Assembly: GCA_026026165.1 (NCBI GenBank)
Contig: JAPEUD010000033.1
Location: forward strand, 1 to 64,000
Length of the DNA: 64,000 nt
Source: Sarea resinae
Lineage: Eukaryota
Reading direction: 5' to 3'
Part shown: piece by piece, positions 1 to 64,000 of the stretch
How the letters are laid out: each line of letters begins with the position of its first letter
How positions within the stretch are numbered: position 1 is the stretch's first letter
Made by a program: the position numbers and the translations under genes
The notes under the pieces: model-generated
Told to the model about the DNA's origin: nothing
The model's input: the letters and a program-made list of their open reading frames with translations, nothing else
Databases searched by the model: none

Positions 1-185
1 GGGGGGAAAGGTAAAAGTAAGGTGAAGTAAAGTAGGGATCGAGGCTAGGACAGGCGCGGGAGATAGAGGGGCAGAGGGGCAGAGGGACAGACGAGGATTC
101 ATGCGTTACGATTATGATTTATGATTATGATTTATGATTGATAGTTATGATTATGGATCAAGGAAGGGCGGGTTGACGAAAATAG

Positions 186-1967
186 TCAGGGGGCTTTTGC
201 GTCCAGGTCGGCCTCTACGCCGGCGAGGGAGGCGTTATCGCCGACGTTTCTTTCGTTTTCGGGTCGGGGCTCCGTTTCTTGCTCGGTTTTTCTCTTGTTT
301 GCACTCTCGTTTTCCTTCTCGTTTTGCTTCTCCTCCTCCTCCTCCTCCTCCTCCTTGTTCGAGCGTCTACTTTCTACTTCCGACGCCGGCCCCGGCTCCC
401 GCTCCGGCTCTGACCCTGGCTCATTGTCTCGCTTTCCATCTTCTACCGCACCATCACCGCCATCGTTATCAGATTCGTCTTGGTCAGGTTGGGGCTCAGG
501 TCCAGCTTCAGGACCACTCCCATCCAGCCCGACCCATTTGTGATCGCACCCCTTACCTCCCTCCACACACTCTTCCCCTTCATCAGTGTCTTCGCCAGCC
601 GCGGTAGAATCACCCCCGCCCGCACGCCTGAAATCGCTCCAGTACTCCAGTCTCCGGACCTCGTGCTCGGCCGCTTGGACGGCGCGACACAGATTGTCGA
701 TCCGGCGTTTTTCGGCCGCGTCTTCAGGGTCGTTGCTGTTGGGATCACCGGGATCGCTGGACGCGGCGCAATACGTGGCCTGGAGATGGGAAAGCAGGTG
801 TTGGCGCGAGGATTGGAAGATCAAGGCGTGCATGATCTCGGGCATACGTTCGGCAAGATAATAGATTTCTTCGCCGGCAGAGGCTGTAAATTTGATGACG
901 GCGCCGATTTTCTCGCGGTCGATACGGGCTCGTTTGAGCGCTTTCATGAGCATGCCGATCGTGCTGATGTCGTTGAGCAGCTCGTCGTCCGAGGTGTCGT
1001 CTTCTGTTGTCCGGCTCGAACGACTGATATAGCTCGAACGGGCGGCATTTTGGCCAGTCGTGTTATTGATGGTGGAGGCGCGATCGAGTTTCTCTCGGCT
1101 GGAGTGGATGGTGAAGTAGTCTTCGTTCATCATATGACCTTCTCTCATCTGGTGTAGGGCATCCCGCTGGCCCCGCTGGAGATGAGCAGGACGTCTGCGG
1201 ACTCGTTTGCGGATCCAGCGTCTGCGGCGCACCCAGGAGTTGAACCGCACGTGGACGCCGTGCCAGGAAAAGGCCGAGTTGAACGAGAACGAATACTGCC
1301 AGCCTTGCTCGTCGACGTCCTCGGACATGTCGACGTACCAGGATTTCCAGGCCCATTCCCAGCTCGGGTCCGGCACCTGCGCGTTGGTGATGTCAACGGG
1401 CGATTCTTTCAACTCCGCCGTCACCCAAGCGGCGGGGTCGAAGTTGAGCAGCGATCGGTGCGAGTAGAAGGGGATGCCCCAGAAGAACCAGCCGCGTTGG
1501 TGTTCGTAGAGGATGTCTATCTCGTAGGGGTCTTGTTTGGCATCTGCTGCCGAGCGAGGCTGTCTCGCGGCTCCGTTTCCCTCCCCGTTCTCAGGAACAG
1601 CGGGGTGGTCTTCATCGTTCGATCGTGGAAGAGAACTTGATCGGCTGGGGATGCCACTGTCGGTCTCGTGGCCTTGGCCTTGGCCTTGGCCTTGGTTGCG
1701 CTTTCCGGTCATCTGCCATTTTGCGTATTTCCGCCGTGCCAGCTCTTCTCTGAGAGAACGTCTCTTGCCAGCAGATGAGGATGTCGTCTTCTGGGCGAGT
1801 GAGGTGTTCGAGAGAGCGGGAGAGAGCTCTTCGGGGTCGGTTGTCGGACGAGATGTTTGAGGCTGAGGTGCGGTAGCGTCGATCAGGGCGATTCTCTGGT
1901 CGGATGGCTGGGCTGGAGGGGGGGCTTGGTCTCTTCTCGTTGAGGATGAAGAGCGAAAGATAGACAT
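186..1967 (-). CDS. Dysferlin/peroxin-type domain protein, Spo73/Mug65-like
   Basis: 593-aa ORF with IDILYEHQRGWFFWGIP...WEWAWKSWYVDM...DEQGWQYSF...SWVRRRRWIRKR, the pattern of the DysF domain in fungal Spo73/Mug65; acidic low-complexity tail. Confidence 0.8.
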   Translation of the reverse strand: MSIFRSSSSTRRDQAPPPAQPSDQRIALIDATAPQPQTSRPTTDPEELSPALSNTSLAQKTTSSSAGKRRSLREELARRKYAKWQMTGKRNQGQGQGQGHETDSGIPSRSSSLPRSNDEDHPAVPENGEGNGAARQPRSAADAKQDPYEIDILYEHQRGWFFWGIPFYSHRSLLNFDPAAWVTAELKESPVDITNAQVPDPSWEWAWKSWYVDMSEDVDEQGWQYSFSFNSAFSWHGVHVRFNSWVRRRRWIRKRVRRRPAHLQRGQRDALHQMREGHMMNEDYFTIHSSREKLDRASTINNTTGQNAARSSYISRSSRTTEDDTSDDELLNDISTIGMLMKALKRARIDREKIGAVIKFTASAGEEIYYLAERMPEIMHALIFQSSRQHLLSHLQATYCAASSDPGDPNSNDPEDAAEKRRIDNLCRAVQAAEHEVRRLEYWSDFRRAGGGDSTAAGEDTDEGEECVEGGKGCDHKWVGLDGSGPEAGPEPQPDQDESDNDGGDGAVEDGKRDNEPGSEPEREPGPASEVESRRSNKEEEEEEEEKQNEKENESANKRKTEQETEPRPENERNVGDNASLAGVEADLDAKAP

Positions 1968-2667
1968 GTCTTGATGCCGCCGCCCGGCCCGATGTTAACA
2001 TCTCATGCGCATCTTTGGAGGTGATGGTTTGATGGAGGGTGAATGGCGAGTCGCCGCTGGTGGCTTGGGTTTGTGTCCTGTACGTGTCCTGTACGACACG
2101 GAGAGTAATACTACTGGCACGGATAGGCTACAGGGAGTTGAAAGTTGGCAGCAAGCGGCGAAGGTCAGGTATGTATGTATTACTGTGATGAGAGGAAGCA
2201 GAGAAAGAGGTGTTGGTGCCGATTTGACGATGATTCACATTGAATGCATACATTTCCATTGTGTAATGATCTCGATATACTACATAGTCCGTACTGAAGT
2301 AGGTAGTCACCTCTTCCCGTGATGCTTGGCGTCGTTCGGACGAAGCCCTTCATCATCCATCACGACACGCTCTGCTCCCTCGGGTTGCGTCACTCGTGCC
2401 TCCATTCCACAGCCGCAAACAATGGAACTTACAAGTCGAATGCAGACGGGAGGTACTTAGTGCTGAGCGGTGCCAGGGCTAAGGTACAATAGTGCTGGGC
2501 GTTGCCCCCTTGAGACAAGTATCGAACGCTCAAGTACTTCAGTACGGGTACCCCGTCGAGACCGCCGAGCGGGAGATCGGTGCACGCAATGCACGCAACG
2601 ACCAGGTACTCCAAGTACCGCGCCGTACGAGTACTCGTGCCTCGCTGCAGTGGCCATCGCGTGTGGC

Positions 2668-2675
2668 TGACGTCA
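2668..2675. promoter_or_regulatory. Perfect CRE (ATF/CREB site) TGACGTCA
   Basis: Exact palindrome in the divergent intergenic region, ~370 bp upstream of the ATG at 3042; function is inferred. Confidence 0.4.
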
Positions 2676-3041
2676 ACGGTCCCCTTCCAGCGTCATGTGT
2701 GCGTGCGACCTTGGAAGTTGCAGGTGCCCGGCCTGGGAGGCTGGAACCCCCGTGGACGGCGACAGCAGGGAAACACTCGGCAGCGGACTGGAGGACTGAG
2801 GGCAGGCCCCTCTCCTCTATTGAATCTCCAGCTGTTGATGGCATTCCCTCCACCCACTGCACCCACTGGCCACCTGCCCTTCTTTATAACCCGTGACGCT
2901 CTCTCGCCTTCTTCTTCCTTTCACACCCAAATACTCTGAATCCATAAGACTCCAATCCACATCCATCCATCCAATCACTTACTTCCTCTTCTTTCTATCC
3001 ATCCATCTCATCACCACCTCCCACCACCTACCACCACTGCA

Positions 3042-3581
3042 ATGGCCGCTCCCAAGTCTAGGATCCCACTCGTGCTCGGCTTGACCGTGGCGGGTGCTGG
3101 AGGCTACTACCTGTACTCGGCTGGCGGATCTCCCAAGGTCGCACAGAAGGAGATTGAGCGTGAGTCGAAGGGCTTTCCAGGTCGTTGAAACAGAACTCAC
3201 ATTCAAGCCAGATGATGCCGCTCGAGTCTCGGCCAAGGTCAAGTCCGAACTACCCGGCCGCGAGAAGGAGGCCAAGAAGCAAGGCGAGGAGTGGGGTGAG
3301 AAGGCTGGCGCCAAGTTCGACAGCGCTGTAGGTTGACATTGCTGCTCTGATTGATCATTGTCTCTGACCACTTTCCTCAGCTCGGCACTGCCAAGGGAAA
3401 GCTGAATGATGCCGATGCATCATTGGAGGCATCACGGAAAAACGCCGCGGACAAGCTCGAGGCGTACCGAAAGGAGACTGGCAAGGACCTCCAGCAAGGT
3501 ATCGACACGTTCGACAAGAAGGTCGAGGATGGTGCTTCGAAAGCCAAGAGTGGCGTCTCGAGCTGGTTCGGAGGGAAGTAA
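3042..3581 (+). CDS. Small conserved fungal protein with N-terminal membrane anchor and LEA-like helical body; 3 exons (3042-3159, 3212-3327, 3381-3581)
   Basis: MAAPKSRIPLVLGLTVAGAGGYYLYSAGG...; GT-AG introns join the ORF fragments in frame; ends SGVSSWFGGK*. Confidence 0.75.
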
Positions 3582-3979
3582 ATGGAGAAGTCATCACGAG
3601 TCGTCACGAAACATTATCGACTACGCAGCGTCTATTTCTCTAGGGCATGCGTGGCTGGTGGGCCGGCGCAGGTCTTGTTATTTCCTGCTGTGCTTGTAAA
3701 TAGTCATCTCGGATTGCTGTCACCTTGAATTGCACAGCTGAAAAGCCTCTTTGTCCGGCAAGTTTAATCGCAACGAACGCATTCTGATTGTGAGAGATAG
3801 CACCGTTGTGAAAATGCTTGAGACTACACATTTGTCAGGTTGGATGCAATGGAAGGTAAAAGACTGGCCCCCTAGTCATTATCACCATTCGAGGCAGATC
3901 CAATCCGCGGGCAAAAGAAGAATTTGCGGCTGTGGTGGTTGTGGCTTCCTGGACTAATCATCGTTCCTAATCGGAATTA

Positions 3980-4024
3980 GCGCGTAATGCTGGGGTCGCG
4001 CCTCGCCTACCGCGTCGAACGCGT
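3980..4024. promoter_or_regulatory. MCB-like cluster (CGCG cores, ACGCGT at 4019-4024) upstream of cdt1
   Basis: Four CGCG cores within 45 bp, ~140-180 bp upstream of the ATG; cdt1 is a known MBF target in fission yeast. Confidence 0.55.
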
Positions 4025-4161
4025 TTTCCCAGCCTTCAGACGACACATGTAACACCTTCCACCCTCCACCCTCCACCTTCCACCTTCCATTGCTCTGAGA
4101 GGGTCTACACCCACCTCCATCACTCCTTTCTCTCGATATCAGTCTTATACCACGAGTCGCT

Positions 4162-6003
4162 ATGTCTACAGCAAAGAGACGCAAGGTCACTGCGAATGGC
4201 TCGAACGCCTTTGCCGTTGCACCACCACAGAGAACCATTCAAGCTTTCGGCCGCATCTCGAAAGCGCAGCCAACGACCGAATATGCTTGGAAGAAGGATC
4301 CCGTGAAGGTTGAACCTACTTCGACCTCAATCCAGATAGACGAGAAATTGGAGACTGTCAATGGGCGGAAACGGAAGATCGTCGTTTCTGAAGAGGTGGA
4401 GGAGTCCGGCGGACATCGTCCTCAGAAGCCAATTTCCCCCAACGATTCGAGCAGTCAAGTACGGTCGAACTCGTCAGAAGAAGAAGCCGATGCTCAATCA
4501 AAACGGCTTCTAAAGACACCGCGAAAGTCTTCGGCCGTCCCGAGGGACAACCCGGCGGACACTCCCACGAAAGGTGCTCGGGGGTTACTACAATCTCTGA
4601 AGCTACCATCGACACCACCCGAGGACATACATAATTATTCAACAGCCACTTGTTCCCGAAAATGCTCCGCTTCTCCTCTCGCTCACAAAATCGAGATCCT
4701 CCCTGAAGAGCTCCAAGATCTAATCGGCCTTTATTCGGCATTCCTCGGCACGCTCTCCTTCCACCGCGCCCACAATGGCTCAACAGCACCCGCCGATCTC
4801 CGCGAACTTATACCCGGCATTGAACGCTCTTGGAGCAGAAGGAGAGTCAGCCTGGAAAGTATCAGAAGGGTTCTGGGGGTTGCAGCCTCGGCGCCGCCTT
4901 CAGAATCTTCACATGATATGCAGAGATTTCTGTTGCGTGGTATAGTACTCTCAGACTATGGATCTGGGCGAATCTGCGTGGAGAGCACGGAAGAGGATGA
5001 GAAGACGTGCAGCAGGGCCGGGGGTTCGGTTTTTGATGAGACCAAACTTAAGCGTGCATTTACTCATACTCTTACCTGCCTGTGGATGAACAGCTCAGTT
5101 GTCTCCACCCAAAAGCTTGATTGCAAAGATGCGGCCCAAGACCCAGACCGTAAAGTCTATGTGGACTCGTTCATAGCTCAGCTCCCACTCGCGCCCATCC
5201 TCCCTTGTCCCTCCCTCCAAAAGACCGCCCCACTCTACACCAAGGGCCAACGTCTTCTTTCAGACCTCAAAGCAGGCGCCATCAAAGCCCAGGAGAGAGC
5301 ACCCCAGAGCAAGAGCACAGGCAAAGCTGGCTCTGAGGGAGCAGCAGCAGCAGCAACGAAGACTGCCAAAGCAACCCAGGATCGAGGCAAGAGCCTTTTA
5401 GAACGCGTAAGGAATTCCCGCCTCTGTATAAGCAAACATCGAATTAACTCTGTCCAGATCCGCGCAAAAGAGCTCATCCAGTCGACGCTTCCCCCGCCAC
5501 CTTCTCGAGCCGATCTCGCCCGCCAATCCGCTCTTCAACGCCTCGAAGAAGTTGCAGCCGTCCTATCTTTGCTGACGGCCTCGTCCTCTGCATCCCCGAG
5601 CTCTCCCGCGCATCATCGTCCAGCCGCACCCACCGCCATCAACAGCAAAAACCAGTCCAAAGCAACAATCACCAAAGATGATCAGCAAACTCGACTAGAT
5701 ACCTATCTGCTCCCTCCTCCTTCCACATCCACCAGAAAGCCACCACAGAAGCAAGCCGTCGTCTCCTTCCCCCTGCCGACCCTCCTAGCCACCCTTCGCA
5801 CCTCCCTGCCCAACCCCATCTCCGCCGACGAAGCCGCCTGCTGTATCCATCTCCTCGCGGACACGGTGGCGCCCGAGTGGGTCAAGGTCGTGCGCGCGGG
5901 CACCATGGAAGCCGTCGTTCTGGAGACGGCGAACTGGGTCGGCAGTCAGGAGGTCGGGCGGAGGGTCAGTCGTGTTGGTGATGACGGCGTTGGGGGGGTT
6001 TGA
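4162..6003 (+). CDS. CDT1: DNA replication licensing factor Cdt1-like; probable in-frame intron 5407-5457
   Basis: LPEELQDLIGLYSAFL..LSFHRAHNG..APADLREL middle domain and C-terminal PISADEAACCIHLLADTVAPEWV winged-helix region; 51-nt GTAAGG...CAG intron. Confidence 0.8.
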   Translation: MSTAKRRKVTANGSNAFAVAPPQRTIQAFGRISKAQPTTEYAWKKDPVKVEPTSTSIQIDEKLETVNGRKRKIVVSEEVEESGGHRPQKPISPNDSSSQVRSNSSEEEADAQSKRLLKTPRKSSAVPRDNPADTPTKGARGLLQSLKLPSTPPEDIHNYSTATCSRKCSASPLAHKIEILPEELQDLIGLYSAFLGTLSFHRAHNGSTAPADLRELIPGIERSWSRRRVSLESIRRVLGVAASAPPSESSHDMQRFLLRGIVLSDYGSGRICVESTEEDEKTCSRAGGSVFDETKLKRAFTHTLTCLWMNSSVVSTQKLDCKDAAQDPDRKVYVDSFIAQLPLAPILPCPSLQKTAPLYTKGQRLLSDLKAGAIKAQERAPQSKSTGKAGSEGAAAAATKTAKATQDRGKSLLERVRNSRLCISKHRINSVQIRAKELIQSTLPPPPSRADLARQSALQRLEEVAAVLSLLTASSSASPSSPAHHRPAAPTAINSKNQSKATITKDDQQTRLDTYLLPPPSTSTRKPPQKQAVVSFPLPTLLATLRTSLPNPISADEAACCIHLLADTVAPEWVKVVRAGTMEAVVLETANWVGSQEVGRRVSRVGDDGVGGV

Positions 6004-6879
6004 GGGCTGTGTTGTTTCTGTTTGAACCTGCTTACGACTTGCGCAGAGAGAGGGTTCAGGGGACTTGCTTCCCCCACTCGACCTATTGAGCAACTGGGCT
6101 TTATGATCCTTGTATCACATATCTCTCCTTTGCATCTGTCTGGGTTCCAGTGTGGTTGGGTACGATACCGTCTCGGATCACCTTATCACCTTTTAGCACT
6201 GCCCGTTTCGCGGCCTCGGCGTCGGCTTTCTCGCATCTTAGCGTTTGGACTCTCCGTCCGCCTTGTATTTGATTTGGCGTGCTGTGTGGCATGTTTGATT
6301 TGACTTGGGTCCGGCGTACCGACTATATACCCATCCATACTTGACATACCAATACCAAAGCTCAGTCAGGCATTCTGACGTTTCTGGTTCCAGTCTTGGC
6401 CCACCTAGCTACCTGTTTCGTAGCCGTTCGTTCTGTCAGTCAGTCAGTCGTTCGTTCGTTCGTTCGTTCGTTCAAGCTTGTCACATAGCATAGCAAACCC
6501 ATGCAATATTCTTACTGTTCTTAGATGCCTTTCTGTCACTGCTGCTGCTGTGTTGCGTACGAGAAATATACGCTCTTGAGATACGCCTGGCCTGTGTTTA
6601 TATCCCTCCGACTTCTGGTAAACTGTGCAAGGATATTGGCCCCCCCTCTCTCTCTCCTCCTCCTCCTCTGCCCTCTTCTCTTCGTCCTCTCCAACTCCCT
6701 CTTATACCTCTACTACACCCCCCTGACTATCTCCTCACCCCCTCTATATAAATACAAACCCTAGTACCTGAAAGAAAACCTATCTAATACCCTCTCCCTC
6801 TGTATATATACAAAAAAAGGGCTGTTATAATATATGCAGCTACTTAGACATATATACACATACGTACTAGCTTATTAGT

Positions 6880-7010
6880 ATAGAAAGAGGCAAAAGAAAG
6901 ATAAGGGAAAGAAGAGAAAGAAATAGAGGAAGGAGAAAGAGAAAAGAAGAGAAAGAGAAAAAAGGAAGAGAGAAAAAGAGAGAAAGAGAGAAAGAAAGAA
7001 AGAAAGGAAG

Positions 7011-7052
<42 letters not shown>
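6880..7052. repeat. Polypurine tract ending in a (GA)n microsatellite, inside an AT-rich island (~6700-7330)
   Basis: Almost pure A/G run ending in uninterrupted GAGAGA..., followed by (CCTA)n. Confidence 0.9.
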
Positions 7053-7055
<3 letters not shown>

Positions 7056-7825
7056 TTAACATCTTATACACACCTACCTACCTACCTGCCTACCTACCTA
7101 CTAGACTTAATACATATAATACGTATCACCTCTGATATAAAGAAGATAAGGATTCCTATAAGATGCCTTACACACTTATATTACAACAAGGAAAAGAGAA
7201 AGATACAAGTTCTCTTTACTAAAAAGCAAAGCGGCTCCTAATTGCAAGAAACAAGGAGGAATAAGTTTCTCGACTTCGGTCTAGGCGTTAAACTTTGATA
7301 TAGTTTCCCTACTAAGCTTGTAAGTTATCTGTATGAGTGAATCTATCTACCTGTCCCCTCTCTTCCTCTTCTCAGAGTCCACCGACCCGTCTCTATCTGA
7401 TATCGAAATATCCCGTGTGCGCGCTCGAGATGAAGACTACCGATTCCGCTTGTTGCCAGTACCCGCTCGACGCCAAACAAAAAGGCAAGAAAAGGAAGAC
7501 AAAGAGGAGTGAGATTATATGCCAGTGCCTAAAACGCTTGTGGGTGTGTTACCTGTGCTTCCCTCGAGTAGCCGACCAAACAAACAAACAAACAATGCAT
7601 CCTTTCCATCCTAACCATGCCATTTCGCCGTGGATCCGTTTGCATCTCTGCACATTTATACATTCGCTCGACCGTTCATCCAACCCCAGCCCTTATCGTT
7701 CCTCTTCACTGGTTTTAGCCAGACAGAAGTCAAGGTAGAACGGCCCCGGGCTACAGCCTAGGGTTGGCATGTTGGCCAGCCTACCAACCCTACACCTACA
7801 CTGCAAATGCGCAGGCTCGGTTCGA

Positions 7826-8776
7826 TCAGCCCCTCCAAGCCACGATCAAGCTGAAGGCCGGATCCTCCCCACACCATCGGCCCGCGCGACGATCATATTC
7901 CCTTAACATGGCGTAGACGGCGTTGTCGGTGATGGTCGCGAGATTCTGAGGATTAGGCCAAAATTAGCTTCTCCATCTTTCTTTCTCATTGATGGCTACC
8001 TGGGAGGGTTTATGTCCATATATGGCCCAACAGAAGTAGCGTGGTGTGAAAATCAAAATGGGACGTGAGATCTTGGAGGGGAATTATTATGCCAAGGGAA
8101 GATCCTGCCAAAAAGCTTACAGCGTTCAGCACCTGATCAGCCACCATCCAATCACCAGCATAGGCCGCATCGGCATGCGCGACGTTGGCGATCCAGCGCG
8201 CTGCGGCCTGGGCACGGAGGTAGAGCTTTTGGGCGCGGAATCGGCGAGCACAGGCGTCTAGGATGATTCTGTATTGATATCTGGAATCAGTCGCCCTGAT
8301 CGTATAAAAAGAACGAATGATTGTGAAGAGAATTGCATATTCAGAAGTTGAAGTGTAGAGGCCGCAGCAAATGAAGAAGCACCTTCTCAATTCCGCCTTC
8401 TCCCTCTCTCCGTGATTCCCGCTCTGCGCGTCCGAAACGACGGCATTTGCTGATAAATTGCTGCTGGAAAGCAGCGCCTGTGCACCTGCAGTACAGGCGC
8501 GAAGAACGGCGTATCCATTTCCGCCATTACCGCTTGATCCTGCCGCTCCTGCTGATCGGTTAGGAATAGGCGTGCTCAGCGCACGGATCTCGAGTTGGCG
8601 GATTTGGTGCTCGAGGGTGCGGAAGTCCAGGAGCAGTTGGAGGACGCGCGTTGCGCGGGCTTCGTTCACTGGCTTATGTCAGTGAACGTGCACTTGAATA
8701 TAGTGGCTAGATGAAAGGGCGTCGAGGAAGATGGGAGGGATTTGAGGACGGAGTTGGCCTTACATCCGTCTGCCAT
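7826..8776 (-). CDS. Conserved fungal hypothetical protein, multi-exon
   Basis: ATG GCA GAC GGA T|gtaagg first exon; NEARATRVLQLLLDFRTL..., IILDACARRFRAQKLYLRA..., last exon NLATITDNAVYAMLREYDRRAGRWCGEDP...*; GT-AG introns. Confidence 0.65.
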
Positions 8777-10238
8777 TTCTTTGGAAAGGGTCCCAGGTCA
8801 AAGAGCGATGTACAAGAGAGAAATCTAGATCAAACAAACGATTGACGAGCAGCTGGGGAAAGAATTGAATGTCCGATGGGAACATTAGTAGAATATATAC
8901 ACGCCATCCTCGGTATCGATTCTTCAGCACTCAAAGTTCCAGCTAGAGCATTGATTATAATAACGAGAAACCGTTCAGGGCCAACAGCAGGGTCAGACCG
9001 GCCATCTCGTTATCAAAACGATATCGAGGTCGGGCTTCCAGCAAGCAAACAAGCATCTCAGAAGAATGAGTGGACGAAGGTTACGAAAGAGGAAGTGTAA
9101 AGAGGAATACGAGGCCAAGAAGAGACAGACACGGCCAAATCGAGACAATATCGTATAAGAAAAAGAGAGCTCCAAGAGGCCAATACGAGCGCGGGATGTT
9201 TCTTCTACTACAATGGTAGTAGTCGTAGGAGAGCAAAAGGAAACGATTGACAAGAGCAGCAAAACGATAAGCTTGTCTCGCCGTGGCATGGACGGATCGA
9301 TCTTAGGCTAACAGAGCATACGGTGCTAGATGGTGTTGATGTGCTCTCTACCGGACTACCGCCTCAATTAGGCCTTGAGAAGGCGGATATGACGGTAAGT
9401 CCGTACGAAGAAAGTCAAGAGCGAGATCATGATGATTCGCTTCGGCTTCTCTTGTTTCATTATTAGCCAAGCGGGATGCGGGGGCTCATGGGGCTCATGG
9501 GGCTCATGCGAGGATATAGGACCAGGGGAACGAGGGGAGAAGACGATCATCGTCATTCAGTATCATCATCATCGTATGCTTTTGAGGTATGATAGTGTGG
9601 TGGTGATGGGCAGTACGGGAGCAGTAGAGCGTACAGAGTAGGTTAAGGTAAGGTACGAGAGTAGCTGGCCGACCACAGGCAAGCGGAGGCCCGTCATTGG
9701 TGGGTCTGCCTCGTTCAACGCTCGAACAAGCGCCCGTCGCTTTTATATTTAGAGACGGTCACGATGTTTGCTCGTATTAGGCCACCTATTCTTGACTCTT
9801 TGGACGATGTTATTACCCATCCGGCAAAGTCGCTATCGGGGCATCAACGGCATTTATTTCCTTATTTGTAAGAGAATATCGCCTTAGGTCCTCCTTCTCT
9901 GCCATGGATGGCTGTTCCGTATAGTCGATCCAGTCAAGCCCGTCCGTTCTCCGTCCACATCAGATATCGGGGTGTCAGACGAGGCTCATCTCAGCTCTCG
10001 CCAAACCACCGTAGGGCTGAACTCGATGGACATCGACTTCATATATCAGCATGAATATTGACATGATGATTGTCCCGTCCCAAGTGCATTCCTACTGGGT
10101 GGTTCTCATTCGCGCGAGTCATCGATCAAGTACTGCAGGCACCACGCCCTGACATGGGAACATCATGCTATTAAACCCGGACCCCCATCCAAGCCTCACT
10201 GGACTCATCTAGATACGCCTCTGCCAAACAGATGCCCT

Positions 10239-11275
10239 CTAATCCTTCTCACTGATGGCTTGTAGTCGCTCATCGATCTCTTCCTCTGTAAGCGTCCGGA
10301 ACCCGGGCTCAGATCCCTCCTGTCCATCAGCCTTGGGACCCCCGACGATACCAATCTCCAGCTCGCCCTTCTTGAAATCGACACTCAAAACCGAGCTCAG
10401 GGTCGTAATTCCCAGCTCCACAACATCTTCCCAGCTGCCTTCGGCGCTGTCCTTGTTCTTTAACTTCTTCTCGAGATGATTCAGTGCTTCTTGTTGCTTT
10501 GGTCCCGATGCGGTTGCCTTGTAGCCAACGTAGTATCCTGCAGGGTCGCATTTGTATAGCTGCGGCCCAAGTTCCGAGTCCACCGATATCAAAGTTGTCG
10601 CCACCCCCAAGGGGCGCATGTAAGCCTGAGGACCTTAGCATTACTCATACACATTCGATGCCATCTCGACTTACCCTCTGTGTGTACACTTGACTGATGT
10701 TGGCGAGTCTCTTGGCAAGAACATCGCACGGCATCTCGTATCCATACTTGTATCTGAACTCCGCAGCCTCTCCTCTTGCCCTATTGACCGAAGCCCGTGC
10801 ATCGGCGATAGAACCCGTCATGACACAGCCGACAGATGGCGACAATTTAAAGACATACGACACGGATGACGGATCGATGAGTTTATCCTAGGACATGCGG
10901 TCAATTCTGCGGCTCTGGAACTTTTGAGATCGCGCGCAGGTTGCTTACAGGGACTTTCTTCTGCGACAACACCACGGCACAATTCTTGCCTCTGACACCG
11001 ACCGAAGTGATATTGGCAGCCGTTATGGCCTTGAATGCATATTCTGCCGACACATTAGCATTTATTGACTTCGAATTGATGATTGGCAGCAAATATGGGC
11101 GTGCAATGGTAAGCTGAACTGCACGTACCAACTTGATACAGTCGCCCCTGATCTGAGAAGATGGTGATATGTCTGTCATAGCCAGCACTCCCTGCAAAGA
11201 AGAACCAAGTCAGCAAAGAGCTTCCTCCCTAGCTGCTTTCGTCATTGTTGGAAGGTATAGCTACTTACCAGACAT
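10239..11275 (-). CDS. SCL1: 20S proteasome subunit alpha-1 (alpha type-6), multi-exon
   Basis: [69 protein letters not shown] across spliced exons. Confidence 0.95.
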
Positions 11276-11670
11276 TTTGAAGGAGTTATGGGAGGTTGCG
11301 GAGATAAGAGGAGATGAAAGGCAGAGCTATGAGGCGTGAAGATGGAGGATCCTTTTGACGTTCAACAGGATGATGACGATGATATGTGATATGGGTGGAC
11401 GGTGCTGGTGTTCGCAGGCAGACGAGCTCCAGAGCTCCAACGCGTACTCGGAGTAGTCCTTCGGTTTGCTGATCTGGTTCCTCGCTCGGCAATCTCCGCA
11501 GCTTGTTGCATATTCGCTACTCCACCAATCCAAAATATATTCACTATCAAATCCTCAGAATCATATTTACACTTTTCCGACCACTCTTCGATATCGAGAA
11601 CGAGCATGCAAATAATAGTCCAAAGTGCTTAGAAACCCCGAAAGCTTGTCCAAGATAAACGGCACCAAAA

Positions 11671-13140
11671 ATGGTTCCGAAGTCAGTGGCCAATCGGCCT
11701 CCAACGCCCCATGTTCCTGCCTGGAAAAGACTGGGCCTGAAGCTCAAGTTCGCAAAGGGCGAAGCTGCAGACGCGGTGAACAGCACAGTATCTCCGTCAC
11801 CAGCAACGCATTCTGGACATAAGAAGAGAAAGCTTGACGGCGACGAATCATCGGCGGAGTCAGAGAGTGCCGCATCACCGCTCGCCGAGAAAAGGTCAAA
11901 AAAGCGCAAACCGTCCCCCAGATCGAACGCCCAGTTGGTAGAGCGCAACGTCAAGCCAAGTAAACCAGACGATACATCAGCACGACCAGAAACGGCCACT
12001 CTCAAGAAGCGTAAATCCGTCGCCTTCACGCCGGAAACCAAAGTCGAAGATGGTGACAGCATAAAGCAATTCTTCAGTGCATGGGTCGCAGAGCAAAAAG
12101 CCGCCGATTCTTCATTCACATATCCTCCACAATCATCGCAACCGGCCCATCACTTCGCAACCGAGTCTCCGGCTTCTATAGACTCCGAGAAGCAAAAAGA
12201 TCCCAAGAAACCTAAGAAGCCCAAAGCCTCCAAGAAAGATCGTGCCAAGCAGGTCTCCACCGACAATGTCATCCCTGCTCCCACCCACCCAGCACTCATC
12301 TACCTCTCCCAATATCACACCGACCGCGCAAACTGGAAGTTCAACAAGATCCGCCAGACCTACATCCTCAAGCACCTCTTCGACACTACTTTAATACCAC
12401 CTTCCTACAATGATGCCCTGACTTCATACATCTCCGGCCTCCAAGGCTCCGGCGCACGCGCTCGTATCTCCGAAGCAGGATTAGCAGTCCGCAAATCAAC
12501 CGACGAGGAAGCCAAATCCCAGCAGCAAACGGAATCGCAAGGAGATACCGGCAAACATGGGCACTCTACCAATGAAAAAGACGTCCACCTCTACAACGAG
12601 ACCCTTGCCTCCTTCCTGACTTCCCTACACTTCCCCTCACCAGAGCCGTCTGGTTCCAACTCTTCCACATCCACCGAACCCGACTTACCCTCGAAGTTCC
12701 TCACCTTGCTCCAGAAACGCAAGAGAGCCGAGATCATTCTTCACTCTCTATCCTCATCCTCACCATCTCCCTATTTATCCACCCATCCTAAGCAAACCCA
12801 CCAGGATCCTGATCGCGGCCCTCTGAATGAGAGGCTCACCGATGACCGCCCTCTCAAACGCCGCCGCAAGCGTCGCACCACGACTGTCGACTCTGACGAC
12901 GAGACCAGCTCTAGTGGGAGCAATAGCAGTAGTAGCGATAGTAGTGACGACAGCAGCGACGACTCTGCCAGCGGAAGTGAAAGCGAAAGCGATGGCGATG
13001 GTGATTCCGAAATAGAGAAATCATCGACCAGTAGCAGCAGCAGCTCCTCTTCCGAGGACGAAGTTGAGTCGGAGGCAGAGACAGACTCGGAAACGGCATC
13101 GGCGTCGAGCACGTCAAGTCCAAGTTCAAGCTCGAGTTAA
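11671..13140 (+). CDS. WKF-domain protein (C7orf50-like), probably nucleolar
   Basis: HVPAWKRLGLKLK N-terminus; YLSQYHTDRANWKFNKIRQTYILKHLFD...YISGLQG motif; basic patches and a Ser/Asp-rich tail. Confidence 0.8.
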   Translation: MVPKSVANRPPTPHVPAWKRLGLKLKFAKGEAADAVNSTVSPSPATHSGHKKRKLDGDESSAESESAASPLAEKRSKKRKPSPRSNAQLVERNVKPSKPDDTSARPETATLKKRKSVAFTPETKVEDGDSIKQFFSAWVAEQKAADSSFTYPPQSSQPAHHFATESPASIDSEKQKDPKKPKKPKASKKDRAKQVSTDNVIPAPTHPALIYLSQYHTDRANWKFNKIRQTYILKHLFDTTLIPPSYNDALTSYISGLQGSGARARISEAGLAVRKSTDEEAKSQQQTESQGDTGKHGHSTNEKDVHLYNETLASFLTSLHFPSPEPSGSNSSTSTEPDLPSKFLTLLQKRKRAEIILHSLSSSSPSPYLSTHPKQTHQDPDRGPLNERLTDDRPLKRRRKRRTTTVDSDDETSSSGSNSSSSDSSDDSSDDSASGSESESDGDGDSEIEKSSTSSSSSSSSEDEVESEAETDSETASASSTSSPSSSSS

Positions 13141-14625
13141 GATGGTTTATCGCAGCTTCTACGCATCGCTCGTCTCACTCTGCTCATTACGTGTGTGTCC
13201 ATATCTAGAGAAACGGGTCTGGAGTCGGAATGCTCCCTCGTTTTCGATTTCTCTCCAGTTTTTCATCATTATCATTCTCAAATAATATTTTATCTGCTAT
13301 GGATAACCTTCAAGTCGATTACAAGAGACCGCGTGCCTGCATTGTCGTCGTAGAACAAAGATGCTACAACCATGTAGGTCGAGGTGCAATGATATGTCAT
13401 CTTTCAGGCTGTTCTCATATCTCAGCAAGAGCCCCGAGGGATCCGAAGGCCGCATGTCCCCTGTCGTGCTTCTGGAGCGACAACAAATCGACCGACATTG
13501 GCGAGGGAACACGATATATCGTTTTTCTTCCGTCTTCGTACTTCCCTTTCCAGACCTTCGTCCTCTCGACTTCTGCATTGCGACTGAAACCTCCGAAAGA
13601 AAGTGACATTTCCTCCTCGTATTTCCACCTTGCGACTTCTCAAATTAAGGCTATGCCGGCAGAATCGATGGTGTTTCATTTCCTCCATCCGTGCCCCCGT
13701 CGTTTCGACTCGCTTGGCGGTGGCTGCACTGCAGTCCCGCCGTCCCGCAGACATCCCTACTAATACATTACCCTACTACTCCGAGTACCTTGCCCCGTAC
13801 TGCATAGCATGTACACGAGTGATCCAGATTCTTCTGGTCTCATTCTCTCATCCATGGATGGTCCCGTCGTCTCAGGGTCTCGCCGGATCTCGACTGCCAT
13901 GACCATTCGAAGTCCAGGATGTCTCCATGGGCCATGAGTACTCTATGAGTACTCATAGTGATACTCTAGTATGTAGATTCCCCGATTCCTTGACCGTGCT
14001 CTGCCAGGTAGGTGCTGCATATGAGATTTCCCACCAATTGAGCCCTGGGCTTGCCTGTCGGCCTGCCCTCCGAGTACGCATAACGCACTCCACCACCGAC
14101 ACGACATGCACGTGGTGAGCGAGCTCTGCAGTCTGTATTCGTATTTGCTTCGAGCCGCCGACGATAAGCCGCCGCCAGGCCAATCCTCAATCTTCAATTC
14201 TAATCTAGAAGGCTTGCTCGGAGCATACGTTGAGGCGTGGCAGAACGGTTAAACAAACTCACAAGCTGTTTCTTTCTTTTGGCTCGGAGGAGCTTGGGGC
14301 AATTGGCGTTTCATATCCATCTCTCTCCTTCACGGCCGAACGGCCTTCTTCTGGAACCCAACGCCGGACAGACAGCATGAGTTTGTCACGTTGAGTCTTT
14401 TCCTTGACTCGTCCATACTAGCATCATATCGAATATAAAGCCAGCTCGTCTTCACCATGTTTGAACAGATCATTCTCTCTTCAGCCAACTTGCTTGCTTC
14501 ATTGACTGACCAGTCTACGTTCTTTACTTCTATCGTTGTTCTTTCGATTCACAATCGCCATCAGCAGCCCTATCTAAGCCAGTTCGGTTTTTCCCATCTT
14601 CATCCTTCTGGAAAGGAAATCAATC

Positions 14626-15954
14626 ATGCTCTTCTCGGTCACACTCGCCCTCAGCGCAGGCGCTGCCCTCATCAATGCTCTCCCTGCCCCCAACACGCCT
14701 CCCACCCGGCTCACCAAGAGGTCAAGCTGCACCTTCACCGACGCAGCCAGCGCCACGGCATCCAAGACTGCCTGCTCCGACATCGTCTTGAGCGGTATTG
14801 CCGTCCCCGCCGGCACCACCCTCGACATGACAGACTTGAACTCGGGGACCACTGTACGTGTTGCATTGCCCTGAACCTACCAGACAGCCAAGAACAATTG
14901 AAATACGTGACGCATTACTGACTCCACGGCCGCTGCCGACCAAAGGTAACGTTCGAAGGCACGACAACCTTTGGTTACAAAGAGTGGGACGGTCCGCTGA
15001 TCTCCTTCTCCGGCACCGATATCACCATCAACGGGGCATCGGGTAACCTGCTCAACGGCGAGGGAAGTAAATGGTGGGACGGCGAAGGCAGCAATGGCGG
15101 CAAGACCAAGCCGAAATTCTTCTACGCGCACGATCTCAAATCGTCCAGCATCTCGAACCTGAACATCGAGAATACGCCCGTGCAGTGCTTCAGCATCAAC
15201 GGCGCGACGGACCTCACGCTGAGTGGGATCTCGATCGACAACTCCGCGGGTGACGACGCTGGTGCGCATAATACGGATGCGTTCGATGTGGGCAGTAGCG
15301 ATGGTGTTTACATTACGGGTGCAACTGTCAAGAACCAGGACGACTGCCTGGCAATCAATTCTGGCAATGTGAGTTCTCATAGCTCTTTTTTGTTCTGCAT
15401 CGTTTCTCTCTTCCTGCTGCTCTGTCCAATTCCCCTCGATCGTCACCTCCATACTCTCACCTTCAAATTCTCAACTGACTAAAATCTCCTAACAGAACAT
15501 CACTTTCACCGGCGGAAGCTGCTCTGGCTCCCACGGCCTCTCCATCGGCTCTATCGGCGGACGCAGCGATAACACCGCCTCGGACATCACCATCTCCTCG
15601 TCGAGCATCACCAACGCCGCCAACGGGCTGCGCATCAAGACCATCTCGGGCGCCACGGGCACAGTATCCAACGTCAAGTTCGAGGACATCACCATGTCAG
15701 ACATCTCGACATACGGGATTGTGATCGAGCAAGACTACGAGAACGGCGGGCCAACCGGGACGCCAACCAATGGCGTGAAGATCGAGGGCCTGACCGTCAG
15801 TGGTGTGACCGGCAGCGTCGACAGCGATGCTACTGAAGTCTACATTCTCTGTGGCGATGGCAGCTGCACCGACTGGACCTGGAGCGGCGTCGACATCACT
15901 GGAGGCAAGAAGAGTTCCTCGTGCGAGAACATTCCTTCTGGTGCGAGTTGCTAG
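14626..15954 (+). CDS. Secreted endopolygalacturonase (GH28); exons 14626-14853, 14946-15368, 15496-15954
   Basis: Signal peptide and KR propeptide; catalytic motifs [25 protein letters not shown] near 14434. Confidence 0.95.
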
Positions 15955-16456
15955 GCGTTGAAATGCTCATGTGGGCAGCTGGCCCTTCGCAGACGGTATA
16001 GGGGGGATGGGCCAGCGAGGACGGGATTGGATACTTTTTAAAAGGGGGGAGGATTCATATGTCCGTGGAATCATACTCACCTCTCAATCTGTCAGCTCAT
16101 AAGCATGTCAAGAGAGAGCGAGAGAGGCAAGAAGAGCAGGAAAACAGAACTCACCCAAGCCACTCGCTCGCTTCCACTCTCTCACTCTCTATTCTCGATC
16201 GGACTACTTTCTTTCTCACTCCGAAAAGCTTTTTACATGTATATTATTTCGCAAAAAAACCTTCTGATGTCATTGATTGACGTTGAAAAGAAAATCGAGG
16301 TTCAGGGGAGAAAAGCAGCATGGCAATAGGAATGAGCCATGTGATCGAGAAATGGTATCAATATTCGCGCCGACCCGACGACTATCGCCACCTAATGACC
16401 TAGCATAAACTAAACTGACCTGGCCTAACCTCACATGACAACACCAAACCAGACAA

Positions 16457-19400
16457 TCAAGCCGCCTCCTTGCTTCTATCTCTCTTCTCCCTTTCTCTCT
16501 CCCTCCCAGCTTCCTTCCCTTTATCCCTATCCCTATCCCTATCCCTATCCGTGCCTTTATCCCCCCTTCGCTTCCGTCGCACGGGCTGATACACATCGTT
16601 GAAGTTCATGACTACGCCAAGGAAGCGCATGTCGACATCCGGCTGATAGGCCAGGTCACCGAGCAGGACATTGAGCTTCGCTTTGAAGTCGGCCGACAGA
16701 TTGCGCAGCCGAGAGCGGAGGGAAGGCAGTGTGGGATCGTCGCCGCCACTACCGCCGCCGCCGCCTGCTCCTCCTTTACCATCTCCACCTCCGTTTTTGC
16801 TATTGGAGGCGTTGGAGATGGGAAATGGAGAGTCGGTATCCAGCAAGCGCTGGTGGGTGGACTTGTGCACGTTGGACGATGAAGTACCGGGTCGGCTTTC
16901 AGCGGAGTCGTTACCGTCGTCGGCGGCATCGGCGTCCGTAAGACCCCATTGGCCGCGCGCCGTGCGTGTCTCGATCTTGGCGCTCAGTTCCTGGGAGCGG
17001 GAAAATTCGGCGACGGAGAAAGAGTAAAGGCCGTCGACGGCATCGCGATACGCGAGCATTGTTTTGAGAATCTCATGGAGTTGCGGCATGAAGCCTTCTG
17101 TGGCGCTAGCACCACTGTTGCTGGTGGTATTGTGATGGCTGCTTCGGCCCGACTTCGCGGAGCCTAGAAGCCCCTTGTGTGTGATGGCGTCTAGGTATTT
17201 AGCGTGCGCGTCGATGAGGTCGTCGAGGGTGCATTCTGCCTTCGAGACGGCAACTTGGAGTGCATCCCAGCTGGACTCGATGACTTCGAAGAGGATATAG
17301 TATTGCAGCTGGCAGACAAAATGGATCATCTCCGCGATACAACACCTGGCTCCCTTCCAGTCTGGGCCAAGCTTGTCTTCTACAGACGCCAAGACGCCGC
17401 GCGCGCCCGTCATGCACCGGCGCCAAGTGCTACCCAGGGCGAACTCGACACGCTTGATGCGCCAGAGAAAATTGAAGACCTTCAGGTATTGGCGGTAGCC
17501 AAAGGGTGTGACGATGACGTCGACCGGGGCGTCGATTTTGTATTCGAGTGTGAACAGGTCCCAACCGATATCACCTACCGAGAGCTCCATCATGCGGGCG
17601 TCCAGACGGCGTAGGATGTCCTCGGAGTCATATTGGGCGTTGGATCCACGGATGGCGTGTTCGAGCTGGGCGGTCAGGGTGTGGCGGTATTGATTGCGGC
17701 CGGGGCGGTCGAGGGTGGACGAGAGAGATTCCATGAGGAGAGCGATGAAGTCGCCTTGGCCTAGGAGCATGTATTTCTTCAATGCGCGGAGGTGCTCGAA
17801 GAGCTTGAATTTGTGGTCCATGAGGTGTATGAGGCGGGCCATCGTCGTTTTGTAGGCCTCGTCGATAGAAGTTTCAAGAGTCGCTGTGTCGCCGTATCGA
17901 AGCTCTCTTGACGTATCTTTTGAATAACTCTCGACCCACGCAGAATCTCCACAACCATATCGAATAAAATTCAGACTCTTTCCGATCAAAAAGACTTTTT
18001 TGGCAAAATCGGAAGTAATTATACTCGGTATCATACCATCGTCAAGCTTATACTTGTCTTCCCAAACGCTAGTTGCCCCGGCCTTTCGAGGGTCACCGTG
18101 CATATCAGCACCCATTCCCGGATCTTGTTCTAGAACGAAAAATTCCAAAAAGGGATCTGATAATTCTCCGTCGTATATCCATTGTCGCAGCATATCATAG
18201 AATGGTCGTGTCACATGAGCCAACAATCTCTCGGCAAAAGCACCAACAAAAGGATCTCCGTGCGATGAGGAGAATCCATGAATTAAGGAGATCAGTTGTC
18301 CACCCTTTTTGCCTGTGATCAGGTTAGTCTCATGGTTGATAGCCAAGCAGGCAGGGAGCATTCGATACGCACTTTTCGATTCTTCAACCATCAAACTCAT
18401 CAGACGTAACCCCAGAGTAGCTTCTCTTGTCCAGATGACACATCTCTTCAGTGTAACGCCAGTCTTACCAATACTTCGATAATCATTCTCGTCGATCGTT
18501 GCTAGAGCACGACGTATTTCAGTCTCTAGCGTCGCAACGAGAGCAAGATATGCCCGCAATTCCCCACCCACCGCCGCACGAAGACTCTGGCCAATCAAGC
18601 CGCCTTCGGACGTCTGCACAAATTCCGAGAGCTCGCGATACAATAAAGAAGGTTCCGCAAGAGTATGAAGCAAGGAAATGAGAGGAGGAGGAAGAGTAGG
18701 GGGTAATGTGAGAGAAGAAGCCGAAGCAAATGGTAGGTTGGTCGAGGACAAGCCTTGAAGCGTAAAGGGTAAATCCCGAAGAAGTGCAGTCTCGGGAGGA
18801 TTTATTACGACCCCTTTCTCCTCCAGAAGCTCGGTCTTAATTGCAGCAGGTGTCGCTCTCTCCGTTTCGGGAGGACGAGTCTTTTCTGGTTGAGCTTCAT
18901 CCTTTTCCTTCTCTCTTCGTTTCCCTTTGAGCGTAGGCAATCTCGGTAATCCGGCGCTGGAAAAGGCATCATCAAAGGCGGTCCCCGTTCCCCTGGCTTG
19001 TCTTGGCTCTAGACTTCGTGATCGATCCGTCCTGCTTCCTGCTAATGACCCCTCCCTCGACCCGTAGGTGTTGGGCGAGTAGAATCTCTGATGATCGGCT
19101 GGAGGTAGCCCCGATAGATTGTACAGATCATTCGTATCTGACAATTGATAAAGAAGGTAGAGAATGGCCCATTTTTGCGAAAGGACCGGCTGAGTGAGTA
19201 GGCGGGAGTAGAGATTTGAGAATCGGAGAGCTTTATCAGGAGCAGGGTTGTCGCGTATTACTTGATCTTGTCAGTATCGACTGTTGAGTATGCTTTGGTG
19301 GAAATGCGTCTGCGCCTACGCTTTTTCTTGATGAGATCAGCAGCATGATTGACATCTGATACTACGCCGGAAGCACTGTCTCTATACATTTGCGTCATTT

Positions 19401-19579
19401 AACCTTCTTTGGAAAGAGAGAAAGGCTCTGTACCTCTCTAGAATATTTCTCGCGAGATCGAGCGCATTATCATGCCTCTCGTCGGCGATTGCTTCGTCTT
19501 CGCCGGGATAGGAGGGAATAGTGGCGTCTACAAGAGACGACAGTGCGTCATCTATGCGCCGGGCCTTATCATCAGACAT
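16457..19579 (-). CDS. SPC98: Gamma-tubulin complex component GCP3 (Spc98/Alp6), multi-exon
   Basis: LLRDLPFTLQG, WIYDGELSDP, ALKKYMLLGQGDF, YLKVFNFLWRIKRVEF, QYYILFEVIESSW GRIP motifs; start MSDDKARRIDDAL. Confidence 0.92.
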
Positions 19580-20271
19580 TTGCTCTTCGATCGCTCATGT
19601 CATGCTTGATGTTGACGCGCTCGAAAGTGTCTCGAGGGGAGACGTGTTGGTGTTTGGGCTAGTGCGGAAGTTGCCGAAGAAACAAAGTCAGGGTGGTAGA
19701 AACATCGTCACCAACAGTCTCGGTCATTGAGACGGGTAAGAGACTATGGCGTCTAAGAGAAAGCCCCAGTCATCTACGTACCTAGACACCATGATTCGTA
19801 GATTGTAAGGTATGCAGCTATGATGTTACATCCAAAATTGATGGTAGTCTTTATCTTGAAAAAGCAGGCACGCTAACTAGCTATCTTCATCGAGATGACC
19901 AGACCGCCCTTGAGCAAACGCCCTGAACGCCACAATATGTGTACAATCCAATATCTACAGTAACCAGAAGTTCACCAACAAAGCCAGAGAAGTGTAAGAG
20001 CAATCCCAGACAATCTAGGCAATGTACAGATATGCGCCGTACTGTACAACCCTAGTTGTGGAATTCCAAGACTCCGGCGAGATGTCCCTCTAAGTACCCC
20101 GGGTGAAAGTGGGTTGGAGTTAGCCACAACGACTGCGGTTGTGACAAAACAACAATAGCAAAATTTTCCTGATCATGAATCGTCATCGTATGCCGTTAGC
20201 CGCCTATCAGCTGTCTCTGTCTTAGCTGAAGTTTGACCTTGCTTTTCCGGAAAGCCGCACTGACAAGTTCG

Positions 20272-22065
20272 CTATCTTCTCGGCATACCCTGGCCTGCCA
20301 TGACTTGGCCATTGGCCATCGCCATACCATATGGATTCGCATGAGGATTGAAATCGCCAGCGATACTGCCCATGGCCATACCGCCAAGACCCTGGGCCTG
20401 CGAGACTGGACAATCCTTGTGCGCCAGCAGAAGGGTTTTTAGATTGACAATCTCCTCCCTCAACTGAGTGACTTGAGCGCTCAGGGCATCATTTTCACTA
20501 CTGAAAATCTCTACCTTGGCTTGCAGATTTGCAAGCCATTGCTTCTTTCGCTGTCGGCACTTTAACGCGGCCACCCTGTACAGACTCATGAGTATTCCCG
20601 ACGCGAATGTAACTTTCCGTAACATACCTGTTTCTCTCCAAGAAGTTTTTCCGCTTCTCTTCGTCCGTCATCTTTCTACCAGTCTCGTTTTCATGCTTTA
20701 TGTCTTCGTCTTCAGAATCGGGACCTTCAGGTTCGACACTGGTATTTCCGTTGTTTTGTTTCTGTTTCTTATTTGCGGGTGGCTTGGAAGGGGTGTCTTC
20801 TGCTTTCCTTCTTCCATTGGCCCCTTGACTTCCCTTCGTAGCAGATCCCTTCTTTCCTTTCCGTGTGCTGGGTTTAGCTTGTTCGCTCATGCTGTCAGAA
20901 AATTCGCCACTGTTTTCGCTCAAACCAGGTGCTGAGCCGGACAAGCTTGCAGCTCCCATACTCGCGTTCCTTGTTGCTCTTTTGGCGAGATTTGGGGATG
21001 TCTCTTGGGATTGTTGCTGGCCCACCTGGGCGGGCATTTGACCCATGTTCATCGCCTGAGGCGCGTTAGGTTGATTGTTTGGAGGGAATTGTCCATTATT
21101 TCGAGGACCATTTCGAGCTTGTGCGAGGAGAAAAAGACCATTAGCAGCATCATTGGCATCATGCTGTCCGAATGGGTCCTGTTGACCCGTCTGGTTCTGC
21201 CCTTGCGCCGACTTCGCATCCATCATTGTATTCTGTCCGTTTGCCTCTTGGCCTTGCGATGTCGGTATATTTTGTTGGCCGCCGAAATTATCAGACTTAC
21301 GAGCGGCCGCATTCATAGCAGTCCGATGGAAGTCAAGCGTGCTTGGAGTAGCTCCACCACTGGCGAGCTGGTTGAATAACGCTTGCGAATTGGGACTGGG
21401 CGCCGGGAACATAGAACCACCGCCACCCGGTGTCAAGCCAGTCCGTAACGAGGATTCGTTTGGTGTTGGAAATCCGCCTCTGTAATGCGAATCACCAAAA
21501 TAATCACTTGCACCCGTGGGCCCGGTCAGCATAGCAGGACTCAAGGGTCCTGAACGTAATGAGTTCGGCCAGTTGAAGCCTCCTGCCGAAGATCCACCAG
21601 GTATCAAAGACGCTGGCGACGTGAGAGCGGCTACCGGGGGAAGAAGAGATTTTCCCGGTGTATCTGCCGAGGGATTGCTGAAGGATTGCTCGAAGGGATT
21701 GGGCTCGAGCGAGAAATGGCTGTTGTGACCGGCTCCAAAGTAATCAGGTGTATCCGAAGGGTTCTGTTGCGCAGGTCGAGGCGGTGGGGCCAGCGGTTGG
21801 GAACCTTCAGCATTGGAATTAGTGTTCGTATCCGAGTTTTCGTTCTGCTCCGTCGGCGGTTGCGCTTTGGTTTCTGGAACATGATCAGCGACGACACCTC
21901 TAGAGATCAATACAACGACGACGCGATCACACAAAGTCGTAATGGATTGATGATTCACGTACCTGAAGAGGGCGGTGAGTTGGGCTTAGCCAACTCGTGA
22001 CTTGGTTGAGCCGGCGAATCTTTTCTCGCGTTATCTTCAAGCCGGACGGCGGTCAGCGATGGCAT
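20272..22065 (-). CDS. atfA: ATF/CREB bZIP stress transcription factor AtfA/Atf1, multi-exon
   Basis: FSLEPNPFEQSF (OSA), NSLRSGPLSPAML (HRA), RTGLTPGGGGSMFP (HRR) and bZIP EEKRKNFLERNR|VAALKCRQRKKQWL; the start codon position is less certain. Confidence 0.92.
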
Positions 22066-25000
22066 TCACAACGATGATCTCCAACGTCAATGGAGCATGC
22101 ATATGATGCCATCAAGGAGCAGGTCGATATCCATGGCAGGAAACGATGACATCTTGCATGATGACGCACGATAGAGAAAGCGACTAACCTTCTGACCTCA
22201 CTAGAGTCTTCTTGCTATCGACAGGCGAAGTGGTGCTCATGTTTGGTTTGGGAGGCATGTGCGGAGAGTTCTGAGACCGTGACATAACGGCCGCCATGAC
22301 GTCTGGATGAAGCCAAGGAATCTCTCTGCGGGCGAACAGGCCCAATGAGTGCAGCACAGGATTTGGGGGTGGTAGGGGGGATACTGCGTATTGGGGTATT
22401 GGCGTAGGGTAGGGTATGTGAGAGAAGGGGGAGATAGATGATGGGGGAGAAAGTTCGCTGACGTAGGATGATGATGAAAAGTGCTGATCGGAAGCGAGCG
22501 ACCGTGAGGTAAGGTATTTCTCGAGTGACAGAGAGAGAAGTCGAGGGAGGGCGAAGAGATTGGGTCAAGTCGAGGGCTCGCGAGTACGAAGTTACGAGGC
22601 GAAGGTACTTTCGTACGCTACTGCCTCTGTCTCTGACGGTGTCTCTCTCCGCCAGTGAGGTATGTGATCCCGGAGAAGAGGTACCTTACCCGGGAGGGGA
22701 GTAGGTAGTCGGGTACGGAGTAGTGGGCCGCAGCTTCTTGGAAGATGATTGGTGCGACCGATCAATCGAGGGTAGAGTAGGTATCGAAATCACCGTTTAC
22801 GGCAATCAATTTTAGCTTCCGATTATGCCCTTTTGGGTACCTCCACTCCTTGGACCTGAGAGACGTCTCCTTGGAGTCTCCTTGGAGATCTTCTTCTTCC
22901 AGATCTCTCTGTTGCTTCTCTCTTTCTGGTCTTTCTCAATTGAGATGGATGGCGCACAGTGGAGAGGAAAAGGTGGATCGAAATATTCCTGGGTAGCGTC
23001 CTGCCTTGTGGTGCGTTTCGCTATCAGAAGAATATTGGGGCGATTGGGGCGATTAAGGCGATGGAGACGATCAAAATGGGAGCCACTTTGCCCGGTTGGG
23101 ATAGAGGCTCGGGGTGGCGATATCTGCGAAAGTCGAAGAGCCAATCCCCTTCTTTGTTCGCCCAACCCAGCGGAACGGAGTGTACGAGTAATGCACTCCA
23201 CGGCTCTTAGTACCGTATGTAAGGTAGTTAGCCTGGAGATACCTTCCTCTGACCCTCCTTCACCATCGACTGAAACCTTCGAGACAGCCAATCAACACTC
23301 TCTGCCGGTAAGAGTCGTGCTTCTTTCGGTGCCGTGATGTTCAATTCGACCTCGAGGTCGTTCTCTCGAGTATCGTTTGAAAACCGCGCGTTGCTGGGTT
23401 CTACGCGCAGTATGTCGCAGCGCTGTGATGGGCAAAGAATTCGTCGCGCTATTGTCGAGTAACAGCTGGAGGTATTGCGCACTGGTGACGTACTTTGGCG
23501 CGTGCGAAGAAGGGAGAGAAGAAGCGCAGATGCGTCAATGGGGTACTTCGACAGCTAAGGTACTCGGTCGACTCTTCTTTTTCTCCACCTGCACCTGACG
23601 TTGCTTGCTCGTCGAAGACTGCGACAAGCGATAAGCGCACAACGAGACGGTCTGATTCTGTAGATCGATAAGGGCTGAGGTATGGAAGGCGGTGCATTCA
23701 ATAGATTGATTATTGTGCTAGGGCTGGTGCACCACGCCCATGTGTCTGCGGCTCCCGTCTGTCTGCGTCTGGTCGGTCGGAATCGAGAAAAGAATTCAGG
23801 AAACGGCGACGTTTATGACGTGTTCGGCGTACATTTCAATAAGAGCTCGTTCTAGTGTCCCGTATAAATGACGTGACAATTCTGTTTGATCATGTGACTG
23901 GGTAAGATGTACTCCGGAGTAACCACAGCACTACGGAGTACCTACTTCAGTACTGCGTACATGGGTACCAAAGGTACTTTGCTTCGATAAGATAATGCCC
24001 CCCTTTTTCGTTGACAGCTGGCATGCATGTCGATCAATTATTAATCTGTCAATTTCCGCTGCGTCCATGAGTACGGAGTAGATGTTGAATCGATTTGACG
24101 TGGAATGTATCTAATGCAGTATCCTAAACATGCCAGCATCAGCAGTCCGATAGCGCCAAGATTGAACTTAGCAATGATGGGACGGGAGAAAAGATCTGTC
24201 TCGATCTCCTTAGACTTCCTACAAAGGCTTCAAGGATCTTTGAGATTTATGGCATATTCCCAGTCGATCAGAAGTCTTCTCTTGAAGATTACAGCTCCTT
24301 GGTCAGAAGTCGAACAGGTTACGGCTTTCACTTTTGATGCTGCTCTAAAGATTTGCCTTTCTCTTGAGTCTCCGCTTCTGTTCGAGGTCTTTGATCGATG
24401 ATTCTCTTCTGGTTTGGGCGTTCATCAATTGAACCCGATTGACATGACTGATTCTGTCGTGGATAAAAGTGCCTCGCAAGCCGCCTTGGCTCTTTTCTCA
24501 AGCTTCGAACGCCTTTCATTTCTCTTCAAGTCCTTGACTGCTCTTCCTGGCTTCAGAATTCTTGCCAGTCCTTCTCAAGTCTTTTTTCGTAGCAGCTTTC
24601 CTGTCTTACTCGTCTTACTGCTTACACCGATCGTTCCGGAGGACCTCTGGTTCTCGACTTAGTCTATAGCAACTCCGACCGAGACAAGGACCCCTGCCTA
24701 GATATCAGCATGCGGCCTTGCTTTCCCATAGGAGTGTTTCGCTGAATCGCACCAAACCTCAACGCGAAGAGGTCGGTATCCTCTGTCAAGGTCCTGTATC
24801 CGGGTAGGAGTTGTTTCAGCACATGCTGCAAACGGGCGGAATGTCGGCACGACGATGCATATCTCCTGCCACACCATCAGATAACACGATCACGGCGTGC
24901 GACCGCAGGATAAGTGCTAAAGAGGCTCCCGTTCATTGCTCTCAGATAACGCGTCAGTGCTTCTTGACATATGCGTTCGCCTTGTCCACTTTCAGAGCCT

Positions 25001-25537
25001 ACCTCGGTGGCTGATTTCTCAGAGTCCTTTGCTTTTTGTGATGACCTTAGCCATTTTCCCGTTGGGATAAGGAGCAGATTAGCATCTAGCTTACCAGTGT
25101 GTTTAGGATGGTAGGAATGTGGACTTCGCCACCGGCCGACCATGAATCGAGTTCCAAGCTATCGCGAATTGTGAGGGCCAACGCCGAGGCGATAGAACTA
25201 TTGAGATATGGAAGCCGCGGACCTTTTACCTTCGAAGAGAAGCATCTCATGGCGCAGGTTGACTTGTCGGATTGACGGGTATTGTTGTTGTCTAGCAGAT
25301 GTGTGAGGTCGAAATCATATTGCGCCGGTACTGTTCTTGCCAACTCGGACCATCACCACCAAAATAGGCTTCATTCACATGCCGTCAACCCGACGATCCA
25401 AATCAACAGCGCCGCGACAGCATCATCATCAAGGCTTTTAAATCATTTAGAATCCCGCGACGCTAATGGGACTCCTTCGAGGCGATCAAAAAAAAGCGGA
25501 AAATTATCCCCTCTCCGCCAACCTAAAAAATTTATTC

Positions 25538-25722
25538 AAAAAGCTCAGATACCCCGTCGGGTATCCTACGAAAACCCGGCATCCCGGAATTTTACTCATC
25601 TGAGACTCGAACCAAGGCCCAGGCGAGGATGAGTCCTGCGGACTTTTATGTGTAACGGATGTCTGCGGTGCTGGTTCGCCCCGGCCAAGGAGCACCTCCA
25701 TGCCGTTACACTACTACGGAAC
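25538..25722 (-). ncRNA. Candidate Pol III-type structured ncRNA, family not identified
   Basis: Minus strand: A-box-like TAGTGTAACGG, exact B-box GGTTCGAGTC, three stems, then T5 and T6 runs. Confidence 0.5.
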
Positions 25723-27106
25723 CTCGATTGAAGAAGAGGGTTTGAGCATTGTATTTATCGTTGCGATCTTTGGGTTCAAGGGAGTTTGGTGAGGCCAATG
25801 ACTTTTCGAGGGACTGGTCTACGTCTTGGTGAACCACATTTGGCAGCAGTGAGGGTACATGACCTTCATCCTTATTTATCAGTATACTGTTGATTTCAAG
25901 GCTTACAACATGAAGCTATCACAAACCTCTACTTCTCCACCTCATTCTCACCCCCACAACGTGAAGTCATCACCAAATTATCCACCACCTCCTTTCCATA
26001 TCCCCACCACAAAACGAAAGCCCAACCCACCGCAGAGTCAAAGCAATGAAAACACGAATATAAGGGGTATCATTACATACGCTCATCCATATGTTTACTG
26101 ATCTTTGAAATAGTCTCGCTTTCCCTTGCGCTTCGATGAAGCAAGATCGCAATCCATCCACCTCTCCTATTTCATACGGTCGGGCGCCATTATGCCATCA
26201 TCATCACCATCACCGCCACCACCGTACCCATATCCACTGTACTTCAACCTGTCTCCTTCTGGCAATTTTAACACGAGGTTATCATTACTCTATCTACCTT
26301 ACGCAATCTACCCAACCGCGCTATCACGGTACACAATCACGACACGAAACCAGAATATTCATTCACCATCATGTTTCCACACGCCCAAGACATAATAAAG
26401 GCACCACAACCACCACCTTCGTGGAAGTAACATGAAGCCATCACAAGCATCAAGCACCTACCGTAATTATACCGCCTTCCATTACCACCACAGCCCGTTA
26501 TACGTGATAGAAAAAGAATCTATGTAATCCACCATTGTTATCCTATCGAGCTCGCCTATGATCTGCCCCCCCTTCTTTCCTTTTTCTTCTCATATCCTAT
26601 ACATACCTACCACCTGCCCAATGTCAGACTCACGCACTCAGAGCTCAGTAATACAGACCTGTCATGGGTGTTACTGCTAATCCCACCACCGCAGCTACCT
26701 CATCCGCAAGTTCACACAGACAATTTACACCGCAGGGGCCTAATCATGCGTACTCAAGCAGCGGATGTCTTTTCTACCAATGAATTTTTATGGTCGAGGA
26801 AGTGACGGAGGCGATGTCAAAGACGGCGGTGAGGGGTCCGCAACCAGCTAGAGATTGTAGGTAAAGTCAGTATACAGCATGACACGACATGTCAATAAGT
26901 AGAAATGGTCTTAGTCTTCCGCTCGCGAGCAATACTGCAAATGAAATAAATTTTCTCTATATACCAACCCAGGTCCTTGACAACGCCTCCGCTCCCTTGC
27001 TTGCTGCAACAGTAATATATGATGGCGACTCGACAGAGAGAAGGGAAAAAACAGTACAATAATCCAGAACGATTCTTCATTTGTCCTCTTCCCCGCTCGA
27101 ACAGGC

Positions 27107-28217
27107 TTACTGCGGCGGCTTATAAGGTGTTACCAGCATCTCACTGAATTTCTCCAGCCTCTCCCTGCCGCGCACCTCCTCAACCAGCAATGGCATACGC
27201 ACGACATTGAACTCGTCGTACAACTCCTCGATCTGGTCAAGATATTTCTTCTGCATCTTGCGGCGCGCATTACATTGCTCGCATGGATTATCCTGTTTGG
27301 GAAACAGTAGCTGATTGACCACGATTGCGTGCGTGTCGATCTCGTAGCTATTCAATTCCTGGATCATGCGCTCCGTCTCATACAAGCTCAGAAACTCGGC
27401 GATGCAGACGCACACAAACGTCGTCATGTCTGCGTCTTTGAATTGCGTGTTCACTTCCGCGATGGTCTCGCGGAGCGATTCCATCTTTTGGAGAACGTCG
27501 TCGAGGTTTTGACCATTGGGAAGACCGCCGCGGGCGCCTAGAACGGTGTTGAGCATTGGGCCGAATTGGGTGGATAATTGGGAGAGTTTTGCTAGTGCTT
27601 TTTCGAGCACAGTGGGGAATTGTAGGAACCGTAAAGTGTGGCCGGTTGGAGCGGTGTCGAAAATGATGCAGCTGTAGGAGAGTGACTTTACTTGTTTTAG
27701 CACTTCCGCGAAGGACATTGCTTCGTCGACACCAGGAATCTGCATGCCGAGGATATGTCAGTGAATGCTGCTACTTCGGGTTCTCAACTCTGAAAAAGAT
27801 GAAACAAGATATGGGGAGGCGTACGCTGAACGCCAAATCCTGCATCATATTCCCCATGCCCCCCATGCCCGCCATCGCCTCATCAGCCCCATCCCCACCT
27901 GCAGCAAGTAAGTCCTGGATGCTCCCGTTGGGGTCAATCTCCATGGCAGATAGGTTGTCGAAGCCGTCGACGAGTCGAGCATCTTTGCCAAACTTCTGAC
28001 TGAAGGCATCGCTGAGGTTGTGGGCAGGGTCGGTTGAGATGAGCAGCACAGAGTCGCGCACTTTTGAGAGCTGGATGGCGAGGGAGCAAGAGGTGGTGGT
28101 TTTTCCGACGCCACCCTTACCACCCACAAAGATCCAGCGAAGGGATTTCTGGTCGAGAATCGATTGGAGGGTGGGCGCCATTACATCGTCGTCTGCGTCG
28201 ATGAGGGCGGAGGCCAT
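27107..28217 (-). CDS. GET3: Get3/ArsA ATPase (tail-anchored protein targeting), 2 exons
   Basis: [42 protein letters not shown] motifs. Confidence 0.96.
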
Positions 28218-29015
28218 CTTAAGCGTGTGATTTTGTTGAGAAGTGCCGGATGTGTCTGATAGGGCTGGAGATTTCAGGCTATCTAGCTTGAAGGTGCACG
28301 GCCGGAGTAGGGGCGGCGCAAAGAGTTTGAGGTTTTTGATAGTTGCTGGTGAGTTCCAAGTTGGAAGCAAAGCAGGTTCCTAGGCGTTGTATCGTCGTGT
28401 GAAGTGGTGACCGCAATAGATGTTTACCCGATTCGAGAATATTCGTGACTGGCGAATGAATACTCCGTAGACCCAATGTGGTATAAAGCTCCACCACCAC
28501 TGATGGCGGGGCCTCTCGAGTACTCCCGAGTACTCGAGATCGTCCATCTTCAGTAACGTCCCTATACGGCTATTGCCATCAGATAACTCTGCAAAATATA
28601 ATATCTTACTTAGGATTTCTCGGGCTTGTCTCTTTGACAATGCAAAGCTCTTATGTGACTTGCTCAACGTTCCCTTGCTGCGGCACGAGCGACTGGAGAT
28701 TGATATTGTTAATGCAAGCGCAGATTCGGTGATCGGCCGCATCCGACACTTGTGACCGCGGATGTTTACGCGCTGTTGATAGATAACTTCACCACGCCCA
28801 GCTCTCATCTATGGATGTTCAGGCATCAGCTTATCTCAATACTGCTGTACGGAATCATAATTCTCCTTTCTCTACCAAATCTCCAATCCAATCGCGCCCG
28901 TTCGAAACTAAGGCCCTCCACCCTCCACCTAACTCCCGCGAGCATCCTAGCAGGCGATCACCAGAGCTACCCCTCTAACCCTCTACCCCTCATCCATCCA
29001 TCATCAGGGCACTCA

Positions 29016-29659
29016 ATGCCATTGATCCCTTCAACGGTCATCACAACAGCACGTCTTTCAGCGCTATCATCACACATCTCTTTCCAGCATCTATCCAGCT
29101 CTCCGCCTCTGCCTCCAACTTCCTCTGCCTCCCGTAGACGTATCGCATCGATGGCAACCGCAACGGCAACCGCAGAACGTCCTCCGATAACCTGCCACGT
29201 CCTCGACACCAGTACTGGCCGACCCGCACCTTCCGTCTCAGTCAATCTTACCCTCATCCATACGGTCGTTCCCAACTTCAGCGGGCCAGACAAACAGTTC
29301 TCATACAGGGCGGAAACCAACGCTGATGGTCGGGTGACGGCTTGGGAGCCTTCTGCTACTGTGCGGAAACTCGTTGACGTATGTAAAGAAATTGATGATG
29401 CAAACACCAGTGCAACTTGGGCGTTGAAGTTCGACACGGGTAGCTATTTTGGGGAAGACAATACGTTTTTTCCCGAGGTAGAGGTCAGATTCCTGGTCAA
29501 GCCGAGGAGTGGACACTATCATGTACCATTGTTACTGGTGAGTTTTCTTTGCCCGTTCCATACGACCCGCCTTTGGCGATAAGTAATGGAGGATGAGTTG
29601 GCTCACGAGGTTTGTTGCGAAAGAGTCCTTATAGTTACACGACGTACCGAGGGAGTTGA
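29016..29659 (+). CDS. 5-hydroxyisourate hydrolase (transthyretin-like); intron 29538-29623; second in-frame ATG at 29151
   Basis: PITCHVLDTSTGRPA, FFPEVEVRF, HYHVPLLL|SPYSYTTYRGS*, ending in the YRGS signature. Confidence 0.92.
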
Positions 29660-29826
29660 AGCGGGACTTTGATTGTCGACCTCTGAGGGCGAAACTAGGA
29701 TGGCTTTTAATGCGGTATTTTCTAGTACTAGGCGGATTATGCAATAGAACATGCGCTTTGAATGAGGCAATGGAGATCTCGGAGTCGAGGAAATTGATCT
29801 GGGTGACCTTGATCTCTTCTACCACA

Positions 29827-31463
29827 TCATCTCGGTCTATGTCTTTTCGCAGGTCTCCTAACGCTTCCCTCCCCGTCGAAATCAAAGACATATCCACCGA
29901 AATCGCCCTCGCCCACGGGCTCTCCGTCCTGCCCCAACTTGACCCTAGACGCAATACCCGCCCCCTGCCCCTTGTACCGAACCTCATCCTCAGTTTTCTG
30001 ATTCCTGACCTCAGGAAACGTAGGCAGCAACTCCCTACTGGTCTCCCGCGGCTGCTCCCTCCACCATCTATCCGCCTCATCAGCAAATTTACTTCGTCCC
30101 TTTCCCAGTGCCTCGCTAGCAGTCCATCTCGCGCCCGGATCCCAACGGAGGAGTCCCGCCAGTACATTGACAGTCTCTTTGGTGGTCTCGGCGAGGAATC
30201 TTCGTTCGAGATTGTCTGCTCTACCTTGGGGCATGGATTGCCTTCGCCAGCTGATAAAGTCTGGACAGCCCATCGCTAATAGCGCGGCCATGTCTTCAGG
30301 CGCGGGACTGCCAATGAGCTTTACTATGAGGGAGAGTTGTTCGATGGGTGTTTCTCCGGGCAGGCAGGGCGTGCTTAATAGAAGCTCTGCAAGGATGAGG
30401 CCGGCGGACCACATGTCGACCGAGGGAGTGTAGTTTTTTGTTCCGAGGAGAAGCTCGGGTGATCGATACCAGATCGTGACGACTCCTGGTGTTAGTGGAC
30501 GGGGTGAGTACTCGCGTGCCATGCCGAAGTCCGCTATTTTTGTAAGTAAGTTCAAATTACCCCCTTTCTAAAGGTGAGCGGACCTAGTTTCAAAACTCCT
30601 TTCGATGTGAGGAGAATGTTTTGTATCTTCACATCTCTGTTGATTTCGCCTTCAGCCCCTTGCACGCAGTGCGACTATTCGCTACCCACCTATGGATGAT
30701 ATCATTTCTATGCAAATACTCCAAGCCCTCAAGGAGTTGTCTAAAGAGACATTTGACTGGTAGATCTTTCAGTGATTGTACTTGCGGTTTCGCGGCATAT
30801 TGACCTACCCTGACTCAAGCCAAAAATGGCCTTGTGCTCATCGATAAGAACTGCCAAATCCTAGGTGGCAAGAAAGCGGCACTCCCCCACCTCGCGGCAG
30901 GGGGTTCAATAAGCCAGAAGGTGTGCCCAAGCTCACGTCATGACCTCAAGCCAAGTAAAATGATGGCCGTGGGGGACCAACCTGCTCCGCGTACTCCATG
31001 ACCATATACACCTCCTCCAATGACCGTTCGCCGACAGCGACATCTAGCACATTGATGATGTTGGTGTGCTTGAGGGACCGGAGAATGGAGATCTCTCGTA
31101 GAGCGGTGATGGGGATGCCATTCTGTCGTTCTTCCGGAAGGATGCGAACTTGTTTCAGCGCAACAATTTTCGAGCTTCGTACATCTCGAGCGCGGTAGAC
31201 GACGCCATAAGCTGAAGTAGGCACTACTAAGCTCAAGCTTAATCAATCAAGGAGAGTGACTAACTTCCTTCACCAAGCTGGTTGAGCTGCTCAAATGAGG
31301 AGATGGATGCACATCGACCTGCAACGAGAATCAGGAGAAGTATGGTACATTACGATGGAATCTCATTCCAACCTAGACAGCTGGGAGCCTGATCGAAGCT
31401 GAGCTCCTGACCCGTGACGGACATCCATCGAGACTGAGTATGCTTTGCGGATTGCTGCTCCAT
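29827..31463 (-). CDS. CDK10/CDK11-like cyclin-dependent kinase, multi-exon
   Basis: QLGEG|YGVVYRA, GIPITALREI, IADFGMARE, VVTIWYRSPELLLG. Confidence 0.88.
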
Positions 31464-32769
31464 GATTGGATCAGATTACATATGGCATCTCGAATTGAGT
31501 AGATGGTCAGCTGAATTGACTATTGAAAGACATCGACTCATGCCTGTGGATATCGACGTGCGGGTTTCACACGAGACAGAATTAAGACGATGATCTGCAA
31601 TGTCGGTCAAGCATCGCATAGAGGAACAAGGCGTCGTGGTTATTGTCGTTGTAGTTTGATAACGCGTGCCGAGTTGGGATGACCTGGATAGGCGAAGCTG
31701 ACGACACTCCTCGGCTCGGTCAGACCAAAACCACCAGGATGACGATGAAGCCTCGGTGGTTGAAATTGCAACACACTTCATGTTGCGATTTACAACAACA
31801 ATCAATTGGGCTCATAACAAAGAGGAAGATGCCGAGAAGTGAGGTGAGGGCATATAGACAGCCAGCCTACCGACTCTGGGGTGGAGACGGCCTTGTGGGT
31901 TGAGCCGCGCGTTCACAACCTCTCGCCCTGGCCCCGGGGGGCGAGGCTGGGTGAGCTAAGGCGGTCAGGTAAACTCTGCTCACGACTCCAGGCATTGACC
32001 TTCTTGGCGTTCTTTGACACTTTACCACGAACAGAGCGACACATCATTGATGCTGTCTGTTCTCGTCATGGCAGCAGCCGGCATTTTCCCGTCAACGTAT
32101 GCAATGCAATCCCCACAAGGGCCCGGCGCCACTCCCGTTGCCGGATACTTCTATCTTTGGGTCGAATGCCTTTCTGTTCATCTTAATTGGTTGTTTGTTT
32201 GCTTTGATCACGACCATTTGGGAGTGCAAGATGCCTTTTGTTTCGTTTCATTCGTCTCTTCGTGGTCTAGTCTTTCTTTTTCTCCGAAGCTTGTCTCCAT
32301 GCTCCTGCAGGTACCATCCTGGCAGCAGCGACGCCTTCTCCAATGACATGTAGGCCATATCGAGCCTGCAATAATGGCTCTACTCAATGATGCTAGAAGT
32401 CGAGGATTTCTCCTTTATGGTAGAGCGTTGATCACTCCTCCATGAAGAAAAGGACGTCCTTTGCACCATCTGTATAGACACATACCTCTCCTATAGAGGA
32501 AAGGTAAAAGCTGATAGCTTACGACTCAGCTGGCGTAATGAATCTCTTTTGCTATGATCACGCCATGATTGGTGAAAAAGGAGTGACGAACTCAACATCA
32601 TCTGTTGAAAGGGCGAGGAGCTGGAATATTTAAGGACAGCAAGTTTCCCTTCCAGATCCTCATCAATTGATCACCACACAATTCCGACCAACACTTGTCT
32701 CATCCAGAAAAATTACTTTGTTGACTTATTTCATCATTTACAAATATCTCTCTATCTCAATCATTCACT

Positions 32770-33531
32770 ATGCTTCCTAAAAATATTCTTGCTTTGGCCT
32801 CAGCCCTGGCGCTGATGGCACCAGCAATGGCTGCTCCGCCTCCACCACACACTACTTCGGTGGCTCCTCTTCCACCGCCGCCTGCTGAGCGCGACGCCCC
32901 CCCTCCGCCACCACCTACGAAGGTGCCGCCTCCACCGCATTCGAAGAGGGATCACCCTCCCCCACCGCCGAAGTCCCCGGCTCCAGTTCCTCCAAAGAAG
33001 GACGAGCGGGACGCCCCGCCGCCCCCGCCACCATCGCACAAGCCTGCTCCGCCGAAGGAGGAGCGTGACGCTCCCACTCCGCCGCCACCTACAAAGGTGC
33101 CGCCTCCACCGCATTCGAAGAGGGATCATCCTCCCCCACCGCCAAAGTCCCCAGCTCCAGCTCCTCCTAAGAAGGACGAGCGGGACGTCCCGCCGCCCCC
33201 GCCACCATCGCACAAGCCTGCTCCGCCGAAGGAGGAGCGTGACGCTCCCCCTCCACCTCCAAAGAAGTCTCCAGCTCCGCCGCCTCCTAAGAAGGACGAG
33301 CGGGACGCCCCGCCGCCCCCACCACCATCGCACAAGCCTGCTCCACCCAAGGAAGAGCGTGACGCTCCCCCTCCGCCGCCACCATCGCCCAAGCCAGCCC
33401 CTCCGAAGAACGAGCGGGATGTTCCTCCTCCTCCACCACCATCGCCCAAGCCAGCTCCTCCCAAGAACGAGCGCGACGTTCCTCCCCCTCCCCCTAAGTC
33501 ATCCGTCCCCCCGCCACCTCCTCAAGTCTAA
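32770..33531 (+). CDS. Secreted proline-rich tandem-repeat precursor (KEP-like) with 12 segments separated by (K/E)R|D
   Basis: Hydrophobic signal peptide then 19-21-aa repeats D-x-P(5-6)...PPK-x-ER or HSKR; intronless; synonymous variation between repeats; AT-rich 5' region. Confidence 0.85.
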   Translation: MLPKNILALASALALMAPAMAAPPPPHTTSVAPLPPPPAERDAPPPPPPTKVPPPPHSKRDHPPPPPKSPAPVPPKKDERDAPPPPPPSHKPAPPKEERDAPTPPPPTKVPPPPHSKRDHPPPPPKSPAPAPPKKDERDVPPPPPPSHKPAPPKEERDAPPPPPKKSPAPPPPKKDERDAPPPPPPSHKPAPPKEERDAPPPPPPSPKPAPPKNERDVPPPPPPSPKPAPPKNERDVPPPPPKSSVPPPPPQV

Positions 33532-36245
33532 ACTCATCTCTCTCGAAAAGGCTGGGCAGCCTACATTTTGATAGGCAAAGTCTAGCTCGAGGATGATGGC
33601 AGTAGCTCCGTTATGGCTACTAGCACATTTGAGCGATGAATATGGGGTTCCAACGAGGTTGGATGTTGTGGGAGCAGTTGTCGATGGCAGTGAGCAGAAA
33701 GCTAAGCAAGTGACTGCTCGACTGTGTGTACAGGTTTCGTTTGTTTTGGGGGCTGGGGAAAATCAAGGACGAAAGCTGAAGCAGCATGCTCATTCGAGGG
33801 AAAACGGATACAGCTATTCCCATCTTCAATGTTTTCCTTCGTTAGCCTCTCATGTCTTAGTTCTTTTGATTTGTCGTCACCTCTGTCCACTCTCTTTGCA
33901 TCTGTTTTGCTACTAAAAAAGGAAAAAAGGGGCGGGAAATGTCGTTTTAATATATTGGTGTAGTCGTTCATTTAGATAGAAAAATTCAATCAGACATTTG
34001 CGCTTCTAAAATTGCGATAAGTCCTGTTGTGCTTACGCGGTGTCCTAACTGTAAGAAATCAGCATTGCCTGGATTTTCAAAAGTCTGCGGTGACCCCTCA
34101 CCCTATAGAAACAGGCACCTTCAGAATTAAGTATTTTTAACAGGACCTTTTTTTTATAAATATCTCGACAAATAATCCGGGAGGCGCGCTGCTATATAGT
34201 AGGCAAATACTAGTAGGCAAATACTAGTAGGCATAGCCCGGACGAGCCGGATCATAGTCGTTTTTTTGGATGGCTCACGTAGGAACAGATCTGCCTATTT
34301 ACTAGACCTGACAGGATAAAGGTTTTGTTTATTTCTGTAGAGTAGTTTTTAGGTTATAGGAGAAGTAAGTACTAAGATCTACCTGAAAAAAGTACTTAAT
34401 TCTAAAGGTATTTTATTAGGCAGCTACTATGCATGTGCACGGCGTAGGCACAGGGCTTCAAGCCTCGATAATAATAATACGCAATCACTGGAGAGCCGGC
34501 AGATCACTGCAGAAAGACGTGATTACAAGTCTCAGGTGTCTCAGGTATAGGACTACCATTACTTGTCGTCTCAACGAGATATCAATCTGCATACTCCGTA
34601 CGAATTGCTCATGAAGCTCTTTTCGCATCAAAGATCATATCCCAGTCTTTACTTCGATGGAACCTTCAGGCTCGGGAGGGATGATTACCATTCTAGCAGT
34701 GTCCGCTTCGACGTGGATCATCTTCAACTTCAGCCCTCAAGGCGAGACCGTTTTGAGATATCATATGCGAAGGCTGCATAAAGAACCCATGAGCAATTTG
34801 TTCGTTTTGGGGCAACCTCAATCACAGCAGCACATAATCTCTTCCCATGACTCGAACGGTTGCGGGGCGGGCACTTGGAAGTCGATGTGGTGTAATGGTG
34901 GGGAGGCGGCAAGGGCGGTGGCGCAGCGAGTTGGCGGGATACAATAAATAATGCGGTGTCGTTTCGCCGATAAGCCAAGGCTCCGTACTTCAGTAGATGA
35001 GGATGACCCACCCCAATACCTTGATCTGTGGTTATCATCAGGACTAATGAAAGGTATTTACTCCATAGAGATGTGATGAAGAGCTTTTATAGAACTTGAG
35101 GTATTACTCTCGTCTTTGGAGGGCCATCCGTGCCATTCCGACGACGACGATGTCTGCTGTCGTCCCTTATGCAAACGCACATGATCAATTTCTTATCGCT
35201 AAGAATGCTGTGAGTTGGGTCAGTGAGGACCACACTAAGGCAAGGCGGCAAGGCGCGAGTGATAGATTGGTGTGGGATGGAAGGCATCCATGGATGGCAA
35301 TTGTGAAATGCCTTCCTGCGTGCAACGGGACGTGCGTTCAAGTGGTCGCTCCACCCGTCACCGCCTTTGACGCTATTCGGGCGGTCGCACATACTCCGTA
35401 CGGTAGTAGATCCTTAGCATCGTTAGCTTTCGTCGGGTCAGAGCTGCAAGCACAAGCTGAGGCACCACATAAATGCAAGCATTGCAAGTGTCAGCACGGG
35501 CACGCAACGACTGCAGACAGGCGGCTTGGGAGATTCTCTAGCCAGGCCAATCATCGCGTCTCCCTAGATAGATCTGCCACTCGATTTCATGCCTACCTCC
35601 TGCCTTGCAGACGAGTAGAAGCACCTACCTTACTGCACTGCGCAGGAGTACTACGGATACTTTGTGCTATCGTGGTAGAAACAGTAGTACTCGGAGTACT
35701 CGTACAGATACTCTACTCCGTACCTTACGCACCAATATCTCGTGTTTGAGGAATACGTAACATGACGGGTGTATGTGCCCGCCGATCAATGTTTTGGTAA
35801 TTTCGGATCAAGAGAACAGTGCATCCTCGTGACAGTCGCAATCACTGTGTTAAGGTTGTTACAGCCCAGTTGATATTCCTACGGGGAGTTGGCCTTGACT
35901 CGTAAACGGTAACCCGCATCTACGGGGTAGTGTTGTAGACGGCCGCGGACATCTTCTCCCTCGCCATCATCCGATCTTTGATCACCTTTTCTTCCAAGCA
36001 AGGCCACTCTTCGTGAATACCCCGGAGTACTCGCCAAGGGTCAGTCAGTCACCGCCTCCGAACCCTTCTCCAACCGGCCCCAGCCCCCCAGCATCTGTAT
36101 GGTAGGGTCTTCGTAAGGGACACCTTTAAACCGCCGCCCAATCCTCTTCGTGCGCGCAGTTTTGTTCAAATTACCCTCTTCGGGACCTGACTGCGGAGGG
36201 ACGGGCTGGGAAGGAATTGCCATTTTAAATACCCCATCGATAGTC

Positions 36246-37151
36246 ATGACGCGGAGGATAGTCTACGGTGCCGGCCTGGTGGCCCTTCTTATCGGTGAGC
36301 TCTCCTCTCCCCAGCCTTAATGCGGTGGAAGTTGACCGCTTTGTCTTTTGTAGCTTCGGCGATGACACTCGCCAGCATTATCGTGCCCCGATGGTTGAGC
36401 TATTACGATGGCACGGTAAGTTCTTCATCTTCTATATGAAACCTCGTCGAACATTCTTGGGGAAATGGCGTATGGCGGCCGGGCCGTAGTCTGACAGCTT
36501 TGAGCCATCCGATCCAAATCCCGCCCCCCTCCTTCTCCCCCCCTCACTACTCTCCGATAGAGATGCCGCCTCGCTGAAGTGGCCTTGAGACTTCGCGCAA
36601 TGACTGACTTAAAAGCAGGAGCACGACACCCAAATTCGCTATAGCTACGGCTTGCACAGAAGCTGCTCGTCATTGACCGGCGACTGCAAACACTTCCCCC
36701 AGTACGAGGATTGTCACGGCAAGGACCGATACTTCTGTTCGATGTGGCGATCTGTTGGATTCCTAATGTCGTTCGCCGTGGTGATGGAGGGCGGGAATTT
36801 GATCGCTTTTCTCGTCCTCTTGACCTCAGGAAAGCAGACGAGAGAAACTGGCTGGAAGGTCCTTTGCTTTTTGCTGCTTCTTGCTGCTATGGTACAATGT
36901 GCCAGCATGGCTCTTGTGGTATGTGACGGGATCAATTGGCATCAAAAGGTTCAAGACACTGATGAGAGCACCCTCGGCAGGCCTATCTTTACGATAACGA
37001 CGCGCGATTCTATCTATGGCAACTCGATAGCTCCTGGATTTTATGCACTGTCAGCTGGAGTATCCTCGCTATCACTGCTGCTGGAATCATTGCTGCTGCT
37101 ATCACCCTACCATCTGAAGGTGGATATGAGCTCATCCCTGGGGAGCAGTAG
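36246..37151 (+). CDS. Conserved fungal 4-TM membrane protein (claudin/SUR7-PalI-like topology), ~4 exons
   Basis: MTRRIVYGAGLVALLI|ASAMTLASIIVPRW...YSYGLHRSCSSLTGDC...FCSMWRSVGFLMSFAVV...SWILCTVSW...GGYELIPGEQ*; GT-AG introns. Confidence 0.75.
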
Positions 37152-38534
37152 TCCTTACACTCTTCTTCATGCCAAAACCCCCTTTCCTCTCGGCAACGCA
37201 CCTCAAACAATATTTGTCGAACAGCATCGAGGAACAAGTCTACTATTACATGTTTCGCTTTATTTTATGGAGGTTTACGTTAATGACATTGCTCATGGTT
37301 GGCGTCGCGGAAACCTGATATATATTGGTTGATCTCATATACTTACTCTTCGGGCTAGCCATGCTCCATACATGGCTATTATATTCATTCAATATACTCT
37401 AATCCTGCAAGCAAAACGCTTCCGTTCGCTGAGGTTGGATTGGCATGCTTGATTCTTACAATTAGTTCCAAACCACAAACACCTCAATGTCTACTCGTCT
37501 CGATCGACTGTCTACTCAGAGTACATGCCTTAGGTGCGCGATTTAGCAATTGGCAGATGGCTAATCACTGATAGTATTCAAAACATTTCTTGTCTGGTTG
37601 GAGTAATATCCCCCCTTGGAAACCAGAAATTGTATCTACCGGCTCGGGAAAGTATTGCACAATTCGCTTCGTCTTCTGATATAGCACACCAGTCATCTCC
37701 CAATTAAGGGATCCCGAAGTTCCCCTTCCAAGTACTTGAATCTTCCATCTTCTCACCTTCAGCTCCAGCGCTTTTCTTTGACCACTGAAATTGTATCGTC
37801 TGTGACCACAAAATTTGCGCTGCGTCTATACAATTTTCGAACATAGGTGTATATGATCTTAATATACTATCTCGCTTTCTCCACCACTATGACGCTCCTG
37901 AAGTTAATACTTGGAACGAGGATCCGATTCAACCACAATAGAATTCGTTGTCCCCTCAATTGCCATCGACAATATGTCTGGGAAATCAGACTCGACGATG
38001 ATCTTTCAATCTCAATCTCGGAGAATTGACTGTCACAATCAAGTAATATATCTTTATCTACGGCAGAAGCCATCTACAATACGGCATAGCGACTAGCTAT
38101 TCCTATTGACTCACGAGGGCGGCTTCTATTCCTGTTACTGTCGAAAATGGAATTAGTCTGCTTGCCTGAAACGAAGCACTAGGCTTTACTGCTGCTCGAA
38201 CAGACAAAGACTTCGATAGATAATTATAGACAAGGCCTATATTATTAAAGGCAAAGATACAGAGTTGATCATGTATCTGTAGCCGCTGTAGTAGAGGTTG
38301 TAAAAGCGTCTCTGCTAGTATAGATGTTAATAGAGAAATGAATATAGAGTAATAATTAGGTATAGCAAAATAATAATACTATAGTAGAAGAGTAATAATA
38401 GCTTCTTTCTATTTACTTCTACTCCAGAGTAAAGTGTAAGGACTCTACTACAGTTGCAAGCATAAGTTTTGTGAGCGGTGTACATTGCTAGGATCGCCTC
38501 GGCTACCTTAGCCCCTATAATTTACATGCTGCTT

Positions 38535-39563
38535 TTAATACCGCGTATGTAGGCCATCCGCATCAATAACTGCCTGGCAGCGATCCGGCATTGAATCTAT
38601 CAGATCATTGAGTATCTCTGTAGAAATTTGATCCCATGCCTCTTGCACAGCAAGCCTAAGCTTATCAGCAGACTGTCGCTCAGGATAATTATCCTGAAGA
38701 TAGTCCTTCATCTTATTCCAAACTCCTTCGATAGGATTCAAGTCAGGGGAGTAAGGAGGCCATAGAATAGGTTCTATACCACGAGACTGTAGTTCCTTTG
38801 TTGTAGCTCCTGCAGCGTGGCCAGGGGCATTATCCTGCATTAGAGATAATTCAGGATGAAGTGTAAGCCAGCCATGAATTAGAGGGACTATCCTCTCAGA
38901 GTAGGTCGTTGCATTAACTGTTCCCCAGTCCTTATCCCAAATAAGTGAGGGACTAAGTGTATTTCCAGCGAAGGATCCCCAGAACATCCAGCCAGATTTT
39001 TGTGGATGCCGCTCAACAATACAGGTAGGATCCAGCTCCTCTCCAGGTCTCCGAGTCACCCAGGTCCGAGTATGCCTTCCACCAGTAACCCAGGTCTCGT
39101 CAGTCCAGAGTATCTTCTCCTAGTTCTCTCGAGTCCAGCCCACATGAATCTGTGCCCATTCTAACCTTTTCTGCCTTGTTGCCTCAGAGATAGGAGGCTT
39201 CCTTCTAGCCAGGTATCGACGAAAGCCAGCCTTCCTTAAAGCGTGCCTCACAGCGAATTCAGAGCAATCCAGATCCATCGCCTTAGGAAGATCGCACCAT
39301 CTCATCCTTCGTCTCTCTCTCGAAGAGCAGACGAACTCAATCAGTTGTTCTACCTCTCGAGAATCTAGAGATCCAGGCCTGCCGCTGCGCTTCGAAGGTG
39401 TAGGATGCTCGTGGATGCATGCATATTCAACTGCGCGGCGGGTGATTCCAAGCAACTCCGCTATCTCCTTGTATGTGTGGCCCGCCATACGAAGCGTCTT
39501 GATCTGAAGTCGCTGATCTCGAGAGAGTCGATGAGTTAGTGGAGGCGTAGATGGGCGATCCAT
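38535..39563 (-). pseudogene. Tc1-family DDE transposase with a single premature stop at 39120-39122
   Basis: HTH region, then ILWTDETW, MQDNAPGH, WPPYSPDLNPIE; two in-frame ORFs split by TAG where Trp (TGG) is expected. Confidence 0.9.
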
Positions 39564-39586
39564 CAGGTTCGAGCGACAGAGCGATA

Positions 39587-39664
39587 GAATCAGCTTCGTG
39601 GATCGATGGAATCAGCTTCGTGGATCGATGGAATCAGCTTCGTGGATCGATGGAATCAGCTTCG
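39587..39664. repeat. 22-bp tandem repeat (GAATCAGCTTCGTGGATCGATG) x3.5 in the Tc1 5' region
   Basis: Identical units starting at 39587, 39609 and 39631, plus a partial fourth. Confidence 0.9.
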
Positions 39665-40829
39665 AGCGGCGATGTGGTGGCAAAAGCGGCGATGGATCCT
39701 GCGAACCCTGGTCAGCTTCTGAAGTAACGGGGTCACGAAACTTATGCCTCCTACCGTAGTACTCCGTAGGTAGTAAGTTAGTACCTTAGGCAACCTGTTC
39801 CTATTCTGTACATACGCTAAGAATAAATATTCTAGCCCGGCTCATCCAGTTTACGTAGTATGCCTACTACATACTAGTTACTAGTACCTATCTGCCTACT
39901 ACAGTACTCCGGAGTATATTGGATAGCAGAAGACACTTGTGTTTCCATAAAATATCATAGCAGATTAATAATGCAGAACCTTTATACCTACATGTACCCC
40001 TGTTGTAACCCCTTCGGTCGTACCCATGAGAACAGCACTACTACGAATGTGCGCACCCGTAGCCACGGAGATATCTCGCAGGAGCTGGAGCTGTTAGGAC
40101 AGCTCCAGCTAGATCAATCATTCTATCGTCATCGAAGGCACCGCATCGCCCGCACTCGGCAAAAGATTCCGAGAGGACAGCTTCCAGACTCGCATCTCGA
40201 AGGATCCCTCGGACCACTAGGGAGGTTTCGCAGCTGGTTCAATCATTGCAGCTGGAGTTTCAATTTCTTTGAGTTACGGTAGTCGGGTTCAATTGCAGAA
40301 AGCTCGCCGTCACACAGTCACACACCATCAATTCGAATATCAAACCCTCGCTTTTGATTCAAGCTTTGCTTGCTTTCTCATAATGTCAGGTCTCTTGGAC
40401 ACTAAAAAACATGGAGTAGGTAGGAATGACGAAACAGATGGAATTGCTAGTTGCTCACAGAGTTCCTTAGTGCTGTGACTAAAGGTTCCGGCGAGGCGAA
40501 GCATTCCTTAGGGCCCGAGATTCCTTACTACCAGGGTCGACTGTTTAGGAGTTTGAATATAGCTTTGCCGTTGCTTCCGTGCACTTTTGACGCATCTCCA
40601 CTATTTGACCCTAAATGGTGGTGAGGTAGCTATGTGCCACTGGTAAGGGAGACTTAAGCATGGGCTTCTCCCAGCTATTAGCAAGAAGCTCTTCTTCGAT
40701 GTGTTGTATTGCTTTTATCTTCAATTATAATGGGTTGACATTTCCCCGTTGCACCTAGTGTTACTCTCCATCCAACCTCCATCTGGTTTTGACTGCGCCT
40801 GTCAGCTCTTGCCGGCCAGCACCCAAATA

Positions 40830-42216
40830 ATGGACGCATTCAATCCCCAGCAAACCACCGAGCTAGTCTCGAGAATCGGGGCGAGGAAATCGCACATGCG
40901 AATTGACAAGTTATGGTGGAACTCGTTCATGGCTGGACCGCTTTTGGGCTTTGGGTAATGTCGACCACCGTGCTACACTGCTCCGGAAACGCGCTGACAC
41001 GGTGCATCCAAGATGTGCCTCTTCATTGTGCACCACTGCATCTCCGTGGTATCAAGAAAATGCTCCTGGATTGATCCGCACAATTGGTGCTTTAGTATTT
41101 CCCATCGGCTTGGTCATGGTTGTTCTCAGCGGAGCAGATCTATTCACCGGTGACATCATGGTACGATATCAGATGCTCCCCAACAGAGAATTTCACTTCA
41201 AGCCTTGCTGACTTGACATACCCTAGTTTATGACTGTGGCGTTTCTTCATCGACGTGTAACAATATGGGATGTTCTCAAAATTTGGGTGGTATCCTTTTT
41301 CGGCAATCTCGCTGGTATATTGTTTTTCATGGCTATCATTATTGGCTGTGAGACTCCCCTCCCATAGTGATGTCTATGATCAGTGAAAACATTGACGCTG
41401 ATGATTTTGCAATTCCCAGACGGTGGGGTCTTCGATGAGGCCGTTTACAAGAACGAGAGCATCACTGGTGCTATCTCGAGAGCTCAAGTTCCCCAGTGGC
41501 ATCAAATATTTTTAAAGGCAATTGGAGGTACTTCGCACGCTCTGTTGCAGACTAAGCCTTTGAATAACTTTGCTGATGCAATTCAATTTTATAGCGAATT
41601 GGCTTGTTTGTTTCGCTGTGTACGGTTCTATCTCAGCGCGGGACATCACCGGGAAAATTCTAGCGTGCTGGTGGCCCCCGGCGACATTCGTGGCTCTCGC
41701 ACTTGATCATGTTATTGCGAACATGTTCTTCATACCTCTGTCGGTCAAGTTCCCGCTGAAGCACGTCAAGCTTGCTGACTGTTTCCCAGGGGCATCTGGA
41801 ACGGAGCACCCTTTGGTGTCGGATATTATATCTGGAAGTCAATGATACCCGCTGCGTTGGGAAACATACTCGGCGGCACCCTTTTCGTTGGTGTCATGTA
41901 TTGGTACCTCTATTTGGCCGGAGAGGGTACCATTAAGATCGATTCCAGCTTAGGGAACTTTTTGGACGCCGCGATGGAGGCCGGAGGCCCTATGCCCCCG
42001 AATGGTAGATCAGTCGGGGAGTCCAAGAACCATTCAGATGGCACGGCCGCTGAAACCACCGACGACAGCGGTCCAATTGACGGTCAGACAAACAGGCAGC
42101 TGAAAAGTTCAGGTCAGTATATGACCAGTGGGATTGGGCAAGAGCTGGGCCCCGAGACATATACCGAGAATAATGGCCTGGATAGAAAAGATCACAGTCC
42201 GGATGATTTAGTGTAG
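40830..42216 (+). CDS. Formate/nitrite transporter (FNT family), multi-exon
   Basis: ALVFPIGLVMVVLSGADLFTG, SFFGNLAG, KAIG|ANWLVC, ALDHVIANMFFIP, ALGNILGG. Confidence 0.92.
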
Positions 42217-42949
42217 ACCAAGCGGACAGGCCAAATAGATTTCTGTCCATCTAGATAATGCTTTGCAGTGCAGTCGGTAGAGTATCCTTGAATAGGCATT
42301 TTTGTACTTTGTTGCCATTTTTGATAATGTTCATAAATGGCTGGCAAGCTGATGTCGTTCTCTCGCGAGACGACTCTGATGATAATAGTGAGCATTTCCT
42401 ATGTGAATGTTGACCTTTTAGTATATTCGGAATTAGGCTCGCGCCTATCTCAGTGATCACGAAACAATCCAAGCATGGCTTTTCCTCTCATCAATGCTCA
42501 AAACAAACAATGCCCAAAGCAAATCAAGGGCTTTCAAAGTCGAAATGTCTTTCATCGCCACCCGCTTCAAAGAAATAACCTATATATCAACCTCTAGCAA
42601 GCATCATATTTTCCTCTAACATACTAGTAGCATGCAATCTTTCACCCCCTAAAAGAAGGGCGAGGCGAAGAGCATGTGGTCTAGACAACTAGACAATACT
42701 TGGTGGCTATAGAACTTGTTGCTTCAACTCTCTCCTTCCGCGTCAGCCGCATCACAGGCTAAGTTTGCGCAATGGATCCTAAACCCGAGTAAATTCCAGG
42801 TGCTAGCCTAACGTGTTGATAGTATTGCGATAGATGTCTTCTGCATGACTCAATTGATTAGAATCCTTTTAGCCTTAGCTCTTTGTCTCTAGAGTGGGAA
42901 GAAGCTTTAGGTATATCCTAGAGACAAGATATATTAATAACTAGAAGCC

Positions 42950-45556
42950 TGTAGAACTTCTATAAAATAAGGGTTATATAACTAGTATCCACTAACTTTC
43001 TTACAAAGTATATGTTATTATTAGTTTATTAATAACAAATTGCTTATATAATTAGTTATCACTAGAGGTTTCTAGTAAGTTAATTATATCTATATAATAA
43101 CTACCTTATACCTCTATAGCTAGATCTCTAAGTTTATTATACATAATTATTCTATACTATTACTTCTTTAGCACCTTTCTCTACTTATGTCTTTATGCAG
43201 GTACCTTCTAACAGGTTATAAGCCTTAATAGCCTGCTAAAGAAGCCTATCCTCCTATAATTTTGTGCTTTTTCCCTCTATAGCCACTGATATTCCTCTGA
43301 AAAAGAGTTGAACTTCCTCTTTTTTACCTAAAAAGACTAGGTCCTATAGTCTTTATAGTCCCTAGGCAGTTATATAGCCTCTTAGAGGTTATATGACTTA
43401 ACTTACAGATAAGAACTACTTAGGGTAGACTGCTTAAACTAAGCCTATACTAATAGATATTGTGTATACACACACTTAATAAGGATTTTCCTAATCCTTT
43501 GTGCTACCTTATAGGCATAATTCCCTTTAAAGGAAAACACCTATATAAGGGCAAGTTAAGTGCCTAATATATGCTGCCTTTACCTAAATCCTATAGTACC
43601 TATAGCTTGTGTCTATAGGACTATAGTATAGCAGCCTGTGTTCTGCAAAGCAGCCTTTGTGCCGCAATTTTACGCACCTATAGAACTGTAACAGTTTAGG
43701 AAAGTCACAAAACAGCCTTTGTGCTGACCTTTTATGCATCTATAGAACTTCTAACAGTGGTGCAAAAGCATAAGACACTCTTTGTGCAGCTATCTCACAC
43801 ATCTATAGAACTTATAAGTTCTATAGGTGTATAAAATTCATACTAGTGTGGTTCTACTACTTGCAGTAGAATACACTTAATAGCTAGTAGTCCTTTTCTC
43901 TGAAATTAAGTAGGAGATTAGTAACTACAGCTATATCTAATCCTGCATATTGAATCCCTAAGCTGTAAGGCAGCTCTAATTAGGATTTGTAGTCTATAAG
44001 GATAGAATCCCTACTTATAGAGAAGGGCTATTTTAAAGTCATGTCTAAAGACCCTAATAATAGTATAAATCTAGATTCAGACAGGTATTTTAGGGCAAAA
44101 TCTATAAAAGCTCTAGCCTATATTAGGCTTGTCCTAGCAGATAGCCTACTGTTACAGACTAGATATTACACTAATCTATAAAAATTGTAGGTTAGTCTGC
44201 AAAATCTCTATGAATCTAAGGGATTTAATTATTAATTCCTACCTATTTATAGAGAGTTATTTAATACAACTCTTTAAAAATGCAAGGATCTATAGGACTA
44301 CATTATAAAAATCAAGCAGCTAAATAATAAGCTAAGGGCTAGAGACCTAATTCTGCCTGATAAAATTTATAGCTGTAGAGACTCTAAACAACCTACCTAC
44401 CTAGTAACTATAACAATATTAGGTACTTACTATTATTACACAAACAATAAACAAAAGCAAAGACAAGGATATTAACCTAGAGAAGATTATTACACAGCTA
44501 CTAAGGTAATAGATAATTCTAAGAGGTTTAAAATCTCTAAGAGCACTTATAGTAGTGATAATAGTTATAGTACTAGCAAGGATACAAAGGTAGCCCTTAC
44601 TTCTAAGGGCAAAAAGCACTGTAACTATTGTAGGCTAAATAACTACAATAAGTCTACATGCTTTAAAAAGCACTCTAAGCTAAAGAAGAGTAAAAAGCCT
44701 AATGCTAAAAAGCATAGTGCTAACTCTTCTACAGCAGAGAAACTATAAGAGGAAAAGAGCTTTATAGCTACAAGCTCTAATTCCTATAGATGTCCTAAAT
44801 CAGTGTCAAAATGCACTGTTATAAGCACAGTCCTAGAAGGTACTGTTACAAAGCTATAAAAAGGCACTGTTACACCTAAAGCTTCTTATAGCTGTATAAA
44901 ATTTGAGCTAAAATGCACTGTTATAGAGTAGATTCTTAACTCAGGTGCAACAACATATATCTGCTATAGAAGGGAACTTTTCAACAATATTAGACCCTAT
45001 AGTACTACTATAAAGTAGAGTAACACTACTAGTTCTACTATAGCAACAAGTATAGAGGATATTAAGCTAATGTTTACCCTAACAAATCAGGTAGTAAATA
45101 TAAGAGATATTCTATACATCTCTAACTTTAGTGTAAACCTGCTACCCCTAGAGGCAATTATAAATAAGGGCTATAAAGTTAACTTTAGCCTTAGAAATGT
45201 CTTTATCCTAGATAATAAGAGTAGTATCACTGCTAAAGAGACCTATACTAATAAGCTTAGTGTCTTTTAGACTAAGGCTATACCTATAGTGCTATTTAGT
45301 ACTATAGAGGATAATAGCCTAGATATATAGCATAGAAGGCTAGGATATACAGAGGAAAGTGCTCTAAAAAGCTAATATAAAGCTTAGTATTAAGTCTAAG
45401 GACTTAGATATAGAAGACTACACTATCTGCTTAGAGGCTAAATTTACTAGAAATACTAGTAAAACCCTTGCAGAAAAGCCTAAGGAATACCTTGAAATTA
45501 TCTGTAATAATATAGAGTCTTATAAAACCTTTAACACTTAGTAGTAACAAATACTA
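42950..45556 (+). mobile_element. RIP-degenerate Ty1/Copia retrotransposon 5' part: partial LTR to 43213, PBS 43214-43224, gag-protease-start of integrase
   Basis: LTR ends ...TTCTAACA followed by GGTTATAAGCC (RIP form of the GGTTATGAGCC PBS); Zn knuckle remnant CNYC...C (~44620), *ILNSGATTYIC (WILDSGAT, ~44930), *HRRLG (~45330). Confidence 0.8.
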
Positions 45557-45988
45557 TGTTAGAAGGTAGTATAAAGATATAAGTAGAGGAAGGTGCTAAA
45601 GAAGTATAGTATAGAATGATTATGTATTATAACTTAGAGATTCTAGCTATAGAGGTGTAAGGCAGTTAATATATAGACTTAACTAACTTACTAGAAACTT
45701 CTAGTAATAACTAATTACATAAGTGATTTGCAAGCAATAAGCTAATAATAACATATGCTTTATAAGAAAGTCAAAGGATAGTTATATAACTCTTATGTTA
45801 TAGAAGTTCTATAGATATCTAAGAGATTCTATAGACTACTAGATAGTTCTACAACATTCTAGAGAGTTCTTAGAAGGTTCTATATGCTTAGTCAGCATAT
45901 AGAACCTTCTAGATCCTTCTAGAAGTGTCTAGAAGACTATAGAATCTCTTAGACACCTATAGAACTTCTATAATATAAGGGTTATATA
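45557..45988 (-). mobile_element. Copia LTR copy in opposite orientation with a folded-back end
   Basis: Begins TGTTAGAAGGTAG; reverse complement of 42950-43213; near-identical to 61340 onward. Confidence 0.8.
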
Positions 45989-46729
45989 CCTTATAGCCAA
46001 CTCTAGGATTTTTAACACAGTCTCACAACAGTATCACAACCTAGTAGAACTACATATAGTTTATAATTTATAAACAGTGTTAAAACTGTGTTGAGATTGT
46101 TACAATACCTACTATAAGTCGCACAATTAGCTAATACTAAAGGTCGCAGAATTACCCTTAGTTGCGACTGACTTTTGCGCACCTATAGAAGTTGCAGGGA
46201 AAAAATTAGGGAAAATTAGAACATTTCATGAAAAAGTAAATTGACTATAGTAGGAAGCGATCCTAAGAGCATTACATAATCATTCATATGTTGCACTACA
46301 TCAGCAAAAAGGGAAGAGGTCTATGTAGATATAGTGTAGATACATAGTATGTAGTACTAGTTCTATGTAGATAGTAGTGCTACAGTATATCTACAGCGTT
46401 GCATAGCGATATTGTAGTACATATACTTGTCTACTAGTAGATATAAAGGTAAATACATCTCTATATAGATATACATTGTCTTCTACATACTTGTTATTAG
46501 GTTACATGTAGTAGATACTTGTTATAATATCTCTGTAGAACTTATACATACTATCTGTACTACACAGTGTCTACTAACAGCTATGTGATATTAGGCAGTT
46601 GATTTTGTACTACACAAGCTACATAAGCTACATAAGCTACACTAGAACTTCTGTTAACTTCTGAAATCTATTTAGTGAAGTATGTTTCCTAGTCAATATA
46701 TTTGTTTACTAGGAAACGTTCTTTACAAT

Positions 46730-49689
46730 CTAAGCTGTTAGAAGGTATCTTAATTATATGACTTAGCCCTATTATATCTTTAACGTGTATAATACACTCC
46801 TTATCAGTTATTAGACAGCCTTTACTATAAGCAGCTATGTTGTCTAACCTTTTAACAATAGGTAGACAATGTATTATATCTTAACTCTCTAGTTGTTTAG
46901 CTTATACCTAAGTGATTAAAGCTAGTAATATTAGAGCAAACCCTAGCATAGTAAGACTAAATAGAAATTGATATTAAGCTAACAAATAGGTGCTAACTAG
47001 CGCTTATCTATTAGCTGTGCTATGTCTCTCTAGATAGTATACATTATCTTTTATCTAAACCTAATTATTTCTTCTACCTACACCTTGCTACAATGTTATA
47101 CATTAGATAGTCAACTCTAATACATCCTTATAGTTGTTATTTGCCTCTTAGAAACACACTATAAAAGATGCTCTATCTATAAGCTAGCTACTTGCATGTA
47201 AGTTTAATATCTACTAGTTAATATTTAGCTGACTATATTTACTAAACAACGTTTTAACAAATGTTAGCAAGGCAATTATAAAGTCTAGTAGACCTAGTTT
47301 TATAATTTGTTCTAATAATTGCAATAGATATCTGTTAAAACCTTTAAGGATAGGCAATCTAGTATTTAATATCTGTACTATATTAGGAGATAACAGCCTC
47401 TCTATAGCTATCTTACACGCCTTAAAATAGAAACGTTAGTTATAGTATTTTAATATCTATAGAGTAATATGTTAATAATTTAATACTTACTAGCTTAACT
47501 TTACTGTTGTTTAGTAGAGAGCCTCTAAACAGTTAGTAGAGAAGCTATAAAGAGACCTAAATTGTCTGATTATAGATATATAGTGACTAATAATATGTAT
47601 CTTAAGGAAGTTAAAATATGCACCTGCTTTTAAGGCCTCTTCTCTTACATAATCCTTTGCCTACTATATACTGTCTTCTTTTCTCTAACCTCTATTAGAA
47701 TATGCACTGTGTTTCTACTTTTGCTTTCTATTAGCTGTTAGCTAAGAAGCTCTTTATAAAGCTCTTTATAACGCTACAGTATATACTGTTTAGGATGCTA
47801 AGCGCGCTATAGCTACTGTTCCTTTATTAGCATAAAATCTCTAGAAAATAGCTTTGTGTTTATAGAAGACACTTAGTAGAAAGTCTATACACTTAAGGGT
47901 TTTATTGTTATAAGTATATAGTTATACAAAGAAGATAAAGTTAATAAAGGACTGTATATATATTATTGCTTGCTTAAAATCCTAGTGCTATTATACAGAT
48001 AGATTTGCTAATAATATAGCTGTAATAAGGACTAGGAATTTCACTACATTCTGTATTTCCTTCTCTTACTACTACAATATCTAGAGATAGGTCTTAGTTA
48101 GCAGACTAAAAATTAGATACACTAGCATTACAGTCTATAGAGAGTTAAAAGTGTCTAGTTGTTTGTATAGAAGTAGGAATACTGCTAGCTAGTTTAGAAA
48201 GTGCTGTAGTATACCTATATAAACTTAATGTAGTAGATCTAGTTTTAGCAGATTGTAGACGTTAACACCTAGCAGAAACTAAAGGCTATTAAGTGTCTTT
48301 CTAACACCTTTCTACTCTAGCGTTTGTATATTACTCTCTCTTAGAAGTCGCTAGTAGTTTGCTAAGTCTCTTACTATCTAGTTGTTATCTTCTAGACAAT
48401 AACTAAGGTTAGCCTATAGACATTTATATACTAGACAGTGGCCTTATATAATACTGTATATTGTAACAACCTCTTTATAGTTAGCTACCTACCTAGCAAG
48501 CTATAGAAAACAATTCTAGGTATAACTATCTATGTATAGTATCTATATACTATCCTCTCCTAGCTTTCTAAGTGTCTAAAGAGCCTAATCTAGTCTATTA
48601 TAGTATAGTTAATAATAATAATTCTGCTCTTAAACGTTATTTGCTTTAATTTGCTTTAGATAAACTAGTAAGAGACCTAAGAGAATAGTCGCTTGCAATA
48701 AAGGTTTAGCTTAAAGCGTGCTTAGCAAGTTACTAATTATAAGATATATTAGCTACATATGCTTGTCGCCTAAGAAATTAGTCAGATAAGTTTTGTTAGA
48801 CATATAGATTACTAAGACTAGTGTTGAGTTTTCAGGCAGTGTATCTTAGTAGACAGTTAGCACTATATCTAATACTAGATAAGTGTGATTTATATACCTA
48901 AGTCTGCTACTACTAATTCCTAGTATGTATATCTAAGTATAGTTAAGTATTCTGTTCTCTATACAATTTTATAGGCAAATATACAAGCGCCTCTTTAAAC
49001 TGTAAGTGTCTAAGTAGAAACAAAATACATCTTAAGAGATCTTTAAGATATATCTATATCTTCTTATTATAATACCCTAAGAAAGATATTTCTTCCTATT
49101 CTCTACCTAGCGTTCTAGGCATAGTTAACATCCTATCTAATTTTTAACGCAGAGTATATGCAGATTAGAAACTAGAGCAGTCCTATCCTATAATATTGTT
49201 ATTAAAGAACTTATTAATTGCAGTTAAGGTAATGTTGTTCTATAGAAACCACTGCGCTAGTCTGTAGTCTTTAGCAGTATTAAACAGCGCTTAAGATTGA
49301 CTAAGGTATATGTTGTGTCTTTTATTTAATTAATTAGGCAATTTATATAGTTTGCCTGCTAATAGATAAGCTATTAACTAGATAGCTATAAGCTTTGCTA
49401 GCGATTGTATATATAGTGTAGTCTTACAAGCTACTCTATCTAACAACTAACTACTATTATAATCTAGTTAATCTTTAGTGTAGTTAATATCTGTCCTGCT
49501 ATAGATATCTGCTAGAATGTCGCAGTTAGTGTAGCTGTTAGTGTCGTTGTTAATTGTAGAGCTAATATCTGCTGTTTTGCCTTAGTGTCTATTGTGTTTC
49601 TTAAACAACAGTAGATTGCAGTGTCTTATATATAAAGTCAACTGTAGAGAGTGCGTTGTATTATAACTATATATATAGCATTTTAACAT
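46730..49689 (-). pseudogene. Plavaka-type transposase, RIP-inactivated (3' end approximate)
   Basis: Minus-strand translation near 48850-48650 gives IYMSNKTYLTNFLGDKHM*LIYLIISNL...ATILLGLL (de-RIP SDETHLTNFSGDKHMWPIYLTIGNL); also VANYKEV..HCLVYKC and DLLH*VYIG; zinc-finger-like N-terminus. Confidence 0.75.
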
Positions 49690-52600
49690 TGCAATATCCT
49701 CTAGTAGTTGTTGCTATACATGTAATAGTGTAGGTGATTGCTTTGCATGTTATATTTATAGAGGTGAGTTTAAAAGTCTAAAGAGTGACTAAGTTATTAG
49801 TTAGGTGACATTAGTGTTAGTATACAGGCAACCTATATGTTTATACTAATGTAGGTAGATAAGGTAGTGATTTCTGTTTCTACACACACATTAATTAATA
49901 TATACCTTTGTGTTAAGCTTATATTAGGATAGGACTTCCTAAGCACAATTATTATGTTGCTCTTACTTAGAAAAAGCACAAACTCTAGCAGACCTATATA
50001 GTACACCTGATTCTATAAGATTAGCACCTTACTAACTAGAGAGACTTAGTAGAGAAAAGCACCTTGTTAGCTAACTGCTAGTAGCCTTTATTATCTACTC
50101 TCTAGTCTCTTAAACTAACTGTCTAGGCGATCTAAACAATTGTCTTATTATTAGCTGTCAGACGCATATTATACTCTTAATCTAACAAATAAAAGCAAGG
50201 CGGCATTGTAACGTTGTATAAAACGCATTGCAAGTTAGTATAAGATATATAACACTGTCTAAGCAAGGGCTAAACAAGTTAATAATTTGATTAGAGATAT
50301 AATCTAGCAGGTAGACTTCCTTTTAGCCCTAGCAGATTACTTTAGACAACAACCTTAAGGATAGGCAGACTGTTAGGAATGCTTATACATTGTTATCTAA
50401 GATTGTTGTAAAAAGGAGTGAGATTAAGAGAAGAGAGAACATAGTCCTCTTATAACAGACAGTGACACAACTAATAATAATAATAGAGAAGGCAAAGATA
50501 ATAGTAGTACACTACTATCTACTAGCGCAGTAGAAATATCAACTTCTAGCATAAAGACTCTAACTAGTAAGTAATATCTAATACCTATTCAATGTCTATA
50601 TCCTTATATACTAGATAGTTAAACGTTATATTATCTAGGATATATACTATAAAGAGAACGCCTTTAAATCCTAGATACACTCTCTTCTATCCTCTTTAAT
50701 AGAATCTATCTAATAAGTCGTTAGACGCTATATACCTAGCTATAAGATAGTTTAGATAGACTTAGATATTAACTACTAGACGTTTTAGATTGAATATAAT
50801 AGTGAGCTAGAGTCTGCCTTTAAACTTTTTCTAGAAGAAACTATGCGTTTAAAAATTGTGAGTGTAGCCTATAACATAACACTATAACTATTTAATAATA
50901 TATGTCTAGATAACTAGACTATCTTTACCTAAGAGATAATTGTCTACTAATTGTTATTGTCTAGTATCTCTAAAGAGATATATGTCTGTATAAAACCTAA
51001 TAAACAAATAGATTGCAGAAATTTACGATTTAGAAGAAGAGCAAGCAGATAGTATATCACTTAATTGTAGGATTAGACCTAAACTAATAATGTAGGACTC
51101 TTATCCTACTAAGTACCTCTTATTACTAGCCCTAAATATGCAAGCAAAAGTAGTCTGCCTTAGAAGAGGCTATTATCTTGCTACCTAAGTAGTAGTAAGT
51201 AGATATACTATACATGTCTATTAGATGTTACTAAGAGATAACTGTTGTTATATATCAGACGAAATTCCTATCTGCCTTGCTAATAAGATTATATACACAG
51301 ATAAATACAGCATACTAGAAGGACTAAAGAGGCGCTCTTATTATCGCGTATTAGATAGTTCGATTAATTATAATAAGCGTGTCTAGCGTGATAATAAAAG
51401 CATCTCTATAACATATAACTATAGCAAGACAGTAGGCGTTTAGCAGAAGCTTTCTCTAGTCCTTAGCAAAGAAACCTAATTATCTACTACACCTTCTTTA
51501 GAGGTAGTTATATAATGTTCTATTGTGTAAACTATATATTAGTGTCTGTTTTAGGTCTATTATATTATCTATATAACAAAAGTCAACTAATAGATAACAC
51601 TATACACTAGTCTAAATATCTAATTAGCTCTGCATAGCAGGTTAGCTACTCTAATTAGCGTTTAAGTGATTTAAAGACCTGCCTTAGCTAAAGACACAGA
51701 TAAATTTAGTGATAAACTAGACTTAATTTGTATGCAAATAAGATAATCTACTAATTGTATTAGTTATTAATCTGCTCCTATATAGTACTACATACTCTAG
51801 TCTATTGTTAAGGACTACTATAGCACGATATTATAGTAAGGTACTCTTAAGTATATTTGTATATCTCTTAGTATACTATTATATAGTAGCTATACAAATC
51901 TAAGTAGACTGCAACTACCTACTACGTTATAGTCTAAGATATACCTAGGTAGGTACTGTATCTACTATAGTACCTTACCTACCTAACTACCTAGTACACT
52001 GCTTGTCTGTTGCATAACATAAGGTAGTGCCTCTAATGTGTGTTGCATGTATATAGCAGCTATTAGCTAAAATGCAGATTTTATATGCAGTGTTACTCTA
52101 CTATTCTTGCTCTACCTCTTTGTTTAATATTAAAATGCTAGATATACTACAGTTAATACTCTATTATAAGACTCTATCTTAATATTACATTAGCAGATAG
52201 TTCACTTAAGTAGTAGACTAACTATTAGACTTTTATCACTAAGTAGATACTATATAAGTAGTGCTGCTATTTATATTGCTTTAACCTTACTCCTACACTA
52301 ATAGCTGTCTAAAACACAAGCAAACTATTATCTATATAATATATTATATATTAGATATAATATTAGTTAGAGGTGCGATGTTACGCACTAGATATACTAA
52401 TAGCATTAAGTGCTAATAGCTAGAAACAGTCGATAATAGCAACGTTTCTTTATCTTCTTTCTCGCGTGTTACAATGTTATTATTCTTTGTTCTGTTTAAT
52501 TAGATCTCTATTTACCTTATATCTCTATTCACTTCTGCTACTCTTATTTGCTGCTGCTACTCTTATTCACCTTACGCTATGCTAACGCGTTATTTATCTA

Positions 52601-53444
52601 ATATCAAAGCTATAAAACCTCTACTACCTAGTCTAGCCTGATTAAGAATTCCTACTAGATATAACCTTACTTTATTACTAATTCAGATAATTGTTCTATT
52701 AAGATATTAACTTTATCTCTAGCCTTATTAGCTCTCTACTTGTGTTCTCTTATGTTATTATCTTTTAGCTTGTTATATCTCTCTTAGTCTAGCAGCCTAA
52801 TCATTCTTATTATACTAAACTTAAGTTTAGTGCTATACTCTTAGCCTTAATTACTTCCTACTTATTCTCTCTGCTAGTTATCTCTCTACCTCTTAACATA
52901 TTATAACAATCTAGCTAAGTAAGCTACTCTCTTATTATACAACAGACGTGACTAATAAGAGATATAATAGGATGCAGTTTGTCGACTAGAATAAGAGACA
53001 GTTATAAGACCTAATCCTTAAGTATAAGAACTTATAAAAGAGAGGCTATTAGAAGCGTACCTAAATCTAGGTGTTATGTTAAACAAAGCTAAGACTAGAT
53101 TACAAGGGGCTATCTAGCAAGTATTGTCTGACTACAACTGCACTAACCTTTAAGCAGCAGGAAATCATACAGTTAACACTATAATAGAGGACGTAATACA
53201 GTCTGCTAACTTTCTAATGCTATCTGCAGACTGAATTAGAAGATAAGCTGCTAGATAGAGCTATAATTAGGAACACCTATTTATTATTATGCAAGATGTT
53301 TGTAAGAAGCTACAAGATAATGTAAAGAAAGAACTACAATCTAAAAGTAGAACTCTGCTATTACCTCTATCTAATACCTCTAGTACTTTAGCTACCCCTT
53401 ACTAGCTAGCTCTCTCTTAGCAGAAAGCCACTAAACAGACATTG

Positions 53445-53915
53445 TAGCAGCTTATAAAGACATCTATAAGTAAGAGACATATAATTATATTGATTAAATA
53501 GCACTTGCTAACAGCTAACAGACATTTAATATAACTCTAATACCCTTCTACTTAGTAGTCCTCTAGCAGGTACTATCTGTACACTAGCTTCTTCTTAGTA
53601 TAAAGCTACTAACTAGACTGTTTAGCAGCTTGTAAAGACACTTACAAGTAGGAGACATCTAATTATATCGATTAAATAGCACTTGCTAACAGCTAATAGA
53701 CAATTAATCTGACTCTAATACCCTTCTACCTAGTAGTCCTCTAGCAAGTACTATCTGTACGCTAGCTTCTTCTTAGTATAAAGCTACTAACTAGACTGTT
53801 TAGCAGCTTATAAGGACACCTACAAGTAAGAGACATCTAATTATATCAATTAAATAGCACTTGCTAACAGCTAATAGACAATTAATCTAACTCTAATACC
53901 CTTCTACCTAGTAGC
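53445..53915 (+). repeat. 178-bp tandem repeat, about 2.7 copies, each with a 52-nt intron-like segment
   Basis: Units start at 53445, 53623 and 53801; each contains GTA(A/G)G...GCTAAC...YAG. Confidence 0.85.
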
Positions 53916-54670
53916 CTTACCACCTCTTATATACTAATACCTTCTTATCTACTAACTATCTACATAGCACCTCCTCCTATAGGACTACTAATAGGTAAGA
54001 GGCATATACATTTATCTATTGACTAATATTTGCTAATAGTTAATAGACAACTAACTAGCTAAATAGTACATAACAATAGACAATAAGACAAGCACCTAAC
54101 TTTTCCTACTGTTATCTCTAACTATAGATAGTATCTGTAATATTATTGCTAGGTTTATCCTATAAGCAGCGATTATTAATAAGATTAAGACAGATATAGA
54201 GAGAGAGAGGATTAGATTAGAATACAATAAAGAGGTTGTACTAGTACTTAAGTTAGGCCTACAACTAATTGTATTCTATATTATAAGTGTCTCCTTATAA
54301 AAGTACATTGATTTCTAGTTGTTAACCTTATATAGGATGTAAAACGCAGAAACCTTAAGCAGGCTAGTAACAACTTAGTTTCTATACAGATAAGACCTAG
54401 ACTAGGTATATGCACTGTCTGCTATAAGGTATTATGTCTAGTCCTAATACAGTTGTTAACTGTCTAGTGCAACAGACTGTTTAATTGTCTAACTAGAGAC
54501 ACATTATACAAACCTAAATGCAATAACACTAAATACTACCTTACTCTCTACTACTAAGACTAGCTAACGCCTACTAAAGAGTTAGTTGTTAGGCCTTGCA
54601 GTAAGTGTTAGCTAGTCTAGTAGCACACCTAAGTTGTTATTGCCTCTGCTACAGAAAACTTAACGACTAT

Positions 54671-54790
54671 CTAAGAGTTAGTTGCTAGGCTTGTCTAAGA
54701 GTTAGTTGCTAGGCTTATCTAATAGTTAGTTGCTAAGCTTATCTAATAGTTAGTTGCTAGGCTTGTCTAAGAGTTAGTTGCTAGGCTTAT
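54671..54790. repeat. 24-bp tandem repeat x5 (CTAAGAGTTAGTTGCTAGGCTTGT), flanked by a ~115-bp direct duplication (~54522-54638 and ~54838-54952)
   Basis: Read directly from the sequence. Confidence 0.85.
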
Positions 54791-55099
54791 CTATAAATAA
54801 ATTGCTAGTCATAGATCTAAGACAAGGCTATTTGCTAATAACACTAAATACAACCTTACTCTCTACTACTAAGACTAGCTAACACCTACTAAAGAGTTAG
54901 TTGCTAGGCCTTGCAGCAGGCGTTAGTTAGTCTAGTAGCACACCTAAGTTATCACTATATTAGCTAAAGGAAACGCAACGTCTGTCACTAGTTCCTAAGC
55001 TAGGTCGCTATAACGTTAAGCGTAAGCTGCTAGACTTAAACGCAGTACTATTCCTTGTTACTATAGAGCTAACTCCTTATAGACCTATCACTGCAAATT

Positions 55100-57830
55100 A
55101 AAGATAACATTTCTAATAAGCTTATATATAACCTAATAAGAGATAAGGCTAATAAAGAAGACGTTAATAGCAAGGATACTAATAAAGAGGATGTTAAGGA
55201 TAAAGATAACAACAAAGATAATGTTAATAACAATAATAGCAACAAAGATAACGTTAATAACAAGGATTATCTACCTGTTAAAAACAATAATCTACTGCCT
55301 AATAATCCTCTAAATAACAATCCGCTACCTAATAATCCTCTAAATAACAATCTGCTACCTAATAATACTCTATATAATAATCTACCACCTAATAATACTC
55401 TATATAATGATCTGCTACCTGATAATTATCTATATAGCACAGAACATTATCTGCCTAGTAAGTACTAGGATAATAGGTGACAACCTCTACTGACTTTTAT
55501 CCTTACTTTATAGGCCTCTAAGACCTTAGTGCTTTTGCTAGCAGATAGTATAACGAATTAGAGAGAGTAGATAACCTAATTAAGAGAATAAACCTAGTGA
55601 TAGCGAAACGCTAAACAGTTATTCAAAATAGTCTAGCAATTTAACACAATACACTCTAAATGTAGAAGGATATAGCAGCTATATTCCTTATTCCTAAACA
55701 CACTGCATTAACAACCTAAATACCTATAAAGCTACTGTTCTTTTAAGCACCTATTCAACTACTACTGCATTAAGCTACAGCTATTATGTTTATGTTACGC
55801 AACAAAAGCAACAGAATTAAGAGAGGGTTTTTAGCAGATAGGATAGGGTTTAGAAAGGTGTGTGTCTGCTATAGTGTCTCTTTAATATGTACTTAAATTA
55901 ATAGCTAACGCTTAATCTACTAGCAGACACTAATAACGTTAGCTCTTATTGCTACTTTATAGACCTTATACTATAATCACTTAGATATAATAAAGAGTTA
56001 GCAAATCTATAACAGAAGATATCTAAGGGCTAGTAGTAGGCATTATCTGTATAAGACTTTAAATATTATATAACATTTTACTTACACTTATGTTTGTTAG
56101 ACAATATAGATAACAATACTAAATGCAGCGTTAAGTGTCCTAGTGACAACCCTTACAAGATACAATGCCTATATTAACTAGAATCTATAACCTTCTAAAT
56201 CACTATAGATAGAGAAGCGAATATAGTTATATGCCTAGTATATCTTACCTGTATATAGGTGATAGAATACTGAAAGTCATTCATTATATAATAGATCGCT
56301 AAGAACCTAATAGTTCTTAAGCACAACTAATAGGAATATAAGTTTGCAGACTTAATAGAAACAGACTCTAGTAGCAAATACATAAGATCGAATATTATCC
56401 TAGTAACATTGTTTAAGTGTTTGCGACTTTGCTGCAATTTGTAGGTAGAAACTTAATTTCAGCAGATAGTAGTAGATAAGGCGCACATTATTAAATCAAA
56501 GAACACTAACCTAATCTAAGACCTAACTACCTTAAGACAAAGCTATAAGAAACACTAGCCTATAATGTAGTTCCTCTCTAGCACTCTGTTTGTTATGCCT
56601 AGAGACTTAAGAGAGAAGGTAAACATTCTTATATATACCTAATAGATAACTAATCTCTCTTATATTAGATAAAAATGCTTGCCTAAAAAGTTAGACTTTA
56701 TTAAAAGTCAGTACAAAAATCTATTTAATTGCATAGCAAAACCTAACAGACTGCGACTGCCTCCTACTAATAAAGACTTTAATTAATATGCCTAGAATTT
56801 TATTAGCTTCCTTAGCGTGCTAATAATCTAACAAGATAAAAATGCAGTCGACCTAGATAGCTACCTGCTAATTAACCTCTTGCTATTCTACAGATATAAA
56901 TTGTTAGTCTAGTTTAGCAATAACTGCTAGAAGACAGCATATAAATAACAGCAAGCTATTATAGTAGCAAGAACAAACTAAATTCTAGAGTTAAACAAAG
57001 GATAACGCATTACTTTAATAATATATTTCTAATATATATAGCGACTATAAATTATCTCTTTATTCCTAGGCCTTGCCTACTCTAATCTAGCTAGGTTAGA
57101 CTAGAGCTTATTAAGTGTTAGGTCTATAGCCACTAAGGATTAGGAATTATATCTGTTGTATAACAATCTAGAAATACTTAGCTAGTTATCCTCTAAATTA
57201 AAAGTACTAGATAATCTTATTAATAATATAGGAGTGAATTTAAGGATAGAGAGTGAAAAGATAGTTATCTTTACTATATTCCTAATCACAGCCTTTATTA
57301 TTGCAATAGTAAGTGGTATTTATCTACTAGATAACACACTTAGGCTAACAGCAGATATACAATAGATAAAATATGTTAGATACAAGCTAGTTGCTCTATT
57401 CTATAGCAGAATCTCTATAGCAAAGCGCTTAAGGTTAGTAGAACGATTCTAAGGCATTATAGATATGTTCTCTAGCTTAGAACCTTTTTACTTAGTTAGG
57501 ATAATAGGTATAATGTTACTAGGCTTAACCTTAATTCGCGCGAATCTAGCAGTTGTCTTTAAACCTAATTATATAGACACCTCTAAGTAATAAGCACTTA
57601 ATAGAGTTCACTGTATTAGCTAGCGCAGCAAGGTAAGTTTGTATCAATTTATTAACACTAAGTCTGCAATTAAGAATACACTTATAGCTACCTAGAGGTT
57701 AAGAGGTATCCTAAATAACGCAGCCCTAAAGAAGAACAATCTGCTAGTTCTACTATAAGTTAAAGTTAAGATTAGTAGTAAAGATAATATAGATACTAAA
57801 GATAACAACCCCTACTATTAACCCTATAAT
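55100..57830 (+). pseudogene. SNF2-family helicase/ATPase, RIP-inactivated transposon cargo (boundaries approximate)
   Basis: RGFLADRIGFRK (motif I, de-RIP GGFLADGMGFGK, ~55820), IVVDKAHIIK (DEAH, ~56465), SSKLKVL, KIVIF, GLTLIRAN..VFKP...ALNRVHCIS (de-RIP RVHRIGQ, ~57520-57620); acidic 30-bp repeats upstream. Confidence 0.75.
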
Positions 57831-60800
57831 ATACAAAGGAGATAAAGACAAATAGGACGTGTAACAAACACAGCTAATATAAGTTTTTATTCGATTATAG
57901 GCGACTTTATAATACTAAGAGCAGCAGATATATATGTCTGCTGCTCTTAGGACTATTATCGCCTACTCTTCTACTATACTCTGTTCTAGCAGCCTAGCAA
58001 GGATTGCAGCGATAGTTAGTTCTAAACTATAAGTGTCTTCTAAATAACTTTAACAAGGTATAGAAGCTAACATCTGCTAATCTACTTTAAGTTAGTCTCT
58101 TTCGTTCTGTTTAGTGTTGTTTTAATTAGTCTAAGTATATATAAATCTAAATTAATCACATAAGTTGTCCTAATAGTGACACAATTATCTGTTAATTTGC
58201 AAAGATATAATTTAAGTGATAATGCTTATCTCTACTTAGACTAACAATTCTCTCTCTCTTTAAATTCTTATTTAACGCTAATGTCTTCTACACACTAAAC
58301 TCCTAGCTATCTAAATCTACTCTATATAGAGAAGCTAGTAACTTTTACAATGCCTTCTAAACAACTCTAGACTTATTCCTAGCAAGATGTTTAGTCTGCT
58401 AAGGAATAAAAACTTAACTACTTTACTAATAGTAACGCTTGTTTCTATCTCTACTTATCTAATCTATACTAAACAAAGCAGTTGCCTTCTGCAATACTTG
58501 CACTTAATAAAAGACTACTACTAAAGGACTAAACATAGTTTAGATCTAGTGATTGCTACTACTACTCCTCTAGTCTAAGAGCAACTATAGCTAATGTTAT
58601 TAGACAGCGATAAAGAGAATTATAAGCGAGCTATAATATCTCTAATACAAAGCCTACCTAGTTAGTTATCTAACGTTAGCGCTGTATCTGCTGCTAAAAA
58701 CGCAGAAGATAGTGATAATTCACTTAATCTAATAATATAGAATACACCTACTTAGAGAAGAGGATATTAGTTAGATAGCACTAAGGGTCTAGAAAGTCAA
58801 CTTATACTAGCGACTCCTAATAGCTAGATAAGTACACTAATAGATAAAGAAGTATCTAGGTGCAATTATCTGCCTAGAAAGAATCTAAATAAATAAGAGT
58901 GTCTTTATACAATAAGAAGACAAATAATAAGCCTTAGGCTAAATCACATTAAAGTGAACTTAGTTAATTGCAGAGAGAGTATACTAACAGGCAGACAATA
59001 TATATCTAATAACACCTAGGCTACTTTATACTTAATAGAACAGCGATAAATAAGCAGTAAGGCAAATTAAACTGTAAGAGAATTACCTATAAGATTCTAA
59101 GATCTTCTAACAGATAGACGTCCTATATATAGGTCTACTACTAGTTAGAAGGCAGCAAAACAAACTAACTAAGGAGATATCCTTTAGAAGCCTAACCTTT
59201 TTAACAGACAACTACTAGGAGAGCTTTACATATAGAATCTATTAACAAACACCTTCTAGAACAAATTGTTAATACTACCTCTACTATTATTAGCAAGTCT
59301 TACCCTTAGAGTACTTGTTTTTGATTTTGCTTATAGATAATAGGTTCTAGGCAATAACAAAGGACTCTTATCCTCTAGTCCTTATTCTAGAGCAGTTAGT
59401 ATTAACTTAGACTCTACCTTTACACATGTTTTTAATAAGATAGACGCACTAAGAACGCTACACTAATTGTCTAGCACTCTATAGACATTTACAAATAATT
59501 AGAGTGCAGGTTTAAGTTAGCTTCCTACACTAGATATAAGAGCATATATAAAGGTTTAAGTGTATTTAAAAGAGTGCTATCTACACTATAGGTATTAGGA
59601 TATTTATCTAATAGCTAAGGCAATAATAAAAATATATGTTATCACTTAAGACTCTTTCTTAAAAAGCGATAGTATAGCTACTATCTATGCTAACATATAG
59701 GACTAGGCTTATATAAAGGCAAAGGCAATTAAGATAGAGCATTAATTTCCTTATCCTATTAAGGACTCTAGACAATATAAAATAAAGCTGCCTGCATATA
59801 TTAAACCTATAGTAAGTGAGACTATTAGGTAACATTTCTACTATCTACCTACTAACTCTAAATAATTAAATCTTATTAGCTATTAATTAGAATAAGCTAG
59901 TAATAAGGATATATTATATTACAGTGTTATTAACTAGTAGTAGACCTATATAATCTGCCTCTTACTAAACTAGAACGACTTAAGAGGAAAGTGAGTTAAC
60001 TACTAGATTAAGATAGTTTTAACTATTAGGACATATCTATTTATATATAAATCTCTCTACTTGTTTTAGTTATCTAATAGTTTTTAGAGAAAGAAAGAGA
60101 GATTATTCTACCTAGTAATTGCATATATTATACTTAAAGAGTTCTTTAACAAGGTCTAGAAACTAGCGAATGTTAGTTATATATTAGATGCTTTTAAACA
60201 GATCACCTATTAGCTAATATATATTGTGTCTACTACACTCTATTACACTCTCTCTAAATAGAAAGAAAAGAGCTTTACTTCTTAAGATTTTACTAGAGAC
60301 AGTGTAAGTAGTAAGTAACTAGCTAGATATAACAGCTAACAGATAATATAACAGCTAACAAACACCTAGAGGTCTACTAGCGCTAGGTAGCTACATAGAA
60401 TTTTCTAAGCAGTTAGTAGTAAGAGGCTATCCTTCTACTAATAAAGAAAGCTATTAATAATAGTAATACTTTAACTCTTAGAAAAGTCTACATTCTAACA
60501 AAAGAGTTCTATAATAATAGAGAAGAGGATCTAGAGGATCTAGGCCTATTACCTAAAGAACAAGTCAAATTATAAACCTAATTAGCTAGAGCAGATACTA
60601 GGTAGTATATTAATAGTTTACATTATTGTTAACTAACTAACCTATTCTCTTAGTTAGTAGATTCGCTGTATAATTAACACTATTTTTCGCACTATATAGA
60701 CTCTATATAATAAGTTATCTGTGCTATATAGTAGCTACTAAAATACACGTGTATTCTGTATTTATTAGTAATACAGTAGGTGTCTACATGTATTTTATCT

Positions 60801-61339
60801 AATCTCTAGAGATTAGTAAGTATAACTACTAGAATCTACTATAGTCTACTAGTAGGTAAAAGAATAGTTATATAGTTAACACTAATATATTATGTAGAAG
60901 ATATACAAAGTCAGTGTATTCTATGTAGTACTATAGTAGCTGCTACCTAAACTACTGTACATGTAGCGCTACAGCGTTAACTGTTTGTAACATAGGTAAT
61001 GTAGGTTACACAGCGCACCTGTAGTCACCTGTAGCACACCTCTCTTTTTGCTAATATAACTAGGCTATCTGACTTGTTAGAAATCTAGCCCTATAGTGCT
61101 ATATAGCCTACTAAAACCATAATATTATTTTGATATAGAGATTTTCAGATTTTAGATCACCTAAATTCACTGAGACATTCCTCTACTAGACTACCTACTA
61201 GCAATAGAATTATATTTATTTTCACTATATCAGAATTTTATAGCAAAATTTCTAGACTACAGACTGTTACAAACCTATAGGTGCAACTAATTAGGTTGCG
61301 ACACCTTCTATAGTCATAGGATATCTGAACTATATATAG

Positions 61340-61798
61340 TGTTAGAAGGTAGCAGAAAGATATAAGTAGAGGAAGGTGCTAAAGAAGTATAGTATAGAAT
61401 GATTGTGTATTTTAAACTTAGAGATTCTAGCTATAGAGGTGTAAGGCAGTCAATATATAGACTTAACTAACTTACTAGAAACTTCTAGTGATGACTGATT
61501 ACATGAGTGATTTGTAAGCAATAGGCTGACAATGACATAGGCTTTGTAAGAAAGTTAGGAGATAGTTGTGTAACCCTTATGTTATAGAGTTCTATAGATA
61601 TCTAAGAGATTCTATAGACTTCTAGATAGTTCTAGAACATTCTAGAGGGTTCTAGAAGGTTCTAGATGCTTAGTCAGCATATAGAACCTTCTAGATCCTT
61701 CTAGAATGTTCTATAAGGTTCTATAGAGTTCTATTAGCTTCTATAGGTCTGTAGAAGCTTCTAGATGTATCTATACTGTCATGTGACATTCTGTAACA
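61340..61798 (-). mobile_element. Full-length solo Copia LTR, 459 bp
   Basis: TGTTA...TAACA termini; same family as the copies at 42950-43213 and 45557; no clean TSD seen. Confidence 0.8.
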
Positions 61799-62132
61799 GT
61801 CTAGATACTTAAGAGTGACTAGAATTAAGGTTATAATTCTAACATATAGATGCATTATATATATAAACCTAAATAAAGCATAACACACTATCTAGTTGCA
61901 GAGTATCTGAATCACATACTGTTACATACCTATAGGTGTATAAAAGTAGGTTGCAACACCCTATATTGGTTCAGATTACTAGTAGGTTGCAAAAAATCAG
62001 CAGGTTTCAAAAATTAAAAAGGTTTAGTAGTATTAAGAGGTTTTAAACACCTATAGAAGGTTTTAAACACACTGTTACAGTGTTGAGACTGTCTTACAAC
62101 CGTGTTAGAAATATGCCTAGGGGCACTTAAGT

Positions 62133-62365
62133 AACTATCCCTTGACTTTCTTATAAAGCATATGTTATTGTTAGTTTATTGCTTACAGATCACTTATATA
62201 ATTACCTTAGTTATCACTAGAAGTTTCTAGTAAGTTAGTTAAGTCTATATATTAACTGCCTTACACCTCTATAGCTAGAATCTCTAAGTTTATAATATAT
62301 AGTCATTCTATACTATACTTTTTTAGCACCTTTCTCTACTTATATTTTTATACTACCTTCTAACA
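62133..62365 (+). mobile_element. Partial Copia LTR copy
   Basis: Colinear with ~42990-43213, ending TACCTTCTAACA. Confidence 0.75.
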
Positions 62366-64000
62366 GCTTCTATAGAAGTATCTCTAGAAACTGCTATTCT
62401 TTACACTAATAAGCGGATTAATAAAGAGGCTAGCAAGGTTCTCTACTAGAGGAATAGGTATAAAATATTAGTATATCTATAAAGGTAGAGTCACTTCTAA
62501 GCTACTTAGGTATATACCTTTATCTGCTATATAGGTTTGTTCTTTACTATTATATAATATCTATACACTTTAGCTAAACTTAAGACTAGGCTATAATTAT
62601 TAATACCTATAGCCTTACCTCTATCTTTAGTAAGCTAGATAAAGACCTATATAAATATTACTAAGATCTAAAAAAAGCAATTAAAAAAGCTGTACAAAGT
62701 CTAATAGTCTATAATAATCAATATAGCGTTGTAATCTAGCCTAATAAGAGACTCTTTTAAGAGAAGCTTAAAGACTATAACACTCTTATCTTATTAGAGC
62801 CTCTTATAATCCTTTATATTTAAAAGGTAATAATTAATAGATACTTAAGTGCCTTTAATAGAGTTTCTATAACTAGTTTAAGACTGTATTATAATAGTAT
62901 TAATAGTTCTAAGACTTTAAACCTTCTCTAAGTGTTAAGACTATATTAAACTTTTTTAGGTGTTAAACTTTTTCTAGGTTTTAAACCTCTACTACTATAA
63001 GTAGGTTTAACACCTATACTATTACAATATAGTCCTAACACTTAGAGAAGGTATTACACACCTATACAATGTCTTAACACCTATAGAAAGTCTTACTACC
63101 TATAGAAAGTGTTAGAACCTTTAATAATTAGTAAGGTTCTGCAACTACTAGTAGACTAGTAGGTAAAAGTCAAAAGAAATATAAGACATTCAAAGATTTT
63201 TGCAAATATTAAAATTGTTAAATGTCTCACTAAAAATAGGTGTAGCTATTTTTTTTATAAATTTGAAAATCTCTATATTAAAAAAATATTATAGTTTCTA
63301 TAGGCTATATAGCACTGTAGGGCTATATTTTCTAACAAGTCACATAGCCTAGTTAGTGTAACATTAATAAGTTGATTATATAATGCTCCTAGGATCAATT
63401 CTTACTGTACTTAATTTACTTTTTTTTCGCCTAAATTTTCTATAGGTGTTAAAAAGTCAAGCGGTTTTAAGCAGTGTCAACACCTAGGAGGTGTTAGTAA
63501 CTGTGTTAAAGATCAACACTATTGTAGTACTGTACCACAATTTGTATAGGTGTCAACACCTATAGTAGTAATAACATAGTTTTAACACTGTTTAAACACA
63601 GTTTTAAAATTACCTGATATAGTACTAAGGTAATAAGAAATTCTTTAATTAATTCTAGTAAGATATAAGGTGTACTTTTAAGTACTATAAGAGAGTAAGA
63701 GACTATAAGTAATAAAGTTATAAGTAATAAAGTTAGTTTATATACTTTCTAGATTCTAGGTAGGTACCTAGGTATATAGAGAATGACTTATTAAGATAAT
63801 AGGACTATATAATATATAATTTAATAAAAGATTGCAAATATTTTTATAGAAGTTAAAAGAAGAGAGAGAGAGAGTATATAATTCTAATAGTACTTTCTCT
63901 AGCCTATATTAAGCTAGAGAACCTCTTGCTATATACCTATATAAGAAACTTAATACCTTATTATAAGGGCTACTATTAATAGAGGTGCTATATATAGCTT

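Follow-up and report, generated by a model that had tools for sequence, protein, structure and literature searches.

A proline-rich repeat protein of Sarea resinae as a candidate Kex2-processed precursor with mainly K-x-E-R|D junctions

A window of 64,000 nucleotides of the Sarea resinae genome was analyzed, and the open reading frame (ORF) at 32770-33531 (+) was characterized together with its surroundings. The encoded protein is best read as a KEX2-processed repeat protein (KEP) that would be cut mostly at K-x-E-R|D sites and would probably release bulk extracellular polyproline peptides; on the basis of the sequence this reading is given about an even chance. The ORF is a real gene, and its protein sequence is under selection in the ORF frame, the direction of which is clear.

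Gene structure, repeat units and selection

The ORF is intronless (32770..33531, + strand), encodes 253 aa from ATG to TAA, and is single-copy, as no paralogue was found in its own genome. With the patterns scanned, no splice donor or branch-site consensus was detected inside it. An A is located at position -3 of the ATG, and a TATA-like element (32626..32633, + strand), recognized in the sequence with a simple motif scan and putative in its function, lies about 140 nt 5′ of the ATG and is followed by a pyrimidine-rich leader. The protein contains 115 Pro, while Cys, Tyr, Trp, Phe, and Gly are all absent, and a Pfam scan of the protein yielded no family. The N-terminus has a hydrophobic core with a Kyte-Doolittle mean (9-residue) of up to 2.48 and terminates in A-M-A. 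It fits a predicted signal peptide comprising residues 1-21 (32770..32832, + strand) with a putative cleavage site after residue 21, and the original prediction of a signal peptide is thereby supported at the level of hydropathy.

The predicted signal peptide is followed by twelve Pro-rich units, i.e., a first unit of 20 aa, ten internal units of 19-21 aa, and a last unit of 18 aa. They are separated by 11 R|D junctions, two with KR and nine with ER. Both the unit structure and these junction counts are as originally predicted. The first unit (32833..32892, + strand) has diverged and nevertheless ends in P-A-E-R|D. Directly after it a block of three units, which end in HSKR, KKDER, and KEER, is present in two copies (copy 1: 32893..33066, copy 2: 33067..33240, both + strand). 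This higher-order duplication, which had also been noticed before, is real: repeat detection gave a period of 174 bp, 2.2 copies, and 93% matches, and a codon comparison revealed seven synonymous and three non-synonymous differences between the two copies. Four more units of 21, 19, 19, and 19 aa (33241..33474, + strand) end in KKDER, KEER, KNER, and KNER, respectively, and the last unit (33475..33531, + strand) has no C-terminal basic site and is followed by the stop codon.

The differences between repeats indicated purifying selection. Comparison of the 174-bp copies resulted in a pN of 0.024 and a pS of 0.15, and for the five 19-aa units of one type the values were 0.058 and 0.45, respectively, whereby the unit pairs are not independent. 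Four of the five other reading frames gave the opposite direction of pN/pS; the remaining one is codon-aligned with the ORF as its antisense shadow. These values bear on the possibility that the sequence is a non-functional, GC-rich minisatellite, which has expanded and is open by chance. Such an origin would be in line with the lack of a homologue and of a Pfam family and with the blank exact look-up (see below), but it would not account for repeat differences that are mostly synonymous only in the ORF frame and its antisense shadow, nor for the predicted signal peptide, the TATA-like box, and the A at position -3. It is therefore regarded as the least probable of all explanations.

The RNA support for the gene is weak. 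In one wood-decay metatranscriptome, which was available as assembled contigs, near-identical contigs of neighbouring genes were found. A contig of 357 nt, with two other letters and one gap, maps to 33647..34002 (strand not assigned), starts 116 nt after the stop codon, and could represent a 3′-UTR. The bins at 33122-33723 were covered at a depth of 1.1-1.2 (pieces unlisted), and the bins at 31316-33121 were not covered. Metatranscriptome contigs of this kind show neither strand nor transcription, and carry-over of DNA is possible, because one RNA contig (34588-34827) covers a region in which the two overlapping ORFs that were scanned had no Pfam match. The contig 3′ of the stop codon does not establish transcription of the ORF. 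In one RNA contig 86 nt with GT..AG borders (29536-29623) were skipped, which would fit a 3′-terminal intron of a transthyretin-like gene.

The genome is that of a filamentous ascomycete, as a Get3 exon has an identity of 80-87% with named proteins of Pezizomycotina; a Get3 tree of 17 rows, selected among the 120 listed, gave no resolution at the level of the fungal class. The gene is flanked by genes for a protein kinase and for a small membrane protein; a DDE transposon is located at a distance of about 5 kb, and an AT-rich region at 9-11 kb. The downstream gene (36247-37100, +) is small and spliced and encodes several hydrophobic segments; a Pfam scan of one of its ORFs remained without a match at E<=0.01. 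The transposon (38535-39611, -), which borders on the AT-rich region, encodes a transposase of the Tc1/mariner type in two open frames next to each other (DDE_3, HTH_Tnp_Tc3_2) and is apparently not RIP-mutated. At 42000-64000 the GC content drops sharply to about 30%, and from 44 kb on the TpA/ApT ratio is 1.65-1.81 and the (CpA+TpG)/(ApC+GpT) ratio is 0.54-0.67, which is the usual signature of RIP-mutated repeats. The region at 14600-15954 (+) encodes a GH28 polygalacturonase, which has a signal peptide and, for its pro-peptide, a canonical KR site.

The R|D junctions and their possible recognition by Kex2

The 11 junctions are located at residues 41, 60, 80, 99, 118, 138, 157, 178, 197, 216, and 235. 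P1 is Arg and P1′ is Asp at all of them, although Arg is encoded by four different codons and Asp by both of its codons. Arg never occurs at any of the 26 Lys positions, every Arg sits at a junction, and all 11 Arg precede Asp. When the mature sequence was shuffled 100,000 times, not more than six RD were obtained. The 11 RD are not 11 independent events, however, because the units originate from one ancestor. The KR junctions at residues 60 and 118 are both H-S-K-R|D, and eight of the remaining nine junctions are K-x-E-R|D, the ninth being P-A-E-R|D. Accordingly, P2 is Glu at nine and Lys at two junctions, and P4 is Lys at eight, His at the two KR sites, and Pro at one. Among the junction positions P3 varies most, with five different residues, including Asp at three of the 11 sites. 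P2′ is Ala or Val at nine junctions and P4′ is Pro at ten. Invariance together with synonymous change is also seen at five Pro positions in the flanks. All four KK sites of the protein are within units.

In the original prediction the possible cleavage at ER had been deduced from the observation that KR and ER occupy the same register. The register is indeed shared, but the argument is reduced to a single AAG/GAG difference in one unit type, because the two KR sites correspond to each other in the two copies of the 174-bp block.

The ER junctions can also be judged by the published specificity of Kex2. Kex2 has Arg at P1, Glu is among the top five alternatives at P2, and P4 is aliphatic, including Pro, while P3 is free and has no contact to the enzyme, but Asp is unfavourable there (PMC8528282). 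Cleaved sites are enriched in acidic and small residues at P1′ and P2′, and an acidic P4′ is favoured (Bader 2008, PMC2515848). In Pichia the site R-S-I-R was cut to 29%, Kex2 was responsible, and a change of the P4 Arg abolished the cleavage (Huang 2018, PMC6223083). Since this site needs the P4 Arg, the two basic residues need not be paired; the precedent differs from the present case in that P4 is Arg and not Lys and P2 is Ile and not Glu. For the K28 precursor it was reported that E-R is cleaved as efficiently as K-R (PMC13449100 (2026), citing Riffer 2002), and peptidomics of basidiomycete KEPs hinted at cuts after a single Arg (PMC9769878). As Arg is at P1, Glu is tolerated at P2, a basic P4 helps, and P1′ is acidic, a Kex2 cut at K-x-E-R|D is plausible. 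Judged from the sequence, K-x-E-R|D would be a credible Kex2 site, and ER cleavage would be plausible with a precedent in K28. The case for ER cleavage is better than the original prediction had made it, yet it is less surprising than had been implied.

Among the features of the protein itself that speak for cleavage are the restriction of Arg to P1 before Asp, the variable P3, which accords with a position that does not contact Kex2 (PMC8528282), and the retention of ER|D in the diverged first unit, while the last unit is free of a site. On the other side, the invariance of the junctions is not special, as the flanking Pro are equally invariant and the units share one ancestor. Asp at P3 in three of the 11 sites is unfavourable, and P4′ is Pro in ten of 11 instead of acidic. 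In addition, another repeat precursor of the same genome has KR spacers, which was counted against cutting at ER. It is encoded on a different contig (G000:C70), where 11 UstYa/DUF3328 exon matches were found at about 25-41 kb (L019, L020) around a secreted repeat precursor, the ORF of which lies on the minus strand near L019:8290-8660 and contains about four Tyr/Trp-containing units of 24 aa with KR between them. From its sequence this cluster is read as a dikaritin-type RiPP locus.

The genome contains one match to a P-domain proprotein convertase, the catalytic exon of which matches yeast kexin with an E value of 1.4e-96. The VDDG and SDDxHGT stretches, which we take to be the P2 pocket, match yeast Kex2, and their acidic residues are intact. 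Because these acidic residues have been kept, nothing in the sequence suggests an adaptation to Glu at P2, and the enzyme is a canonical Kex2. In the Kex2 gene itself (L018:1154-4006, G000:C59) the apparent end of the pro-domain, L-E-K-R, is followed by a short segment ending in I-P-E-R, which is a second possible ER site.

The same junctions could also belong to a secreted structural protein, which would remain uncut or be cleaved at no more than its two KR sites and would form an O-mannosylated polyproline-II rod of the wall or matrix. KR-only cutting would result in pieces of 39, 58, and 135 aa, and K-x-E-R-D would represent regularly spaced charged knuckles. That nine of 11 junctions have no dibasic motif, that the Pro positions are conserved as well as R and D, and that three sites have Asp at P3 all speak for such a rod, and the published KEP surveys admit dibasic sites only (PMC6339444, PMC7329392). 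Furthermore, the best feature match in the Atlas was an Ascomycota cluster named ‘Related to early nodulin 75’ with a score of 0.79, which is a lead only. However, Arg is confined to positions that precede Asp and is not used at any of the 26 Lys positions, a pattern that a purely electrostatic role would not need; the protein has no Cys or Tyr for cross-linking and no hydrophobic C-terminal tail for a GPI anchor; and ER|D has been retained even in the diverged first unit. The uncut or little-cut structural protein is the main alternative, which we hold tentatively and at clearly less than even confidence.

Predicted peptides and their possible functions

If the protein is processed as a KEP, the signal peptide would mediate entry into the endoplasmic reticulum, and in the late Golgi the single Kex2 of the genome would cleave both H-S-K-R|D sites behind their Arg. 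For the P-A-E-R|D site and the eight K-x-E-R|D sites the published specificity would suggest that the cut is probably slower and incomplete, with the Glu at P2 being offset by a basic (or Pro) P4 and the acidic P1′. A Kex1-type carboxypeptidase would be expected to trim the C-terminal R or KR. Up to 12 linear peptides would result, which would lack aromatic residues and form rigid polyproline-II rods resistant to proteases. The predicted trimmed products were computed to have 17-20 aa, 47-59% Pro, and a net charge of -1 to +1. They contain one to three Ser/Thr each, which could be open to O-mannosylation, and are devoid of Cys, Tyr, and N-glycosylation sites. Monoisotopic masses calculated for the trimmed products without modification include 1726.90, 1831.95, 1859.98, 1886.95, 1914.98, 2001.03, 2029.06, and 2089.12 Da. 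In being neutral, the units differ from cationic Pro-rich antimicrobial peptides.

The new N-termini are D-A in six of 11 cases, D-V in three, and D-H in two. The original prediction had referred to X-A/X-P dipeptides as Ste13 substrates, but trimming by Ste13 is not supported, since the third residue is Pro at 11 of 11 new ends and blocks enzymes of the DPP-IV type. A DPP-IV-family gene is present in the genome. DPP-4 does not cut before Pro (PMC5665424), and we infer that the same rule applies to Ste13; because residue 3 is always Pro, no Ste13 trimming would be expected.

Provided that processing is real, our analysis points, with somewhat less than even confidence, to a bulk extracellular role of the peptides, either as a coating of the surface or matrix or in the binding of plant polyphenols, and not to a receptor-specific signal. 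A bulk product is suggested by the many near-identical, rigid, hydrophilic rods that would be made per transcript. The closest working analogy found is that of the salivary basic proline-rich proteins, which are fully cleaved by convertases and some products of which bind tannins and take on a polyproline-II conformation (PMC10454625). As to the ecology, there is a single hint, namely that one sequencing run is labelled wood decay. A more far-reaching version, according to which all nine ER|D would be cut efficiently, K-x-E-R|D would be the repeated Kex2 spacer of an overlooked class of fungal precursors, and the peptides would soak up polyphenols of wood or bark, is considered improbable. If it were true, neutral polyproline peptides would be the fungal counterpart of the salivary proline-rich proteins.

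Host mimicry had also been suggested originally; the peptides, once released, would resemble systemin, HypSys, or extensin of plants and could serve to manipulate a plant host. Size and Pro content are alike, and a GH28 pectinase gene is present within the window. The comparison was made with the eight systemin residues quoted in the original prediction and with 5000 shuffles per model. The local match had a score of 6, which was equalled by 151 of 5000 full shuffles. However, the score was also reached by 2118 of 5000 shuffles that kept only the junction residues, the match crosses the KR|D junction, and the best score inside any unit was 4. As the match spans the KR|D cut, the proposed processing would destroy the systemin-like stretch. 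The likeness to systemin is a Pro-flanked KRD, which is explained by composition. Systemin reportedly needs its C-terminal part for receptor activation, and the match does not cover any peptide end. Extensins are defined by Ser-Hyp3+ and are cross-linked via Tyr (PMC8012813), and the protein contains neither SPPP nor Tyr (zero occurrences each). In addition, a living plant host is not in evidence, the sole run that contained this DNA being labelled wood decay. The proposed likenesses to extensin and to systemin/HypSys were thus not upheld, and host mimicry is highly improbable.

It is also very unlikely that the protein is the precursor of a cyclic RiPP of the dikaritin type or of an alpha-type pheromone. 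The signal peptide and the R|D-A repeats recall the KR|DA of alpha-factor, and DUF3328 genes exist in the genome. However, none of the 14 UstYa/DUF3328 matches is on the contig of the gene (C71), where its neighbourhood comprises a kinase gene, a transthyretin-like gene, Get3, and a transposon. Cyclisation of dikaritins uses Tyr, and the units contain no Tyr, Trp, Phe, or Cys; a nearby DUF3328/UstYa gene and an aromatic core, both of which characterize dikaritins, are therefore missing here. Pheromone profiles carry Trp (PMC7329392), which is absent from the units, and a removable X-A/X-P, as in alpha-pheromones, is not given with Pro at residue 3.

Relation to known precursors

Several searches for relatives were performed. 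A word-index search among proteins of 139-443 aa yielded none of 8000 candidates at E<=0.01, and a query with residues 36-105 yielded none of 4796 candidates at E<=10. HMMER against 1.84 billion representatives gave four matches, all of which were unrelated Pro-rich repeats without R|D units. An exact look-up found none of four sequences (three forms of the protein and one fragment of a neighbour). In metagenome contigs the DNA pattern for K-x-E-R-D-[AV]-P5 had no match, and none of the 597 matches of a further pattern search was confirmed. In the Atlas the whole protein had no usable feature match, structure matches had a TM of <=0.27, and partial-sequence matches reached <=0.79; the Atlas contains the sequence from residue 20 on, possibly from the same genome, and the pLDDT of the model was 0.35. 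The sensitivity of these homologue searches is weakened by low complexity and poor coverage of eukaryotic genomes, so that they do not establish the absence of relatives. A search for tandem ER[DE] in the own genome resulted in 570 matches versus 557 in the control and was swamped by GA microsatellites. The supplement text of two KEP surveys did not contain a matching motif, but KREA and PPPPP were also absent from the text of Umemura, which is thus probably sequence-free. The full-text literature searched, with few subscription papers covered, contained no description of a fungal repeat precursor with ER spacers and no mention of the present protein.

KEPs, e.g., the alpha-factor precursor and Rep1 of Ustilago, also have a signal peptide and tandem units at Arg-containing sites (Le Marquer 2019, PMC6339444; Umemura 2020, PMC7329392). 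There are about five of them per ascomycete genome, and since 2560 of 7878 are without a homologue (Umemura 2020, PMC7329392), an orphan KEP is ordinary. The protein is single-copy, no homologue of it was found, and it is without a DUF3328 neighbour, which 78% of KEPs also lack. With its ten internal units it exceeds the minimum of three similar repeats of 8-100 aa, and a Kex2 is encoded in the genome (one P-domain match). In contrast, dibasic bounds (KR, RR, KK, RK) are found only as KR at two of 11 junctions, and the units are about half Pro and free of aromatic residues. When the cutting step alone of the KEP pipelines was applied to the protein, cutting at KR/RR resulted in three pieces, versus the four required by the pipeline of Le Marquer (PMC6339444), and the KK fallback (Le Marquer) or the KR/KK/RK/RR rule (Umemura) led to boundaries off the units. 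What is unusual is the predominance of K-x-E-R|D as the spacer.

The combination of Arg at P1 and a P2 that is not basic, including Glu, is also found in the E-R of the K28 preprotoxin and the LxxR of K2PP effectors. These are single sites in globular precursors, whereas here K-x-E-R|D occurs eight times as the main spacer and P4 is Lys, not Leu. The human salivary proteins PRB1, PRB2, and PRB4 are likewise Pro-rich precursors without aromatic residues, but they are rich in Gln and Gly and the units of the present protein in Lys, Ala, Asp, and Glu; secretion is predicted here, and the analogy is functional only. With plant extensins, systemin, and HypSys the protein shares the high content of Pro, the presence of Lys and His, and a predicted peptide size near 18 aa. 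Hydroxylation and arabinosylation are modifications of the plant peptides.

Taken together, if the junctions are cut, a polyproline type of peptide would be added to the fungal secretome. KEP catalogues that are confined to dibasic sites would miss or mis-cut proteins with mainly K-x-E-R|D spacers. With KR and ER spacers in near-identical flanks, this one protein offers an internal test of the tolerance of Kex2 for Glu at P2 in the presence of Lys at P4.

Follow-up and report, generated by a model that had tools for sequence, protein, structure and literature searches.

Plavaka transposons belong, together with CACTA/EnSpm and Transib/RAG1, to the CMCT clade, and are said to have been first described by Iyer et al. 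in PNAS in 2014. The canonical CACTA/En-Spm elements have a transposase of a related clade, short terminal inverted repeats (TIRs), subterminal repeats and more than one gene, and are marked by CACTA termini and a 3-bp target-site duplication (TSD). The Starships of Pezizomycotina are giant, cargo-carrying tyrosine-recombinase elements with a 'captain' (DUF3435) at one end.

PlavakaB elements have termini of the form 5'-CATCA..TGATG-3' and a TSD of 2–3 bp, according to the accessible parts of the source (PMC12730594). The terminus of one of them, Plavaka-11_AB, is given as CATCAGCAAAAC (supplement of PMC12730594), and Plavaka elements carrying a TET/JBP gene are in print from fungi (PMC12730594). 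In the red alga Bostrychia, Plavaka elements of 17.4–19.1 kb carry tandem repeats and three accessory genes (PAG1–3), whose products include, in the available portion of the preprint, a DNA-methylase+SET protein and a putative ParB-like/2OG-oxygenase protein (bioRxiv 10.1101/2025.02.11.637652).

Here we describe an insertion in a 64-kb window of Sarea resinae DNA, the window being the whole stretch that was analysed. The insertion spans positions 46299–61056 (14,758 bp), has 13-bp inverted ends and is flanked on each side by a duplicated TA. We consider it highly probable that it is a single, RIP-inactivated DNA transposon of the PlavakaB lineage with an SNF2-family ATPase gene. The conclusions rest on one dead copy in this one window. 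A word search of sequencing runs found the stretch in one run (share 0.61); that study also includes two runs of other organisms, which had practically no words in common with it.

The left TIR (CATCAGCAAAAAG; 46299–46311, plus strand) and the right TIR (TATTAGCAAAAAG in its minus-strand reading; 61044–61056, where the plus strand reads ...CTTTTTGCTAATA) are complementary at 11 of 13 positions, and both differences are G>A changes in a TpG context. A 13-mer made degenerate for RIP (YATYARYAAAAAR) has two zero-mismatch sites in the window, which are the two element ends in inverted orientation. The TA copies lie at 46297–46298 and 61057–61058. When the flanks are joined across the element, they align with the reverse complement of 63100–63631, an inverted, paralogous target site (minus strand) that has no insertion and holds a single TA at 63354–63355, and the alignment is unbroken at the junction. 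Of its 588 columns, 363 match, 96 mismatch and 129 are gapped, and conservation is much better in the ~170 bp around the junction than elsewhere; both flank arms were also recovered independently as repeats (I8, 72 nt at 88%; I13, 52 nt at 85%). This paralogue independently fixes the ends of the element. Rather than being an allele, the 'empty site' belongs to a ~1-kb RIP-mutated repeat, of which it is a paralogous copy. The 14,758-bp element entered as one unit at a TA within this older repeat and duplicated the TA.

TGTAG/CTACA motifs are clustered exclusively at the two ends of the element. The left subterminal region (46299–46800) contains 15 of them in its first 500 nt, and the TGTAG-rich right one (60800–61056) has 7 in the last 250 nt, as compared with 46 in 14,000 nt of the interior (0.8 per 250 nt). 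A transition-blind search revealed no pair of long TIRs or LTRs inside the element. An earlier note on this DNA had proposed 13-bp TIRs differing by two G>A changes, TA on both sides, CTACA/TGTAG-rich subterminal repeats and an empty site in the same window, and all of these hold.

The copy is dead: C>T and G>A changes run throughout, and no part of it is able to function. TpA/ApT is 1.72 in the element and 0.69 in the genic part, and (CpA+TpG)/(ApC+GpT) is 0.63 versus 1.23. Each 1-kb bin of the element has a GC content of 0.285–0.343 and a composite RIP index of 0.76–1.72. Since RIP targets duplicated DNA, the even RIP load over 14.8 kb points to two or more former copies of the entire unit, including the SNF2 part. 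Stop-codon density, tried as the sole delimiter of genes, failed to mark their limits. E-values on AT-rich RIP-mutated reads proved unreliable, a meaningless match to Kit ligand having reached E 0.005.

The transposase relic is located at the left end, on the minus strand. With stops read as X, its main part (48195–48839; 17 stops per 215 codons) matches the Plavaka profile PF18759 over positions 105–322 of 325 (E 1.3e-21, 77.6 bits; curated cut-off 26.3). An upstream part in another frame (48898–49095, minus strand) covers profile positions 24–99 with a score under the cut-off (E 0.0044, 16.7 bits) and is colinear with the main part; the change of frame between them reflects either an indel or a short intron. 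The purine/pyrimidine periodicity of codons, which RIP leaves invariant, favours minus frames at 46700–49900. This is likely the full extent of the gene, with approximate limits, and the main frame contains 96 stops in 1,200 codons. By eye, the transposase read contains GHCLVYKC, in which Y may have arisen from C by G>A.

The termini of the element are CATCA on the left and TAATA on the right, the latter differing from TGATG by two G>A changes, each at a TpG, which is the context of RIP. The first 12 nt of the left TIR are identical at 11 positions to the Plavaka-11_AB terminus as published in the supplement cited above. Three features of PlavakaB, namely a PF18759 match over the cut-off, CATCA..TGATG-type termini and a 2-bp TSD, are present at this locus, and the element is, as judged from its sequence, a PlavakaB-type DDE transposon. 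The earlier note's reading of a Plavaka-type DDE/TIR element with a minus-strand transposase at its left end is supported by these features and by the second transposase piece in another frame. Residues 60–760 of the transposase, read with X for stops, had no match in a word-indexed protein search, and in a metagenome locus search with the Plavaka core 275 patterns matched and none was confirmed.

The size of the locus (14.8 kb) and its cargo are all that would favour a Starship-like giant element mobilised by a tyrosine recombinase. The element is bounded by short TIRs and a TSD of 2 bp. Pfam scans of the three minus frames of 46299–61056 and the three plus frames of 49600–61056 found Plavaka, a weak SNF2 match, a weak DUF6532 match and a TPR_8 match taken as noise, with no tyrosine recombinase (DUF3435). 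As far as Pfam scans on RIP-mutated DNA can tell, this reading is refuted, and we regard it as hardly credible.

The PlavakaB-type element contains a second relic on the plus strand, at about 56–57.8 kb, with a supported core of ~1.4–1.8 kb. It is a predicted SNF2-family ATPase, an identification based on PDB matches, motif order and spacing, and RIP-aware profile comparison. Its N-lobe (56376–56588) matches PF00176 at E 0.087 (12.3 bits, cut-off 24.9) and RIP-aware motif patterns, motif II reading DKAH (from DEAH) at 56475 and motif III SSTL (from SGTP) at 56577. The C-lobe (57264–57653), placed by PDB phmmer matches and RIP-aware profile alignment, begins with a motif IV-like KIVIF at 57264 and includes motif VI, QA.DRAHRIGQ, which reads XA.NRVHCISX at 57591–57623 and is wholly recoverable through C>T/G>A. 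The definitions of motifs II, III, IV and VI used for this labelling are those we take to apply to the family. Motif V is poorly kept: its region reads MLLGLTL, which RIP alone cannot yield from AGGxGxNL. An uncertain candidate for motif I lies at 55994 in a different frame.

By standard thresholds this relic goes unseen. Of the Pfam domains that the earlier note had named, Plavaka was found well above its cut-off, whereas SNF2_N (PF00176) stayed below and Helicase_C (PF00271) gave no match; missing the cut-offs is expected for the SNF2 frame, which has 39 stops in 600 codons. The SNF2 lobes matched nothing in PHROGs and gave a maltoporin noise match alone in NCBIfam. A full HMMER search of 1.84 billion representatives with the SNF2 read returned 0 matches at E≤0.001, and in word-indexed protein searches the X-read had no match among longer proteins, nor among similar-length ones at E≤10. 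In PDB searches, reads of 3.8 kaa produced no meaningful match, and the SNF2-bearing frame itself lost its matches at that length. The N-lobe alone returned a single PDB match, the spurious one to Kit ligand.

The likeness to SNF2 could in principle be a chance product of translated AT-rich, RIP-mutated DNA, the right half of the element then being non-coding or coding for something else. Every standard score is sub-threshold, a spurious PDB match at E 0.005 was met, and the RIP-aware motif patterns are permissive, motif II occurring in 210 of 300 shuffles and motif VI in 16 of 300. However, motifs II, III, IV and VI share frame +0 and stand in the right order with family-typical spacing. In the PDB phmmer search of the relic, all nine matches were SNF2 proteins (Chd1, Rad54 and Rad26; E 0.12–0.56), whereas five other PDB searches of element reads gave three matches in total, none of them SNF2. 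The relic is identical to Rad54 at 33 of 108 aligned residues and to Chd1 at 14 of 61, and C>T/G>A changes can account for 14 of the 75 and 13 of the 47 mismatches, respectively (hand counts; chance expectation 0.11).

A profile built from 69 viral SNF2-like ORFs points the same way. Read literally, it places pieces of the relic at ranks 1, 2 and 5 among 642 six-frame pieces of the window. Under a RIP-aware emission model the relic scores 88.7–92.3 half-bits over r 0.3–0.6, with 57369–57653 aligned on profile columns 356–444, against means of 29.9–31.5 and maxima of 43.0–45.4 for 201 pieces of this RIP-mutated region taken as controls; the corresponding z of 14.5–15 is partly circular, as the ORFs were picked by motif VI. 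With motif VI masked, the relic remains the top score (z 4.3), and the match is colinear with motif VI, ~50–75 codons upstream of it. A naive RIP-aware scoring by the best ancestral residue, without background correction, was useless, all pieces reaching ~370, and the log-odds model was used instead. We consider a chance resemblance very improbable, and the earlier note's SNF2 helicase within the element ends stands as a relic. RIP-aware profile scoring recovered a domain that standard searches had missed, and it may aid the annotation of other RIP-mutated regions.

Even with Plavaka ends and a Plavaka transposase, the SNF2 segment need not have been a gene of the family: it could be a nested insertion of another repeated element, or a piece of a host gene captured once by this lineage or copy. 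The element is known from one copy, no paper tying SNF2 to Plavaka as an accessory gene was found in the literature searched (Iyer et al. 2014 lying outside that search), and the published fungal accessory gene is, in the accessible text, TET/JBP (PMC12730594). In addition, the composite RIP index at 55.3–57.3 kb (0.76–0.82) is slightly under that of the transposase (0.99–1.17). Against this, no TIR or LTR pair of at least 24 nt brackets the segment in the transition-blind search, GC and RIP load show no other departure from uniformity, in keeping with a segment repeated along with the rest, and the full 14.76 kb inserted as one unit. We judge a nested or captured origin unlikely, though with appreciable weight, and favour SNF2 as a gene of the element.

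The centre of the element is a tandem-repeat block (53.4–55.0 kb). It contains a 178-bp tandem repeat in 2.9 copies (53406–53914), with a more diverged extra copy to ~54054, and two 150-bp direct repeats around a 24-bp tandem array (54522–54986; array at 54668–54793). A 13-mer within this block (54828–54840, minus strand) matches the right TIR at 12 of 13 positions in right-end orientation, and a TAGTCA hexamer stands at an offset equal to that at the true end. Taken as a second right end, it would split the transposase from the SNF2 part and make the locus a composite of an 8.5-kb Plavaka (46299–54840) and a 6.2-kb piece co-mobilised via the distal end. Yet chance alone would give ~3.5 one-mismatch TIR matches in the window, no TGTAG/CTACA cluster precedes the 13-mer, and it lies inside a 315-bp-period direct repeat of which the other copy reads differently. 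The 13-mer is probably a chance match, and we find a composite improbable in comparison with a single element.

At 49900–53400, no Pfam family was found at E≤10 in any frame except for a TPR_8 match taken as noise, and coding periodicity is not clear. A 131-codon open frame on the plus strand (55073–55468), rich in Asn, Asp and Lys and composed of 30-bp and 15-bp repeats, could be the SNF2 gene's N-terminal, low-complexity portion. Further coding-like sequence continues downstream of the SNF2 relic up to ~60.4 kb. A coding-like relic in frame +1 (58350–59400, plus strand) was recognised by purine/pyrimidine codon log-odds, which per 450 nt amount to 5.6–9.2 bits in five of the seven windows starting at 58350–59250 and to 2.4 and 2.9 in the other two; it has no Pfam match, and 58300–59499 has no PDB match. 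At 60115–60312 (plus strand) there is a weak hint of DUF6532 (PF20149, E 0.0064, 16.8 bits, cut-off 24). The ~11 kb of plus-strand coding relics claimed in the earlier note are reduced to the SNF2 core, the stretch at 58.35–59.25 kb, the repeat-made open frame and the sub-threshold DUF6532 match, with 49.9–53.4 kb blank. A spurious match of an E-value similar to that of DUF6532 was met elsewhere in the element reads. In the accessible part of one report, DUF6532 is listed with KDZ, Plavaka and CxC2 among the domains that two Ganoderma species have beyond other Ganoderma (PMC8955403).

In overview, the ends of the element are 13-bp inverted repeats starting CATCAGCAAAA, followed by the TGTAG/CTACA clusters, with a DDE transposase gene running leftward in the left 3.5 kb and a predicted SNF2-family ATPase gene rightward at ~56–57.8 kb. 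While active, the element would have moved by DDE cut-and-paste, with CATCA ends, and perhaps subterminal motifs too, as the sites bound by its transposase. What the SNF2 protein did we purely infer. By analogy with the TET/JBP or methylase/SET accessory genes of published Plavaka elements, it may have acted as an accessory protein that opened or countered silent chromatin at the element; alternatively, it might have given Rad54-like help in repair after excision. We propose tentatively, and with less than even confidence, an ascomycete branch of PlavakaB with an SNF2-family ATPase as a standing accessory protein, perhaps together with a DUF6532-type protein.

Transposons with their own anti-silencing tools illustrate ways in which mobile DNA evades control by chromatin. 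An ATP-driven remodeller would differ in kind from the enzymes published for Plavaka, which are predicted to act on DNA or chromatin marks (TET/JBP in fungi; methylase/SET and a putative 2OG oxygenase in red algae), and would extend the self-encoded toolset of these elements to nucleosome remodelling or to repair of the Rad54 type. Should intact relatives occur in fungi that lack RIP, the need for the ATPase in excision, reinsertion or expression would be directly testable. The present copy mainly offers a lead and a help in annotating repeats correctly, such elements being easily mislabelled: Plavaka consensus sequences labelled as LTR/Pao have been reported in the available part of a truffle study (PMC12581995).

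The comparisons with cited reports that follow draw on the accessible parts of those sources. PlavakaB elements of Agaricomycotina, such as Plavaka-11_AB of Agaricus bisporus, share with the present element a Plavaka transposase, CATCA..TGATG termini, a 2-bp TSD and a chromatin- or DNA-mark gene beside the transposase (PMC12730594). The Plavaka-11_AB terminus CATCAGCAAAAC and CATCAGCAAAAA here are near-identical (PMC12730594), which, on the proposed reading of an ascomycete branch, would mean either that Ascomycota and Basidiomycota have kept the same end recognition by the transposase or that the element passed between the two phyla. The differences are the RIP-active filamentous ascomycete host, an SNF2-type ATPase in place of a TET/JBP dioxygenase, and the dead state of the copy (PMC12730594). 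The giant Plavaka of Bostrychia is similar in its transposase, large size and internal tandem arrays, and there several accessory genes have a predicted action on DNA or chromatin; it differs in having PAG1–3 rather than SNF2, in its host kingdom, and in forming many-copy families as opposed to one copy here (bioRxiv 10.1101/2025.02.11.637652). Plavaka of the Chinese white truffle likewise has an ascomycete host and a 2-bp TSD, with a 5'-CATAC-3' terminal motif and no cargo mentioned in the accessible text (PMC12581995).

More distant systems resemble the locus in fewer respects. The KDZ1-type 'gigantic' transposons of Cryptococcus (~11 kb) are also large fungal DDE/TIR elements with extra genes of unknown role, but have a KDZ transposase, 8-bp TSDs and 236-bp TIRs, and are active (PMC11343200). 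Canonical CACTA/En-Spm elements are set apart by their termini and TSD, which here are CATCA and 2 bp. Starships are likewise cargo-bearing elements of filamentous ascomycetes, whereas the element described here is far smaller and combines a DDE transposase with short TIRs and a 2-bp TSD. The earlier note knew of no description of such an architecture; giant Plavaka elements with chromatin- or DNA-modifying genes are in fact already published, to judge from the accessible parts of the reports cited, while an SNF2 accessory gene is absent from the literature searched. The Plavaka type itself and giant Plavaka elements with accessory genes are thus known systems, and what this locus adds to them is the SNF2 relic as cargo.

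Gene-dense DNA with a GC content of about 0.51 fills the window up to about 42 kb, where the long open reading frames (ORFs) match Cdt1_C, gamma-tubulin complex components, ArsA/GET3 and transthyretin, as well as the Aft1 HRA/HRR/OSA domains, a combination that suggests a filamentous ascomycete. From about 43 kb to the window end the GC content falls to about 0.30. The switch, at 42000-43000, is abrupt and leads from gene-dense sequence (GC about 0.5) without a RIP signature into a RIP-mutated, AT-rich block. RIP targets duplicated DNA and favours the dinucleotide TpG. In the transposon at 46299-61056 (14,758 bp), TpA/ApT is 1.72, compared with 0.69 in the genic part, and (CpA+TpG)/(ApC+GpT) is 0.63, compared with 1.23. 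These indices show RIP in the element, and those of its flanks are like its own.

The element starts after a TA on the left (...GTTGCAC TA, then CATCAGCAAAAAGGG) and stops before a TA on the right (...CTCTTTTTGCTAATA, then TA ACTAGGCTATCTGAC); the TA is a 2-bp target-site duplication (TSD). The 13-bp terminal inverted repeats (TIRs) flanked by TA that an earlier note on this sequence had described were borne out: the ends, at 46299-46311 and 61044-61056, are complementary at 11 of 13 positions, and the two remaining positions differ by G>A, each within TpG. A RIP-degenerate version of the 13-mer finds just two sites in 64 kb with zero mismatches, namely the two ends in inverted orientation; one mismatch admits 6 further matches, where 3.5 are expected by chance at ≤1 mismatch.

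Once the insert and one copy of the TA are taken out, the two flanks form a continuous alignment with the reverse complement of 63100-63631, which has a single TA at 63354-55. A repeat finder also picked up both junction arms (72 nt at 88% and 52 nt at 85%). Because the flanks align across the junction with a single-TA paralogue, both ends and the 2-bp TA duplication are fixed independently of the TIR. This copy had been taken for the empty site of the element; the match to the joined flanks holds, but the copy is not an allele; it is a paralogue belonging to a repeat that is about 1 kb long and RIP-mutated. Direct copies of this repeat lie on either side of the element (45557-45990 and 61340-61780), 15,783 bp apart or about 1,023 bp minus the insert, a spacing that gives the locus the look of an array of the unit, either tandem or dispersed. 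Other copies lie at 43000-43200, 62130-62375 and 63100-63631, and the transposon is embedded in a cluster of RIP-mutated copies, some of them inverted.

The leftmost 500 nt contain 15 TGTAG/CTACA motifs and the rightmost 250 nt contain 7, compared with 46 across the intervening 14 kb. This agrees with the subterminal repeats rich in these motifs reported previously; the clusters are confined to the ends. At 46299-46410 and 60915-60990, some subterminal motifs have the same (direct) orientation at both ends, for example TATGTAGTACTA and CTACAGCGTT. They recall the subterminal repeats of En/Spm, which are likewise found in both orientations.

The minus strand was translated with X for stops and searched against Pfam. 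A match to PF18759 (Plavaka) at 48839-48195 scored 77.6 bits (cut-off 26.3; E 1.3e-21; profile positions 105-322 of 325), confirming the minus-strand Plavaka-type transposase that had been proposed for the left end. Profile positions 24-99 matched directly upstream, at 49095-48898 (16.7 bits), in a different frame. Two colinear pieces in different frames indicate that the domain is nearly complete and is interrupted by an indel or a short intron. The transposase frame contains 96 stops per 1,200 codons, and the copy is therefore dead.

PlavakaB families, according to Kojima (PMC12730594), have the termini 5'-CATCA..TGATG-3' and a TSD of 2 or 3 bp, and the element matches both if two RIP-type changes at its right end are allowed. 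Plavaka-11_AB of Agaricus bisporus, as given in the supplement (PMC12730594), begins CATCAGCAAAACGG, compared with CATCAGCAAAAAGG in the element, and Plavaka elements of a truffle, an ascomycete, are also reported to have a 2-bp TSD (PMC12581995). In contrast, neither the CACTA ends nor the 3-bp TSD of canonical CACTA transposons are found here. The element is, we conclude, genuine and has exactly defined borders; it is a PlavakaB transposon, hence of a known kind, that RIP has killed.

The interior was also scanned with a purine/pyrimidine codon model, which is insensitive to transitions and was trained on the window's own genes. The transposase frames were the best of six, yet scored around zero. 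The model picked out the frame of the plus-strand SNF2 relic and an extra coding-like stretch at 58.35-59.25 kb (frame +1). It was also high on repeat-based stretches, namely an ORF of 30/15-bp repeats at 55073-55468 and a 24-bp tandem array; as the period of the latter is a multiple of three, its coding score is probably an artefact. The ORF at 55073-55468 (131 codons) is the sole long ORF in the element; built of 30-bp and 15-bp repeats, it is of low complexity, rich in Asn/Asp/Lys/Pro/Leu, and lies just upstream of the SNF2 relic in a different frame. The element centre (53406-55000) contains a 178-bp array (2.9 copies plus a more diverged further copy) and the 24-bp array (5.2 copies), the latter with a 150-bp direct repeat on each side. 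These arrays sit between the divergent transposase and SNF2 relics.

Pfam searches covered the three minus frames of 46299-61056 and the three plus frames of 49600-61056, and found no tyrosine recombinase, reverse transcriptase or TET/JBP domain in this range. Searches of 49.9-53.4 kb gave nothing. A DUF6532 match at 60115-60312 (16.8 bits, below the cut-off of 24) is only a hint; one report lists DUF6532, KDZ, Plavaka and CxC2 as domains that two Ganoderma species have beyond other Ganoderma species (PMC8955403).

Standard searches of the SNF2 relic, at about 56.3-57.7 kb, were largely silent. The check for SNF2_N and Helicase_C proposed in the earlier note yielded an SNF2-rel_dom match below cut-off around motif II (12.3 bits, cut-off 24.9; E 0.087) and no Helicase_C match in Pfam. 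PHROGs gave no match, NCBIfam a noise match alone, a comparison with 1.84 billion representatives 0 matches, and none of the word-indexed protein searches matched. When a read of 55800-57089 was compared with the PDB, the stretch 55878-56165 matched mouse Kit ligand at E 0.005, a resemblance without meaning, so nominal E-values near 0.01 on AT-rich, RIP-mutated reads are untrustworthy.

All nine PDB matches of a 600-codon read were SNF2 proteins (Chd1 forms, Rad54 and Rad26; E 0.12-0.56), while the other PDB searches on element reads gave three matches altogether, none of them SNF2. In the printed alignments, identity is 33/108 positions to zebrafish Rad54 and 14/61 to Chd1. Counted by hand, undoing C>T/G>A could restore 14 of 75 mismatches to Rad54 and 13 of 47 to Chd1, where the expected fraction is 0.11. 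Motifs II (56475), III (56577), IV-like (57264) and VI (57591) of the helicase core lie in one frame, in order and with family-typical spacing. Motif VI reads XA.NRVHCISX, and all its differences from QA.DRAHRIGQ are RIP-type changes. Such RIP-aware patterns are permissive: among 300 shuffles, 210 contain the motif II pattern and 16 contain that of motif VI, which is 11 residues long.

An SNF2 profile was built from 69 distinct ORF cores, taken from 120 viral contig stretches encoding DRAHRIGQ. Scored literally, pieces of the relic rank 1, 2 and 5 among the 642 six-frame pieces of the window. Under a RIP-aware log-odds model, with C>T and G>A each given a probability of 0.3-0.6, the piece 57003-58202 scores 88.7-92.3 half-bits; for 201 control pieces, drawn from the RIP-mutated block at 43-64 kb, the means are 29.9-31.5 (sd 3.9-4.2) and the maxima 43.0-45.4. 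In the alignment, 57369-57653 corresponds to profile columns 356-444. Motif VI columns were then masked, because the profile had been selected via this motif, and the relic still had the top score (48.6, z 4.3); here 57369-57452 aligns to columns 356-382, in an order colinear with motif VI. Judged from these four agreeing lines (PDB matches, alignments, motifs and profile), the SNF2 identity of the relic is well supported and very probably correct. The N-lobe is much weaker than the C-lobe; of the motifs, V is badly preserved and I is uncertain. The SNF2 helicase first read from the sequence thus stands on PDB matches, motif order and the RIP-aware profile, but not on Pfam.

The SNF2 gene lies physically within the transposon, and the 14.76 kb was inserted as a single unit. 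Subterminal motif clusters at the outer ends alone favour a single element, as does a transition-blind search that found no internal TIR or LTR pair of at least 24 nt, and hence no such ends of its own around the SNF2 segment as a nested insertion would have. The RIP load is even over the full length and, since duplication is what exposes DNA to RIP, this suggests that the rest of the element and the SNF2 part were repeated together. At 54828-54840, 12 of 13 bases agree with the right terminal repeat, oriented as a right end, and a TAGTCA hexamer is spaced from this sequence as it is from the genuine right end; were it a true end, the element would divide into a transposase half and an SNF2 half. 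However, it has no subterminal motifs and lies inside an internal repeat, the other copy of which has a different sequence, and the resemblance is probably due to chance. We regard the SNF2 ATPase relic as an unusual passenger of a transposon of known kind, in the one copy examined; one dead copy is insufficient to establish a new class of element.

The architecture had been thought undescribed, but Plavaka elements with accessory genes are in print (10.1101/2025.02.11.637652, PMC12730594). A search of the literature found no link between Plavaka/EnSpm and an SNF2 gene, a provisional result since the original description of Plavaka (Iyer et al. 2014) was outside the search. For specialists, the interest lies in the SNF2 gene and in the conserved terminus common to the element and a mushroom family. 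Among other systems, there are fungal Plavaka elements with a TET/JBP gene (PMC12730594), and KDZ elements of Cryptococcus, of about 11 kb, have extra genes (PMC11343200). The Plavaka elements of a red alga span 17.4-19.1 kb and carry three accessory genes, two of them predicted to act on DNA or chromatin, with tandem arrays beside an accessory gene like those at the centre of our element (10.1101/2025.02.11.637652).
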